DNA from: an uncultured Acidobacteriaceae bacterium
GTDB lineage: Bacteria > Acidobacteriota > Terriglobia > Terriglobales > Acidobacteriaceae
Assembly: GCA_963702295.1 (NCBI GenBank)
Contig: CAVPCE010000087.1
Location: 6,619 to 70,618, forward strand
Direction of reading: 5' to 3'
DNA: 64,000 bases
The notes under the pieces were generated by a model. It was given only the letters and a program-made list of their open reading frames with translations, made no database searches and had not been told where the DNA came from. Below are positions 1 through 64,000 of the stretch, in pieces. The number at the start of each line of letters is the position of its first letter. Position 1 is the stretch's first letter. Both the position numbers and the translations under genes were made by a program.

Positions 1-197
1 GCAGTCTGCTCATCACCGTCCGACGTCCACCTTACGATCCCGACTGGGTCGCCAAGGTTGTCGAAGCGCTCGACCGCCGATGGGTCGCGTCAGAACGCAT
101 GGACGCCGCAGTCCTGAGCCAAGCAGGTTGCGACTGACGGCTGGACTGAAGGCGGGCCGTACGCGCGGCTCTTCCAGGGTTCGTCAGTCACGCGTGA

Positions 198-2090
198 TTA
201 ATCGAACCGCGTTTCCGAAACGCCAGCCGCTTCGAGGACCTCACACAAGTCCGCGATTCCCTGCTGGCCGCCGCGGTAGTCGCATTGCGTGAAGATGACC
301 CGTTGGGCCGCACGCGACAGACCAACAAAGAAAGTCGCCGTTGATGCCTCGGTGTCACCCGCGTGTGACCACCACTGGTCGTCGTCGAGACCAAGGAAGA
401 ACACTGTGTGGTACTCGAGCCCCTTGCTTCGATGGATGGTCAGCAGTGGGACTGCCTCGGCGGCTTCGTACGCGTCGACGGCGCCTAGCCACGATGACTG
501 ACCCTCGCAGGCCGCTTCCAGCCGCTTGTCGAATGCCTCGTTCCGCATGGTGAGATCGCCTGCGGTGTCGACCATGTTGCGGTGCCGGCCGTCCGTCACG
601 GTGTCGACAAGCTCGTTCAGTCGACTTGATAACTCACCAACGGCCTTGGCGTCGCAGGGGTATTCGCGGAGCCACCGTCGAAGTTCCCGCACGTTTGACG
701 ACAGGTCGTCGTCCATGCGGGCCGAGTGGGCTCCGTCGTGGCTGTCGCCCAATCGGACAGTCGCGATCGTCGACGATACGTCGATCCACGTCTGCGGGTC
801 ACCACCCTGCCTGGGCACTGCGGCCCCAAGGCGCAGGATGCCAACCAGCAGCTGGCAGTAGGGGTCTTTGAGGATGTCTTGCAATTTCATCTTGCCGTAT
901 TCGGCGTCATCATTGCGAAGGTCGATACTGTGCGCGGCCAAGGCGTTGCGAAAGATGTCTTCGAACTCAGCGACCTTTTGCCGGGCGACGAGGGCGTACT
1001 GCGAAGGTGACCGGTTCGATGCAGCGGCGTCCGCGGCGATGAAGGCGGCGACGACCTCCACTTCCCGCCGCGCGTTCGCGAATGACCAGATTTTGGCCGG
1101 CTCATCGTCGATATCCGACACCGCCTTGGCGACCGCCATTTTGGTCGCCGGATCGAGGAGGCGTGCAAATTGGTACTGCAACTTAACGAGTGCCTCGGTC
1201 GAGCGATAGTTCCGCTCCAGTGCATACGGAATCGCGCGGAAGTCAGCTTCGAATTCAGCGAAGGCGTCCGAGAGGGCGCCAGCCCAACCCATGATGCGTT
1301 GCTTGCGGTCCCCGACCGCCGTGACCGTCGTCGTACTGCCGAATACCGACCGAAGGAAGGTGTACTGGGCGAAGGTCGTGTCCTGAAACTCGTCAACAAA
1401 CACAAACGGGTAGGTGGCAACAAGCGCTCGCTGAAGCCGCGGACTCGAGCTAATGATCAACTTGGCCAAACGGTTTAGCATGACGAACTCAACGTATGGG
1501 GTCTGTTTGCCCAGATAGGTGCGTTCCCACCACTTCTGCACCGCGTAGTCTTTCACCGCTGCCGGCGACGACGGCTCGGGAGCGAGTTCATACGGCCCCA
1601 GGATCGTCGACATGAACGTCTTTCGTGGGAGAGCGTCGATGGCGTATCGAAGATCATCCGGAGCCGTTGACGCCAGCTCGGTGAGAAATGCTTCGACGTC
1701 TTTGGGGTACACATAGCGAATCTCGTAGTCGCCGTACATCTTCCAGTACGGCGGCAACAGGGTGGCGAACCGGTCGACGATATGCTTCGTAAAGGCGTCG
1801 AACGTCATCGAGGCGAATCGGCCCGCCTGCTCTGGCGTGCGCTTCCGTACCCGCCGCCGAAGGTTGTACGCCGCATCACGTTTGAACGAGATCGCGAGAA
1901 TGCGTCGCGGTGCCGGGCACAGGCCCGTCTCAAGCAAGTAGCTGGCGCGTTGCGCCAGAAACTCCGTCTTGCCAGCGCCGGGCCCAGCGGTCACGCACGT
2001 CGACCGCTTGTCCCTCAGTGCCTGCCAGGCAGCGGGCTCAAGCTCGTCAATACCCCTGGGCTGCCACAGCTCCGGCGGGACCCTTTTCAT
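198..2090 (-). CDS. gajB: UvrD/Rep-family SF1 helicase, GajB-like partner of the upstream OLD nuclease
   Basis: Translation shows Walker A AGPGAGKTEF, motif II FVFVDEFQDTT and motif VI LLTIHRSKGLEYHTVFF. Start set at ATG 2090 (MKRVPPELW), which overlaps the upstream stop as ATGA (2087-2090). The 48 extra codons of the 198..2234 track ORF lie inside the upstream gene. Confidence 0.85.
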   Translation of the reverse strand: MKRVPPELWQPRGIDELEPAAWQALRDKRSTCVTAGPGAGKTEFLAQRASYLLETGLCPAPRRILAISFKRDAAYNLRRRVRKRTPEQAGRFASMTFDAFTKHIVDRFATLLPPYWKMYGDYEIRYVYPKDVEAFLTELASTAPDDLRYAIDALPRKTFMSTILGPYELAPEPSSPAAVKDYAVQKWWERTYLGKQTPYVEFVMLNRLAKLIISSSPRLQRALVATYPFVFVDEFQDTTFAQYTFLRSVFGSTTTVTAVGDRKQRIMGWAGALSDAFAEFEADFRAIPYALERNYRSTEALVKLQYQFARLLDPATKMAVAKAVSDIDDEPAKIWSFANARREVEVVAAFIAADAAASNRSPSQYALVARQKVAEFEDIFRNALAAHSIDLRNDDAEYGKMKLQDILKDPYCQLLVGILRLGAAVPRQGGDPQTWIDVSSTIATVRLGDSHDGAHSARMDDDLSSNVRELRRWLREYPCDAKAVGELSSRLNELVDTVTDGRHRNMVDTAGDLTMRNEAFDKRLEAACEGQSSWLGAVDAYEAAEAVPLLTIHRSKGLEYHTVFFLGLDDDQWWSHAGDTEASTATFFVGLSRAAQRVIFTQCDYRGGQQGIADLCEVLEAAGVSETRFD

Positions 2091-4039
2091 GGCAGGGTGA
2101 GAGCGTCTTTGATGGCGTCGATAAGTTGAGCAAGCGCTCGTGGCGGTGCAGCAAGCTTGTCGACCGGTACGGTTGTCAACGCGCGCAGATGCGTCGCGGG
2201 TTTGGAGCGGTTCGAAAATAGGTACCGGTACCACGACAGGAAGGGCTTCCTTTCCGGCGTTGTCCAGTATGCAATCGATGGTGGTTTACTACCAAGAACC
2301 GCTGGCGCTGGATCGGATTCGAGGTCGGGACCCGTCGCTCTCTCATCCAAATTCTTGGTGTAGTAGTCGAAATACTTATCCAGCAGCGACATATCGAGGT
2401 CAAGGGGCGTCGAGAAGAAGACGTCCCAGGTACGGAGATACTCGATCCATTTCTTGATCTCCTCGGTGCTGATTTCTTCATGAAGGTCATCGAGCGTCTC
2501 GTAGCCGTCGATGTCAGCGAAGGGATCTGCGCCGAAGTCTTGCAGTTGTTGACATACCGTCTTGATTCTGCCGATACCGCCGCCGTTGCGCCCCCAGTCG
2601 AGATCGAGCAGAGTTGCGTGGGGTATCTGCAGGCTCCTCACAAGACGCCAGAAGTAGTTAGTGTGTCGGCCGCCCAGCGGCACGATGGCGACGAACGACC
2701 GGTCGATCGGCAATCCCTTGGCTTGAGCGATCAGCGGAATAACGAGCTCCTCCGAATCACCTTCGCACAGAACAACATAGCGCGCAAAATAGAGCTCTGG
2801 GTGGGCCCGCACCGCCTGGCGGACATATTTGCCAGCTTCGGTGGCGCCCTCCGGCAACGCGATCTGCGAGATGCTGCTTGTGCCCTGCGCGAGGTCGAGT
2901 CGCAGGTAGCGAACCTGGTCCGGCTCGACACGGGCCAACGCGCTCGCCGAGTGACTCGACAGTATGGATTGCGTCCGCGATGCGCTGGTCAATTCCATCA
3001 GCTGCGACACAACGCGGGACAGGAAGAACGGCGACAGGTGGTTCTCTGGTTCCTCGATCGCGAGCGTGGTCAGCGACGGCAGGCTGGAGGCTTCGATTTC
3101 GAACTCATCGGCGCGCTTCCCAGCGATGAGATCGTTTTCAAGGTCAATCGCCGCAGCCGTGAGCGCCAAATGCAGAAGCGACCGTTGGCCGTCACTGAGC
3201 GCGGTGGCCGTGGTCCTGCGGCCGGTGTGTGTCGGCTCGAACAGTAACTCCGCGTTGCGGAAGATCTCGCCGACGTCGTGTTGTAATGGCGCGAGGGTGG
3301 GGACCGCTTCGGTGCCGGCGTGATGCAGTTGCTGCCACCGCGCGCTGAGCGCCTTCTCCACCGCCGAAACGACAGATTCTGCCTGAAACTTCTCGACAAG
3401 TTCGTCTGCCGTTTTGACCAGGTGGTCCTGCAGTTCGGAGGACCAACGGCTTGCGCGCCACAGTCGTCCGCGCAGAAACGTTGTGACGTGTCGAGCACCG
3501 TCTCGAGATGCTGGTAGGTAGATCACCTGAATGCGGTTGCGATCGCGGGGCTGTAGCACCGACCACTTCTCACCGTAGTCGGCGTCGAAGGTATGGACCA
3601 CGCGCCGCGCATCCTCGATGTAGCCGTCGACCGAGCCGTCGTCGGTCCATGTCGCCTCGAGTACGAAGCGGCATTTGAGGTGACCATCCTCCGTTGCCGC
3701 CATTTGGTGGAAAAACTCCGGGACGCTGTCACTGGCGGCCAGTGACTCAGGGTCCTTCTCGTCGGCGTTGTCCAATTCGGGAAACGCCAGAATCACGTCG
3801 ACCGTCAGCGATCGAGTCGATGGGGGCTCCTCTTCCCCGGCGGGCACGTGGAAGTCGTCGATGCGTACAAGGCGCTGATCCTGTGTGACGCCGAACATCC
3901 GGAGTAGTGCCTGGCAGACAGCTGTTTTTCCAGATCCGTTGCCGCCGATGAGCGCCGTCAGTTGTGGGTCCAGATCGATGTGGGTCGGCTGAGGTCCGAA
4001 ACAGCGAAAATTGTTCAGTGTGACGCGTTCAATGAACAT
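2087..4039 (-). CDS. gajA: OLD-family ATP-dependent endonuclease (ABC-type ATPase plus C-terminal TOPRIM), GajA-like
   Basis: MFIERVTLNNFRCFGP...LIGGNGSGKTA (Walker A), LSDGQRSLLHLAL (signature-like), LAIEEPENHLSP (Walker B). TOPRIM-like VVLCEGDSEELVIP ... LLDLDWG follows. Start taken at ATG 4039, 7 codons inside the track ORF. Confidence 0.85.
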   Translation of the reverse strand: MFIERVTLNNFRCFGPQPTHIDLDPQLTALIGGNGSGKTAVCQALLRMFGVTQDQRLVRIDDFHVPAGEEEPPSTRSLTVDVILAFPELDNADEKDPESLAASDSVPEFFHQMAATEDGHLKCRFVLEATWTDDGSVDGYIEDARRVVHTFDADYGEKWSVLQPRDRNRIQVIYLPASRDGARHVTTFLRGRLWRASRWSSELQDHLVKTADELVEKFQAESVVSAVEKALSARWQQLHHAGTEAVPTLAPLQHDVGEIFRNAELLFEPTHTGRRTTATALSDGQRSLLHLALTAAAIDLENDLIAGKRADEFEIEASSLPSLTTLAIEEPENHLSPFFLSRVVSQLMELTSASRTQSILSSHSASALARVEPDQVRYLRLDLAQGTSSISQIALPEGATEAGKYVRQAVRAHPELYFARYVVLCEGDSEELVIPLIAQAKGLPIDRSFVAIVPLGGRHTNYFWRLVRSLQIPHATLLDLDWGRNGGGIGRIKTVCQQLQDFGADPFADIDGYETLDDLHEEISTEEIKKWIEYLRTWDVFFSTPLDLDMSLLDKYFDYYTKNLDERATGPDLESDPAPAVLGSKPPSIAYWTTPERKPFLSWYRYLFSNRSKPATHLRALTTVPVDKLAAPPRALAQLIDAIKDALTLP

Positions 4040-4419
4040 TGAAGGGGCTCCCCCGAGCATGCACAGGATGCGTCGTCAACACCATAGGCGTCAGGCTGGC
4101 CGGGCCGAGGCAATATTTGCCCACTCGGCGTGCCGCGTTCGGCGAACTCGCGTTCTCTCGATGGTCCAGCCGGGGTGCTCCCCGGTAGTGCACGCCTGAC
4201 GACAAGACATCAGGGTTGCAAAGGAAATACTTACCCAGGCGGTCCACGGTGGGACGCGGGCATCGACGGTGCGGATAAAACGCAGAGTCTGCGAGGATCC
4301 AGGTAACCTGCGTTCTCTCGCGAGCCTCTGTCGTACGAGGCAGCGTGCCACCGCGATACGACTTCTCTGGAGATGGGAGTTGTTGCGCCGACCGCTTGGC
4401 CTTGCCATAAAACGCCATG

Positions 4420-4794
4420 TCAGGCGTTGGTCTCTCGTCGGTTCTGGCCTGCACTCTCCGTACTCTCCGTACTCTCCGTTGCGTGCTGGCTCTGACGCTC
4501 CAACTCGCGCCAGTTCGGCACGAGGGCAGTCATCATCGCCTTGAATTGCTTGCCGTGGCCGCGGTACTTGAGGTGCAGGAGCTCGTGGACGATGACGTAG
4601 TCCTGAAAGTCCTCATCCTCTGTAGAGAGGTCCTCGGCCAAGGTGACAACGCCATCGGGCGCGCACGAGCCCCACTTGCCTGGTAGCCGCCTGATCCGGA
4701 CCTGCTCGGGGTTGACCTTAAGCCTGACCGCCCAGGCCATAGCGCGGCGACGGAGCTGCTGCTCGGGATAAAGCGAAGAGCGACCCATTCTCAC
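4420..4794 (-). CDS. short DUF45/YgjP-like HExxH metal-dependent hydrolase (commonly linked to type I R-M)
   Basis: GKWGSC...[19 protein letters not shown]...VPNWRE matches the YgjP/DUF45 core. The start (GTG 4794 or ATG 4788) overlaps the hsdR stop at 4791-4793. The C-terminal TESTESTES is encoded by a 3 x 9-bp tandem repeat ACTCTCCGT at 4453-4479. Confidence 0.7.
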
Positions 4795-7728
4795 CCAGCC
4801 TGCTCCAGGACCTGCATGATCCGCTCGATGACGGCCGCGCGGTCATCCTTGCCGAGCGCCAGGAGCGGCTTGTAGAGGCCTGCACGCAGGCGACGCTTCT
4901 CGTCGGGGTTCTCCCGCCAGCTCGGGAACTTGGCAAGCACCGTCTCAATCTCACGCGAGGCGGCCATCCCGTCGAATGACGCTGCCTTTGCTCCGCCGTC
5001 CTGGCTGATCACCCAGTAGATGGCGAAGCCGAGGTCGCTGAGGCCACTCTCCTTAGCCGTCTTCTTGGCTTCAGCCTTCTCCTTGACCAACGTCTCGAGC
5101 TCGACCATGGCAGCGATGCCGTTGATCTTGCGGTCTTCGAGGTTTTGCATGACCCGGTCAGCCCGGTCCTTGATGTTCTGCAGCACCACAGCACCGGCCG
5201 GGTCCTCGTCCATCTCCTTCCTGAGCCCACGGAGCAAGTTGTAGACCTTGCCCTCGTCCGGACCCTCTTCGCCCTTGAGCTGCTCCAGCGTCTCAACGTC
5301 GAAGTCGACGACCTTGGAGAAACGGCCCAGGCCCTCCTGAGTGGCGCTGTCCTCAATGAGCTTGCGCGTCTTGTGCTCCAAGTCGCCGAGGAAGCTCCCG
5401 GACTCGGTGTAGTTGGCACGCACGGCGGCGTAGAGCTTGGACAGGTTCTTGTACGTCTGGATGTGATCGCGCAGGCCGGGATCCGGCGACAGGATCTCCC
5501 AGAGCGCCTCGATGTCCTTGTACGTCTCATAGAAGACCTTGCGCGCAGCGGGGTCGATGAACCGACCGAAGACCGCGGCCTCAAGCTGAGCATCGGGAGT
5601 CTTCGAGCCATCGGCCTGGAGGTACTCGGCGGCCGCCGCGGTGATCTTCTGGTGCACGTCGACCATGAGGATGTCGAGATCCTCCAGCGCACCCTTAACG
5701 GCGTCCGCGTCGAAGGTCAGCGCCTTCTTCATGTCTTCGAGGACGCCAACGAAGTCCACAACCAGACCGACCTTCTTGCTGACGTTCTCGCTGTCGATGT
5801 ACGGCCGGTTGACCCGAGCCAGCGACTGGAGCAGCACATGGTTACGCATCGGCTTATCCAGGTACATGGCGTAGAGCACCGGAGCGTCATAGCCGGTGAG
5901 TAGCTTGTCGGTGACGATCAGGATCTTCGGCTCCTGGTCGGCCTTCTTGAAGAGCTTGCGGACCTCCTCCTCGCGCGTCTCGGAGATTTGGAGCTCGGCC
6001 ACGGCCGGCCGGTCGACGATGTCGTTGACGTTCTTCGAATAGACGACCTCCGACCACTCTGGCGGCAGGTACTTGTCGAGCGCCAGCTTGTACTTGGCGC
6101 AGGTCGCGCGGTCGACGGCCACCACGAATGCCTTGTAGCCCAGCGGCAGGACGTTCTCTTTGAAGTGTTCGGAGACAAACTTGGCGACCTGGTCGACGCG
6201 GTCCGCTGCCCCGAGGAATGCCCGTAGGGTGACGGCCCGCTCAAGCACACGGTTGAGCTCTTCGACGTCGGTGACGTCCTCTTCGCCGGCCAGGGCATAG
6301 AACTGCTCTTCGAGATCCTTGGCCGGCAGACGCATGCTCGACGGGGCGAGCTTGTATCGGATCGGGAGAGTCGTCTCGTCCTCGATCGACTCGATGATCG
6401 AGTACTTGTCGAGGAAGCCGTCTTCGTCGTCCCGACCAAAGATCTTGAACGAGCCGGAGCCTGCCTTGGAGTCGCCGACAGGCGTGCCCGTGAAGCCGAT
6501 GAGCGTGGCGTTGGGGACGGCAGCCATGAGGTAGGTCCCGAGGTCGACCGCGACCGAGCGGTGCGCCTCGTCGATGAAGACGTAGATGTTGTCCCGTAAG
6601 GAGCTGTTAGCTCCTGATCTCTTCGAACTTGTGGATCATCGAGACGATCAGGCCGCGCCGATCAGAGTCGAAGATGTCCTGAAGGCCGGCCTTGCTCTCG
6701 GCTCGCTCGACGTGGATGTCGGCGGCCTGCATCTCACCCAGCAGGCGGTCCACCCAACCCTTGAGCTGCCCCTCCAGCTCGTTGCGGTCAACGACCAGGA
6801 TGACTGTGGCGTTGTTAAAGCGCGCCTTGTCCTCGAGGATCTGCCGGGCAGCGGTCAGCAGCGTGAAGGTCTTGCCCGATCCCTGGGTATGCCAGATGAG
6901 ACCCCGGTTCTTTTCGGAATCGGCGCAGCGCGCGACGATCTTGTCGATGGCCTTGCGCTGGTGCTCGCGCAGGACCGACTTCCTCGTCTCGGAGTCTTCG
7001 ACATAGAAGAGGATCCAGTCCTTGAGCGTGCGCAGAAAGGCGTGCGGCTCGAAGAACGCCTCGACGGCGCTCTTGTAGCTCTCGTCTTGGGCGTACTTCC
7101 ATTTGAAGATGAAGCGCCGAGAGACGTTCCAGGTGACGCCGTACCAGTACCCCAGCATGTGGGTGACGTTGTAGAGCTGGGTCTGCGCGAGAAGCTCAGG
7201 CGTCTCCTGCTGGTAGCGGCGGAGCTGCGTGATGCCGCGCGTCAGGGCGTCGCCAGACGTCGGGTTCTTGTGCTCGACGATGGTCACCGGCAGGCCGTTG
7301 ACCAGGAAGATGACGTCGGCGCGGTTGCCCTTTCGGGCTACCGGCTCGATCTTCCACTCCCAGGTGACCTGGAGCTCGTTGTTGTCCGGGTCCTCGAAGT
7401 CGATGAGCTGGACGGTACGGCTGAGCTTTTCGTTCTCGTCGTACCACTTGTGCTCGCCGCGCATCCAGCGCAGGACTTCCCAGTTGCCCTCGATGGTCGC
7501 AGGCAGCGCCTCGATGGTCTCGACAATGGCTCGCGCCTGGTCAGGCGTCAGCCACGAGTTGAAGTCACGCAGCTTGTCCTCAAGCACAGAAGTGAACAGC
7601 ATGTTCTCGCGCCCGTGCCGCAGTACCTCAGCATCAACAGGCTCAACGATGTCCCAGCCGACCCCATGCGCATGGGCGACCATGGGGAACTGTGCCGTAC
7701 GCGCCTCGCTGATCTTGAGCGTGGTCAT
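4791..7728 (-). pseudogene. hsdR: type I restriction enzyme R subunit (HsdR), one frame change as assembled
   Basis: The N-terminal piece 6607..7728 carries motif I ([16 protein letters not shown]). The C-terminal piece (4791..6527, open further upstream in that frame) reads [13 protein letters not shown] (DEAH box), TLIGFTGTP and the helicase-C and C-terminal regions. The two are contiguous fragments of one HsdR, with the frame shifting by 1 nt near 6,600. ATG 7728 overlaps the hsdS stop (ATGA). Confidence 0.85.
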
Positions 7729-8938
7729 GCGGTCACCATTTCCAGCGACTCGTCCGCGACCGAGAGGGCGGTGAGGTCAAGATCGTCGAGGCTGAGCTCC
7801 TCGGACACCATCTGACGGGTCATTGCGTGATGCAGTTCCTCGAGGACACCTAGACGCTTGTGGTGCAAGTTGATCTTCTGGTCGATGGTCTCGAAGAGAC
7901 TAACAATTTCCTCCTGCTCCTCGCGGCTCGGCGGAAGCGGGAGCGGCAAGCCCTCGATTGTGCTGGTGTTGAGGTTGTACTTGCCGTCGGCGGCCGGCGT
8001 CGCCCTGCCGGCAATCAGGGCGGTCCCCGCGGGCGAGCCATAGAAGTAGGCAACGTAGCGCGGATCGACAGCTGGCTTTAGACGAGCCCGGATCAGGTAG
8101 GACGCGAAGAGCGCCCCGCGCGGTTCCTGCTCGTACACCGCGCAGGCACCGAGGCGCTCAAGCACGCCGTTAGTGCGGATGAAGAGCAAGTCACCCGGCT
8201 CAAGGAGGTAGCGCGCTGCGCTGGTCTCCGACAGGTCGGCGTACTTCAAGTCAGCCGGATTGACGTGGCCCGGCTGAATGTTCGGGATGCGCAGAACCGG
8301 ATAGCGGCGCTCCTCAACGGTGCAGTGAATAGACGTCCCGTACTGCAGCCACTCGCGAACCTCGGCGAAGTCGACGACTGACCAGCTCTTAGGCAGCGGT
8401 CCGAGAGCCGTTTCCGTGACCGTCTCGCCACGCAGTCCCCGAGCGAAGAGCTCGCCGGCGGCAGCACGGAGCAGCTCCTCGGCGTTAGCCAGGGCCAGAC
8501 GCTCAAGCTCAATGGCGTCCGACACGCAATCAAGCACCCGTGCGATCTGGTCTTGAATGCCGCGAGGCGGCATCCGAACAGCGATCGAGTAGACGTCGTT
8601 GCGGTTCAGGCCTGGGACAGCGCTGTGGCTGTTGAGGCCAGTGAGACCACAACTGCTCAGCAGGTAGTAGAGGTACCGCCAGTTGTGGTCGCCTTTGTCG
8701 ACTACGTAGTAGGTCGTGTCGATCGGCCAGAACGCCTCCGCCGAGAAAGCAAGAGCGCCAACCGAACCCTTCCGTCCGACCACGACGCCGGGGCCATCGA
8801 GGAGGGACTCGTCATGTACGCCGACAAGTCCGTTTGAACCGAACACGCCGTACTTGCCGCGCCGACGCGAGTGAGCCGGAAGCGCCTTACCGTACGCCAG
8901 CTCGATCTCATCGCCAAGCACCGTGTCGCGCCAGGCAC

Positions 8939-8942
<4 letters not shown>
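7725..8942 (-). CDS. hsdS: type I restriction-modification specificity subunit (HsdS)
   Basis: 405 aa with two target-recognition-domain halves and typical HsdS N-terminal strings ([36 protein letters not shown]). GTG start 8942 overlaps the hsdM stop (GTGA); its own stop overlaps the hsdR ATG. Confidence 0.85.
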
Positions 8943-10753
<1,811 letters not shown>

Positions 10754-10764
10754 CATTACAGATG

Positions 10765-10805
10765 TCACGTTTGCTATTTTTGTTATATCGCAAAATGTTG
10801 TCAAG
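10765..10805 (-). promoter_or_regulatory. candidate promoter/operator of the hsdM-hsdS-hsdR operon
   Basis: This is the only AT-rich tract in this GC-rich block. On the minus strand it reads CTTGACAACATTTTGCGATATAACAAAAATAGCAAACG, with TTGACA at 10799-10804 and an imperfect inverted repeat TTGCGA-N11-TAGCAA. The -10 assignment is ambiguous. Confidence 0.3.
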
Positions 10806-11246
10806 CCCCCACGCCGAACCTCTCGAAACGGCGTGGTGAACCCGCCTGGATAGCAGTAAAGAAAGTCCTCACCGCCGAGGTCAGACATCGTTTTCAGGAG
10901 TCGGTCGTGACCTGATCTGCGGGAGCGAGGGCGACTCGACGGCTGCGCTTGCTGGCACCATGCGCACGGTCATCGCTGCCCGTTGTCCGGACGGCGGAAG
11001 TTCTCCCACGGCTCACTGGTGGGCTGGTCTCGGTGGCGGGCGGCGGACGCAGGGCGCAGTGCAGCGACCGGCGCGTACGGGAGCGCTAGCGGACGGAAGC
11101 AGAGGGAGCGCAGCGGAGCCCGGAGGTAGCCGCCCGCAGGGCAGGCACGATCAGCTCGGGTGGGCGGTGAGCTGTTGGAGCGGCGCTGCGATGGCCGAGG
11201 CGGCGGGCACGCGGCGGCCATGTCGGGGGATCGCGAGAGTGAGCAT

Positions 11247-12464
11247 TTACCCGTAGAGGCGTCGCCGGAGTTCACGCAGGCCGGACAGGCGCGGGCGTCG
11301 GTTCAGGGCTTCGATGTCGTCGATGAGTTCGGCGACGCGGGGTGATTCGGCGAGCTCTTCGGCAGCGATCTGTTCGGCTTTGACCAGGGCTCGCAGTGCG
11401 TCACGGCCGGAACGTGTCAGCAGGTGAGCGCGGGCCATGTCGACCAGGTAGCGGGCCTGGCGTTCGGGTGAGAGCTGCTCGGCGTGGCGGACATGTGCGG
11501 CGCGGTCGAGGGCTTGTTGTCCGTTGCCGAGTTCGACCGCGACACCCACGGCGTGCATAGCCACGTTGGTGGGTCCGAATTCGGTGTCGTGGTGGTTGCG
11601 GTCGTCGCCCAGCACGGCGGCGAGCCGGCGTGCCACCATCAGGCACTGCTCGGCGGAATCGGTGTTGGCGTCACGGGCGTGCAAAATCGCCAACAGCAGC
11701 GCGCTGGAGCCCACGAGTGAGATCAGGCCGTGATCGCCGCCGGCGATGATGGCTTCATGTCGTTGGGTTGCTTGGGTTAAGACGTGGCGGGCCAGTGCTT
11801 GTTCGCTGGAGTCGAGCAGGGTGCGGGCCATGCGCAGTTGACCGGCCAGGATCAAAGCGGGGTCGCGGGTTCGCTCGGCGGCGGCGATGGCGCGGTCGGC
11901 GGCGACCCATCCCGCACCACGGTCACCGACTTTGACCAGCATCGCCGCGGCGGCTTGATAGGTCTGGGCAAGCAGCGAAAGAAGTTCGGGGCGTTGGGTT
12001 TTCGCGGCGGTGCGGCTGGCGTTTTCCAGCTCGCTGATCAGGGTGGCGATTGCTGGTCCCATGTCGCGGTAGGCGCTGGCGTGGATGCGCTCCCAGACGT
12101 GCAGGGTGCGCTGTCGCAGTGATTCCAGATCGCAGGCAGGGCCATCGGCTACTGGTGTGATGATGCTGTCTGGAGCAGGGTGTCCGGCGATGGCCAGACG
12201 AAGCTGCTCCACGTAGGGCCGGTTGCGGGCGGTCTCAGCGTCGGGTCCAAGGGTAGCTTCGATGAACTCCGGGAGCGGCGCGCCGAGCACTGCGGCCAGC
12301 CGTTGTATGACGGTGAGGTCGATCAGTCGTATTTCGCCGCGTTCGATCTGGGCGACCCAACTGGCCGATCTGTGCATTTGGTCGGCCAGGCGCTTGCGCG
12401 ACCAGTTCTTTTCTTCTCGGTAGTTACGAACCAGGTCGCCGGGTGTGGGGTCAGCGCGGGGCAC
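11247..12464 (-). CDS. XRE-family HTH transcriptional regulator with long helical/TPR-like C-terminal domain
   Basis: The N-terminus reads LVRNYREEKNWSRKRLADQMHRSASWVAQIERGEIRLIDLTVIQRLAAVLG (Cro/C1-type HTH), followed by about 330 aa of Ala/Leu-rich helical repeats. Start set at GTG 12464, because the longer track ORF (to 12851) overlaps a better-supported ABM gene in another frame. Confidence 0.75.
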   Translation of the reverse strand: MPRADPTPGDLVRNYREEKNWSRKRLADQMHRSASWVAQIERGEIRLIDLTVIQRLAAVLGAPLPEFIEATLGPDAETARNRPYVEQLRLAIAGHPAPDSIITPVADGPACDLESLRQRTLHVWERIHASAYRDMGPAIATLISELENASRTAAKTQRPELLSLLAQTYQAAAAMLVKVGDRGAGWVAADRAIAAAERTRDPALILAGQLRMARTLLDSSEQALARHVLTQATQRHEAIIAGGDHGLISLVGSSALLLAILHARDANTDSAEQCLMVARRLAAVLGDDRNHHDTEFGPTNVAMHAVGVAVELGNGQQALDRAAHVRHAEQLSPERQARYLVDMARAHLLTRSGRDALRALVKAEQIAAEELAESPRVAELIDDIEALNRRPRLSGLRELRRRLYG

Positions 12465-12786
12465 CGTCGCCTCGAAGGGGCTGCCCGTTGATCGCACCGA
12501 CAGTGGGCGCAAGTGTCCACACCTCAGGTGGGTGGGCCAGGTGTTGAGTCCGTTCGGTGAGGAACCGGCAAGTGTGCGGCGCGTCTTCGTGCGCTTGGAA
12601 CGCGTCGTGGCTTCGGTAGCACTCGTAGAACACCCGCAAGCTGGGCTCCTCGGCCGCGGTGTGGCTGGCATAAACGATCGTGTCGGGTTCGTCGGTAGTG
12701 ATCGCGGCCAATGTTTGGGCGACGAGTGCGTCGAAGGCGTCCTCGTGTCCTGGGCGGACGCTGAACCTGACCAGCAGTGCGAACAT
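12451..12786 (-). CDS. antibiotic-biosynthesis-monooxygenase (ABM) domain protein
   Basis: 111 aa: MFALLVRFSVRPGHEDAFDALV...DEPDTIVYASH...LRVFYECYRSHDAFQAHEDAPH, the typical ABM/YgiN-like ferredoxin-fold pattern. Confidence 0.7.
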   Translation of the reverse strand: MFALLVRFSVRPGHEDAFDALVAQTLAAITTDEPDTIVYASHTAAEEPSLRVFYECYRSHDAFQAHEDAPHTCRFLTERTQHLAHPPEVWTLAPTVGAINGQPLRGDGAPR

Positions 12787-13038
12787 CTCACCCCCACCTG
12801 CGACACGGCCCCGGCGCGCTGTTGTCGTTCTCGTGTGCGCGGTTGCCGCACACCCTACCCGGCTGCCTCGTTGGCGGCGTTGACAAGACGCGCAGGCACT
12901 GGCGGGGTCGGCGGCAAAGCCGTGAATCCACGTCCGGCGGTGCGGAGCAGCGCACAGTTTTGCACACCCGGGCTGTGTGTTTTAGTCCGCCGTTGGTGGC
13001 CGCGGCTGGTGTCGGGCTGCACTGGGTGATGCAGGCGT

Positions 13039-13392
13039 TCAATTAACATCTGCAAAAGCTTGCCCCGCAGTTTGCAATGCATGCTGTATCAGCGCCGATA
13101 GGTGATCGCACGCGGCACTATTGGTTGCTGGATAGTCCATCTCCGTCCAGACTATCCAGCCATCCTTTCGGCAAAGGGGCGATAACGAACGTAACAGATG
13201 AGGGTAGGTTAGCGGTGTACGTTTGGCAGCAAGAAAGCGCAGGTGGATAAGATCAAACATATTTGACCTGGGCATCTTCTTCGTCAAGATGTTCCAGATT
13301 TTGCAGCACTGCAGTTGCATTGCTTCCCTCCACCAATGCCTGTGCTTGATCTATACCATATGCCTGATCATCAATGCCGATAATACCCAGGC
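13039..13392. other. low-GC (about 48%) junction patch between the two blocks
   Basis: GC counted in 60-nt lines is 45-53%, against roughly 60-70% on both flanks. The minus strand carries a truncated ORF end (...RLGIIGIDDQAYGIDQAQALVEGSNATAVLQNLEHLDEEDAQVKYV*, stop at 13253) and an overlapping 73-codon ORF (13039..13260). Neither is recognisable to me. Confidence 0.6.
13128..13159. repeat. perfect 10-bp inverted repeat CTGGATAGTC-N12-GACTATCCAG
   Basis: Read directly from the sequence: arms at 13128-13137 and 13150-13159, inside the low-GC patch. Confidence 0.9.
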
Positions 13393-13399
13393 GCGGGTG

Positions 13400-15019
13400 A
13401 CGCCACGCCATATCGCCACCGGCACCTACGTCTTCACCGGCCTCTTCACCCAGCAGCCGGGGACCAACAGCACCGGCAACTCCGGCCAGAACGGCTTCGC
13501 GCTCAGCGGCTCCTCGCTCGCCGACTTCCTCCTCGGCCTGCCCCAGGAAACCACCCTCCAGGCCGCGTATCAGGAATCGCACCTCCGCCAGAACGAAATT
13601 GACTTCTTCGGCCAGGACGACTGGCGCGCCCGCGCGAATCTGACTTTTCTTTTCGGACTTCGCTACGATTACGACTCGCCCTACTCGGAAGAGAACGATC
13701 GCCTCGCCACCCTCGATGCCGGCAACGACTTCGCCACCGTCGCCACAGTCGTCTCCAACGGCGTCGGCCCCTTTACTGGCAAGTATCCCCGCGACCTCAT
13801 CTATCCCGAGAAGAACAATTTCTCCCCGCGCGTGGGCTTCGCGTGGCACCCCCTCAAAGACACCGTCCTCCGCGGCGGCTATGGCATCAACTACACCGTC
13901 GGTCAGTACTCCAAATTCGTCCAGAACTTCGCCTTCGAGCCGCCCTTTGCCGACGTTCAGACCAACCTCTCCACCAGTGGCGCGTCCATCACGCTTGCCA
14001 ACGGCTTTCCCGCTCCGCAGACGGAAGGGAACTATTCCGTCAATAAGAACTACCGTCTCCCGTACGTGCAGGTCTGGAACCTCAACCTTCAGCGCACCAT
14101 CCCGTGGAACATCGTCTTCAACCTTGGCTACAACGGCTCCAAAGGTTCCCGCCTCGATGTCATCGATGCCCCCGGCCGCTTCGTCACAACCGTGAACGGC
14201 GTCCAGACCACCACGCTGCCCACGGCGAACAACGATCCCTCGCAAACCATCGCCTACGACTATGAGGATTCCCTCGCCTTCTCCAACTACAACGCCCTCA
14301 CCTTCAGCGCCCGCAAACGCATGAGTGGCGGCATCTCTCTCCAGGCCACTTACACGTACTCGCACTCCATCGACGACGCCAGCACTATCGGCGGCAACGG
14401 TGGAACCACCTGCGGCGGCAACTGTCTCGCCCAGAACTGGCAGAACATCCGCGCCGAGGAATCCAATTCGTCGTTCGACGTCCGCCATCTCGTGCGCGGC
14501 AGCTTTGTCTACGAACTTCCGTTCGGCCCTGACACCCACCTCCTCACCGCCGACTGGTTTGGTCACGTCCTCTCGAACATGAGCCTCTCCGGCGACTACG
14601 AATTCGCCACCGGCAACCCGCTCACCCCCCATTACGAAGCCACCGTCGAAGATGTCGCTCGCGGCACCACCGAGTCCCTCCGCCCCGACCGCGTCCCCGG
14701 TGCTTCGCTCACCGCGGGCGGCGGCAGCCTGGGCAACTGGTTCAACAAAGCCGCCTTTGCTCCACCGGCCGGCGTTTACGGATCCGCTCCACGCCTCAGC
14801 ATTCCTGGCCCCGGCACTGTCTCCTTCGATGGATCGATTTCCAAGAGCATCCGCTTCGGCGACATGAAGAACCTCGAGCTCCGCGCCACCGCCGAAAACG
14901 TTCTCAACAGCGTCCAGTACTCCGGCGTCGATACCACGCTGGGTTCCGCCACCTACGGCCAGGTCACCTCCACCTCGCCCATGCGCCAGTTCACCTTCAT
15001 GGGACGCTTCCGGTTCTAG
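13400..15019 (+). pseudogene. TonB-dependent receptor, C-terminal half only (5'-truncated at the junction)
   Basis: Homology to the two full-length paralogs in this window starts around GTYVFTGLFTQQPG...LADFLLGLPQE and runs to the C-terminal ...FTFMGRFRF*. The signal peptide, CarboxypepD_reg domain and plug are absent. The first ~60 codons of the 13223 track ORF are low-GC junk. Confidence 0.8.
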
Positions 15020-15032
15020 CCATGAAAAAAAA

Positions 15033-15170
15033 TGTCATCCTGAGCGGAGCGCCGCTACAACTCCTGCCAATGAGCGATTGCTTTCCCGGCGCGGAGTCGA
15101 ATGGACCCTCCACGCATGGCGTGGAGAATCGGTCGCGCAGCGGCCGACGGAAATCCCTCCTGTGTAGAGG
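15033..15170 (+). repeat. GTCATCCTGAGCG-family intergenic repeat, copy A
   Basis: Shares three blocks with copies B-E: head GTCATCCTGAGCGGAGCGCCGC, CCCGGCGCGGAGTCGAATGGACCC, and GGAGAATCGGTCGCGCAGCGGCCGAC. Begins 14 nt after the receptor stop codon. Confidence 0.8.
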
Positions 15171-17353
15171 ACACGCTCTTTCATTGCTGGTCCTCCTGCT
15201 CGCCGTGCCCACCTTTGCCCAGACCCAAACGCCCGTCTCCTCCCAGGACCAAACCCCGCCCGCCACCTCGCCCTTCACCCTCCGCGTCAACAGCGACCTC
15301 GTCCTCACCAACATCGTCGTCCGCGACAAAAAAACCGGCGAGATTGTGAAGGGCCTCACCGCGAAAGATTTCACTGTCACCGAGGCAGGAAAGCCGCAGC
15401 ACATCGTCAGCTTCGACTTTGAAAGCGTCGACCAGGCCGCCGCCCTCAACGAAGCTACCATCAACGCATCGGCGCCCAACGGCATCTTCGGCGCAAAGAG
15501 CGGCACCGCCACCCAGGCCGAGCTTCGCAATCACCGCCTCATTGTGATGTTCTTCGACATCACATCCATGCAGCCCGAGGACATCGAGCGCGCCCAGGAA
15601 TCCGCCCGCAACTACATCAACAAGCAGATGCACCCGGCGGATCTGGTCGCCGTCGTCTCTCTCAACGCCACGCTCTCCCTCGATCAGGACTTCACCGCCA
15701 GCAAAGATCTCCTCCTTCGCGCCGTCAACAGCTACTCCGGTACCCAGGGAGAGGGCTACGGAGAAGGCGCCACCAGCACCTCCAATCAGGTCGAAGACGC
15801 CAGCTCTTTCGCCCCTGACGAATCGGAGTACAACGACCTGAATACCGACCGCGAGCTCTATGCCATCGAGGACATCTCCCGCTCGCTCGCCTATCTCAAC
15901 GAGAAAAAATCCCTGCCTCTATTTCTCAGGAGGTATCCAGCGCGACGGCATTGAGAACCAGGCCTCGCTCCACGCCGCCATCAACGCCTCCGTCCGCGCC
16001 AACGTCTCCATCTATTCCGTCGATGCCCGCGGCCTCCAGGCCATCTCACCTCTCGGCGACGCCACCACCGGCAACCTGCGCGGCGCCAACTCTTTCAACG
16101 GCGCGGCTCTGCAGAACAACCTCGACTCCAACTTCAATACCCAGGAAGTCATGGCCAACCTCTCCTCCGACACCGGAGGCAAGGCCTTTTTCGACTCCAA
16201 CGACTTCTCGCCCGCCTTCGCCCGCATCCAGCACGACACCTCGGCTTACTACGTCCTCGGTTATCACTCCACTGACGTCCGCCGGGACGGTCGCTACCGC
16301 CGCATTTCCATCAAAGTCAATCGTTCCGACGTGAAGCTCGAATACCGCCCCGGCTACTACGCCCCCGCCGACTTCCAGCACGCCAACAAAGACGAGCGCG
16401 AGCGCCAGCTCGAAGAAGAGCTCGCCAGCGATTTGCCCGCCACCGATATCCCTGTCTTCCTCCAGGCTCTCTATTTCCGCACCGGCGACAATCGCTTCTA
16501 TGTGCCCATCTCCCTCGTCGTCCCCGGCTCGCAGATCCCCTTCGTCAAAGGTGGCGATCGCGACAAGGCCACACTCGACATCATCGGCCAGGTCCGCGAC
16601 CCTGCCGGCCATGACATCGGCGACGTTCGCGACACCGTCAAGCTCGCCGTCGATGAGTCGCAGCAGGTCCGTCAGAAAAACGTGCAGTACACCACCGGCT
16701 TCAGTCTGCCGGTCGGCAAGTACCACGTGAAATTTGTCGTCCGCGAAAACGAGACTGGCCGCGTGGGTTCCTTCGAAACCGACCTCAACGTCCCCGACCT
16801 CAAAAAGGTCCCGCTCAAAATGAGCTCGGTCCTCTTTGCCAGCCAGCGCATGCCCGCCGGCAAAAAGCAGGACAACAACCCGCTCATCCGCGACGGCCAG
16901 CAGTTTGTCCCCAATTTGCCCCACGTCTTCCGCCAGGACCAGCACCTCTACCTGCTCTACGAGGTCTACGATCCCGCAAAGGCCACGCAGGAAAAAATCG
17001 CCGACACCGGCGCTCCAAGCGCCCCCTCATCTAAGAAAGAGAAGTCCGATCCGTCCGCCGGCAAGGCCGTCCGCGTCATGACCAGCATCGAATTCCTCTC
17101 CGGCTCCGCCAAAGCCTTTGAGACGCCGCTGATCCAGGCCACACAGCTCAACGTCCCCGACCGCGATGCCGTCGCCTTCCAGTTCGATGTTCCGCTCGAC
17201 CACCTCAAGCCCGGCACCTACATCTGCCAGATCAACGTCATCGACGACGCCGGCGGCGCCTTCACCTTCCCGCGCACCGCGCTCCTCATCAAGCCCGCTC
17301 CGCAGAGCCCGCCGCCCCCGCCCGCAACCACCTCCGGGGCCGGCGGTCACTGA
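15121..17353 (+). pseudogene. VWFA-related acidobacterial-type protein (von Willebrand A domain), one frame change as assembled
   Basis: Signal-like RRKSLLCRGHALSLLVLLLAVPTFAQ, then LRVNSDLVLTNIVVRDKKTGE, RLIVMFFDITSMQ...DLVAVVSL (VWA). After a 1-nt shift near 15,916 (YLNEKKSL|LYFSGGIQ) it reads VSIYSVDARGLQA... to the end. The start is uncertain: GTG 15121 is proposed, while the track start 15022 lies inside repeat A. Confidence 0.75.
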
Positions 17354-17387
17354 TCGTCTTCGCGCAGCGGGTGTCCATCAACCCGTC

Positions 17388-17414
17388 CTCTGTGGTCTCT
17401 GTGCCCTCTGCGGT
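17388..17414 (+). repeat. 3 x 9-bp tandem repeat CTCTGTGGT/CTCTGTGCC/CTCTGCGGT
   Basis: Read directly. A 2-unit relative (CTCTCGTGC C CTCTGTGGT) occurs at 23301-23319, also intergenic. Confidence 0.8.
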
Positions 17415-17562
17415 CAATCTCTCTTTCCGTCTCAGCGCGATGAACCCCGCACAGGACGTACCTGTTTCGTACCCCCTTATCCACGTATTTTTTCCCGCGC
17501 GCCCTTGTTCCTGCTCTGCGACCCTGGGATAATCGGGGAGCAGAGGGCGGTGTATCGAACCA

Positions 17563-18462
17563 GTGAACCGCTATAGCCGACAGGATGTCCTCCGCATACT
17601 GCGCATCTCCTCCCGCCAACTCAGCGGATGGGAGCGAGCCGGACTCATTTCCTTCTCTGCTGACTACGGCTTCCAGGATCTGGTGCAGCTCCGCAAGCTC
17701 CGCGACCTGCGCGCCTCCCGCATCTCCGCCTCCAGCATCCGCAACAGCGTCTCCGCCATGAAGGCCGTCTCCGGCATGGTGAATCCGCTGCTTGAGGCCG
17801 GTGTCGCCCGCCGCGGGCCGCGTCTCGTCTTCCGTCACTCCGGCGCGACCATGGATCCGGTCGCCCGTCAGTTCGAGTTCGATTTCGATGGCGAGTCGAG
17901 CCGCCTGGCCGTGGTCGACGAGGCTACCGGTTCTGCCCTTCAGCGTCAGCCCAACGTCAGCGCTCTCTTTCTGCAGGCCGTCCGCTGTGAGGAGCAGGGC
18001 AAGATTCCCGAGGCCGTCGCCCTCTACGAGCAGACCCTCACCGTCGCCGAGCACGCCCCCGCCGCCATCAATCTCGGCACCATTCTTTACAATCAGCGTC
18101 AGTTCCAGCGTGCCGAGCAGCTTTATCGCCGCGCTACCGTCGCCAATCCTGAATACGCCCTCGCCTTCTTCGATCTCGGCAACGCCCTTGACGAGCTGCA
18201 GCGCCTTCCCGAGGCAGTCGAGAGCTACAAGTCCGCCATTCGCCTCGCGCCCACCTACGCCGACGCGCACTACAATCTGGCTCTCGCCTACGAGCGCAGC
18301 AATGAGAGACGCCGCGCTCTCCGCCACTGGCGCGCCTACGTCAAGCTAGATCCCATAGGACCATGGTCGAACCACGCCCGCCTGCAGGTCCGCAAAATCC
18401 TCGACCGCGAAGAGCTCACCATCGTGTGGCGCAAATCCAAAGCCACCCTCGTCCACTCCTAA
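17563..18462 (+). CDS. MerR-like HTH plus TPR-repeat protein
   Basis: N-terminus YSRQDVLRILRISSRQLSGWERAGLI (MerR-type HTH). The C-terminal half has TPR repeats (AINLGTILYNQRQFQRAEQLYRRA, ALAFFDLGNALDELQRLPEAVESYKSAIRLAP, ADAHYNLALAYERSN). GTG start. Confidence 0.75.
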   Translation: MNRYSRQDVLRILRISSRQLSGWERAGLISFSADYGFQDLVQLRKLRDLRASRISASSIRNSVSAMKAVSGMVNPLLEAGVARRGPRLVFRHSGATMDPVARQFEFDFDGESSRLAVVDEATGSALQRQPNVSALFLQAVRCEEQGKIPEAVALYEQTLTVAEHAPAAINLGTILYNQRQFQRAEQLYRRATVANPEYALAFFDLGNALDELQRLPEAVESYKSAIRLAPTYADAHYNLALAYERSNERRRALRHWRAYVKLDPIGPWSNHARLQVRKILDREELTIVWRKSKATLVHS

Positions 18463-18531
18463 AGACGGCCGGCCTCCCGCTGTCCGCCCTTTGAGCTGAC
18501 CGCTCGTCAGCTGCCCGCTTCTTAGTTTTTC

Positions 18532-19680
18532 TCACTTCACCGTGAAGCTCTTCACCGCAATCGCATTCGGGTCTTTCCCCGCTGACATCACCGTGAACAG
18601 CGATCCGGTCACCGGCACGCCCTTTGGCGTATAGCTCACCGTTCGCAACACTGATACGTCGCCCGCCGTTCGATCCACCGCCAACAGCAGAAATCCGTCG
18701 CTCGTCAGCGCCAGAGGTCCCGGCCCTTCGCCCACCTGCACCGTGTTGATTCGCGTCCCGTCGTCAATCGAATAAGCCCCGATCGTGCTGTCGCCAAAGT
18801 TGCTTTCCCACAGGGTCGAATTGTCTGCTGTCACCACGCCCCCCACGGGATTGGCGCCCATCACATAAGCGCCACCCACGTTGTTGGCGTTCGTCGCGAT
18901 CTCCGAGACCGTGTCGCCGCCGGAGTTCGATACGAAGATCTCGCCACCGTCCGGCTTCATTGCCAGATGCGCGGGTCCAGGCCCCACATCCATCAGGTCG
19001 ATCAGCCGGTCCGCATGCTCCTCCGACACAGCGCTCTCTGGACGCGCCAGGCCCACCGCCATTACCTGATGTCCGCCCGAGCAAGCCGCAAACGCTTTGG
19101 ACGAGTCCGGCAATATCGCCAGGTCCGAGGCCCCCGGGCATCCGCCGAAAACCGCCCGCACCTTCATATCCCGCGCATCGATCACGGTCACACTGCCCCC
19201 GCGCCGATTCGTGACCACGAGCGTTTTCCCGTCGGGCGAGATTTTTGCCTCTGCCGGCGACTCGCCTACTCCCACTGCCGCAATCTCGCGGCGCCTCTCC
19301 AGATCGATCACCGACACGTTATTCGATCCGGCATTCGCCACATAGGCGCGCTGCCCGTCCGCGTCCACATCAATCGAAACCGGCTCGCGATGTACCGCAA
19401 TGGTTGCCACCACGCGGTTCTCCGCCGCGGAGAGCACGCTCACCGTTCCGCTCCCGGCGTTCGCCACATACACTTCGTTCTTCGTGGGATTCACGGCCAC
19501 CGCTACCGGCCTGTCTCCCACCGGAATGGTCGCCGCGGTCCGCATGTTCACCAGGTCCAGCACCGTCACCGAACGGTCGCCGCCGTTCGTTACCCACGCA
19601 TACTCACGAAAATTCGCCGGATATTTGGGAAAGTGCTTCCGGCCGCACCCGCTCACCGACAACAGCATCAGCGGCACCAT
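18532..19680 (-). CDS. YVTN-family beta-propeller repeat (lipo)protein
   Basis: Repeated ~40-aa units (VYVANAGSGTVSVL, AYVANAGSNNVSVIDL, LVVTNRRGGSVTVIDA, IFVSNSGGDTVSEI) and a lipobox-like LLSVSGC. Start ATG 19680 chosen. The long N-terminal extension of the track ORF covers an intergenic repeat. The start remains uncertain. Confidence 0.75.
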   Translation of the reverse strand: MVPLMLLSVSGCGRKHFPKYPANFREYAWVTNGGDRSVTVLDLVNMRTAATIPVGDRPVAVAVNPTKNEVYVANAGSGTVSVLSAAENRVVATIAVHREPVSIDVDADGQRAYVANAGSNNVSVIDLERRREIAAVGVGESPAEAKISPDGKTLVVTNRRGGSVTVIDARDMKVRAVFGGCPGASDLAILPDSSKAFAACSGGHQVMAVGLARPESAVSEEHADRLIDLMDVGPGPAHLAMKPDGGEIFVSNSGGDTVSEIATNANNVGGAYVMGANPVGGVVTADNSTLWESNFGDSTIGAYSIDDGTRINTVQVGEGPGPLALTSDGFLLLAVDRTAGDVSVLRTVSYTPKGVPVTGSLFTVMSAGKDPNAIAVKSFTVK

Positions 19681-19999
19681 GACGAGAACGAGCACCGATC
19701 TCTGCCAGGGAAGAGCACGGGATCGAGGCTCGGCCGAAGCCTGGCAGGCACGGCGTTGATGCGCTGTAGGCGCAGAATCAAGGAAGGAAGGCGGCTGCAG
19801 CTCCGGCGGTCTGGTATAAGGCCTCAATTGCCGGGTGCTCCATCTTTGTCGCCTCGCGTCGTTCGAGCCCACAGAGTGTGAAGTCACAAACCTCAGCCAA
19901 TCGCTTTTCGAAAGACGCCTCAGCCAGTCGCCGAGCGAAGTACCCACGCTGCGAAGCCGAACGGAGCCCGCGTCCGCCACCTCAGCCGTGGATGACTGC

Positions 20000-20100
20000 A
20001 GCCCATGTGGCCTCGTATCAGGGCACGACTTCAGTCGTGCCGGAGTATTGCCAAAAAAAGAAAGGGCTTTAGCCCCTGAGGCCTTTGGCGAGCCCGAAAC
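20000..20100. repeat. REP-like intergenic element with perfect hairpin GGCACGAC-TTCA-GTCGTGCC
   Basis: Hairpin at 20022-20041, followed by AAAGGGCTTTAGCCCCTGAGGCC (a second small hairpin). Lies between the aroF stop and the YVTN gene start. Only one copy occurs in this window. Confidence 0.5.
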
Positions 20101-20203
20101 CGTCGCACACTGTCCCTTGCATTCCACAGTCCGGTTCAGCATACACGCCAGCCGCTCCGGCGATGCCTCACTGTGCGTCCGCATTCAGGAGAAGGGAATT
20201 GCC

Positions 20204-21262
20204 CTACTTCGCGACTGCGACGTCTTCCACGTGAATCCCCCGCGGAACGCTCCGATGCAGCACGGTCGCAATCTGCGAGCACTCGTCCATCAGCTGCACG
20301 AACTGCTCCGGCAGAATCGACTGCATCCCGTCCGAGAGCGCCTTGTCTGGCTGATGATGCACTTCCACGATCAGTCCGTCCGCACCGACCGCCACGGCGG
20401 CCCGCGCCAGCGGCAGCACTTTATTCCGCTTGCCCGTCCCATGGCTCGGATCCACCAGGATCGGCAGGTGGCTCTCCCTCTGCACCGCCGGCACAATGCT
20501 CAGGTCCAGGGTGTTTCGTGTGTGATCCGCAAACGTCCGTACCCCGCGCTCGCACAGGATCACCTCGTAGTTGCCCTCGCTCATGATGTACTCGGCCGCC
20601 ATCAGGAACTCGTCCAGCGTCGCCGCCAGCCCGCGCTTCAGCAGGACGGGCTTGCGCTTCCGCCCCGCCTCCTTCAGCAGCGAAAAATTCTGCATGTTTC
20701 GCGCGCCTATCTGGATCACATCGGCGTACTCGGCCACCAGCTCCAGCGCCTCGTGGTCGATCGCCTCTGTCACGATCCGCAGCCCAAAGCGCTCCCGAAC
20801 CTCGGCCATGATTTTCAGGGCTTCCTCGCCCAGCCCCTGAAACGCGTACGGCGAAGTTCGCGGCTTGTACGCGCCGCCCCGGAAAAACTGCGCTCCGGCT
20901 GCCGCCACTTGTTCGGCGATGGCAAAAGCCTGCTCCCGCGATTCAATCGAACACGGCCCCGCAATCATCGCCAGCTCCGGACCGCCGATGGTCGCGTCCG
21001 TCCCCGGGAAGCGGATTACCGTGTCCTCTTCCTTCACGTCGCGGCTGACTAATTTGTAAGGTTTCGATACCCGGATGACCTCGGCAACGCCCGGCAATTC
21101 TTCAATGTTGCCCCGATCCACCTCGCCCTGGTTGCCGGTAATGCCAATGGCCGTCCGTTGCGCTCCCGGCATCGGATGCGCTCGATAGCCCAGCCCTTCA
21201 ATGTGCTCGCAAACCGCCTGGATCTCCTCACGGGTGGCCTGCGCCTTCATCACGACGAGCAT
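20204..21262 (-). CDS. aroF: 3-deoxy-7-phosphoheptulonate (DAHP) synthase, type I-beta with N-terminal regulatory domain
   Basis: 352 aa. The N-terminal ACT/ferredoxin-like segment ([26 protein letters not shown]) is followed by [41 protein letters not shown] and [10 protein letters not shown] motifs. Confidence 0.9.
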
Positions 21263-21392
21263 CGTCGAACCCTCACCTTCGTCAAAAACCCAGTGTAATC
21301 CATGGTTTTCGCGAAGTCGAAGAAGATGGGAAGGATACGGTTACGAAGGGAAAAACAAAAGGAAGCCGATCTGTGTCCCTAAAGGTACGGGC

Positions 21393-21488
21393 TCACTCGC
21401 CCTTGCCGGGCTGTCCGCTCCGCATCGCCACCACCGCGGGCGTCAGCACCATCGCCACATAGATCAGGACAAAGAGAAAGTCGCGCAT
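21393..21488 (-). CDS. possible 31-aa hydrophobic peptide
   Basis: MRDFLFVLIYVAMVLTPAVVAMRSGQPGKGE, preceded by GGAGGAAA about 13 nt upstream. There is no homology argument, so this is speculative. Confidence 0.25.
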   Translation of the reverse strand: MRDFLFVLIYVAMVLTPAVVAMRSGQPGKGE

Positions 21489-21734
21489 GATGAAACCGGT
21501 TTCCTCCGCGGCGCTGCTCGCCGGGTATCCATTGCCCAGTCTCCTCCGCCTTAACCCTCCTGCCAATAGCACTTCCGGACCTGGCGTGCCCCGCATGGGG
21601 CAGAATCCAGTTGTTAACCCTTCAATCCACAGTGTTTAAAAATTTCCGCTGCCACGCAACTTTCCCGCGCCCCTCAGGGTCCATACAAGCGTGAGAGGCC
21701 CCGGCGGGCCTTCCACACAGCAACTCTCCTCGGA

Positions 21735-21781
21735 CAACGAGGCCTCCCACGCTGTATCGGTCGGCCTCGTTGATTTTTTTT
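21735..21781 (+). terminator. intrinsic terminator oriented for the plus strand
   Basis: 10-bp stem CAACGAGGCC (21735-21744) / GGCCTCGTTG (21763-21772), followed by A + T8 (21773-21781). On the minus strand the hairpin has no U-tract. Confidence 0.65.
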
Positions 21782-21787
21782 GTCCGC

Positions 21788-23147
21788 CTATTTCGCCGGA
21801 TCCACCAGTGCCCCATAAACGGCCGCATGGCTGCGATACAGCAGGCTGTGATTGTCCGGATGCAGCATCCGCTGGATCATCCCCACAAACACCACATCGT
21901 TCGTCGGATCCACCCAGAACCACGTCCCCGCCGCTCCATCCCAGAAGAACGTCCCCTTGCCATCCGGCAGCCCCGCTTCGCCCGGATCGAATACCACCGC
22001 GCAATTAAAGCCGTATCCAAATCCCGGCCGCATTACGTGCTGCCCGATACCCCACTCGCCTGTCAGCAAACTCGCCGGCAATTTATTGGTCGTCATCAGC
22101 CGCACCGTTGCCGGAGACAGAATCCGCTGTCCGTTCAGTTCACCGCCATTCGCCAGCATCTGCGCAAAGCGGTAGTAGTCCATCGGAGTCGAGACCAGGC
22201 CGCCTCCACCCGAAGGCATCGTCGGCTCCTTCTCAAAATCCTGTGGCGCCCCGCCCTCCGGTTCACGGGTACGATCCCGCCATCTGCCTGCCCGTTGCCC
22301 TTGTAGTTCGTTGCAAACCGTGCCCGCTTGTCTGCCGGCACGTAGAACCCCGCATCCTTCATTCCCAGCGGCGCAAAAATGTGTTCCCGATCGAAGTCCG
22401 GCAGCGTCTGTCCCGACAGCTTCTCGACGATGGCCCCCTCCACATCCATCGACGCCGAATACAGCCACTCTTTGCCCGGCTGATAGTTCAGTGGGATCTT
22501 CGCCAGCTTGTCGATGAACTCCTGCAGGTTCTCCGACTGCATCACGTGTTCCTGCTGGTACATCGCGTCCACCACGGTTTTCCCATTGCCATACGAGAAG
22601 CCCGCCGTGTGCGACATCAGCTCCCGCATCGTCGGCGCATGATCCGGATCCACCAGGACCATCTGCCCATCCTTGTCCACTCCGTCAAAAACCTTGAGGT
22701 GAGCGAACTCCGGAAGGTACTTCGCGATCGGATCCTGCGGCTGCCACTTGCCCTCCTCGTAAAGGATCATCATCGCCACACCCGTCGTCGGCTTCGTCAT
22801 CGAGTAGTCGCGGAAGATCGTATCCTTCGTCATCGCCGTGCCCGCCGCCATGTCCCGCATCCCATACGTCCGGTAATCGACGATCTTTCCGTGCCGCGCC
22901 AGGATCGTCACCGCCCCGGCCAGTTGCTTCTGGTCAATCTCTCCCTGGATCAGTGCGTGCAGTCGCTCCAGCCGCTCGCTGGAAAATCCCATCGATTCCG
23001 GCGTTGCTGTCGCCTCTGCAGTTGCCCCATCGGACTTCTGCGTTACCCGGCTCTCCTTTTTCCCTCTCGGACCCCCTGACGCGCTGTTCGCCAGACAGCC
23101 GCCAAAGCCGCTACAGCCAGAACCCGCACCATTGCAACTCTCTTCAT
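21788..23147 (-). pseudogene. serine hydrolase / beta-lactamase-family protein, two frame changes as assembled
   Basis: Signal/lipobox-like MKRVAMVRVLAVAALAA. A shift occurs near 23,090, after which the sequence reads SMGFSSERLERLH...DTIFRDYSMTKP (SxxK). A second shift near 22,27x is followed by LVSTPMDYYRFAQMLANGGELNG...FFWDGAAGTWFWVDP. Confidence 0.8.
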
Positions 23148-23336
23148 GGATTTCTCCTGCACGAACCGGCCCTTCAGACGGTCTCGATTCCTGGCGCCCG
23201 TTATATCAGAGCTGCCGCCCAATCCTGCTCACGATGTCAACAAAGATCCGGCGGTGAAATTCCCGCAAGTGTCCCAATCAGGTTCGAATTCTCCGCAGTC
23301 CTCTCGTGCCCTCTGTGGTGAAAGGGCAGGACACTC

Positions 23337-24464
23337 TCACGCCGCGCGCGGCATCTCCTCGCGGCCGGCCCGAATCCACAGCCGCGTCTTCCGGAACACA
23401 TCCAGATACGCCAGCAGACCCAGCACGCCGCCCAGAGCCGTGTACGCCGCTCGCCGATGCACCACCTCCGCCGGCGGCAATCCCGACATCGCCAGCAGAA
23501 ACACGATGTAAGCCGTCAGATTCAGCGTGAACAGCGCGTAGTTCACATTCAGCACTGAATATGCCCACCACGCGAAGAACACGATCAGTGCCGCCAGCAC
23601 CGCCGGCGTGGGATGCAGATGCGCCGCAATCAGCCCTGCCACCCCAGCGCCCACCAGCGTGCCTGTCACCCGCATCACGCCGCGCGTCATCGTCTGCAGC
23701 GCGTCGGCGCGAACCACCAGCAGCGTCGTCATCGGAATCCAGTAGCCGCTCAGGAAATTCACATGCCGATATACTTCCGCCGCCATCGTGACCACGACCG
23801 CCATCCGCAGGCTGTAGAGGCACACCGGTGTACGCAGGGACAGGCAATGCCGCACGCTTCCCAGGCTCTCCCGCAGTCCTGGACCCAGCGGCGACTCATC
23901 GGGCGCGCATCCCCGTCCCGTCCATCGGATCACCGCCCAGGAAATCAGCGTCTGCAACAGGCCGCCTGCCAGGATCAGCCCACACCGCGTCAGCGCCCCA
24001 CGCGCACTCGTGTGGAATGCGCTGCTTACCAGGAACCACACCGTCCACTGCTGCGCCACCCAGCTCGTGCCGCCCCGCATCGCCGTCAGCAGAGCGTAGG
24101 TCGCTGCCCATACTCCTGCCAGCAAGATAAACAGCACGCTCTCGTGGCCCAGCAGCATGCCCAGAAACGTCGCCAGCGTCATCCCCACTGCCGCCAGCAG
24201 CATCGGGATCACACACGATCCTCGAATTCTCTGCAGCGATCCCAGCCCCGCGGTGAACGCCCCTGCCGCCGCTACCAATCCCGCCCTGGGACTGCCCAGC
24301 GCAATCCCCACGGCCAGTGCCGCGGCCATCGTCGGCACCGATCGCCACGCCACTCCGGGATTCCACTTTGTCCGGTCGAACAGCAGCGTCTCGCGCAGCA
24401 GGCTCAGCTCATCCGGGATCCAGCTTCCCCCAGACCGCTCCGCGGCTTTCGGTTCCGTGCTCAT
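23337..24464 (-). CDS. FUSC-family (fusaric-acid-resistance-like) integral membrane protein
   Basis: 375 aa, intact, about 10 hydrophobic segments. The FUSC-like core reads LRMAVVVTMAAEVYRHVNFLSGYWIPMTTLLVVRADALQTMTRGVMRVTGTLVGA. Confidence 0.7.
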   Translation of the reverse strand: MSTEPKAAERSGGSWIPDELSLLRETLLFDRTKWNPGVAWRSVPTMAAALAVGIALGSPRAGLVAAAGAFTAGLGSLQRIRGSCVIPMLLAAVGMTLATFLGMLLGHESVLFILLAGVWAATYALLTAMRGGTSWVAQQWTVWFLVSSAFHTSARGALTRCGLILAGGLLQTLISWAVIRWTGRGCAPDESPLGPGLRESLGSVRHCLSLRTPVCLYSLRMAVVVTMAAEVYRHVNFLSGYWIPMTTLLVVRADALQTMTRGVMRVTGTLVGAGVAGLIAAHLHPTPAVLAALIVFFAWWAYSVLNVNYALFTLNLTAYIVFLLAMSGLPPAEVVHRRAAYTALGGVLGLLAYLDVFRKTRLWIRAGREEMPRAA

Positions 24465-24513
24465 CGCTCCTCACATGGATGCAGCCGCCTCGTGACGAAC
24501 CGGCCTCTTTCTC

Positions 24514-25134
24514 TCAGTGACATCCGCATCCCTGCCCTCGCCATGCTGCGCGCCCTTCCTTCATTAGCAGTGGCACGGCCACAAGCGCCGCAGCCGCATC
24601 CACCCATGGCAGGTGGAAGCCCGCGTTGATCGCCAACCCCGCCAGCGTCGCGAAAGCCAGCCACGCGCACGTCGCAGACTGCACTGCATCGGCCGCCAGC
24701 GCTGCATTTCCGATGCGCCGCGCCTCCCGCCTCTTCAACCAGGCCAGCCCCGGCATCGCCATCAGCGCCGCCGCCGTAATCGCCATCCCCGCGGCGCTCG
24801 TTTCCGGACGCCACCCCAGCGCCAGAGCCGCCACAGCGATCGTCCCCACGATCGCCGCCAGCGCAAACAACAGAAATCCCGCTGCCCGGCTGGCCGTCCG
24901 CTCCGCGATCCGCACCACCGGTGTGAACTGCAGAACCACGACGCCCGCCGACAGCAGTTCCACAAAGCTGTCAGATCCAAATGCCAGCAGCGCGACGCTG
25001 TGGGCCGCCTCGGCTGCATACAGTGCGACCCCGCACTCCACCAGCATCCACGCCGCGGTGACGCCCTGGAGCCAGAGAATACCCGAAGAGGATCGTGCGC
25101 GGAGCTCAGCCGAATCGGCCATCCGCCCGATCAT
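24514..25134 (-). CDS. cation-transporter (CDF-like transmembrane domain only) protein
   Basis: About 206 aa from MIGRMAD. AHSVALLAFGSDSFVELLSAGVVVLQF resembles CDF TM2. Ends in a CGCH tail. The upstream part of the track ORF overlaps the next gene and is rejected. Confidence 0.55.
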   Translation of the reverse strand: MIGRMADSAELRARSSSGILWLQGVTAAWMLVECGVALYAAEAAHSVALLAFGSDSFVELLSAGVVVLQFTPVVRIAERTASRAAGFLLFALAAIVGTIAVAALALGWRPETSAAGMAITAAALMAMPGLAWLKRREARRIGNAALAADAVQSATCAWLAFATLAGLAINAGFHLPWVDAAAALVAVPLLMKEGRAAWRGQGCGCH

Positions 25135-25184
25135 AAAGCCGCGCGTCGGCGATTCTCCAGCCTCTCGCCCTGTGTCGATCCGCC

Positions 25185-26189
25185 CTACTTCTTCGCCACC
25201 ACCACAATCTCGAATGAACCCGGTTTCATCTGCGGTCTCTGGCCCGCAGCCGCCGCTTCCATCTGCGCTGTCGGCAAAAATATCTCCCCCCGCATCGCAT
25301 CCAGGCCCATCGTCCGCGCGCCTTCTGCCGTCTTCAGGCTCTGATCCACGGAGAATCGCCCCGCCTTCTCGCCCACCACCGTCAGCGATCCGTCGCGGCA
25401 GCTGGCAAAGGCCTGGCTCCCCAGCGCAGCCGTTGCATCGACGCCCGCCCCAATCGGCAGGTCCGCCTCTACCTTGCCGTCTTCCGTGCTCATCACGATC
25501 AACTTCTGCGGATTGCGACAGCCGATAAACAGCCGGTGTGCCTTCGCATCGATCGCCAATCCCACCGGATGCCCGCCCGGCGCCACCGGCCACCGCGCCA
25601 GCACCTTCCTCGTGCGCAGATCCACCTCCGCCACCAGATCTTTGTCCTCGAGGTTGATGTAGGCCTTCCCGCTCCCGTCCGCGGCCAGAAACTCCGGCTT
25701 CCCGCCCAGATCGATCGGCGGATCGATCTTCCCGTTCTTCGGATCGATGTCCGGCTTAAACGTCATCAGCGCCCCGCCGTCGCCCGACACCGCCAGCACC
25801 TCATCGGTTGCCGCGTCGTAGATGATCCCGTCTGAATCCGGCATCGTCGCCAGCTTTCCCAGCACCTGATACGTCTTCATGTCGAAGATCAGAATCGCGC
25901 CGCTGCCCCCGCCGTCCGTGATGAATCCTCGTCCCAGCTTTGGCGCCAGTGCCACGCCATGCGATCGCACCTGCCCCGGAATTTCCGCCAGCACCTTGCC
26001 CGTCTCTTCGTCGATTGCCTGGGTGTGCGTCGACCGCGTCACAAAGAAACGGTGATGCGCCGCGTCTACCGTCACGTAGTCCCAGCCGCCCTCGCCGCCC
26101 ACGTGAAACGTCTTCGTGACCTGCCACTGGGTCTGCGCCATCATCGACGCCACACCCGCAAGACCCGCCAGACTCACCGCCAAAGCCAC
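25185..26189 (-). CDS. YncE-like beta-propeller protein
   Basis: 334 aa, intact. Signal-like N-terminus, then FHVGGEGGWDYVTVDAAHHRFFVT, SHGVALAPKLGRGFITDG, PVGLAIDAKAHRLFIGC and other YncE-type blades. GTG start directly follows an in-frame stop. Confidence 0.75.
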   Translation of the reverse strand: MALAVSLAGLAGVASMMAQTQWQVTKTFHVGGEGGWDYVTVDAAHHRFFVTRSTHTQAIDEETGKVLAEIPGQVRSHGVALAPKLGRGFITDGGGSGAILIFDMKTYQVLGKLATMPDSDGIIYDAATDEVLAVSGDGGALMTFKPDIDPKNGKIDPPIDLGGKPEFLAADGSGKAYINLEDKDLVAEVDLRTRKVLARWPVAPGGHPVGLAIDAKAHRLFIGCRNPQKLIVMSTEDGKVEADLPIGAGVDATAALGSQAFASCRDGSLTVVGEKAGRFSVDQSLKTAEGARTMGLDAMRGEIFLPTAQMEAAAAGQRPQMKPGSFEIVVVAKK

Positions 26190-26323
26190 TGTCCGGATTC
26201 ACATCAGCCTTCTCCTCGCGGGATTTGCCGCTCCCCACAAATCGAATCTTTGCGGCCTTATGACTCTACGCACCCTGCCTGAATTCTTCATGAAGACTCC
26301 GCCGTCACCCTCTGCCATGTGGC

Positions 26324-28648
26324 TTACGGCTCTGCCGTCATCGTAGAGCGGTGGCCAGTCACTGTCGTCCAGTAGTCGATCCAGCGCTCCCGGATCCCGT
26401 TTGTCCGCTCGATCAGCTCTGCACTCGGCGTCTTCCCGTGCTCCACCACCACGACCATCCCGGTGTTGAAGTCCTTCTGCGCGTGTTCCACATCCGGCTG
26501 TCGCGGTCCTTCCGCGGCAATCACATCCTGGATCGTGACCTTCGTGCGGTCCGCCTTATAGATCGGACGCCCCTGCGCATCATGTCCGGCCGGACTCAGA
26601 TTTCTCAGGATGAAAAAATCCGGCACCTCATCGGCTGAGATCAGCCCCATCAGATACAGATCGAGATACGAATATCCCGTTGCCGGCACATAGTAGTTAT
26701 CGTCCAGCTGCGTATACGTTCCGTCGTAGTTGTCCTGCCATACGCCTCCGCCCATGGCCGACGCCTCCGTCGGCCGCTGATAAGGAAACGGCACCGGTGC
26801 CTGCAGCCCCATCGCCCAGTGAACCGGCCCCAGGTCGATCGTCTCCCCGTTCACCTTTGCCGACACGAATGCCGACCATCGATGTCCCATCTCATGCCCG
26901 ATCTGCGACATTGCATAGTCGTACGGCGGAATCTTCCCGTTCGACGTCCGCTCCTTCAGCTGCTGGCTGTAAGCCATGATGTCGTGACGGTTCGGGTTCG
27001 TCAGGCCTGCCGGCGGATACTCCTGCATCTGGTTCGCCCCCGCATACACGGGCTGCACGAACTGCCACTGGAACCGCCCCTTCGTGCAGTAATCCGCCAG
27101 GCCCACCTGCTCCGCGCCAATCCCCGTGACCTCTCCGCCAGAAGGTCCGCCTCCCCGTGGTCCGTCGCTCGGCGTTCCCGCTTCCGGATTATCCACCCGA
27201 AAATCCGAGTAGTACGCCAGCAGGTCAAAACGATCCCCAGCGCCTGAATCACCGAGCAGGTCAGATCCTCCGGCCGCGGCGCCTTCCCATAGTGAAAGCC
27301 CTCGTACGCCACCGGAAACGGTCCCGCGCCGTTCCCCAGCGTGGCAAAATGCACCGCGGGACTGCTCAGTCCTGCCAGCTTCACTGCATGCGCCGGGATC
27401 TGTAACGCCTCTTTCGTTCCAGGAATTTCAACGGCCGCGCTCACAAACACCCGATTTCCCGCCTGATATCCCTCCGGCAGCGTTCCCTCGACCCATAACG
27501 AATCGCCCTCGGCTGTCACCTCAGGTCGAAGCCCCGAGCCCAACGTCCGATACTGCGGCCCGCCACTGTACGACTCGTGCTTCCACGCTCCGGTTCCCGA
27601 TACTGTCCAGACCACATCATCGCTCCCGCCTCGCCGGCATCCGCCCGCTCGTTCGATCTTGTCCAGGCAAACGGTATAGCCGATGCCCGCAATCCCCGGA
27701 TCAGTCCCGGGCAACATCGCTCCCGAGCCTCGAGCCGCACCTTCAGGAACAGTCCGTCCACGGCGCTCAGCGCAATCTGCCGCACATCCAGATTCGCCGG
27801 CAGTCCTTCATGCGCCTGCACGGCCAGCGTCGCAATGGCGGTCTCCTCGCCCTTCTGCACCAGCGGGAAAACACCCACCAGCGCATCCCGTGCGGCTACC
27901 TTGTCGTAGGAAAACTCAATGGTCCCGTCCCGATGCAGCACCGCCTGGAATCGGTTCACCGTCGGCGTCCACGTCCAGTCCTGAATACCGCCCACTGGTT
28001 CGGTCAGGCTCCAGGTCACCACCGCTCGGTCGTCCAGTTCCTTCCAGTAGCGCGTGCCCGTCATCCTCGGCTTGAAGAACACGCTGATGGCCGGAATGGT
28101 GTTGATGACTTCCGATCCGGCTTCGGCCAGTTCCACATACCGCTCCATGGCCAGGCCGCCTTCCCGTCCCACCCACGCGCCGCGCCGTCCTGGCTGCCGT
28201 TCCTCCTCTTGTGGTCCGGGCACAATCGTCCCCGTCTCGCCAATCGAAAACGTCTTCCACTCTTTCCCTGAAAACGGAAAGACAAACTTATCCAGCGTGA
28301 CCTCGGGCTTCTTCAATGCCGCGCCGAAGTCCGCGTCCCACAGGAACGGCACGTTCTCCACCCGATACCCCGCCCCCTCCGGCGAAAAGCGCAGGTATGG
28401 TGCTCCAGATCGAAAAGGTTCACCTTCCCCAGCGCTCCCGCCTTCAGCGTCAGCACGATCAGCTTGCCATGCGTCGTCACGGCTCCAATCGAGTGTCCCG
28501 GCGTCTCCTCGAACTGTGCCCACGCGGGGATCGCCGCCAGCGCCGCCATCAGCAAAATCACCGCCAGGCGCAGGCTCGCCGAATTTTTCAATCGCGCCGT
28601 CGGCGTTTGAAACGTCCGGCATCGCTCCCCGCAGATTCTCAGCTGCAT
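26324..28648 (-). pseudogene. secreted HExxH zinc metalloprotease of unassigned family, three frame changes as assembled
   Basis: Four consecutive frames read as one ~775-aa protein. The signal peptide is MQLRICGER...[19 protein letters not shown] large N-terminal region follows ([19 protein letters not shown]...TWSLTEPVGGIQDWTWTP). The C-terminal catalytic region contains YAMSQIGHEMGHRWSAF. Shifts lie near 28,403, 27,720 and 27,260. Confidence 0.65.
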
Positions 28649-28700
28649 ACGCGGTTCTCTCCTTCAGCGCTTTGGAATGCATACAATCAGCGTTTTTACG

Positions 28701-28710
28701 TTGTATACAA
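28701..28710. promoter_or_regulatory. perfect 10-bp palindrome TTGTATACAA in the divergent metalloprotease/panD intergenic region
   Basis: Read directly. ATACAATC occurs twice (28681-28688 and 28705-28712) in an AT-rich tract about 105 nt upstream of panD. Confidence 0.35.
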
Positions 28711-28815
28711 TCGGCCGCGACAAGAGCAACTCTTCCCCGTCGTCCGATCCCAACGCCTACGATAAAGACAGCCACTGCATCCGCGGTTGGGAGCGGCAGG
28801 CTGGAAGGGGTAGTC

Positions 28816-29181
28816 GTGCGCTGGTTTCTTCGTTCCAAGATTCACAATGCCACCGTCACTGAAGCCGATCTCCATTACGTAGGCAGCATCACCATCGACA
28901 GCGACCTCATGGAGAAGGTCGGTCTTGAACCCGGCGAAAAAGTCCTCGTCGTCAGCAACACCTCGGGCGCTCGCCTGGAGACCTACACCATCGCCGGTCC
29001 GCGCGGCTCCGGCGACATCCAGATCAACGGCGCCGCCGCTCACCTGATCAAAAAAGGCGAAGAGGTCATCATCATGGGCTTTGAGCTTTCCGAGAAGCCC
29101 ATCCACCCCAAAGTTATCCTTATCGGCCCCGGCAATCGCGCGCCGCAATGGCTCACCGAGGACGCCTCGCACAATCGCTGA
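28816..29181 (+). CDS. panD: aspartate 1-decarboxylase
   Basis: [37 protein letters not shown]...GARLETYTI, including the conserved self-cleavage region YVGS. GTG start 28816 is preceded by GGAAGGGG. Confidence 0.9.
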
Positions 29182-29214
29182 CGGCAGCTCCGCCCAGCGC
29201 GCCCATCCCCGGCC

Positions 29215-30381
29215 TCACCGCCCGGAAGCGGGCGCCGGCGCGGAATCATGTCCAGCGCCGCGTTCCCGCGGGACTGCGTCCTGATCCGTCAGCGTCTGCA
29301 GAAACGCCAGCACATCGTCGATCTGCTGCTCGTTCCACACCGGCGCCTCGCCGCGCTTCCGATTCAGCGGAGCGTCGATCGTGTCCACGTTAACCCGGTC
29401 CTGCGGAGGCAGATCGTTGAACTTCTCCACCTTGCCGTTCGCTCCTCGCGGATACCACTTCTCCGGATCGGTATCCCGCTCGACGTAAAACTCCAGCACC
29501 TGCCGCAGCGAGTGAAATTCCCCGTTATGAAAGAAAATCTGCCGAATCGCGGCATTCCGCAGCGACGGCGTGCGGAACAGCCCGCAGTAAGAGGCATCAT
29601 GACTCGCCGCATCCCTGCGATACGGCCCGCAAAGCCCCAGGTCGTAGTAATGCGGATCGTGGTTCCAGGGAATAGCAGCGTTGCGTGGCACCCCCACTGC
29701 CTCAAACTGAAAATCGGTAAACAGCGGATGCGCTCCGTTCGCACCCACTTCATCGAGGTGGCACGTGGCGCAATTGCCCCCGTCCGGATCGTCGAACAGC
29801 CGCTTTCCGCGCAGCTCCTGCGGCGTCAGCTCCGCCTTGCCGTCCAACCACCGGTCAAACTTGCTGGAATAGGGCGCAAAACTCGGATCCTCCAGCTCGA
29901 ACGCCTGCAGTGCTTCCATCGCCTCCCGCGCTGCCAGTGCCGGCTGCTTGAAAATCTGCTCGCCAAAAAGGCTCTTGAACTCGCCAGCATAGGTGGCTCG
30001 GCTCAGCTTCACCGCCAGCGTCCCGGCGTCCCCGTTGTCCATCTCCACAGGGGAAAACAGCGGCAGGTTTGCCTGAGCGTGCAGCGAGTTGTAGCGCCCA
30101 TCCCATGTATATCCACCCGCCGGAACCTCATTGGTTTCCGTCAGCTGCTCAATGGGATTCGTGGCCATCGCATGCGACCACGCCGGTACGTGGCTCAGGA
30201 TGTAGCGCAGCGAGGGCACGGCCCGAAATCCAGGGCTCTTCAGATGTGGACCGCCGTACTGCACCGGCAGTCCGTTCGGAGGCCCATACGCAAACGATGG
30301 ATTGTGGCATGTCGCGCACGCCATCTTCCCCGACGCCGAAAGCGTCGGGTCGAAAAAGATCTTCTTTCCCAGCGCCGACAT
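29215..30381 (-). CDS. di-haem cytochrome c peroxidase (CCP/MauG family)
   Basis: LGKKIFFDPTLSASGKMACATCH and GNCATCH haem-binding motifs; FRTPSLRNAA...FFHNGEFHSLRQVLEFY. A signal-anchor-like ORF (30406-30555) sits in the same frame, separated only by a TGA at 30403-30405. Confidence 0.85.
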   Translation of the reverse strand: MSALGKKIFFDPTLSASGKMACATCHNPSFAYGPPNGLPVQYGGPHLKSPGFRAVPSLRYILSHVPAWSHAMATNPIEQLTETNEVPAGGYTWDGRYNSLHAQANLPLFSPVEMDNGDAGTLAVKLSRATYAGEFKSLFGEQIFKQPALAAREAMEALQAFELEDPSFAPYSSKFDRWLDGKAELTPQELRGKRLFDDPDGGNCATCHLDEVGANGAHPLFTDFQFEAVGVPRNAAIPWNHDPHYYDLGLCGPYRRDAASHDASYCGLFRTPSLRNAAIRQIFFHNGEFHSLRQVLEFYVERDTDPEKWYPRGANGKVEKFNDLPPQDRVNVDTIDAPLNRKRGEAPVWNEQQIDDVLAFLQTLTDQDAVPRERGAGHDSAPAPASGR

Positions 30382-30535
30382 CGCCTCTGATCGCGCATCC
30401 TTTCACGTCGCGTTCGATCCGGGCGCTGCTGACGCGCGCACCGACCCCGCATCCCACAGCATCACCGTGGCCACCAGAACTCCGGCGGCGAGAAAGAAAA
30501 GTCCCGCGAGTCTTCCGCCGGACCGTCTCCGTCTC

Positions 30536-31756
30536 TCAGTGCGCTGTAAAGACATCAGACCCAAACGCCGCCAGTCCCTTCTGACCGGCATATCCCAGAT
30601 ACTCATCGATGCCGAAAATCTCCTCGAGCGACTTCAGCAGGGAATAGTGGTTATACGGCACATCCGAGAGAGTCCCTGGCCGAATGTATCGCGACAGCAG
30701 CAGCGCCCCCGGCCGATCGCCCCCATAACTCAGCGTCCGGATCGTAATCCGCCGTCCGTGCGACATCTGTGTCCGCACCGTCGGATACGTTCTTCCCAGA
30801 TTCGGACCCTCCTGCTCGTTGCAGCACGCCGCCCCATCCACCGTCACGTCCGTACCCAGCGCCGTCTTCTCGATCTTCCCGTCGCCCCCCTCGTCAAAAG
30901 TGATGATCAGGAGTCCATCCTTCTTATAGGCGGGCGAATCGAGAATCACCGGAATCCACTTTTGCAGAAACATGTTGATCGACTTCAGCCCGCCCGGCTC
31001 TCCATTCGCGCACGGAGAGTCGTGTCCGTCGTTACACAGGTTCGGCGTGATGAAGCTGAAATTGGGCGTGGTCTCGATGGATCGAAGATTCGTCGTCAGC
31101 TCCCTCAAGTTCACTACATTCCTTTTGCAAACCGGCTCATCGATCATCGCGTGGAAGTACATGAATGGATCGTGCCGGGTCGCATACATATCGCCCAGCG
31201 GAACCGCCGCGCTCCGCCCCTCCGCTTCCTCGGTCAGGTCCGGCTCATTCAGCGGAGGATGCCCGCACGTCGCCGACTCGCGCGCCGGATCGTTGCCCAT
31301 GTCTTCCATGTAGCCCTTCCACGTCAGCCCCGCCGCCATCAGCTGATTTGCCAGCGTCTTCACCGATGCCGGATACACGCAGCCCTGCCCCACCGCCTGC
31401 CCATCGGCCGCCATGCCGGTCTGGTGAAAATCCTCAAACTTGCCGCAGTCGTTCGAGGTCTGCGGCGTCGAGGCCTGCCCCCCCATCATGGCGATGTAGT
31501 TGTCCAGGCTGTTGTGCCCCGTCCCGTAATACTGGGTCAGCAGAGCGCCTTTGGCTCGCAGTGTGTCCGCCAGATACGGCGCATCCGAATGCGGGCCAAA
31601 CGTTGCGGTGAAGTTCTTGTTCTCCAGCACCACCAGAAAAACATGCCGGATCGGCGGCATCGCCGTCGGCGCTTCCTGGCTCCCCGCTAAAATCGGCGTT
31701 CCGAGCACAGCAAACAAAAACAGCCAGACGAGCAGTCGTCGAGGGATCATCAGCAA
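30536..31756 (-). CDS. phosphoesterase-family protein (acid phosphatase/phospholipase C-like)
   Basis: Signal peptide, then IRHVFLVVLENKNF, ATRHDPFMYF, FSFITPNLCNDGHD and LLIITFDEGG, which are typical of the phosphoesterase family. Confidence 0.75.
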   Translation of the reverse strand: MLMIPRRLLVWLFLFAVLGTPILAGSQEAPTAMPPIRHVFLVVLENKNFTATFGPHSDAPYLADTLRAKGALLTQYYGTGHNSLDNYIAMMGGQASTPQTSNDCGKFEDFHQTGMAADGQAVGQGCVYPASVKTLANQLMAAGLTWKGYMEDMGNDPARESATCGHPPLNEPDLTEEAEGRSAAVPLGDMYATRHDPFMYFHAMIDEPVCKRNVVNLRELTTNLRSIETTPNFSFITPNLCNDGHDSPCANGEPGGLKSINMFLQKWIPVILDSPAYKKDGLLIITFDEGGDGKIEKTALGTDVTVDGAACCNEQEGPNLGRTYPTVRTQMSHGRRITIRTLSYGGDRPGALLLSRYIRPGTLSDVPYNHYSLLKSLEEIFGIDEYLGYAGQKGLAAFGSDVFTAH

Positions 31757-31955
31757 ACGTTCCTCCGAGGGTCGGTCAGTGCGTGAGGGTGCGGATGGCG
31801 TCAGCCGTGCGACCAGGCCTCACCACTCTTGGAGCTTCCAGTGTAACGGCCCATTCAGACACGAAACCCGCCCTTGTCTTCGCCCTTCACAACGATGCTT
31901 CCGTTCTCCCGTTGCGCCCAGGGTGCAGGGCGCTCTGCACTATATTCGGAACAGC

Positions 31956-33236
31956 ATGTCTTCGGGAGACTCCGGCAAGGCCGTCCTCATCCATTTCTCC
32001 GGGCACGATCATCCCGGCCTCACTGCGGAGCTCACCCGGACGCTGGCCCGCCATCCCGTCCGCCTCCTCGACATGGGCCAGGCCATCGTTCATGAGGCCC
32101 TTTCCCTCGGCATCCTGATCGAGTTGCCGCCTGACAGCGCCCTCACCTCCCTCAAAGCCGAAATGACGGCCCGAGCCCACGAGCTCAACCTGCAGGTGCG
32201 CTTCTCCACCGTTCGCCCGGCGTCACTGCAGCACTGGCTCTCCGGTCTGCACCAGCAGCACTTCATCATCACAATCCTGGGCCGCTCTCTGACGGCGGAG
32301 CACTTCGCCCGCGTCACCGCCATTACCGCAGCCCACCAGATGAATGTGGATCGCGTCGATCGCCTTTCCGGTCAGCTCTCGCCCGACGATCCGCTCGATG
32401 GCGCCTGCGTGGAGCTCGCAGTCAGCGGTGATCCTGCCCGTGAGCCCGTCATGCGTGAAGAATTCTGGCCGCCGCCCAGGCGCTCTCCATCGATATTGCC
32501 TTTCAGCGCGAGAGCATCTTTCGCCGCAATCGGCGCCTCTTCGTCTTCGACATGGACTCCACCCTGATCCAGGCCGAAGTCATCGACGAATTAGCCAAAC
32601 TGGCCGGCGTTGGCGAGCAGGTCGCCCGCATCACCGAAGCCGCCATGCGCGGCGAACTCGATTTCGACGCAAGCTTCACCCGCCGCGTGGCCCTGCTGCG
32701 CGGACTCCCCGCCGAACGCGTCGACTCCCTCGTCGAAACCATTCCTCTCGCCGAAGGCGCTGAGCGCCTCATCCGCACCCTGCGCCTCCTCGGCTATAAA
32801 ACCGCCATTCTTTCCGGGGGATTCACCTTCTTTGCCCGCCGCCTGCAGCAGCAACTGGGCATCGATTACGTGCACGCCAACGAGCTGGAAATTGCCGACG
32901 GCGTGGTCACCGGCCGCGTCGTCCCTCCCATCGTGAATGCGGAAGGTAAAGCCGACCTCCTTCGCGCAATTGCGGCGGGCAAAACATCTCTCTGGAGCAG
33001 GTGGTCGCCGTCGGTGACGGCGCCAATGACATTCCCATGCTCAGGCTCGCTGGTATGGTATTGCCTATCGCGCCAAACCGCTGGTCCGCCAGAGCGCTCC
33101 CCAGTCCCTCTCCGCGCTCGGCCTGGATGGGCTGCTCTACCTCATCGGTGTTCGCGATCGCGACCTGCTCCCCACGAACCCGTCTGATTCCGGGCCGCGC
33201 ACCCCGAACTGTGACTTCTCTGTGTTCTCTGGGTGA
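31956..33236 (+). pseudogene. serB: phosphoserine phosphatase SerB with N-terminal ACT-like domains, three frame changes as assembled
   Basis: GKAVLIHFSGHDHPGLTAELTRTLA (ACT), then LFVFDMDSTLIQAEVIDELA (DxDST), TAILSGGFTFFA, VVAVGDGANDIPML and GIAYRAKP. Shifts lie near 32,468, 32,984 and 33,056. Confidence 0.85.
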
Positions 33237-33286
33237 GTCTGTTCCCCTATTTGTCAGCCGCGCCGCCGACGGCTACACTGCCCGGC

Positions 33287-34116
33287 ATGAAAGTCCGCCC
33301 GCCGCAAGTCCTGCTTCCCGCGCTCGCCGCCTTCCTCGTCCTGACGTTCCTGCCTCCCGCCCACGCGCAGGACTGGGCCAAAACCCGCCTCGATCCTCGC
33401 CGCGGCATCGCGAATACGTGACCCTCCACCACGATGCTCGCGCGGTTCAGGCCCTCGTCGTCTACCCCGAGGTCAAGGACAAGGCCTCCGTGGTCGTCAT
33501 GATCCATGAGATCTTCGGCCAAAGCGACTGGGCCAAAGAAATGGCCGACGAACTGGCCGCTCAGGGCCTGATCGTCGTCGAGCCCGACCTGCTCAGCGGA
33601 TTCGGCCCCAATGGCGGCGGCTCGGACGCTTTCGCCAGCCAGGACGACCGGGTCAAAGCCGTCTCCCAGCTGGATCCCGCCGTCGTGCTCGCCGACCTCG
33701 ATGCTGCTGCCGACTACGCTAAGAAAATTCCCGCAGGTAATGGCAAAATCGCGGTAATTGGATTCTGCTGGGGCGGCACTAAATCCTTCGCCTTCGCCGC
33801 CCACCGCAAAGACCTCAGCGCCGCCTTCGTCTTTTACGGATCCGGGCCGGCCGATGTCTCGCCCATCACCGCCCCGGTCTATGGCTTTTACGGCGGCAAC
33901 GATGCGCGCATCGGAGCTACCATCCCCACCACAACCGCGGCCATGAAGGCTGCCGGCAAGGTCTATGAACCCGTCACCTACGATGGCGCCGGCCATGGAT
34001 TCATGCGCGCCGGGGAAGATCCCACCAACACCAATCCCGCCAACAAGACAGCGCGCGATCAGGCCTTCGCCCGCCTGACCAAACTCCTCCATGACCTGGG
34101 CCCCGCCGCAAAATAA
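33287..34116 (+). pseudogene. dienelactone hydrolase family protein, one frame change as assembled
   Basis: Signal peptide MKVRPPQVLLPALAAFLVLTFLPPAHAQ. After a shift near 33,405 the sequence reads VVVMIHEIFGQSDWAKEMADELAAQG, IAVIGFCWGG and YDGAGHGF. Confidence 0.75.
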
Positions 34117-34229
34117 TCGTGAGCGGCTGGGCATGGATGTCAGGGCACCGCTTCATTCGGCGCGCGCAAAATCTGAAGACGAGTCCCTGCACCCTCCACC
34201 TGCACCCCGCTCCCTGTACCCTGTATCCC

Positions 34230-34933
34230 GTGAACAAAGTCGTTCCCTCCGCCGCCGCCGCCGTCGCCGACATCCCCTCCGGCGCCACGATTATGTTTGG
34301 CGGATTCGGACTCTGCGGCATCCCCGAAAATCTCATCGCCGCCCTCGTCGACGAACACCACCGCCGCGGCCTCAACGGCCTCCACACCATCTCCAACAAC
34401 ATGGGCATCGATGGAACCGGATGGGCCTCATGCTCCAGGCCGGCATGGTCGTCTCTCACACTGGTTCTTATGTCGGCGAGAACAAGCTCCTCGAAGAAAA
34501 AGTTCTTAAGGGCGAGCTCGATCTCCGCCTCATCCCTCAGGGCACGTTAGCGGAGCGCATTCGAGCGGGCGGCGCCGGCATTCCCGCCTTCTACACGCCC
34601 GCCGGCGTCGGCACCCTCGTCGCCGAAGGCAAAGAAACGCGTGAGTTCGACGGCCGCCCCTACCTCCTCGAAGCCTGGCTTCGCGCCGACTTCGCGCTCG
34701 TCAAGGCCTGGAAAGGCGACCACGCCGGCAACCTCATCTACCGCTACACGGCCCGCAATTTCAATCCCATGATGGCCACCGCCGCACGCATCACCATCGC
34801 TGAAGTTGAAGAGCTGGTCCCCACCGGCTCCCTCGACCCCGACCAGATCCACACCCCCGGCATCTACGTCCAGAGCATCCTCCAGGGCCCCCACTACGAA
34901 AAACGCATCGAGAAGAGAACTCTGCGCCAATAA
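34230..34933 (+). pseudogene. CoA transferase subunit A (3-oxoacid CoA-transferase A-like), one frame change as assembled
   Basis: [39 protein letters not shown]...NNMGIDGTG | [10 protein letters not shown]...SYVGENK...AGGAGIPAFYTP...YVQSI. There is a 1-nt deletion near 34,420. GTG start. Confidence 0.8.
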
Positions 34934-34950
34934 ATCTGTCCCCATAAGAC

Positions 34951-35120
34951 CGTCATCCCGAGCCAAGCGCCGGGAAGGATCCCTCCTTCGATGTGCAAAG
35001 CGTCCCGCCGCGCAGGCGAAGAACCCCCGTAGCGAAACGAGCAGCAGGCGTCATCGCAGCCGTTCGCGCAGAGGGATCGGTGGCGCAGCCCGCCGAAAAA
35101 AATCTCAAGCGGTGAAGAGT
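34951..35120 (+). repeat. GTCATCCTGAGCG-family intergenic repeat, copy B (diverged)
   Basis: GTCATCCCGAGCCAAGCGCCG ... CCCCGTAGCGAAACGAG ... GAGGGATCGGTGGCGCAGCCCGCCGAAAAAAATCTCAAGCGGTG. Starts 18 nt after the CoA-transferase stop. Confidence 0.75.
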
Positions 35121-35206
35121 TTTTCCCAGGAGAGAACGACTGCTCCTGCTTACCTGTACCCCGTAACCTGTACCCCGCACCCTGCTCCCTGTAACCTAAC
35201 CACTGC

Positions 35207-35853
35207 ATGTCCGAAAAGATTGTCGCCGACCTCGCCCGCTTCATCATCGCCGTCATCTCTGCTTCCGGCTACGCCGGAGTCGCCCTGCTCATGGCGATCG
35301 AGTCCGCCTGCATTCCGCTCCCCAGCGAGATCATCATGCCTTTCGCCGGCTACCTCGTGCACACCGGACGCCTTTCCCTCATCGGCGTCGCCACTGCCGG
35401 AGCCCTCGGCTGCAATCTCGGGTCCCTCATCGCTTACTGGATCGGCGCGTACGGCGGCCGCCCCTTCATTACCCGCTACGGCCGCTTCGTCCTCCTCGAT
35501 GCCCACGATCTCGCCCGCGCCGAGCGCTTCTTCGCCCGCTTTGGCGGCATCACGGTCTTCATCGGACGCCTTCTGCCCATCGTCCGCACCTTCATCGCCC
35601 TCCCCGCCGGTATCGCCCGCATGCCCCAGTTGCGCTTCCACCTCTACACCTTCATAGGTCCTGGCCCTGGTGCTTCGTCCTTGCTTGGTTCGGCATGAAA
35701 CTCGGCCAGGCCTGGGATACCGACCCCCGCTTCAAAGCCGCCTTCCACCGCCTTCACCTCGGCATGGAACTCATCCTCCTCGCCGCCTTCATCTGGTTCC
35801 TCTGGACCCACTGGCGCCACCGCATCCGCCCCCAAGAAAATCGGCCGTCATAA
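35207..35853 (+). pseudogene. DedA-family membrane protein, one frame change as assembled
   Basis: GYAGVALLMAIESACIPLPSEIIMPFAGYL...GRPFITRYGRF...FFARFGGITVFIGRLLPIVRTFIALPAGIARM, then after a shift near 35,655 SWPWCFVLAWFGMKLG... Confidence 0.8.
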
Positions 35854-35880
35854 CAAATCGGCTGTCATCACAAAACACCT

Positions 35881-36085
35881 GTCATCCTGAGCGGAGCGCC
35901 GCCGAGATCTTTCCAGCGGTCGAGGATATCGCCCGGCGCGGAGTCGAAAGTGAGCCAGTCGGCGGAAGCCGGCGAGTCGAACGGGGACCCCGTAACGAAA
36001 CGAGAGGCACGCATCACGATGGCTCTTAGCGCGGAGGGAATCGGTCGCGCAGCGCCGACAAAATCTCAGGCGTTGCAGGTTTCGC
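35881..36085 (+). repeat. GTCATCCTGAGCG-family intergenic repeat, copy C (with ~33-bp internal duplication)
   Basis: Carries the head, CCCGGCGCGGAGTCGAA (duplicated as GGCGAGTCGAA) and GGAGGGAATCGGTCGCGCAGCGCCGACAAAATCTCAGGCGTTGCAG. Preceded by two GTCAT(A/C)ACAAA half-heads. Confidence 0.8.
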
Positions 36086-36195
36086 TCTGCCACTTCGCGG
36101 TGCATGGAGCCGTCGAGAAAGATCCAACCCTGGACGCTCTCCCTTCCGCGCGACCCCTCCTGCTCCCGTGTAAACTCCCCCCTCAGGAGTCCTCC

Positions 36196-37767
36196 ATGTC
36201 CCAAATCATGACAGGGATCATCCGCCTCTCGGCCGTCCTGTTGGCCACTTCCTCCCCGCTCCTCTTCGCCGCCGATTGCCCCAGCCTCAAAACCGTGCAT
36301 CTCCCCAACGCCACCATCACCCTCGCTGAGACCGTCACTTCCGGCGCCCTCAAGCCCGCTGATGCCCCGCCCCTGCACGACCTCCCCGCCTTCTGCCGAG
36401 TCGCTGGCGAACTCCATCCCACCCCCGACTCCCGCATTCGCTTCGAAGTCTGGCTCCCCACCGACAACTGGAACGGCCGCCTCCTCGGCACCGGCAACGG
36501 CGGTTTTGCCGGGTCCATCTATTACCAGCAGTTCGCCAGCTATCTCAAGCGCGGCTTCGCGGTCTCCGGCACCGACGCCGGACACCAGGCTGAAAGCACC
36601 GACGCCAGCTGGGCCTTCAATCATCCCGAGAAAATCAAGGACTTCGGCTGGCGCGCCATCCACCTCTCCGCCGAAGCAGCAAAGCAAATCGCCGGCGCCT
36701 TCTACGGCAAGCCCGCCGGCAAGTCCTACTTCGATGCCTGCTCCGACGGCGGCCGCGAAGCCCTCATGGAAGCTCAGCGTTTCCCCGACGACTACGACGG
36801 CATCCTCGCCGGAGCTCCCGCCAATGCCTGGTCCACCATGGTGGCCGCCGGTGCCGGAGCCATGCAGGCGCTCATGGACAATCCCGCCGCGTACATTCCC
36901 GGTCGCAAGCTCGCCTTCGTGGAAAAGGCCTCTCTCGCCGCCTGCGATGAGCTCGACGGCGTCAAGGATCACGTCATCGGCGATCCTTCAAAATGCCACT
37001 TCGATCCGCAGGTTCTCCTCTGCAAAGGCGACGACGCCTCCGACTGTCTCACTCAACCGCAGATCGATGCCGTCAAAGCGATCTATGTCGGAACCAAAGA
37101 CCAACAAGGCGCGCTCATCTTCCCAGGCTTCACCCCAGGCGACGAAACCAGCTGGAAAGTCTGGCTCATCGGAGATGATCCCGGTTTCGCACTCGGTCCC
37201 CGCTTCGTCGAGAACTACTTCCGCTACATGGTCACCGGCGATCCCAAAGCCAACATCCTCGCTGCCAGCGTCGACGACCTCCTCCGCCAGTTCGGGCGAA
37301 AGAAGCCGACAACCTCGACGCCACCAATCCCGACCTGAGCCGCTTCGCCGCGCGCGGCGGCAAGCTCATCCTCTATCACGGCTGGAACGACCCCGCGATC
37401 TCCCCGTACAACACCGTCGCGTACTTCGAGCATGTCGAAAAGCAAATGGGCGCGGACAAAATCGACACCTTCGCCCGCCTCTACATGATTCCCGGCATGG
37501 AGCATTGCGCCCAGGGCCCCGGCGCTGGCGCCTTCGGTCAATTCGGCATGGAATCCGCGGCGACCACCAAATACGGCCTCTTCGACTCCCTCCAGAACTG
37601 GGTCGAGAAAGGTTCCCCCGACGCAACCGTCATTGCTACCAAATACAAAGAAGGCAAGAACGGCGCGATGGAGCCCGACTTCACGCGCCCCTCTGCGCCT
37701 GGCCCAAGTAGCCCGCTACAACGGCTCCGGCGACCCCAACGCAGCCGCTAACTTCACCTGCCAATAA
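36196..37767 (+). pseudogene. tannase/feruloyl-esterase-family alpha/beta hydrolase, two frame changes as assembled
   Basis: Signal peptide, then FEVWLPTDNWNGRLLGTGNGGFAG, YFDACSDGGREALMEAQRFPDDYDGILAGAPA, LILYHGWNDPAISP, IPGMEHC and a C-terminal CAWPK|VARYNGSGDPNAAANFTCQ. Shifts lie near 37,300 and 37,705. AGGAG precedes ATG 36196. Confidence 0.8.
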
Positions 37768-37801
37768 CAAATGTCATCCCGACCGAAACGCAAAAACAAA
37801 T

Positions 37802-37960
37802 GTCATCCTGAGCGAAGCGCCGAGTAAGATCTTTCATGCGGTGCACGCTGCCTCCCGGCGCGAAGTCGGATGGACCCCCGTAGCGAAAAGCGTCACGACG
37901 GCTCGAAGCGCGGAGGGAATCGGTCGCAAAGCGGCCGACAAAATTCAAGCGGTGCAGTCG
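37802..37960 (+). repeat. GTCATCCTGAGCG-family intergenic repeat, copy D
   Basis: GTCATCCTGAGCGAAGCGCCG...CCCGGCGCGAAGTCGGATGGACCCCCGTAGCGAAAAG...GGAGGGAATCGGTCGCAAAGCGGCCGACAAAATTCAAGCGGTGCAG. A half-head, ATGTCATCCCGACC, lies at 37771-37784. Confidence 0.8.
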
Positions 37961-38165
37961 TAACTGAACCGAGCGAACACTCCCCCCTCGCCAGCCGCCG
38001 AAAGAAACCCAAACTCTGGCAGGTCTCGAGCCCATCGAGCGCACCCGTTGAATCCATTCAATCGCTACCGCGACCTTTAGTCATTTGCCATTCCCCCAGC
38101 CCCGCGAGACACTACCTGTTTGAACTCCATCATTTTTTCTCCCCCGAAAAAAGAAAGGCATTCGT

Positions 38166-39490
38166 ATGACTGAAAATAAAAAGCCGGCGATTCAGCCGGC
38201 CACGGGAAAACTCGGGGTCATGACCGTCGGCATGGGTGCCGTCGCCACCACCCTCATCGCCGGCGTTGAAGCGGTCCGCAAAGGTCTCGCCAAGCCCATC
38301 GGCTCCGTCACTCAGATGGGCACCATCCGCCTCGGCAAGCGCACCGACAACCGCACTCCCTCTCATCAAAGAATTCGTTCCCCTCGCCGACCTCAACGAC
38401 ATCGTCTTCACCGGCTGGGACATCTTCCCCGAGGACATGTACGAGGCCGCCGCGCACGCCGCTGTCCTCGACAAGGATCAGCTTCAGCGCATCAAGCCTT
38501 TCCTCCAGGCCATCAAGCCCATGCCCGCCGTCTTGACCAGTACTACGTCAAGCGCCTCAACGGCACCCACGTCAAGACCGGCAAGTCCAAGTGCGATCTG
38601 GCTCAGCAGCTTCGATCCCGACATCCAGAAATTCAAGTCGCAGGTCGATCGCGTCGTCGTGATCTGGTGCGGCTCGACGGAAATCTTCCTCGAGCCGGCC
38701 GCCGTGTCACCAGTCCATCGCGGCGTTTGAAAAGGGCTCACCGACAACGACCCCGCCATCGCTCCGTCGCAGATCTACGCCTACGCCGCCCTCAAAGAAG
38801 GCGTGCCCTTCGCCAACGGCGCGCCGAACCTCACCGTCGATCTGCCCTGCATGATCGAGCTCTGCCGAGCAGACCGGCGCGCCCATCTGCGGCAAGGACT
38901 TCAAAACCGGCCAGACCCTGATGAAGACCGTTCTCGCGCCCGCCTTCAAAGCCCGCATGTTAGGCGTAGCCGGCTGGTACTCCACCAACATCCTCGGCAA
39001 CCGCGACGGCGAAGTCCTCGACGACCCCGAGTCCTTCAGGACCAAGGAAGAATCCAAGCTCGGCGTCCTCGACTACATCCTCCAGCCGGATAAGTACCCC
39101 GACCTCTACGGCAACATCTACCACAAGGTCCGAATCAACTATTACCCGCCCCGCGGCGACAACAAAGAAGGCTGGGACAACATCGACATCTTCGGATGGC
39201 TCGGCTATCCCATGCAGATCAAGGTCGACTTCCTCTGCCGCGACTCCATCCTCGCCGCCCCCATCGCGCTCGACTTGGTCCTCTTCCTCGACTTGGCCCA
39301 GCGCAGCCGGAACTCCGCAGTCTCGGCATTCAGGAGTGGCTCAGCTTCTTCTTCAAGAGTCCGCAGATCCGCTCCCGGCCTCTATCCCGAGCATGACCTC
39401 TTTATTCAGTCGATGAAACTCAAGAACACCCTCCGCCACATCATGGGCGAAGACCTCATCACCCACCTCGGCCTCGAGTACTACGACTGA
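38166..39490 (+). pseudogene. ino1: inositol-3-phosphate synthase (myo-inositol-1-phosphate synthase), at least six frame changes as assembled
   Basis: Pieces in alternating frames: GKLGVMTVGMGAVATTLIAG; LIKEFVPLADLNDIVFTGWDIF; FDQYYVKRLNGTHV; VVVIWCGSTEIF; HQSIAAFEKG; IYAYAALKEGVPFANGAPN; GKDFKTGQTLMKTVLAPAFKARMLGVAGWYSTNILGNRDG...LCRDSILAAP. Confidence 0.8.
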
Positions 39491-39498
39491 GAACAAAC

Positions 39499-39662
39499 GT
39501 CATCCTGAGCGAAGCGCGGCCACACCACTTCCAGCGTTGAAGAATTTGTCGCCGCGCGCAGCCGAAGGACCCCGTAGCAAAGTGAGAGGCTCGCATCACC
39601 CCATCTCTCCGCGCGTAGGGAATCGGTCGCGCGGCGACCAATAAAGATCTCGAGCGTTGCGC
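39499..39662 (+). repeat. GTCATCCTGAGCG-family intergenic repeat, copy E
   Basis: GTCATCCTGAGCGAAGCGCGG...GACCCCGTAGCAAAGTGAG...CCGCGCG-TAGGGAATCGGT-CGCGCGG (7-bp stem)...AAAGATCTCGAGCGTTGCGC. Starts 9 nt after the ino1 stop. Confidence 0.8.
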
Positions 39663-39707
39663 AAACTCGACGGCTCTAACCGCCGCACACCGTCGCCCGG
39701 CCCCTCG

Positions 39708-40742
39708 TTAAATCACCACCGCCTGCGCATACGCCCCCAGCGGTAATCGGAGCGCCGCCGAGGTGTAACCCACCTTCTGGTTCCGGATCGCCACCGTGTT
39801 CGCCAGCACCGCATTATCCGGCGCGCTCCGATGCTGCGGCAGCCCCCACGGCACCACCTGCCATGACTCATGCGTCTGCCCCAACGGATCGAACGGAGCC
39901 GCTCCAGTTGCCGCCGCCAGCGCCGTCTCGTCAAACTGCATACCGCACGCCATCGCTTTGTCGATCATCCAACGCAGCGTGATATTCGACAGCGCCTCCT
40001 CCGCATAACTTCCACCCACATCGCAGTGCACCCCCGGAAACCACACCTGCGTCACCTGCGCATCGTTCGCCCGCGCACTCCCATCGGATTCGTCCACAGC
40101 GTCGGCATAAACGAATGCCCGCCGCTCGTCCAGAGCAATCGCGTGGTATGCGTTCTGCACCTTCGTGCTCAGCGTCGTGTCCAGAAACCCATACTTCGCC
40201 TGATCGAAGGCCGTGAACAGAGGTCCAGGAATCCCCAGCGAGCCCCACCGTATCCCACACGCCGACCATCCGGATCTTCACATCCATCATCCCGTACTGC
40301 GCCGTCAGCTGCGCCTTCATCGCCGCCCGCTTCGCCGGCCCCGTCGTGCGATACGCGCTGAAGATGCTCTGCACCGTCTGGTTGTCGAGATTCTTCGTCG
40401 GCACCCCAAACCCCGCAATCATTCCCCCAGCGACCGAGCGGTGTACGCCCCCGGCTGAACCCGAACAGATAGATCTCGTCCCCCGGATCCCACACATACG
40501 CCAGAAACGCATAGCCGTCCTGCACCTTCTGGAACAGGCCGTCGCCCAGAGTTCCGCCAAAAAAGTGCTCAAACGGGCTCCCATCCGTCCCCACGCCGCT
40601 GTCGTAGTACTTCAGCTGCGAATCGTCATCGTTCGCCAGCAGAAACAGCTTGCGCACATTCGTGTCGTTCGGCATTCTCCGCCGGACCATGCGGCGTATT
40701 CCACGTTCCATCCGCGCAAAGCACAATCCTTTTGCTCATCAT
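39708..40742 (-). pseudogene. DUF2235 (Tle1-like) alpha/beta hydrolase, at least three frame changes as assembled
   Basis: MSKRIVLCADGTWN, NVRKLF...YYDSGVGT, IYLFGFSRG|AYTARS, VGVWDTVG, ALDERRAFV, WFPGVHCDVGG. Confidence 0.7.
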
Positions 40743-41125
40743 CCCCCCGGGTTGGGAATATGGTTCGACGTGATGCGAAGGCCTGGGCGCGACGATCCAC
40801 CAACCAGCAACCTGCGAACAGGGAAAGTGCCATCCAGGAAAGTGCAAACCAGTGTGCCTGAATCCGCTCACACCGCGCACCAGGAATCCGCACCCTCCCC
40901 ACGCCCGGCACCCGGCTCGTTACCGTGGTCATCGGCGCGCCCACATGGATACCCACCCCTGCTCCCTGTGAAACGTTCCGCAACTTTGCCCCACCATCTC
41001 TTGAGAAGTTTGCGCCTGCGATTCTTTTCCGGATTGCCAGATCAGGAGTACGATGATCTCCCCATCCTCCTGCGGCACGATAGGGTGCGTCTTCGTTCGA
41101 GTTACCCGCGATCGGACGGCTCACT

Positions 41126-42385
41126 ATGTCTCTTCGATCCTGTTGTTGCGCGTTGTGGATCTTCCCTGTGGCCGGTTCTCTGGCCCTGGCCCAGAACATC
41201 GCGTCCCAGGCCCAGCGCCAGCCCGTTCCCGATTTCAAAGGCAAAACGCTGCAGCAGGTGCAGGCCGCCGCCATCGTCCCCGGCACAAAGCGGCGTCTGT
41301 TTGCCGCAATCGAGATCGCAGGGTCCTGCAAACGGCGTCGTTACCGCGCAGACACCCGCTCCCGGCGCCTACGTGATTCCGGGAGAAGTTCCGCTCCGTC
41401 TCACTCTTGGCACCCCGCCGCCCGGAATCCTCCAAACCTTCCTGCAGGCCTTCGCGAATGGCCAGAAAAACGGCCAGCAGAACGTGCAGGTGCCCCCTGT
41501 CACCGGTCAGAACCGAACCATGGCCTCCCATACCCTCAGGCCGCGCATCTCCGCCCCGTCTTCCAGGGCAATGAAGCCGGCCTCGTCGCGCAGCAGTCAC
41601 CCCCCGCCGGAACGTCGGTCCATCAGGGGACTGCCGTGACGCTCACTCTGGCTCTTCCGCAGACCACCGTGCCTCTGGTTGTGGGAAAGAACCTTGCCGA
41701 AGCAACCGCAGCACTCAATGCCGCTTCCCTCCGCATCGGCAACATCACTGGCGCGAATACCGACACCATCACCTTCGTCTCTGTTCAGACTCCGCCCGCC
41801 GGCACCCCGGTCGATCCAGGCACGAGCGTCGACCTCACCCTCACCACCCCTGCCGTGCCTCCTCCAGTACCGCTGGTCTCTGTCCCCGATCTGCGTCAGT
41901 TGACCCCTGCCCAGGCCTCTGCCCTTTTGGCCAGTGTCGGCCTCCAGCTCGGTAGGGTGACAGGTCCGAAAGGCCGCGTCAGCAGCCAGCAACCCGTTCC
42001 CAATACCCACGTGCGTTCCGGTACCGCCGTCGACATCACAATGGTCGCCCCTCCCGTCCTCCAACCCCAGCCCCCTCCGGCAACGGACACCCAGGAAACC
42101 CCATCGACCATCCCGCCGCCCGTGCCCCATATCCCCACCTGGGTCATCGTCCTCGCCTCCGCAGGCGGCCTCGGCCTCGTCACAGCGGGCACCGCCGGGA
42201 TCGTCCACCATTTTCTATCGCCGCCCTCCACCGCCTACAGCCTCCGCACGGCCAAAGCGGCCCCCAAGACCCTCATCCACAACCAGCCGTCTCTCAACTG
42301 GCGGCTCACCGTGCGCGACGGCCGCCCTGCCGCGCAATCCATTGTTGACCGCGAACCCGCGGTCGCGCGAAGGAGAGTCCAATGA
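41126..42385 (+). pseudogene. PASTA-repeat membrane protein without kinase or PBP domain; frame changes in the first repeats as assembled
   Basis: Signal peptide MSLRSCCCALWIFPVAGSLALAQ. PASTA-like units follow: VPDFKGKTLQQVQAAA..., VPPVTGQ..., VPLVVGKNLAEATAALNAASLRIGNITG...VQTPPAGTPVDPGTSVDLTL and VPDLRQLTPAQASALLASVGLQLGRVTG...VRSGTAVDITM. After them come a Pro-rich linker, one TM helix (WVIVLASAGGLGLVTAGTAGIV) and a ~65-aa tail. Confidence 0.6.
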
Positions 42386-42973
42386 CCGCTATGCCGGATG
42401 TCACAAGCCGTACCTTCGGCGATCTCTTCCGCCTCAGCCCTGAGGAACTCGCCACCTGTCTCGACGATCAGACCCTCATGCGGTCCGCCCAGGACGGCAA
42501 ACGGCTGGCGAAATGGATGGCGGCCACACCGTGCACCCTGCCCGCCAGGAGGTGGCGCAGCAATGTGCAACGCGCTCAGCGATAGCCTGGTTTCAGCGTT
42601 TGCCGGTGCCTGGAGTAAGTACAGCGAGTTGATGGCCTGCGCCAAAGAATCTCGCGAAGATCCAAAGTCCACGATGGATGTCGCCCTGGCCGAACACGAC
42701 TTCAGATATCAAGTGGACTCCAGCGTCGACATCCTTCTGGATGGAGCCAAAGTCGCCTCCGTCCCGTTCAGCTTTGCAGCGGACTGCACAGTCAGCGGAC
42801 TCGAGCTCAGCCTTCAGAAGGGATGTGTCGTCGCCGTTCGCGCGGGCAAGCTCGATTGCGACGCAGAAATCCTTTGTGCCTCCAACTCCGTCTGGAAGCG
42901 ATCTCTCGCTACCGTCAATCTGCCTGGCGAACTGCACCTCGCCCAACCCATCCCCCTCGACGCCCCTCAATAA
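42382..42973 (+). pseudogene. hypothetical ~197-aa soluble protein, one frame change as assembled
   Basis: ATG 42382 overlaps the PASTA gene stop as ATGA. MTAMPDVTSRTFGDLFRLSPEELATCLDD...KWMAATPCTL, then after a shift near 42,540 ...MCNALSDSLVSAFAGAWSKYSELMACAKE...GELHLAQPIPLDAPQ. I recognise no motif. Confidence 0.5.
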
Positions 42974-42994
42974 ACAGGAAAGGTCATCCCGAGC

Positions 42995-43333
42995 ATGCCC
43001 CTCACCGTCGCCCAGGCCCTCCGCATCGGCCGCACCTTCCCCGCTGTCGAGGAGTCCACCACCTTCGGCGCGCCCGCTCTCAAAGTGAAGGGCACGGTCA
43101 TGGCCTGCGTCCCCACTAACAAAGCCGCCGAGCCCAACTCCCTCCTCATCCGCATGGATCGCCGCGACAGGCCGGCTCTCCTCGCTGAAGATCCGGACCT
43201 CTATTACGCCCCCGACCATTACCTCGGATACGACGGCGTCCTTGTTCGCCTCAGCCGTCTCACCCCCGAAATCGCCCACGACCTCCTCGCCATGGCTCAC
43301 AAATTCGTGGCCCGCAAGCCCCGCAAACGCTAA
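42995..43333 (+). CDS. MmcQ/YjbR-family protein
   Basis: 112 aa: ALRIGRTFPAVEESTTFGAPALKVKGTVMACVP...LLIRMD...APDHYLGYDGVLVRL, the typical YjbR pattern. Confidence 0.7.
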   Translation: MPLTVAQALRIGRTFPAVEESTTFGAPALKVKGTVMACVPTNKAAEPNSLLIRMDRRDRPALLAEDPDLYYAPDHYLGYDGVLVRLSRLTPEIAHDLLAMAHKFVARKPRKR

Positions 43334-43366
43334 TCCCCAATCCCGAATCCCGAATCCCCAATCCCC
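43332..43366 (+). repeat. 5 x 7-bp tandem repeat AATCCC(C/G)
   Basis: AATCCCC AATCCCG AATCCCG AATCCCC AATCCCC, read directly, starting at the last base of the YjbR stop codon. Confidence 0.9.
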
Positions 43367-43544
43367 CTCTCATCCCCCGAGTACGCACTTCTCCCACCAA
43401 TTGTGGAAATCATGTCAAGCCCCTGAACGCCCTGACGAAAGTAACGACCGCTGATACATAACCACTTACCCGCCAAAATTCCCACGAAAATCTGGCAGTA
43501 AACCCGTTCGAACTTGATATTCTGAACTTATAGAGTGAAAAAGA

Positions 43545-43570
43545 AAAAGCCCGCCACAAGCGGGCTTTTC
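43545..43570. terminator. bidirectional intrinsic terminator between convergent genes
   Basis: Stem AGCCCGC (43548-43554) / GCGGGCT (43560-43566) with loop CACAA. Flanked by AAAAAGAAAAA upstream and TTTTCC downstream, so a U-tract follows the hairpin on both strands (stronger on the minus strand). Confidence 0.7.
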
Positions 43571-43775
43571 CATTTGAGCCGAAACCATGACAGCGCTACC
43601 CGTCCACGCTATCCGCTATCCACTGCCGCCTACACCGTAACCCGTATCCCGTAACCCCTGTCCTCACCCCCATCGACGTTACCAATGGGGGCCAATGGAA
43701 TCAACAGACCGTCCCAACGATGCCCATCGAAAACGATGCATTTTTCCGTCGCAATCCGATCCGGTGGCCTGTGGC

Positions 43776-44234
43776 CTAGGCCTGCAACTCCACAATCTCC
43801 GCCTCCACGCGCCCCTCGTCCACCGTCGCCCGAGCCACCGTCACCGGCAGCCGAAACCTCCGCGGTCCCGCGCTTCCTGGATTTAGGTACAGCACGCCCT
43901 TCCGCCGCTCCACCCTCGGCTGGTGCGAATGGCCGCTCACAACGACCGAAATCCCCGCCGCCGAAGGATCGAGATCCAGTTCCTCCCCATCATGGATCAG
44001 ATAGAAGACGGCCCCGCCCAACTCCACCCACTCCGTCGCCGGCAGCGCCGAGCACGGCCCCGTCTGGTCGATGTTCCCTTGAATCGCCGTCACCGGCGCA
44101 ATCTCTCCCAGCGCCTCCAGGATCGCCGGATCGCCCACATCGCCCGCATGCAGAATCGCCTCGACGCCTTCCAGCGCCCGCAAAGCCTCCGGCCGCAGCA
44201 ATCCATGCGTATCGGAAATCACGCCAATCTTCAC
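43776..44234 (-). CDS. YfcE/MJ0936-type metallophosphoesterase
   Basis: MKIGVISDTHG, ILHAGDVG, YLIHDGEE and VVSGHSHQP motifs; 152 aa, intact. Confidence 0.85.
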   Translation of the reverse strand: MKIGVISDTHGLLRPEALRALEGVEAILHAGDVGDPAILEALGEIAPVTAIQGNIDQTGPCSALPATEWVELGGAVFYLIHDGEELDLDPSAAGISVVVSGHSHQPRVERRKGVLYLNPGSAGPRRFRLPVTVARATVDEGRVEAEIVELQA

Positions 44235-44321
44235 ATGGCCATTATGGCAAGAGCCGGGTGTCTTGCAATGCTCCGGAAACAGAGGTGCGAAGCGCGATTG
44301 CCTGGACGGCCAGTCCTCCCC

Positions 44322-44355
44322 TTGACAGCTTAGGAGAGTGGCGCTACTCTCCTAA
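44322..44355 (+). promoter_or_regulatory. padR promoter with overlapping perfect 10-bp inverted-repeat operator
   Basis: TTGACA (44322-44327), 17-nt spacer, TACTCT (44345-44350). The inverted repeat is TTAGGAGAGT (44330-44339)-GGCGCT-ACTCTCCTAA (44346-44355). A third half-site TTAGGAGG (44361-44368) doubles as the RBS before ATG 44374. Confidence 0.6.
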
Positions 44356-44373
44356 CAGTCTTAGGAGGCACCT

Positions 44374-44715
44374 ATGCCGGATCAGGCCCAGCTTCTCCCC
44401 GGCACGCTCGACCTGCTCATCCTCAAGGCCGTTTCCCTCGGCCCGCTGCACGGCTACGGCGTCCTCCTGCGCATCGCCCAGATCTCCGCCAGCGCTCTCC
44501 TCGTTGAGCAGGGCGCGCTCTATCCCGCGCTCTTCCGCCTCGTCCGCCAGGGCTTGCTGAAAGCCACCTGGGGAACGTCCGACAACAATCGCCGGGCTAA
44601 GTTTTACGAGCTCACCGCCACCGGCCGCAAACGCCTGCAGCAGGAAACCGACGGCTGGAACCGCCTCGCCACCGCCATCGCCTCGGCCCTCGCCGCTCGT
44701 CCTGACGAAGTCTGA
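44374..44715 (+). CDS. PadR-family transcriptional regulator
   Basis: GTLDLLILKAVSLGPLHGYGVLLRI...EQGALYPALFRLVRQGLLKATWG...RAKFYELTATGRK. Confidence 0.9.
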   Translation: MPDQAQLLPGTLDLLILKAVSLGPLHGYGVLLRIAQISASALLVEQGALYPALFRLVRQGLLKATWGTSDNNRRAKFYELTATGRKRLQQETDGWNRLATAIASALAARPDEV

Positions 44716-44729
44716 ACAAGGGAGGAAGT

Positions 44730-47373
44730 ATGCAAGCCCTCGGTGCCTTCCGCTCCCGGCTCCGCACCCGGTTCAATTCCTGGTTCGGCTCTGCTACCAG
44801 CGACCTCGACGAGGAACTGAGCGCCCACATCCAGCTGCGTGCCGACGACCTCGAGAGCTCCGGCCTGCCCCGCGCCGAAGCCGAGCGCCGCGCCCGGATC
44901 GAGTTCGGCGGCTACCAGAAATACCGCGAAGACGCCCATGAAGCGCTCGCCGGCAGCTGGACCACCGTCTTCCTGCAGGACCTCCGCGTCGCCCTGCGCG
45001 TCCTCCGCAAGTCGCCCGGCTTCACCTGCACCGCCATCGTCACCCTGGCCCTCGCCATCGGCGCCAACGCACTGGCCTTTGGTGTTCTCAACGGCCTTAT
45101 CCTCCGCTCCCTCGGCGTGCCGCAGCCGCAGAATCTCTGGGGCATCGAGCACTTCGAATCCTTTCCCAACTATCGCGATCTCCGCGATCGTAATCGCACC
45201 TTTCAGGGTCTCGCCGCCTGGAAAATGGTCTTCACCACCCTCGATACCGGCAAGGATCCGGCGGGTGCCACCGGTTATGCCGTCAGCGGCAACTACTTCG
45301 ACATCATCGGCATTCAACCTCAGCTGGGGCGCCTGATCCACGCCTCCGACGAACATGGGCCCAACAGTGCGCCTTATATCGTCCTCTCCGCACCCTTCTG
45401 GCACTCGCGCTTCCACGATGATCGCGCCGTCATCGGCCGTGTCGTCCGGCTTGGCCCGTATCCCTTCACCGTCATCGGTGTCGCTCCCTCCGGCTTTCAC
45501 GGCACTCTGATGTTTATCGCCCCCGACTTCTTCATGCCCATCGTCAACCAACCGCAGGTGGACGGCCAAAGCTTGCTTGACGAGCGAGGCAACACGCAGG
45601 GCGTCTTTGAAATGATTGGCCGCCTGAAACCCGGCGTCACCGCTGCCCAGGCCGCTGCCGATCTCACCAGCATCGGCGCCTCTCTGGAAAAGGCCTATCC
45701 AAAAGATGTGCCTCATCAGGACTACACACCGGCGCATCCTGGCCTCTTCGTCTTTGGCGGCCCTGCTCGCGCTTTCCTTGCCGGCCTCGTGCTTCTCGCC
45801 GCGCTGATCCTCATCGCCGCCTGCGCCAACCTCGGCAGCCTCTTCGCCGCGAGGTCCGCGGACCGTTTCCGCGAAATCGCGCTCCGCCTCGCTCTCGGTT
45901 CCACCCGCCGCCGCATCCTGCGTCAGCTAGTCACTGAGGCGATCCTTGTCTCGCTGGCGGGTGGCGCCGTCGGTCTGGCCGGCAGCATCGTCCTCCTGCG
46001 CTGGCTCAGCCAGTGGCAGCCGTTTCCTGTGGCGCCCATCCACCTCCCGGTCACTCCCGACGCGCGTGTCTTCGGTCTTGCTCTGCTTCTCGCCCTCCTC
46101 AGCGGACTCGCATTCGGCAGCGTCCCCCTCCGCCAGGTTCTGCGCGCGCATCCTTATGAAGTCATCAAAGCTGGATCAACCGGCGCACCCGGTCGCCGCA
46201 CCACGCTCCGCGACGTCCTTCTCGTCGTCCAGATCGCCATTTGCGCCGTCCTCGTCACATCGTCTCTGGTTGCCGTGCGCGGCCTGGTCCGCGCGCTCCG
46301 CGGCCACTTTGGCTTCGAGCCCCGCAACGCCATGATCGTCGAAGCCGACCTGGCCTCCGCCGGATATACCGGCGACCGCCTCCTCGATACGCAGACGCGT
46401 CTCGTTCATCGCCTCGAAAGCGTGCCGGGCGTACAGAATGTCGGCCTCGTCACCCTCTATCCGCCCCTCGTCTATGCCGCCGCCACCGACACGCATGTCT
46501 TCTCTGAAGACGCTCGTGACCTGCGCTCCATCAACGCGGCGGCCGTGCCCTATCGCTACGACGTCTCCCCGGGTTATCTCGCCGCCGCTGGAACCTCATT
46601 GCTGGCTGGCCGCGACTTCACCTGGCACGACGACCAGAAAGCGCCCCGCGTCGCGATCGTGAATCTCGACCTCGCCCGAAAACTCGGCGCAGGCGCCCGT
46701 GCCGTTGGCCGCTACTTCCGACTGCAGGACGGAACCCGCGTTCAGATTATCGGCATCGCCGAAGATGGCAAATATATGAGCGTCACCGAGAGCCAGGCTC
46801 CGGCCATGTTCCTCCCCTTCCTGCAGTCGCCGGTTCGCGTCACAGAGTTCATCGTTCGCTCCAGCCGCGATCCTCAACTGATGATCCCCGCTCTTCGCGA
46901 CGCTGCGCACCAGGTTGACGGCGGTCTCCGTGTCGACATTGATTCGTGGACGAACTACCTCGGTGTCGCTCTCTTCCCCTCGCGCGTCGCCAGCGTCGCC
47001 CTCGGCGTCCTCGGCTTGATGGGCGCCATGCTTTGCGTCACCGGCATCTTTGGAATGGCGGCGTATTCGGTCAGCCGCCGCCTCCGCGAACTTGGCATCC
47101 GCATCGCCCTCGGCGCTCGGAGAAGAGAAGTGCTTGATGCCGCGCTCGGCCGCGCTCTCCGCCTCCTCGCCCTAAGGCTCAGCCGCAGGCCTCGTGCTCG
47201 GTGTTCTCGCCAGCCGCGTGCTTGCTTCGATCGTTTACCAGGCCTCGCCCCGCGACCCCTTCGTGCTGGCGGGCGTCGTCCTGGCAATGGCTTTGCTGGG
47301 CGTGATTGCCGCATGGATTCCCGCCCAGCGTGCTCTATCTCTTGATCCCCTGGTCCTGCTTCGCGAGGAGTAA
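44730..47373 (+). pseudogene. ADOP-family duplicated FtsX/MacB-like permease, one frame change near the 3' end as assembled
   Basis: About 880 aa: N-terminal ELSAHIQLRADDLESSGLPRAEAERRARIEFGG, then two FtsX-type permease halves. A shift near 47,170 restores ...GSAAGLVLGVLASRVLASIVYQASPRDPFVLAGVVLAMALLGVIAAWIPAQRALSLDPLVLLREE*. PadR + ADOP is a recurrent acidobacterial gene pair. Confidence 0.85.
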
Positions 47374-47397
47374 GGACGCCCGAATGAACCGGCGCGA

Positions 47398-48234
47398 TTA
47401 CAGCCCGATTGCGATCCGCGTCCGCGGATCCAGATAGTCGCGCAGCGCATCGCCGAGGAAGTTGAAGCACAGCACGCACAGCGCAACCGCAATCGCCGGG
47501 AAAACCACCAGGTGTGGCGCCTCAAACAAAAACGGCCGCGCATCGTTCAGCATCGATCCCCAGCTCGCCGCCGGCGGCGGCACGCCGAGTCCCAGGAAGC
47601 TGAGCGTTGCTTCCGCGAGCACCGCGCCCGCCATCCCAATTGCCGCCTGCACAATCAGCGGCTGCAAAATGTTCGGCAGAATGTGCCGCACAAAAATGCG
47701 CAGATCGCTCGCCCCCAGCGCCCGTGCCGCCTCCACAAACTCGCGCTCCCGCACCGCCAGAACCTGGGCCCGCACCAGCCGCGCGTATCCGACCCAGCCG
47801 CCGATGGAGAGCGCCAGAATCAGGTTCAGCAGCCCCGGCCCCAGGAACGCGACAAAAGCAATGGCCAGCAGAATCCCCGGCAGCGCCAGGAACGCATTCA
47901 TCAAAAATGTATTGATGACCACATCAGTCCAGCGACCGTAATAGCCTGCAATCCCGCCGAATACCAGCCCCAGAAACAGCGACAGGCTCACCACCGAGAC
48001 CGCCACCGTCAGCGACAGTCGCGCGCCAAAGATCACTCGCGAGAGAACGTCCCGGCCCAGCTCGTCAGTGCCCAGCCAGTGCGCCCGGCTCGGCCCAGCC
48101 AGCCGGTGCAGCAGATCGAGCGCCGCGGGATCGTACGGCGCCAGCACCGGGGCAAACAGAGCCATCACCACGAAAAGCACCATCAGCCCCACGCCCACGA
48201 ATGCCAGCGGTTCTCGCCGCAGCCGCTCGCCCAT
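47398..48234 (-). CDS. ABC transporter permease, DppC/OppC-type
   Basis: HWLGTDELGRDVLSRVIFGARLSL, then the EAA-loop region VEAARALGASDLRIFVRHILPN. Start taken at MGERLRREP (48234); the track ORF starts at 48300. Confidence 0.8.
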   Translation of the reverse strand: MGERLRREPLAFVGVGLMVLFVVMALFAPVLAPYDPAALDLLHRLAGPSRAHWLGTDELGRDVLSRVIFGARLSLTVAVSVVSLSLFLGLVFGGIAGYYGRWTDVVINTFLMNAFLALPGILLAIAFVAFLGPGLLNLILALSIGGWVGYARLVRAQVLAVREREFVEAARALGASDLRIFVRHILPNILQPLIVQAAIGMAGAVLAEATLSFLGLGVPPPAASWGSMLNDARPFLFEAPHLVVFPAIAVALCVLCFNFLGDALRDYLDPRTRIAIGL

Positions 48235-48593
48235 GCCGGCTCCCCACCCGCCCTTCACGCTGGACGGGGCCGAGGCGATGTTCAGTGCACTCGATTCCAC
48301 CTGGACAGACTCTCAGAAAGCAGGGAATTAACGCGGTCCGCGCGTTTGCAGCGCGGCTTGACAACCATAGTAACCGTCCAGACAATAAACCTACGCCACA
48401 CGTCGCGCGTCCTCATTTTTCACGGCCTCTCTTGAGAGAGTTGCATTTTCCCTCTGGTGTTCCGCACCCACCTGGACTGTAATTAATGCATCGCAAAAAG
48501 TGTCTGCCCAAACGCAGGGGAGCTTCTGAGTGAGCCCCAAAAATCAGAATTCCACCGCCAGCGGTAAGGGCGCTTGCTCACTCTGAGACCGGC

Positions 48594-49800
48594 ATGCGTA
48601 TCTTTGTCAACGAATTTTGCGGGCACGCCTTTCAGATCGAGCTGAGCCGGGAACTGGCCCGGCGCGGCCATCAGGTCCTGCATGTCTACTTCGCCGACAA
48701 TCACTCCACCCGAAGGGCCCGACCTCGGGCGCGGTGCCTGGCCTCGCTATCGAGGGCCTGCATATCACGCGCACCTTCGCCAAGCACTCTCTGCTCACCC
48801 GCCGCCAGGCGGATCTCGAATATGGGCGCGTCGTTGCGGAACGGATGACCCGCTTCAGTCCCGATGTCGTCATCTCCGCCAACATGCCGCTCGATGCGCA
48901 GAACCTTCTGCAGAAGGCCGCCCGCGCCCACAACGCACGCTTCGTCTTCTGGCTCCAGGATGTCTACAGCGTGGCCGCGCGCTTCGTCCTGCAAAAGAAG
49001 GCGCGCCTGCTGGCCTCCCTGGGCGGCGCGTATTTCGAGCGCCTGGAAAAGCGGCTGCTGCGGCACTCCGATGCGATCGTGTGCATCGCTCCCGGCTTCG
49101 CCGACTTTGTGAAACGCTGGGGCGTGCCAGTGGAGAAGCTCGCTGTGATTCCCAACTGGGCGCCTCTGGATGAAGTCGTGCCGCTGCCTCACGACAACGC
49201 CTGGGCTCGCGAGAACGGTGTGGCTGGAAAATTCTGCTTCATGTACTCCGGCACCCTCGGCATGAAACACCGGCCCGAGTTGCTGCTCGCCCTGGCCAAA
49301 CGGCTGGAGACCACCGGAAACGCACGCCTCATCGTGATCGCCGGCGGCGCCGGTGCCGACTGGCTGGCTGCCAAAAAACACGAGGTCCGCTCGGACGTTC
49401 TGACCCTTCTGCCCTTTCAACCCTACGAGCGTATTGCCGAAGTCCTCGCTTCGGCCGACGTGCTCATCACGCTGCTGGATTCCGAAGCGGGCGCCTTTGC
49501 CGTGCCTTCCAAGACACTCTCGTATCTCTGTGCGAGCCGCGCCCTCATCGTCGCCGCCCCGGCGGAAAACGAAGCGGCCCGGGTGGTCGAACGTGCGGGC
49601 GCCGGCTCTGTCGTCACCCCCGACAATCCTGCCGGCCTGATCGCGGCGGCCGAGCGCCTGCTCGCTGACCCCGCCCTGTGCGCGCGATACGGAGCCAGCG
49701 GTCGCGCTTACGCTGAGGCCCATTTCTCCATCCAGGCCATCGCCGATCGCTTCCTGTCGATTCTCGCCTCGCCCACCTCCCCGACTGCCGCCGCCGCGGC
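48594..49800 (+). pseudogene. family-4 glycosyltransferase (WcaI-like), one frame change near the 5' end; 3' end imprecise
   Basis: MRIFVNEFCGHAFQIELSRELARRGHQVLHVYFAD. After a shift near 48,700 the sequence reads ...VISANMPL...FVFWLQDVYS...FMYSGTLGMKHRPELLL...PSKTLSYLCASRALIV. No stop occurs in the reading frame before the next gene. Confidence 0.7.
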
Positions 49801-49802
49801 CG

Positions 49803-50900
49803 ATGGGCTTCCACAAAACTTGCCTCTGGAGAAACGGCGCGTTGGTAAGCGAGAGCCCCACCGCCGCGCCTTTCACCTGTCGCTCCGGAAGAGACCACCG
49901 TCGTCCTCTTCGGCGGCACCGGTTTCATCGGTACACATCTCGCGCAGGAATGGCTGCGCGCTCGGCTGGCGAAGAAGATCGTCCTCGTCGATTTGCTGCC
50001 GCCCCGCAACGAACCGTATTGCGCCGACCTGCAGACGGGCTTGCCGACGGGCGCATCGAGTTCGTCCGCTGGGGATGTTCGGCAGCCGATCCCCCCGATC
50101 TTCTTCCTAAGGCCGACCTCATCTTCAATCTCGCCGCCATTCATCGCGAGCCGGGCCACGCCGCATCCGAGTACTTCGAAACCAACCTTCCTGGTGAGAT
50201 GTTGTGCCTGGGCCCGTCCGTCGGCTGCTCGCGCATGGTCTTTACCAGCAGCATTTCTCCCTATGGCCCATCCGAAGACCTGAAAGACGAATCCTCTCTC
50301 CCTGCCCCGGAAACGCCCTACGGCAGCTCCAAACTCGAGGCGGAGAAGATTCACATGAGATGGCAATCTGACCTTCACTCTCGGCGCGTTCTCACTCTGC
50401 GTCCCGGCGTAGTCTTCGGTCCCGGCGAGGGCGGCAACGTCACGCGCCTCGTGCGCAGCGTGGTCAAAGGCTATTTCGCCTACATGGGCAATCGCCAGAC
50501 CCGCAAAGCCGGCGGTTACGTCAAAGAGCTGTGCCGAGCCATCCGCTTTGGCCTTGATACTCAGGACCGCAGGGAGAAGCGGTCATGCTGCTTAATTTCT
50601 CCATGGATCCTCCCGCCACCCTCGAAAGCTATGTCAACGCAATTCGCAGCGTCGCCGGCGTCCGCCGACGTCCCATGAGCGTGCCGCGTTCGCTGCTGGT
50701 CGGCATCGCTTACCCATCGATGCGGTCGCGCGCACCTTTGGTATCCGTCAGCCGATTAGTCCCGTGCGCGTCCGCAAGCTGTTCCGTTCCACGTCCATGA
50801 TCCCGCCGGCTTGCGGCAACGCGGCTACGTTTGGCAATACACTCTGGAAGAGGCGTTCCTCGACTGGAAACGCGACCGCCCCGAGGACTTCGCCCGATAA
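49803..50900 (+). pseudogene. NAD-dependent epimerase/dehydratase family protein, several frame changes as assembled; 5' end imprecise
   Basis: TTVVLFGGTGFIGTHLAQEW (Rossmann GxxGxxG), IFNLAAIHREPGH, VFTSSISPYG, YGSSKLEAE (YxxxK), LRPGVVFGPGEGGN, and a C-terminal ...YTLEEAFLDWKRDRPEDFAR*. Confidence 0.7.
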
Positions 50901-50923
50901 ACGGCAGGGCAGGGAAGAGCAAC

Positions 50924-51680
50924 ATGGCCTTTCGACGCAGACATCGACCTCTCGCGCTCGCCGCAGCGATCCTCGTTGCCTCTTTGTCCTTCGCCCATGC
51001 GCAGTCGGATTCCGATGCGCGCCGCGTCTTCACCCTCACCAACCTGGACCGCCAACGTCAGGGCCTGCCGCAACTCGCATGGAACCCGGCTCTCGCCGCC
51101 GCTGCCGAAGCCCACGCCCAGTGGATGCTCCGCGAGCCGAGCCTCTCTCATCAGTATTCCGGTGAGCCCGATCTAATGTCGCGCGCGGCACGCGCCCGCG
51201 CCCACTTCCGCGCCATTGCCGAAAACATTGCCATCGGCCCAACCCCCGACTCGCTTGACGATCAGTGGATGCACTCCACCCCGCACCGGACCAACATCCT
51301 CGATCCAAAGATGAACGCCATCGGCGTGGCTGTTCTGCGTCGCGGTCCCAATCTCTACGCTGTTGAGGATTTCGCCCAGTCGAACGAAGCTCTCACTCTC
51401 CAGCAAGTGGAGCAGCGTCTGCGCGCTCTCCTCCACGACCAGGGTGTTGACGCAGCGGCTCCTTCCGCTCCCGCAGAGAATGCCTGTGCTTCTACCAGCG
51501 GCATGCCCGCCGGCGCCCGCTCGATTGTGCGTTTCCAGACGCCCGACCTGAGTCAGCTCCCCGCTCAGGTGGTCCAGGTCATCCATAGCCGGGACTTCCG
51601 CAAGGCCGCGGTTGGAGCATGTGCTCCCACACCCGCTCAGGCCGGCTTCACGACGTATCGAGTAGCGATCGTCTTTATTA
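50924..51680 (+). CDS. CAP/SCP-domain secreted protein (3' end uncertain)
   Basis: Signal MAFRRRHRPLALAAAILVASLSFAHAQ. CAP motifs LTNLDRQRQGLPQLAWNPALAAAAEAHAQWM and WMHSTPHRTNILDPKMNAIGVAV. The track ORF runs on to 51859 across the convergent htpX gene, so the true stop is probably near 51,680. Confidence 0.65.
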
Positions 51681-51684
51681 GCGT

Positions 51685-52541
51685 TCAGCGCTGCGGCGCG
51701 CCGTACACACTCGACCGCCCGATCAGCCGCTCGATTCGCTTTGCAATCGGAGGATGTGTCGAGAACAGATTTGCAAACGACTCGCGGCTCAGCAGCGGCT
51801 CCACAATAAACAGGTGCGCTGTTGTCGGCGACCCCGGCATCGGCATCCGCTTCGAGTAAGCATCAGGCTTCTCCAGCGCACTGGCCAGCGCATAAGGATT
51901 GCCCGTAATCTGCGCCCCCGTCGCATCCGCTTCATACTCGCGCGAACGAGAAACAGCCAGCTGGATCAGCATTGCCGCAATCGGCGCCAGAATCAGCATG
52001 AACAGCGCGCTGATCCCGCCGCCCCGGCGATCGCGCCCGCCTCCGCCGTAGCCGAACATCTCTGCCCACCAGCCCATACGCGCCAGCAGCGTGATCGCGC
52101 CGCCAGCGTTGCAGCAATCGAGCTGGTCAGAATATCCCGGTTTGCGCACGTGCCCCAGTTCGTGAGCCAGTACTCCCTCCAGCTCATCGTCGTTCAGCAG
52201 CTGCAGAATCCCGTGGGTGACCGCGACCGAGGCATGCTTCGGATTCCGTCCCGTCGCAAACGCGTTGGGGAGTCTGTAGGAATACATAAATCTTTGGCAT
52301 CGGGATGCCCATCTTCTGCGTCATCCGCTCCACTACCGCGTAGGCACGGGGCGGCCCCGGCTCACCGGCTGCGCCCGATACATCGCCAGCGCCAGCTTGT
52401 CGGAAAAAAATAGCTGAAGAAGTTCATCCCTGCAGCAATCACGAATGCGATGATGGCGCCGTTCTCTCCCCAGCGGCTGCCAATGAGAACCAGAAGCAGA
52501 GTGAGTGTCGTCAGCAGAAATGTCGTCTTGAGTGCGTTCAT
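51685..52541 (-). pseudogene. htpX: zinc metalloprotease HtpX (M48), frame changes as assembled
   Basis: MNALKTTFLLTTLTLLLVLIG...MNFFSYFFSDKLALAMY..., NAFATGRNPKHASVAVTHGIL, LEGVLAHELGHV, REYEADATGA, LFSTHPPIAKRIERL. GAGGAGG precedes ATG 52541. Confidence 0.85.
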
Positions 52542-52831
52542 TGTGGCCTCCTCGTCGAGGCATCCTGTCTTTATCTTTCCACAGTGACAGATGCGTCGTC
52601 GGCGCACCGGTCGCAAGTGCCCTGTCGTCGCGGCATCAGGTTCTCTTCGAAGCGCCCCGCCAGAGGCCCTTTTGTGTCGCCCATCACAAGCTGCCTGTGG
52701 GATTGCATACGCCGGCACCCGGGTGAATATGAAAAGCTGGAGCCGAATTGTCCAAAATGCTAACTCTCCTGACATCAAAGCAGCCCTACCTGTTAGCCCT
52801 TGAGTAAATCGTTTTACACCAAAGTAACGAT

Positions 52832-52846
52832 AACGATTCAATCGTT
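52832..52846. promoter_or_regulatory. palindrome AACGATT-C-AATCGTT in a cluster of AATCGTT/AACGAT half-sites upstream of a TonB receptor gene
   Basis: Read directly. Additional half-sites lie at 52807-52813 and 52826-31. The cluster is 167 nt upstream of ATG 53013. Confidence 0.4.
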
Positions 52847-53012
52847 TAGATCGAATATTCTCTCGTGGCTGCCGTCTCGGAAATCATTCCCCGCCACATC
52901 CCCCTTCGCGGTCTCCGAGTTGCCCCTCCCATAGCACTTAATTCCAACAGCGGTTATGTTGCGGAACCGGCCCTGCCGTTTCTCTCCAGCGCAGCGTAGC
53001 AAAGGGGAACCG

Positions 53013-56000
53013 ATGAAGAAGCTACTGCTCGCACTCTTACTGCCGGTGTTTGGCATTGTCATGATGGCCGTGCCCGGAACAGCGCAGGTGAACACCGGGC
53101 AGGTCACCGGAACCGTAACCGACACCACGGGCGCGGTGATTGCCGGGGCCACAGTTACCCTCAGGGGCACGGCAACCGGCGCGGAAAGAACGGTGCAGAC
53201 TAACGGTCAGGGCAGCTTCCTGGCGTCCGCGCTCACCCCCGGCACCTATACCGTGACCATCACTGCGTCGGGTTTCGGTTCCTATGCCGCGTTGGCCCCG
53301 GTGACGGTGGGCGGAATTCTCACGGTCGACGCGAAACTCGGAATTCAGGCTAGCCGGCAAACCGTCCTGTGAGCGGCTCCGATGTGGGCGCGCAGGTGAA
53401 CACCAGCGATCAGCAAATTTCTTCCACCATCACTCCTTTGGAAGTGACCCAGCTTCCCAGCCTCACCCGGAATCCCTACGACTTCGTAAGCCTTTCCGGC
53501 GATGTCAGCTCAGATCCGAGCGGCTCTACGGGTCGCGGGGTGGGCGTCTCCTTCAGCGGTGAACGCGCCGCGTCCACCGAGATTCTGCTGGACGGCGTCG
53601 AGAATGTGGACGCTTTTGGCGCCTCGGTCGGTCAGACCATTCCCTTGGACGCCGTGCAGGAATACAGCGTGATCACCGATGGTTTCCCGGCGGAGTACGG
53701 CCGGGCATCAGGCGGCATCGTCAATCTGGTCACGAAGAGCGGCACGAACTCGCTCCACGGCTCTGTTTATGCGTTCAACCGGATCTCCGCGCTCGCTGCG
53801 AACACCTACAACGAAGACGCAACCGATGCCAGCAACGCCGCTGGCGGACTTGCTCCGCTGCCCGCCGATCATTTCACCCGCAATGAGTTCGGATACTCCG
53901 TCGGTGGACCGATCAGGCCCGACAAGCTCTTCTTCTTCTCCAATACCGAGTGGACCCGCATTCGCAGTTCGGGCGTCGAATCGTTTGCAGTGCCCTCCGC
54001 GGGCTTCCTCGCATCGGCCGCGCCGTCGACCCAGGCCTACTTCAGCTCTTACGGCAAACTGGCGTCGGGAACCACTCTAGGGTCGACCCTGCCGGTTTCC
54101 GGTTTCGCCCAGAATCCGCTGCAGGTGGTGAACGCCACGGCCGCGATCGATTCCGGTGCGGGTTCCCCGCAGAACACGTGGGATACCGACGATCGCATCG
54201 ACTTCAACGCGAGCAGCAAGAACAGCATGTTCTTCCGAGCCGCTGTTTACAACGACTCGTTCTTCCCCGGATATGTTTCGTTCAGTCCTTATGACGGATA
54301 CAACACGTCGGAAACTGATCTGAACCAGTCTTACCTGTACAGCTTCACGCATTTGTTTACGACGAACCTGATCAGCTCCACGCGCGTCAGTTACAACCGC
54401 CTCAAGCAGCAGGAGTCGCTCGGGCCGGCCGGAATTACCCCGGCACTCTACCTCAACCAGGCGAACGTAGCCAGCTCCGATGCAGCCTCCGGCGTGCCGA
54501 TTGCCATGCCAGGCTATCTGCCTCTGAGTCCCGGCGGCGCGATCCCCTTTGGCGGTCCGCAGAACTTCTACCAGTTCATGGAAGACCTGACCTGGACCAA
54601 AGGCTCCCATACCCTGCAGTTTGGCGGCGGCTTCATCCAGCTCAGAGACAACCGCGTCTTCGGCGCCTACGAAACAGCCAGCGAGCTGGTGGACAAAACG
54701 GGTACGCCCGAAGCGACTGCCCTCCAGGATCTGCAGGCCGGCAATCTGTATCAGTTCGAAGTCGCCATCGACCCGCAGGGTGAATACCCGTGTTCTGTGG
54801 ATGGAACCACCGGCAGCCTCATCCAGACCGCCGCCTGCACTCTTCAGTACCCGCTGAACTCGCCTGACTTCGAGCGCGAGAACACCTTCAATGATGGCAA
54901 TCTGTATGGCCAGGATTCGTGGAAGGTCAATCGCAGATTCACACTGAACTTCGGCCTGCGGTGGGAATACTACGGCGTGCAGCACAATCACAATCCTGCC
55001 CGGAATCCAACTTCTTCCTGGGTATTGGCAACCCGTTTGAACAGATTCGCGACGGCGCCGTCGCGACCACACCCACTCGCCGGTTGGGGGACTCATCGGC
55101 CAGCAGAAAAAGAATTTCGGGCCCCGCATCGGCTTTGCCTTTGATCCCTTTGGCGACGGCAAGTGGGCCATCCGCGGCGGATACGGAATCGCCTACGAGC
55201 GCAACTTTGGCAACGTCACCTACAACGTCATTCAGAACCCGCCGAACTACGCCGGCGTGCAGCTCAACAGCAACTCGGGCGGCGTCGGCCAGATGCCGTG
55301 TACACCGCCAACCTGGGTCCCTTCGCCGCCAGCTCCGGATCGGTTCCTTTCCATCCGCCATCACTGCGCGCCCTTGCTCAGAACATGCCCACCGCCTACG
55401 GTGAGCAGTGGGACCTCGTGATCGAGCGCATGAGATCGCCCCGAACACTCTGCTCCAGGCGACGTACTCCGGCACGCGCGGGATTCACCAGTACTCCATC
55501 GCCAATGACAACGAGTTCTATTCCGGCAATGCCTTCATGGGCGATGCCACCCCCGGCAATCGGATCAACTATCAGTACGACGCCATCAACATGCGCGAAG
55601 CGAACGGCGACAGCTATTACGACGCCCTCGACGTCCATGTGGCCGACAACAACTACGGCAGGTATGGCCTCCAGATGTCGTTCAATTACACCTGGGCGCA
55701 CGCGCTGGATAACCTGAGTTCCACCTTCTCCGAGTCGGGGAACAACTTCAACCTCGGCTTCCTGAACCCGTTTGACCCCAGCCTGGATCGCGGCAACGCC
55801 GATTACGATGTGCCACAGAGTCACCATCGGAGGCGTCTACAAACCCACATTCCTCCAGTTCAACAGCAACCACCTGATGCACACCATCCTCGGCGGTCTG
55901 GAGTTTGCCCCCATCGCTACCCTGCGGACCGGAAGTCATTTCACCGTCTACGACTGCACCAACGGCTACAACGCCTGTCCGCGCATCGTGGGAGCTCCGG

Positions 56001-56421
56001 ATCTGAAATTCAAGGGCACTCCGGTCAACAATGGCGGTGTGAACAGCTTTAACTACCTCACCATTCCTTCCGACTCCGCCAACCCATACGTTGATGCATT
56101 TGGCATCTCCGATCTCCCTCCTGCCCTGGCTGTTACCAAAACCCGGGTTTGGGCAGAAATCAGTGGCAGGGGCCAGGCAATGTCAGCTTCGACCTCGGCA
56201 CGTACAAGAACTTCGCGCTGGGCCATAGCGAGCGGTACACGTTTCAGATCCGCGGCGAATTCTACGATGTCCTGAATCATCACAATTACTACGTTCAGGG
56301 AAATGTCGCAGACATCGCTGAGGAATCAGCCGTGACGGTGGTCAAGGGCGCATTTAGCGGCATCCCGTCCTCCAGCGACGAACGGCGGAATGTGCAGCTT
56401 GCGCTTCGCTTCCAGTTCTAA
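53013..56421 (+). pseudogene. TonB-dependent receptor with CarboxypepD_reg-like N-domain, at least five frame changes as assembled
   Basis: Signal MKKLLLALLLPVFGIVMMAVPGTAQ, then GQVTGTVTDTTGAVIAGATVTL...GQGSFLASALTPGTYTV. The plug region reads ISSTITPLEVTQLPSL...ILLDGVENVD...EYGRASGGIVNLVTKSGTN. Barrel segments continue to ...LALRFQF*. Shifts lie at 53,370 and around 55,0xx, 55,3xx, 55,8xx and 56,15x. Confidence 0.85.
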
Positions 56422-56464
56422 TCCGGAGGCAAAGACCGACACAGTCTGAGGTTTTCCACCCACG

Positions 56465-56494
56465 AGGGGCTGCTCCGGCAGCCCCTTTCTTTCT
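56465..56494 (+). terminator. intrinsic terminator after the receptor gene
   Basis: AGGGGCTGC (56465-56473), loop TCCG, GCAGCCCCT (56478-56486), followed by TTCTTTCT. Confidence 0.7.
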
Positions 56495-56922
56495 CGTCAG
56501 GTCAGAAGGGAAATAACCCCCGCTTCGCCCACAGGGCGTTTCCTGTCAGTATTTTCGGTACTTTAGGCACGCGAGGCTACCGAATGCGGGAGCAATTGGA
56601 GCCGCCCCTACGCTTTTTGGAATACGCTTCCCTGCGTGCCCGGCCCGATCTCCCCTAAATCGTTGATTTTCGGTTGATTGCGAATGGCCTGTGAATTGCT
56701 TTAACTCCGCCCAAAGCCTCCCCACGTTGTCCTTTTTCTCTTTCATTCGGGTTCCGTTCCTGGCGCAGTCTCCTTTCTGTTAGGTACCCGGGGCCTCTTT
56801 CAAAGCAGTGAAGAGTTGGGCAGTCCGTTCCCCTCAAGAAATAGAACCATTTGAAACCAGGCCTCGTTGATCCTGGCCGGTTGTGAACCAAAAAGAAGTA
56901 ACCCTTTATGGAGGAGCTGTCT

Positions 56923-59900
56923 ATGATGCAATTCAGGTTTCGGTGGCTGATCGCAGCAGTCGCTACTGTGCTCTGGCTGTGCACAGCCGCCCCGCACGCA
57001 TTCAGTCAGGCGACTAATACCGGTACCGTGGTCGGAGAAGTCACCGATCCAAGCGGCGCCGTCATTGCCGGGGCCGATGTGGTCCTGACCGACGCGTCCC
57101 AGGGCACCACACTCAACGCCACCAGTAACGGACAGGGAAAGTACATCTTCTCCGCCGTTGCCCCGGGCACTTACGTCCTCACCACGAACAAGTCCGGATT
57201 TTCGAACGCGAAACTTACCGGCCTGGTCGTGAGCGTCGGCACCCAGACGACCGCCAACATTAAGATGTCCGTCGGCGGCGGCAAGGAAACCGTGGAAGTC
57301 CAGGTCATGGGCACCGAGCTCCAGACGCTGAACTCCACCGTCGGTCAGACGATTGAAGAAGACGCCATCGCATCACTGCCCAGCCTGAACCATGACGTGA
57401 ATACGTTCACCGCGCTCCAGCCCGGTGTGAGCCCCGGCGGCAGCGTGGCCGGAGCCGTCAGCGATCAGAATATGTTCCTCCTCGATGGTGGCAACAACTC
57501 CAGCGATATGGACGGCAGCAATACCGTCTACAACACCACCGCGGCTTTCGCTGGTGACCCGACCGGCGGCGAAGGAACTCCGCCTTCCGGCATCATGCCC
57601 ACCCCGACCGACAGCGTCAACGAAGTCAAGGTGAACACCGCCAACCAGACAGCCGATTTCGACAATTCCTCCGGTGCTCAGATCGAGTTTGTCACGCCCC
57701 GCGGCTCCAACCGCTGGCACGGCGGCGCCTACGAGTATTACCTCGATAACGGATTCGACGCGAACTCCTGGGACAATAACGATAACGGCCAGAAGATTCC
57801 CCAGTACCACTACAGCCGTTTTGGCGCCAAAGCCGGTGGCTTCTTCACCCCGAACCTTCTGGGTGGGAAGTTCTACATCTTCGGCTTCTTCGAAGGCTAT
57901 CGCTATCCGCAGGTCACCACGGTTCGCCGCCCCGTTCCCAGCGCCAATCTGAAGGCCGGGATCATCACCTACAGCGGCACCAACTACAACATGACGGCAA
58001 TCGATCCCCGCGGCATCGGTATCGATCCCGATGTGCAGTCGATGTGGACCAAATACGAGCCCGCCGGCAACATTGCCGGAGGCACGAGCTGCGGTCCCAT
58101 CGCCGGACAGTATTGCGACGGCGTCAACGAAGTCGCCTTCCAGGGCAACATGGCGCTGCCTCTCAGCAGCAACGACCTGGCCGTCCGCATGGACCACGAC
58201 TTCAACTCCAAATGGCACTGGTTTGCCAGCTACCGTGATTTCAAGCTGACGCAGTTCGCCACCAATCAGTACGACATCGGCGGATTCTTCCCCGGCGACA
58301 AGCTGGGCGTCCCGACCTCCACGGCCCCCCGCCCACTGCAGCCCTGGTATCTTGTCACGGGGTTGACGACCAGTATCACCGCCAACACCACCAATGATTT
58401 TCACTACAACTATCTGCGCAACTTCTGGCAGTGGGGAACCAACAACGCTCCTCCTCAGGTTTCCGGTCTCGGCGGAGCCATGGAACCCTTCGGCGAAAGC
58501 GCCAGCAACGTTCTGTCGCCCTTCAACGTCAACACCCAGAGCATCCGTACCCGCTTCTGGGATGGTCACGACCACTTCTTCAGCGACAACGTCAGCATGC
58601 TGAAGGGAAACCATCTCATCCAGTTCGGTGGCCAGTACCAGCGTGATTTCGACTACCACTCCCGCTCCGACAACGGCGGCGGCATCAACTTCACCCCCAC
58701 CTACCGCATGGGTGAACAAGGCGGCAAAGGCACTGGAGCCGTCGATATGAGCGATCTGGGCGGGGGCTACCCGCTTAACAATACTTCCGAGCGCCTGGCC
58801 ATGGCCGCGCTGGGTATTGTCGACCAGTCGCAGCAGGCCTTCACGCGTGCCGGCAATCTGACTCTGAACCCACCGCTTACGCACGCTGAAGACAAGGACG
58901 TTATTCCCTTCTACAACGCCTATATCAGCGACACCTGGCACATGAAGCCGTCCCTTACCCTGACCTACGGCCTGGGCTACACCCTCGAAATGCCGCCGCA
59001 CGAAGCCCAGGGCAGGCAGACGGTGCTCGTCGATGCTGCGGATGAACCCATCCAGACCGAGGACTATCTCTCTCAGCGGAAAGCGGCCGCCGAACAGGGA
59101 CAGGTCTATAACCCCGAAATCGGCTTTGCCCTCGTCAACAACGTCGGTAACGGACTGAAGTATCCCTATCAGCCGTTCTATGGCTCCTTCAGCCCGCGCG
59201 TCGGCGTGGCGTGGAACCCGGGCTTCTCCAAGTCCACGGTCATCCGCGGCGGCTACGGCCGCATCTATGGCCGTCTCAATGGTGTGGACCTTGTTCTGGT
59301 TCCGCTGCTCGGCGTTGGTCTCATTCAGGCCGCCGCCTGCCCGCAACCCTTCGCTTCAGGCGCCTGCGGCCCCACCAACCCGACTGCGGCCACCGCCTAT
59401 CGTGTAGGCGTGGATGGCAACTCGGCTCCCTTGCCGACTCCTGCCGCCACCCTACCCCAACCGGTGTATCCCGGCTACAATGCCATCGCCAGCTCGGCCA
59501 GTGAAGCCATGGATCCGAAATTCCGCCCGAACGATGTCGATTCGTTCGATCTGACCATTCAGCACCAGTTTGGACCCAAGATGCTGATGGAAGTCGGCTA
59601 CATCGGGCGCCTGATCCACAACGAGTATCAGCCCATCAACCTGAACGCTGTTCCCTACATGACGTCGGTCGGTGGACAGCAGTTCCAGCAAGCCTACGCA
59701 GCCATGGAAAAATACCTCGGCTGTGCAACTTCGCAGGTGGCTTGCGGAGCCAACGTTCCCACTTCGGGTACGCCGGCCTACACCTCATTTGTCAATGCAG
59801 CGACGGCTCAGAGCTTCTTTGAAACCTCCCTTGCCGGCACCGGCTACTGCACTGGGTACGCCAGCTGCACCGCCGCTGTGCTCGATAAGGAACTCAGCAA

Positions 59901-60876
59901 CTTCACAAGCCAGTCTGTATGGTCCATGTGGTCCGATCTGGATAACGGCGCTTTCAACCCAACCCTGATTCCGCGTTCGATGCAGAACACGCCGATCCCT
60001 GGTTCGCCGTTTGGCGCCAGCGGCCAGGCGACCTCCGGCATCGCCGAGAACCTCAGCGTGGGGTACGGCAACTACAACGGCGCCTTTTTCAGCTTCAGTA
60101 CTCACAACTGGCACGGCCTCACCATGCAGCACAACCTCACCTGGAGCAAGGCACTGGGTACCGGAGCCTTCGTCCAGGCATCCAGCGAATACACTCCGAA
60201 CGATCCCTTCAACCTGGGCGCGATGTACGGCGAACAGGGCTTCGATCACCGCATCCTCTACAACAACTACATTGTGGCGCAGGATCCCTGGTTCAAGGAC
60301 CAGAGGGGATTCCTGGGTCGCGTGGCCGGAGGATGGACTCTGGCGCCCCTCTTCACCGCTGGTACTGGAGCACCTGTTTACTGCAACACCAACTCGGGTG
60401 GTCAATCCTTCGGTTCGGGCGACGCCAGCAGCTACTTCGACAATGAGCAGTGTGTGTTCAACACCCAGTACAACGCTGGACACTCTGCGCACTTCGGCGT
60501 AGCTGGCGCCAACGGGGTCGGAACAGCAACCTCGACCACGCCGGTGAACATGTTCTCGGATCCGGTCTCGGTCTTTAACCAGGTGCGGCCGCCGATCCTC
60601 GGCATGGACACCAAGAACCCCGGCGTTGGCCCGTTCATGGGCCAGAACTACTGGAATGTGGATGCGGAACTGAAGAAAGATGTCCGAATCGCCGAGTCGG
60701 CGACCTTCGAATTCTCCTTCATCGCCTCCAACGTTCTCAACCACAGAGAGTTTGTCGATCCCACCCTTACTTTGTCGGATCCCACCAGCTGGGGCGTCCT
60801 GAACACGCAGGAGCAGGATATAACCGGGAAATCCTTCACCCGCCAGATGGAGTTCGGCGGCCGCATCACCTTCTAA
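56923..60876 (+). CDS. TonB-dependent receptor with CarboxypepD_reg-like N-domain (intact, ~1317 aa)
   Basis: MMQFRFRWLIAAVATVLWLCTAAPHAFSQ signal, then GTVVGEVTDPSGAVIAGADVVL...GQGKYIFSAVAPGTYVL. The plug reads EEDAIASLPSLNHDV...FLLDGGNNS. The long barrel ends FGGRITF*. Start moved to ATGATG 56923 because GGAGGAG (56911-56917) lies inside the track ORF start. Confidence 0.9.
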   Translation: MMQFRFRWLIAAVATVLWLCTAAPHAFSQATNTGTVVGEVTDPSGAVIAGADVVLTDASQGTTLNATSNGQGKYIFSAVAPGTYVLTTNKSGFSNAKLTGLVVSVGTQTTANIKMSVGGGKETVEVQVMGTELQTLNSTVGQTIEEDAIASLPSLNHDVNTFTALQPGVSPGGSVAGAVSDQNMFLLDGGNNSSDMDGSNTVYNTTAAFAGDPTGGEGTPPSGIMPTPTDSVNEVKVNTANQTADFDNSSGAQIEFVTPRGSNRWHGGAYEYYLDNGFDANSWDNNDNGQKIPQYHYSRFGAKAGGFFTPNLLGGKFYIFGFFEGYRYPQVTTVRRPVPSANLKAGIITYSGTNYNMTAIDPRGIGIDPDVQSMWTKYEPAGNIAGGTSCGPIAGQYCDGVNEVAFQGNMALPLSSNDLAVRMDHDFNSKWHWFASYRDFKLTQFATNQYDIGGFFPGDKLGVPTSTAPRPLQPWYLVTGLTTSITANTTNDFHYNYLRNFWQWGTNNAPPQVSGLGGAMEPFGESASNVLSPFNVNTQSIRTRFWDGHDHFFSDNVSMLKGNHLIQFGGQYQRDFDYHSRSDNGGGINFTPTYRMGEQGGKGTGAVDMSDLGGGYPLNNTSERLAMAALGIVDQSQQAFTRAGNLTLNPPLTHAEDKDVIPFYNAYISDTWHMKPSLTLTYGLGYTLEMPPHEAQGRQTVLVDAADEPIQTEDYLSQRKAAAEQGQVYNPEIGFALVNNVGNGLKYPYQPFYGSFSPRVGVAWNPGFSKSTVIRGGYGRIYGRLNGVDLVLVPLLGVGLIQAAACPQPFASGACGPTNPTAATAYRVGVDGNSAPLPTPAATLPQPVYPGYNAIASSASEAMDPKFRPNDVDSFDLTIQHQFGPKMLMEVGYIGRLIHNEYQPINLNAVPYMTSVGGQQFQQAYAAMEKYLGCATSQVACGANVPTSGTPAYTSFVNAATAQSFFETSLAGTGYCTGYASCTAAVLDKELSNFTSQSVWSMWSDLDNGAFNPTLIPRSMQNTPIPGSPFGASGQATSGIAENLSVGYGNYNGAFFSFSTHNWHGLTMQHNLTWSKALGTGAFVQASSEYTPNDPFNLGAMYGEQGFDHRILYNNYIVAQDPWFKDQRGFLGRVAGGWTLAPLFTAGTGAPVYCNTNSGGQSFGSGDASSYFDNEQCVFNTQYNAGHSAHFGVAGANGVGTATSTTPVNMFSDPVSVFNQVRPPILGMDTKNPGVGPFMGQNYWNVDAELKKDVRIAESATFEFSFIASNVLNHREFVDPTLTLSDPTSWGVLNTQEQDITGKSFTRQMEFGGRITF

Positions 60877-60925
60877 ATCAATCCAATCCGGCAGCCGGAA
60901 CTCCCGGCAGCCGGCAACTTCTCGG

Positions 60926-60958
60926 GCGGAGGTCCTCTGGACCTTCGCCCCTTCCTTT
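60926..60958 (+). terminator. probable intrinsic terminator
   Basis: GCGGAGGTCC (60926-60935), loop TCT, GGACCTTCGC (60939-60948; one G-U pair), then CCCTTCCTTTC. Confidence 0.5.
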
Positions 60959-61185
60959 CAAGGCAATGCCCAATTCGTCGGGGTTGCCCCATCGGAGCTC
61001 ACACCAAGGTCACAATCGCGAACGAAAGTGGCACGGAATTCCGGGTTTTGCACTTGCGCCACAGGCGACCCGGCAGGTAAAAGGGTTTGCTGGGTAAATG
61101 AGGGTAGCCAAAGTAGTCACCACCCTGTACTTTCGGAACCTCCTCCCAGGCAACCTTTATTAAGTCAAAGGAATCCTCCATCCCA

Positions 61186-61557
61186 ATGGCTGCTGACATC
61201 TTGCTGGTGGACGATAACTGCATTCAGGCGACCACCAGGAAGGCGATCCTTGCGCGCTCCGGTCGAAGTGTCGCGCTGGCCTCCGACGGTCGCCAGGCCC
61301 TTGATTTCCTGAAGGAAAGCTCCGTGGGTCTGGTCATCACCGATCACCTGATGCCGGGGATGAACGGCCCCGAGTTTGTTTCGCAGCTCCGCCTCAGCTA
61401 TCCCAACCTTCCCGTCCTGGTGCTGAGCGGCCTCGCCGAAGCGGAAGACGAGTATCGCGACCTCGACGTCATGTTCCGCGTCAAGCCGTTTCCTCCCGAT
61501 GAACTGCTGGCTCTGGTGCGATCGGTTCTGCAGGATCCCCTCAGTCGCACCGCCTGA
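61186..61557 (+). CDS. single-domain response regulator (CheY-like receiver)
   Basis: ILLVDDN...ALASDGRQALDFL...VGLVITDHLMPGMNG...LPVLVLSG...KPF, with the acidic pocket, phospho-acceptor Asp and conserved Lys. Confidence 0.85.
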   Translation: MAADILLVDDNCIQATTRKAILARSGRSVALASDGRQALDFLKESSVGLVITDHLMPGMNGPEFVSQLRLSYPNLPVLVLSGLAEAEDEYRDLDVMFRVKPFPPDELLALVRSVLQDPLSRTA

Positions 61558-61728
61558 TTCCGCGCCCATCCCGCGCCTCTCTGCAAATTCCTCCTCCATC
61601 TGCGCCCTTGCCGGTGTGAGATTTATCACAGCGGACCTTCATCAGGGACGAGAAGATCAGACTGTCCCTGATTGCCGCATCGCCGTTTCGATTCCCCAAA
61701 AGTGCGACAATCAGAAGGTTGAATCCCT

Positions 61729-63800
61729 ATGCCCGCATTTGGCAGCTTTGCTCTCCTCGTCGCCCTCGCCCTGAGCGGATATAACCTGCTGGCCGGCGCC
61801 GTTGCCCTGCGCCAGCTCGCCACCGGCGCTCGCGGAGCCATCGCTCCTGAACGCCTTGCGGAAACCGCTCGTCGTGCCGGCATCGCCAGCTTCTTCGCCG
61901 TTGCCTGCGCCGCCTTTGCCCTGGTTTGGGCTGCCTTTACCAACGACTTCTCCGTCGCTTACATCACGGAGCACTCCAACCGCGCCCTTCCCGCTGCCTA
62001 CAAGTTCGCCGCCCTCTGGTCCGGACAGGAAGGCTCTCTGCTCCTCTGGGCGTTTCTCCTCGCCGCCTACGGCTTCGTTCTTCGCCTCCGCCATAAAGTC
62101 GACGTCAAGCTCTTCGCCTACGCTTCCACCATTCTTGCCGGCGTCCAGGTCTTCTTTTTGCTCCTCGTCAACGTCGCGGCCACGCCCTTCTCGCTGGTCA
62201 CGGGCGCCATACCCCCTGACGGCAACGGCCTCAATCCGCTGCTGCAGTATCCGGAGATGGTTATCCATCCTCCGATGCTCTATCTCGGGTACGTCGGTTT
62301 CAGCGTGCCCTTTGCCTTTGCTCTCGGCGCACTCATCATGCGCTACCCCGGCGAGAAATGGATTCATGTCACCCGCCGCTGGACTATGGTGACCTGGCTC
62401 TTTCTCACCGTGGGCATCTTCCTCGGCATGCACTGGGCCTACGAGGTCCTCGGCTGGGGCGGCTATTGGGGCTGGGATCCCGTCGAGAACGCCTCCCTCA
62501 TGCCCTGGCTCACCGGCACCGCCTTCCTGCACTCGGTCATGATGCAGGAGAAGCGCGGCATGATGAAGAGCTGGAATGTCTGGCTCATCTTCTCAACGTT
62601 CATGCTTTCCATCCTCGGCACCCTTCTCACTCGCTCCGGACTGGTTAGCTCCGTTCATGCCTTCGCCCAATCTTCCATCGGTACCTGGTTCTGGGTCTTC
62701 CTGGTCATCGTTCTCGCGGTCTGCACCTTCGTCTACATCCTCAATCGCGATCACCTGCGCACCGAACATAAGCTCGAGTCCCTCGTCTCGCGAGAGTCCA
62801 GCTTCGCCTTCAATAATCTGGTCCTGCTCGCGGCGTGCTTCACCGTCCTGTGGGGTACGCTCTTCCCGGTTCTCTCCGAATACGTCCAGGGCAATCGCGT
62901 CACCGTCAGCGCGCCGTTTTATAACCGCGTCGCTGTCCCCATCGGCGTCTTTCTGCTCCTGCTCACCGGAATGGGTCCGCTGCTCGCCTGGCGCAGCACT
63001 TCCATGCGCAGCATCCGCAGGAATTTCGTTCTGCCCGGCATCGTGGCCCTCATCGTCGCCGTCGGGCTCATCCCCCTCGGCGTTCATCCCTGGACGATCT
63101 TCACCACCGATCACGAGGGCGCGTTCTACGCCTGGATGACGTTCTCGCTCGCCGGCTTCGTCATCACCGCCATCTTTGCCGAGTTCTACCGCGGCGGCCA
63201 GCGTCATCCAGCAGAAATCCCATCAAAACCTTTTTGCTTCGATGGTGCAGCTCACCCGCCGCAACACCCGGCGCTACGGCGGCTACATCGTCCACTTCGG
63301 CGTCGTCCTCATCTTCATCGGGATCAGCGGCCAGGCGTTCAATCAGAGCATCGAGCGCACCATGAACTACAAGCAGAGCTTCAACCTCGGCCCTTACCGG
63401 GTCGAATGCCTCGATTACTCCCAGGATTCGAATCCCAACTACGACACCGAATTCGCGATGCTCAACGTCTATCGTGGCGGCCACCTTGTCACGAAGCTCG
63501 CGCCCGAACTTCGCTTTTACGCCGCAGCCAGCAGCCCTCCACGATCGTGGCCAATCACTCCACGCTGGCCTGGGATCTCTATGTGATCTACGCCGGCAAG
63601 GATCCCTCCACGGGCCAGCCCGTGATCAAGGCCTTCCTCAACCCGCTGGTCTCCTGGATCTGGATTGGCGTGCTCGTCACCGTCTTCGGCACCTTGATCG
63701 CGCTGCTGCCGAATCTCAGCGCCGCCATCGCCGCCCAGCGCCATCGCGTGCCCGCTGAGGCTGAAGCGGAAGCGGTCCCGGCGGAAGGGCAGGCGTCTGA
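61729..63800 (+). pseudogene. ccmF: cytochrome c-type biogenesis haem lyase CcmF, two or three frame changes as assembled
   Basis: NDFSVAYITEHSNRALPAAYKFAALWSGQEGSLLLW, WGGYWGWDPVENASLMPWLTGTAFLHS (WWD domain) and later TM segments. Shifts lie near 63,195 and 63,530. The true stop is probably TGA 63798-63800, overlapping the next ATG, which needs one more shift. Confidence 0.85.
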
Positions 63801-64000
63801 TGCGCCGAATCACTCGATTGACCCTTCTTCCGCTGCTCATGGTCCTCGGCGTCTTCACCATGGGCGCCGCTGACACCGCGGGCCGTTACAGCGACCTCGG
63901 ACACAAGATCATGTGCACCTGCGGCTGCAACGAGATTCTCCTCGAATGCAACCACATGGGCTGCCAGGCGTCCGCCAAAATGACCGTGGAGCTTCGCGCT
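63800..64000 (+). CDS. cytochrome c biogenesis protein CcmH-like (5' part; runs off the window)
   Basis: MRRITRLTLLPLLMVLGVFTMGAA signal/anchor, then Cys-rich KIMCTCGCNEILLECNHMGCQ. Its position immediately after ccmF supports the call. Confidence 0.6.
   Translation, partial: MRRITRLTLLPLLMVLGVFTMGAADTAGRYSDLGHKIMCTCGCNEILLECNHMGCQASAKMTVELRA

Follow-up and report, generated by a model that had tools for sequence, protein, structure and literature searches.

A probable chimeric mis-join of Mycobacterium-like and Acidobacteriaceae DNA enclosing a methyltransferase gene fragment

Defence islands move horizontally, gene remnants can sit at island borders, and end-joining is known to yield blunt joins with filler DNA. 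In addition, chimeric reads, some of them interspecies or multi-segment, have been reported to account for 1.7-8.2% of ONT reads (PMC10025935).

The stretch of DNA analysed here, 64,000 nucleotides at its full length and referred to as the window, is composed of three unrelated segments, A, B and C, which meet at two exact breakpoints, 13032/13033 and 13415/13416 (Table 1). The three segments differ in origin, and segments A and C each have a native continuation different from the one found in the window. We regard the window as a chimeric contig, a mis-join that arose as an assembly or library artefact, with a probability of about 0.8. The preliminary description of this DNA had weighed a misassembly against the border of an island that destroyed a receptor gene. 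Our results favour the former, and add the third unrelated gene fragment, segment B, which had been missed.

Segments and breakpoints of the window

An abrupt junction in the sequence was borne out, and its coordinates are now sharper. Genes were described as truncated on both sides of one point; the truncation holds, while the single point is replaced by two breakpoints 383 bp apart. The complete change in gene content across the region is likewise evident, with GajA/GajB, hsdR/S/M, the XRE-TPR regulator and the ABM gene on the left and Acidobacteriaceae genes on the right. In agreement with the earlier view that the left flank carries only defence and regulatory genes, the sizeable ORFs scanned in 1-13032 are those of GajA/B, HsdR/S/M, the XRE regulator and ABM. 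Repeats had been stated to be confined to the right side, and this is the case for GTCATCCTGAGCGRAGCG, of which all five copies lie beyond 15034, while the left side has none (0.02 expected by chance).

Table 1. Position, strand and characteristics of segments, junctions and genes in the window.
Feature	Position	Strand	Characteristics
Segment A	1..13032		Mycobacterium-like (Actinomycetota) defence and regulatory DNA; GC 0.63; GC skew +0.04
gajB	198 to about 2090	-	PADLOC GajB E = 3.3e-189; Pfam UvrD helicase
gajA	2087-4039	-	PADLOC GajA E = 2.9e-222; Pfam OLD-like TOPRIM and AAA_15
Type I restriction-modification (R-M) locus	4420..10888	-	Pfam HSDR_N, SWI2_SNF2, T1R_D3, Methylase_S, HsdM_N and N6_Mtase over separate ORFs
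Small 124-aa ORF with HELLH motif	4420-4794	-	Part of type I R-M locus
hsdR	4791-7728	-	Frameshifted near 6600
hsdS	7725-8942	-	Type I R-M locus
hsdM with N-terminal HTH	8939-10888	-	Two frameshifts
XRE-family HTH regulator with long C-terminal (TPR-like) region	11247..12464	-	Pfam HTH_31 and HTH_3; start 12464 adopted from the gene call on contig L001
ABM (quinol monooxygenase-like) gene	12451..12786	-	Last gene of segment A; Pfam ABM E = 1.3e-12
Junction 1 (A/B)	13032..13033		Intergenic, 246 bp upstream of ABM start
Segment B	13033..13415	-	Internal fragment of a class I SAM-dependent methyltransferase gene
Junction 2 (B/C)	13415..13416		Within receptor coding sequence
Segment C	13416..64000		Acidobacteriaceae chromosome; GC 0.62; strand GC skew -0.18
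TonB-dependent-type outer-membrane receptor gene, 3' part (about 45%)	13416..15019	+	Pfam OMP_b-brl_4, positions 317-837 of 838
VWA-domain gene directly 3' of receptor	15022..17353	+	One extra C near 15917; single 740-aa ORF in L002

Alignment of segment A with its native counterpart, contig L001, shows no microhomology at the A/B junction. At the B/C junction, a GAGG encoded across 13416-13427 was considered as microhomology or as a motif, and was discarded: it is part of the receptor sequence and is shifted out of register by three codons. Inspection of both junctions by eye disclosed no adapter motifs of ONT, PacBio or Nextera type. A chimera of the de Bruijn type, formed through a shared k-mer, was judged unlikely, as the last 30 nt of segment A do not recognisably extend the methyltransferase frame in our own translation.

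Origin of the three segments

Segment A carries a Gabija pair, gajA and gajB, spanning 198..4039 on the minus strand, followed by the type I R-M locus. The 124-aa ORF in this locus had no match in PADLOC, the only database used for it, and no recombinase features were seen by eye. Relationship to mycobacteria and other Actinomycetota is indicated at several places in the segment. The stretch 1152-4012 has 70% DNA identity to a plasmid from Mycobacterium lentiflavum, and the ABM protein shares 89% identity with WP_442380700.1 (Mycobacterium sp.). All plasmid matches (76/76 records) of the XRE-TPR regulator, which had initially been characterized as actinomycete-style, are from Actinomycetota. 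Taxonomic assignment of each flank, proposed in the preliminary description as a check, thus points to Mycobacterium sp. and Actinomycetota on the left and to Acidobacteriaceae on the right.

The native continuation of segment A was found on a Logan contig (L001, ERR10755948), which is 100% identical to the window over 1693 bp (11340-13032) and diverges from it at 13033. Past this position, L001 proceeds with GTCCAACAACACC... into DNA of 65% GC, and a gene of the SCO3933 family follows about 50 bp further on (SCO3933_fam, E = 5e-22, 78.1 bits, slightly below the 80-bit cut-off). The exact ABM protein is present on L001, and also on a 71,275-bp contig in NCBI and ENA; for the DAHP synthase gene of segment C, the longest carrying contig recorded there is again 71,275 bp. 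At most 7.3 kb of this contig lies outside the window; segment A is therefore located at or near the contig end, and no acidobacterial DNA is shown to its left.

Signs of mobility were searched for in and around segment A. Neither the window nor L001, which is 2.2 kb long, contains int, xis, rep or tra genes, and no integrase, recombinase or transposase was found among the sizeable ORFs scanned in 1-13032. Searches for tRNA, tmRNA and Rfam families gave no matches, and repeats around 12000-15000 are short and only at chance level. Flanking direct or inverted repeats and a target duplication are absent from the visible border, the only one lying within the window.

In segment C, DNA homology to six Acidobacteriaceae loci begins exactly at 13416 (CCACCGGCACC...), while bases to the left of it show no relation to the receptor sequence conserved in these loci. 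From this position, the segment is collinear with five relatives (L002, L003, L005, L006 and L007) for more than 10 kb. All five have an uninterrupted locus, and the 10 kb upstream of it are conserved at 81-87% identity; no part of these 10 kb was found in the window. Contiguity of both flanks in related genomes, another check proposed earlier, was thus not observed. The DAHP synthase of the segment clusters with proteins named Acidobacteriaceae bacterium, derived from MAGs.

The receptor gene at the left end of segment C is 96% identical at the protein level and 92% at the DNA level to residues 653-1186 of its counterpart in L002, the closest relative, where the ORF is full length with 1186 codons. 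With codon ~652 as the last one before the break, ~55% of the gene is missing. In the window, the corresponding ORF extends over 13223-15019, and its OMP_b-brl_4 match begins at ORF residue 62 and profile position 317. The start, signal peptide, CarboxypepD_reg domain and plug are absent from the receptor at 13416..15019, and the 652 codons of the 5' half have no match anywhere in the 64-kb window. Onset of receptor homology in the middle of the protein at about 13,420, as noticed previously, is accordingly placed at 13416, and the loss of about half of the gene with the listed domains stands. The same description counted two full-length receptor paralogs. One of them, at 56908-60876, is intact, with a CarboxypepD_reg domain and barrel positions 2-836; the other, given as 1,135 aa (52956-56421), is split over at least five reading-frame pieces. 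The VWA-domain gene changes from frame +3 to frame +1 at CTGCCTC, the corresponding sequence of L002 being CTG-CTC.

Comparison of composition on the two sides of the junction, also suggested beforehand, revealed a GC skew of +0.04 on the left versus -0.18 on the right, and a GC3 of 0.71-0.76 versus 0.80-0.83. In 2-kb blocks, skew extends from -0.03 to +0.10 on the left and from -0.26 to -0.09 on the right, with no overlap between them (Mann-Whitney p = 2.7e-6). The skew of segment C is independent of gene orientation and common to its relatives; in five of them it stays between -0.15 and -0.19 across the 10 kb that precede the break, and in the window the skew ends at the junction. Segment A has no trace of the strong strand skew or of the codon bias of segment C.

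Segment B (383 bp) contains A, C, G and T in 94, 99, 95 and 95 positions, respectively. Its GC content is 0.507, compared with the window mean of 0.623 (z = -3.75), and the lowest-GC frame of 383 bp in all 64 kb begins at 13007. A low-GC patch noted at this place is therefore present, while the proposed value of about 48% is not its mean (50.7%), and 46-47% is reached only within 13200-13349. The GC3 of the segment is 0.43-0.47. A minus-strand ORF of the patch had been described as cut off. The truncation is real, and the ORF belongs to a single frameshifted fragment of a methyltransferase gene, which has been cut at either end. This fragment covers residues ~82-208 of ~300, in frame -2 over 13414-13283 and in frame -3 over 13257-13042; one nucleotide is inserted near 13262-13272, and a TGA stop codon occupies 13039-13041. 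A complete methyltransferase ORF is absent from segment B: the SAM-binding motif I (GxGxG) would lie upstream of the cut, and the C-terminal region is missing.

A phmmer search with the segment B product against 1.84 billion representative proteins gave 99 matches, the best of which are 53% and 51% identical. All of them align at internal positions (~116-190) of proteins 250-330 aa long. Five of the six homologues scanned exceed the Pfam cut-off for Methyltransf_25/31/11, and the sixth matches only below it. With both frames used in tblastn, E-values of ~1e-24 to 1e-26 were obtained, and the nearest relative has only 53-55% identity. Scans of JGI metagenomes with exact 30-mers and at the protein level, as well as two word-index protein searches, disclosed nothing closer than 30-55% identity. 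No blastn match was found in phages, E. coli genomes or plasmids; on these grounds, the segment was judged not to be a vector piece, control DNA of a phage or a contaminant from E. coli. Mononucleotides are uniformly represented in the segment, as in a random or synthetic spacer; such a spacer was dismissed because the dinucleotide bias is natural (p = 0.003) and a methyltransferase fragment is encoded. Two small overlapping minus-strand ORFs were considered as a toxin-antitoxin pair; they had no Pfam, NCBIfam or viral matches and represent one frameshifted gene.

Explanations of the junction

A chimeric origin is favoured because segment A (in L001) and segment C (in the six Acidobacteriaceae loci) each continue coherently, and differently, elsewhere, because the two flanks belong to different phyla, and because a lineage-specific strand skew ends at the join while any signature of mobility is absent. 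Segment B points in the same direction as a third source, cut at both ends, with a GC3 unlike that of A or C and with the best homologue at 53%. Three DNA molecules from three organisms would have been joined end to end in library preparation or assembly. One would be a terminal piece, of at most 20 kb, of a Mycobacterium-like genome with the Gabija and type I R-M cluster; the next, 383 bp from the interior of a methyltransferase gene, contributed by a rare organism with a GC content of about 50%; and the last, a segment of an Acidobacteriaceae chromosome starting in the middle of a TonB-dependent receptor gene. As the likeliest route, we infer that an error-prone long-read assembly linked two contig ends through one multi-segment chimeric long read or a few of them. 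Segment B would then stem from an organism that was not otherwise assembled, and would for this reason be represented by no more than a short piece with errors. The receptor would be truncated only seemingly, because the acidobacterial fragment starts there, and no biological event would have occurred at 13033-13415.

Single-base indels are found in all three segments, affecting hsdM (twice), hsdR, the methyltransferase fragment, the VWA gene and the second receptor (at least five pieces). Their occurrence across A, B and C is in keeping with a consensus built from error-prone long reads. Real pseudogenes rather than sequencing errors may account for some of the frameshifts, and the 1693 bp shared with L001 are error-free. 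If the assembly was of the short-read de Bruijn type, a join without a shared k-mer would need real spanning reads, which would favour a real junction.

Such a real junction could mark the border of a very recent island, in which a Mycobacterium-derived Gabija and type I R-M block entered an Acidobacteriaceae receptor gene by homology-free illegitimate end-joining and captured a fragment of a third organism's methyltransferase gene as filler. We consider this unlikely. The junction does exist in a deposited public contig, the left genes are typical mobile defence cargo whose native context adjoins a gene of actinomycete ICE type, blunt joins with filler DNA are known from end-joining, and frameshifted genes on both sides could mean real decay. 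Five relatives lack segment A, as an insertion predicts; this absence, together with the atypical composition of the segment, is satisfied equally by a chimera. Against the island, identity of 100% over 1693 bp to DNA that continues differently in another sample would make the inter-phylum transfer extremely recent, segment A has neither the strand skew nor the codon bias of the host, and integrase, att site, tRNA, target duplication and repeat are all absent. Moreover, the 5' half of the receptor and the conserved block of 8 kb upstream of it are missing from the window, no second border is seen, with segment A at or near the contig end, and three phylogenetically unrelated pieces together with three mid-gene cuts would be needed.

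The possibility that only one junction is artificial concerns segment B, whose native flanks were not recovered and which might thus natively adjoin either A or C. It would represent a decayed foreign gene remnant, with a mis-join or recombination at the other junction. Neither adjacency is directly disproved, and the frameshift and premature stop in B are pseudogene-like. However, L001 (for A at 13033) and the six relatives (for C at 13415) continue otherwise, so that the adjacency would have to be strain-specific. In addition, the GC3 of B (0.45) is far from that of both neighbours and its gene is cut in the middle at both ends, which leaves this explanation very improbable. Clean joins without microhomology would also be produced by deliberate or accidental concatenation in silico after assembly. 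This we find scarcely credible, given that NCBI and ENA list a gene of A and a gene of C each on a contig of the same length, 71,275 bp. Furthermore, B is part of a gene, has the dinucleotide bias of natural DNA and lacks close public relatives, and was thus not copied from public data.

With the chimeric mis-join as the preferred reading, the result mainly concerns quality control: the contig is to be split at 13032/13033 and 13415/13416, and segment B discarded. Left unsplit, it would credit an Acidobacteriaceae genome with the Gabija system of a Mycobacterium, together with two regulators and a type I R-M system. It would also be counted as a textbook case of inter-phylum HGT, and a receptor gene that is healthy would be taken for a pseudogene. 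The analysis also illustrates how a chimera can be diagnosed without reads, by comparing exact breakpoints with independent assemblies of each flank, by a lineage-specific strand skew that ends at the join, and by the presence, between the flanks, of a gene scrap of third-party origin that has lost both its ends. If the junction were true, it would represent a rare snapshot, in soil, of an unameliorated cross-phylum acquisition of defence systems.

Comparison with known systems

Borders of ICE/AICE elements or defence islands resemble the window in that a foreign Gabija and type I R-M block, absent from related genomes, lies beside an interrupted gene. The native block of segment A also neighbours a putative gene of the SCO3933 family typical of actinomycete ICEs, at a score (78.1 bits) under the 80-bit cut-off. 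Unlike such borders, the window lacks an integrase or excisionase, an att or tRNA site, a target duplication, a second border and the other half of the gene. Furthermore, the block in segment A is identical to actinobacterial DNA that continues differently, and lacks the strand skew of the host.

Filler-DNA junctions of end-joining share with the window a short unrelated piece placed between two blunt, homology-free breakpoints. They differ in that the filler here is a gene fragment of a third organism with a different GC content, and that the large partners come from different phyla. In vitro ligation would explain the same picture more simply.

The window also resembles interspecies metagenome contigs built on chimeric long reads, in which unrelated genomes are abruptly joined end to end, with no shared repeat and with a short extra segment between them; ONT reads that are chimeric, multi-segment or interspecies are on record (PMC10025935). 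Cuts within genes, a step in composition and taxonomy, and consensus indels are likewise common to such contigs and the window. As a difference, no adapter remnant is present at the junctions of the window.

Breakpoints and native continuations of the flanking segments

The preliminary description had pointed to an abrupt junction at about 13039-13420, marked by a low-GC patch, a truncated receptor gene and a change of gene content. All of these were confirmed in the sequence and could be sharpened to two exact breakpoints, one between 13032 and 13033, where segment A meets the patch (segment B), and the other between 13415 and 13416, where the patch meets segment C. The three segments differ in origin, and both A and C continue natively in DNA other than that joined to them in the window.

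Segments and features of the window (positions are those of the window)
Feature	Position	Strand	Remark
Segment A	1-13032		
Gabija pair, complete	198-4039	-	PADLOC GajA E = 2.9e-222, GajB E = 3.3e-189
Type I R-M locus	4791-10888	-	Apparent single-base frameshifts
Segment B (patch)	13033-13415		
Segment C	13416-64000		
Truncated receptor, 3' part	13416-15019	+	
Repeat core GTCATCCTGAGCGRAGCG	15034, 34952, 35881, 37802, 39499	+	Acidobacterial segment only; 0.02 expected by chance
Second receptor	52956-56421	+	

Genes on the left side comprise GajB/GajA, a 124-aa ORF with an HELLH motif, hsdR, hsdS, hsdM, an XRE-type regulator and an ABM gene. DNA of the Gabija pair is ~ 70% identical to a Mycobacterium lentiflavum plasmid region (window 1152-4012). 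The pair belongs to the Mycobacterium-like segment and not to the acidobacterium. The ABM protein shares a 90% cluster with WP_442380700.1, a “putative quinol monooxygenase [Mycobacterium sp.]” to which it is 89% identical, and all plasmid matches of the regulator (76 of 76 records) are from Actinomycetota. In the R-M locus, hsdR is split near 6600, beside the palindrome GGAGCTAACAGCTCC, and hsdM, with an unusual HTH domain at its N terminus, falls into three ORFs through shifts near 9600-9636 and 9815-9891; one hsdM shift sits in a GGCGGCGG run. These frameshifts are either pseudogene lesions or consensus errors.

The exact ABM protein is also encoded on L001, an independent 2,245-bp Logan contig of run ERR10755948. 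This contig is identical to window 11340-13032 (100% over 1693 bp, gapless) and diverges at 13033 without one shared base, passing into 65%-GC DNA in which, ~ 50 bp on, a 113-aa protein is encoded. Segment A thus has a coherent native continuation other than the patch. The gene of this 113-aa protein, which adjoins ABM on L001 (162-503, - strand), matches the NCBIfam SCO3933 family with E = 5e-22 and 78.1 bits, just below the family cut-off of 80 bits. The family takes its name from a locus of Streptomyces coelicolor and is typical of actinomycete integrative elements, which hints that the Mycobacterium-like defence cluster natively borders such an element.

On the right side, ORF 13223-15019 covers only positions 317-837 of the 838 in the Pfam OMP_b-brl_4 profile, starting from ORF residue 62, and the fragment falls short of an intact TonB-dependent-type receptor. 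A scan with this fragment, using one genome per GTDB species, returned 47 loci, with L002 from an Acidobacteriaceae MAG (DASRRO010000030.1) at the top (96% amino-acid and 92% DNA identity). In six loci of relatives (L002-L007), DNA homology to the window begins exactly at 13416 (CCACCGGCACCTACG...), and window bases to the left of it are unrelated to the receptor sequence conserved across all six. The L002 receptor is an uninterrupted 1186-codon ORF (8045-11605), and the break falls after codon ~ 652. Rightward of 13416, collinearity of the window with five relatives (L002, L003, L005, L006 and L007) extends over more than 10 kb. On the left of the break, 10 kb are likewise conserved in collinear order among these five (81-87% identity). 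This left-hand block, to which the 5' half of the receptor belongs, does not occur in the 64-kb window. Contiguity of both flanks in related genomes had been named in the preliminary description as a finding against its readings; the five relatives display the opposite.

Segment C carries Acidobacteriaceae genes and the five repeat copies, all from 15034 rightwards. The first copy is located 15 nt past the stop of the truncated receptor, and L006 has a similar sequence at the same intergenic position. A VWA-domain gene is split by one extra C near 15917 (15905-15924; CTGCCTC vs CTG-CTC in L002); it is intact in L002 as a single 740-aa ORF, and in L006 an open frame spans the whole gene. The second receptor, previously taken for a full-length paralog of 1,135 aa, is actually broken into five or more frame pieces (CarboxypepD_reg; plug and barrel 1-400; barrel 542-667, 665-751 and 767-838); it may be a decayed pseudogene, or the consensus may be poor locally. 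Within segment C, this region is the lowest in GC (0.58-0.60) and the weakest in skew. Compared with L049, an independent JGI contig (3300079084), identity across 19898-22408 is mosaic, with only 5 mismatches and an identical DAHP synthase protein in 19898-21250, and ~ 8% divergence with several small indels in 21250-22408. This pattern suggests a strain recombination boundary near 21250.

Composition and the origin of the patch

Tetranucleotide profiles of 1-12000 and 16000-64000 separate. The GC skew of 2-kb blocks lies between -0.03 and +0.10 on the left side and between -0.26 and -0.09 on the right (disjoint ranges, p = 2.7e-6); segment A has a skew of +0.04, and the acidobacterial skew stops at the junction in the window. 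Throughout segment C the + strand is C-rich in either gene orientation: C occupies 66% of third codon positions in the receptor (+ strand), and G 52% of those in DAHP synthase (- strand). The skew thus arises from strand-dependent mutation of the replicon, not from coding. It is shared by the five closest relatives, in which it also extends over the 10 kb that lie upstream of the break (-0.15 to -0.19). An unusually strong orientation-independent skew (-0.15 to -0.27) is common to 13416-64000 and these relatives, while at the same locus it is near zero in L008 and L012 (~ 76% protein identity); replichore position or a lineage-specific mutational bias could be its cause.

Base counts of the 383-bp patch are nearly equal (A 94, C 99, G 95, T 95), and its GC of 0.507 deviates from the window mean of 0.623 at z = -3.75; the lowest-GC frame of this length in the whole window starts at 13007. 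GC3 is 0.43-0.47 in the patch vs 0.71-0.76 in genes of A and 0.80-0.83 in genes of C. A random sequence was rejected, as dinucleotides depart from mononucleotide expectation in the manner of natural DNA (p = 0.003). Phage, E. coli and plasmid collections gave no match to the patch.

An exhaustive phmmer search, with the 93-aa ORF on the minus strand of the patch as query, gave 99 proteins at E <= 0.001, with top identities of 53% and 51%. Almost all of them are proteins of 250-330 aa in which the match is internal (positions ~ 116-190). Five of six homologues scanned against Pfam are class I SAM-dependent methyltransferases (Methyltransf_25/31/11) above cut-off, the sixth matching below cut-off only. 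In tblastn, the ~ 47 residues just before (EMAWxHP..GID..AY.I.QAQ) are found in minus-strand frame 13414-13283, and the 72 residues after them in the frame over 13257-13042; both stretches belong to one protein. With one inserted base near 13262-13272 removed, the spacing to the conserved FDLxHLRF motif would agree with that in the homologues. Since homology starts only at 13414, SAM-binding motif I is cut off; at the other end it stops few bases from 13033, at a TGA absent in homologues. These limits and the frame change identify the patch as an internal scrap of one gene, truncated on both sides (about residues 82-208 of ~ 300) and with at least one indel, and not an intact methyltransferase gene. 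No closer relative was found in a 5.8-billion-cluster protein collection or in JGI metagenome contigs, from which one exact 30-mer of the patch is also absent; judging by these searches, its source organism is apparently not in any public assembly.

Misassembly versus real insertion

An end-to-end mis-join of three unrelated molecules is the most economical explanation, with a probability of about 0.8. Of the two readings proposed in the preliminary description, the misassembly or artificial join is favoured over the border of an acquired island. The analysis shows where the three segments come from, where exactly they break and that A and C natively continue in other DNA; the mechanism at read level and the sequencing platform are inferred. 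Chimeric reads, interspecies and multi-segment ones included, have been reported to account for 1.7-8.2% of ONT data sets (PMC10025935). One such multi-segment read could have bridged two contig ends, which would yield two long segments, clean junctions without homology and a short third-party insert, unpolished because it would be known from the bridging read only. Conserved genes are broken by single-base indels in all three segments (hsdM, hsdR, methyltransferase scrap, VWA, second receptor), a pattern that fits an error-prone long-read consensus but is no proof of it; the 1693 bp common to the window and L001 are error-free.

The main rival, in which the defence cluster was truly and extremely recently inserted across phyla by end-joining with filler DNA, is unlikely. 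It requires 100% identity to donor DNA, absence of amelioration and three mid-gene or arbitrary cuts, and its second border is visible nowhere: segment A is at most ~ 20 kb long, at or near the contig end, and nothing points to acidobacterial DNA on its far side. Neither recombinase nor attachment site accompanies the proposed insertion: the ORFs of segment A gave no match to an integrase, recombinase or transposase, and around the junction there are neither tRNA or tmRNA genes nor Rfam families, while direct and inverted repeats stay at chance level. This rival would gain weight if the source were a short-read de Bruijn assembly, since such an assembler cannot join sequences without shared k-mers; neither breakpoint has microhomology. 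Smaller alternatives are that only one of the two junctions is artificial, or that the window is an in silico concatenation. For the exact ABM protein of A, the longest carrying contig on record measures 71,275 bp (NCBI and ENA), and the same length is given for the exact DAHP synthase of C. Most simply, the two genes share one deposited contig, with the window making up 64,000 bp of it; the join would then already be present in public data.

The junction is most probably not a real biological feature, and the value of the finding is that of a curation flag. Compared with an island or ICE border, it lacks the tested defining traits (recombinase, att site or tRNA, target duplication) and shares only absence from relatives and atypical composition, both of which are equally seen in chimeras. 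In its behaviour it is like an interspecies chimeric contig.
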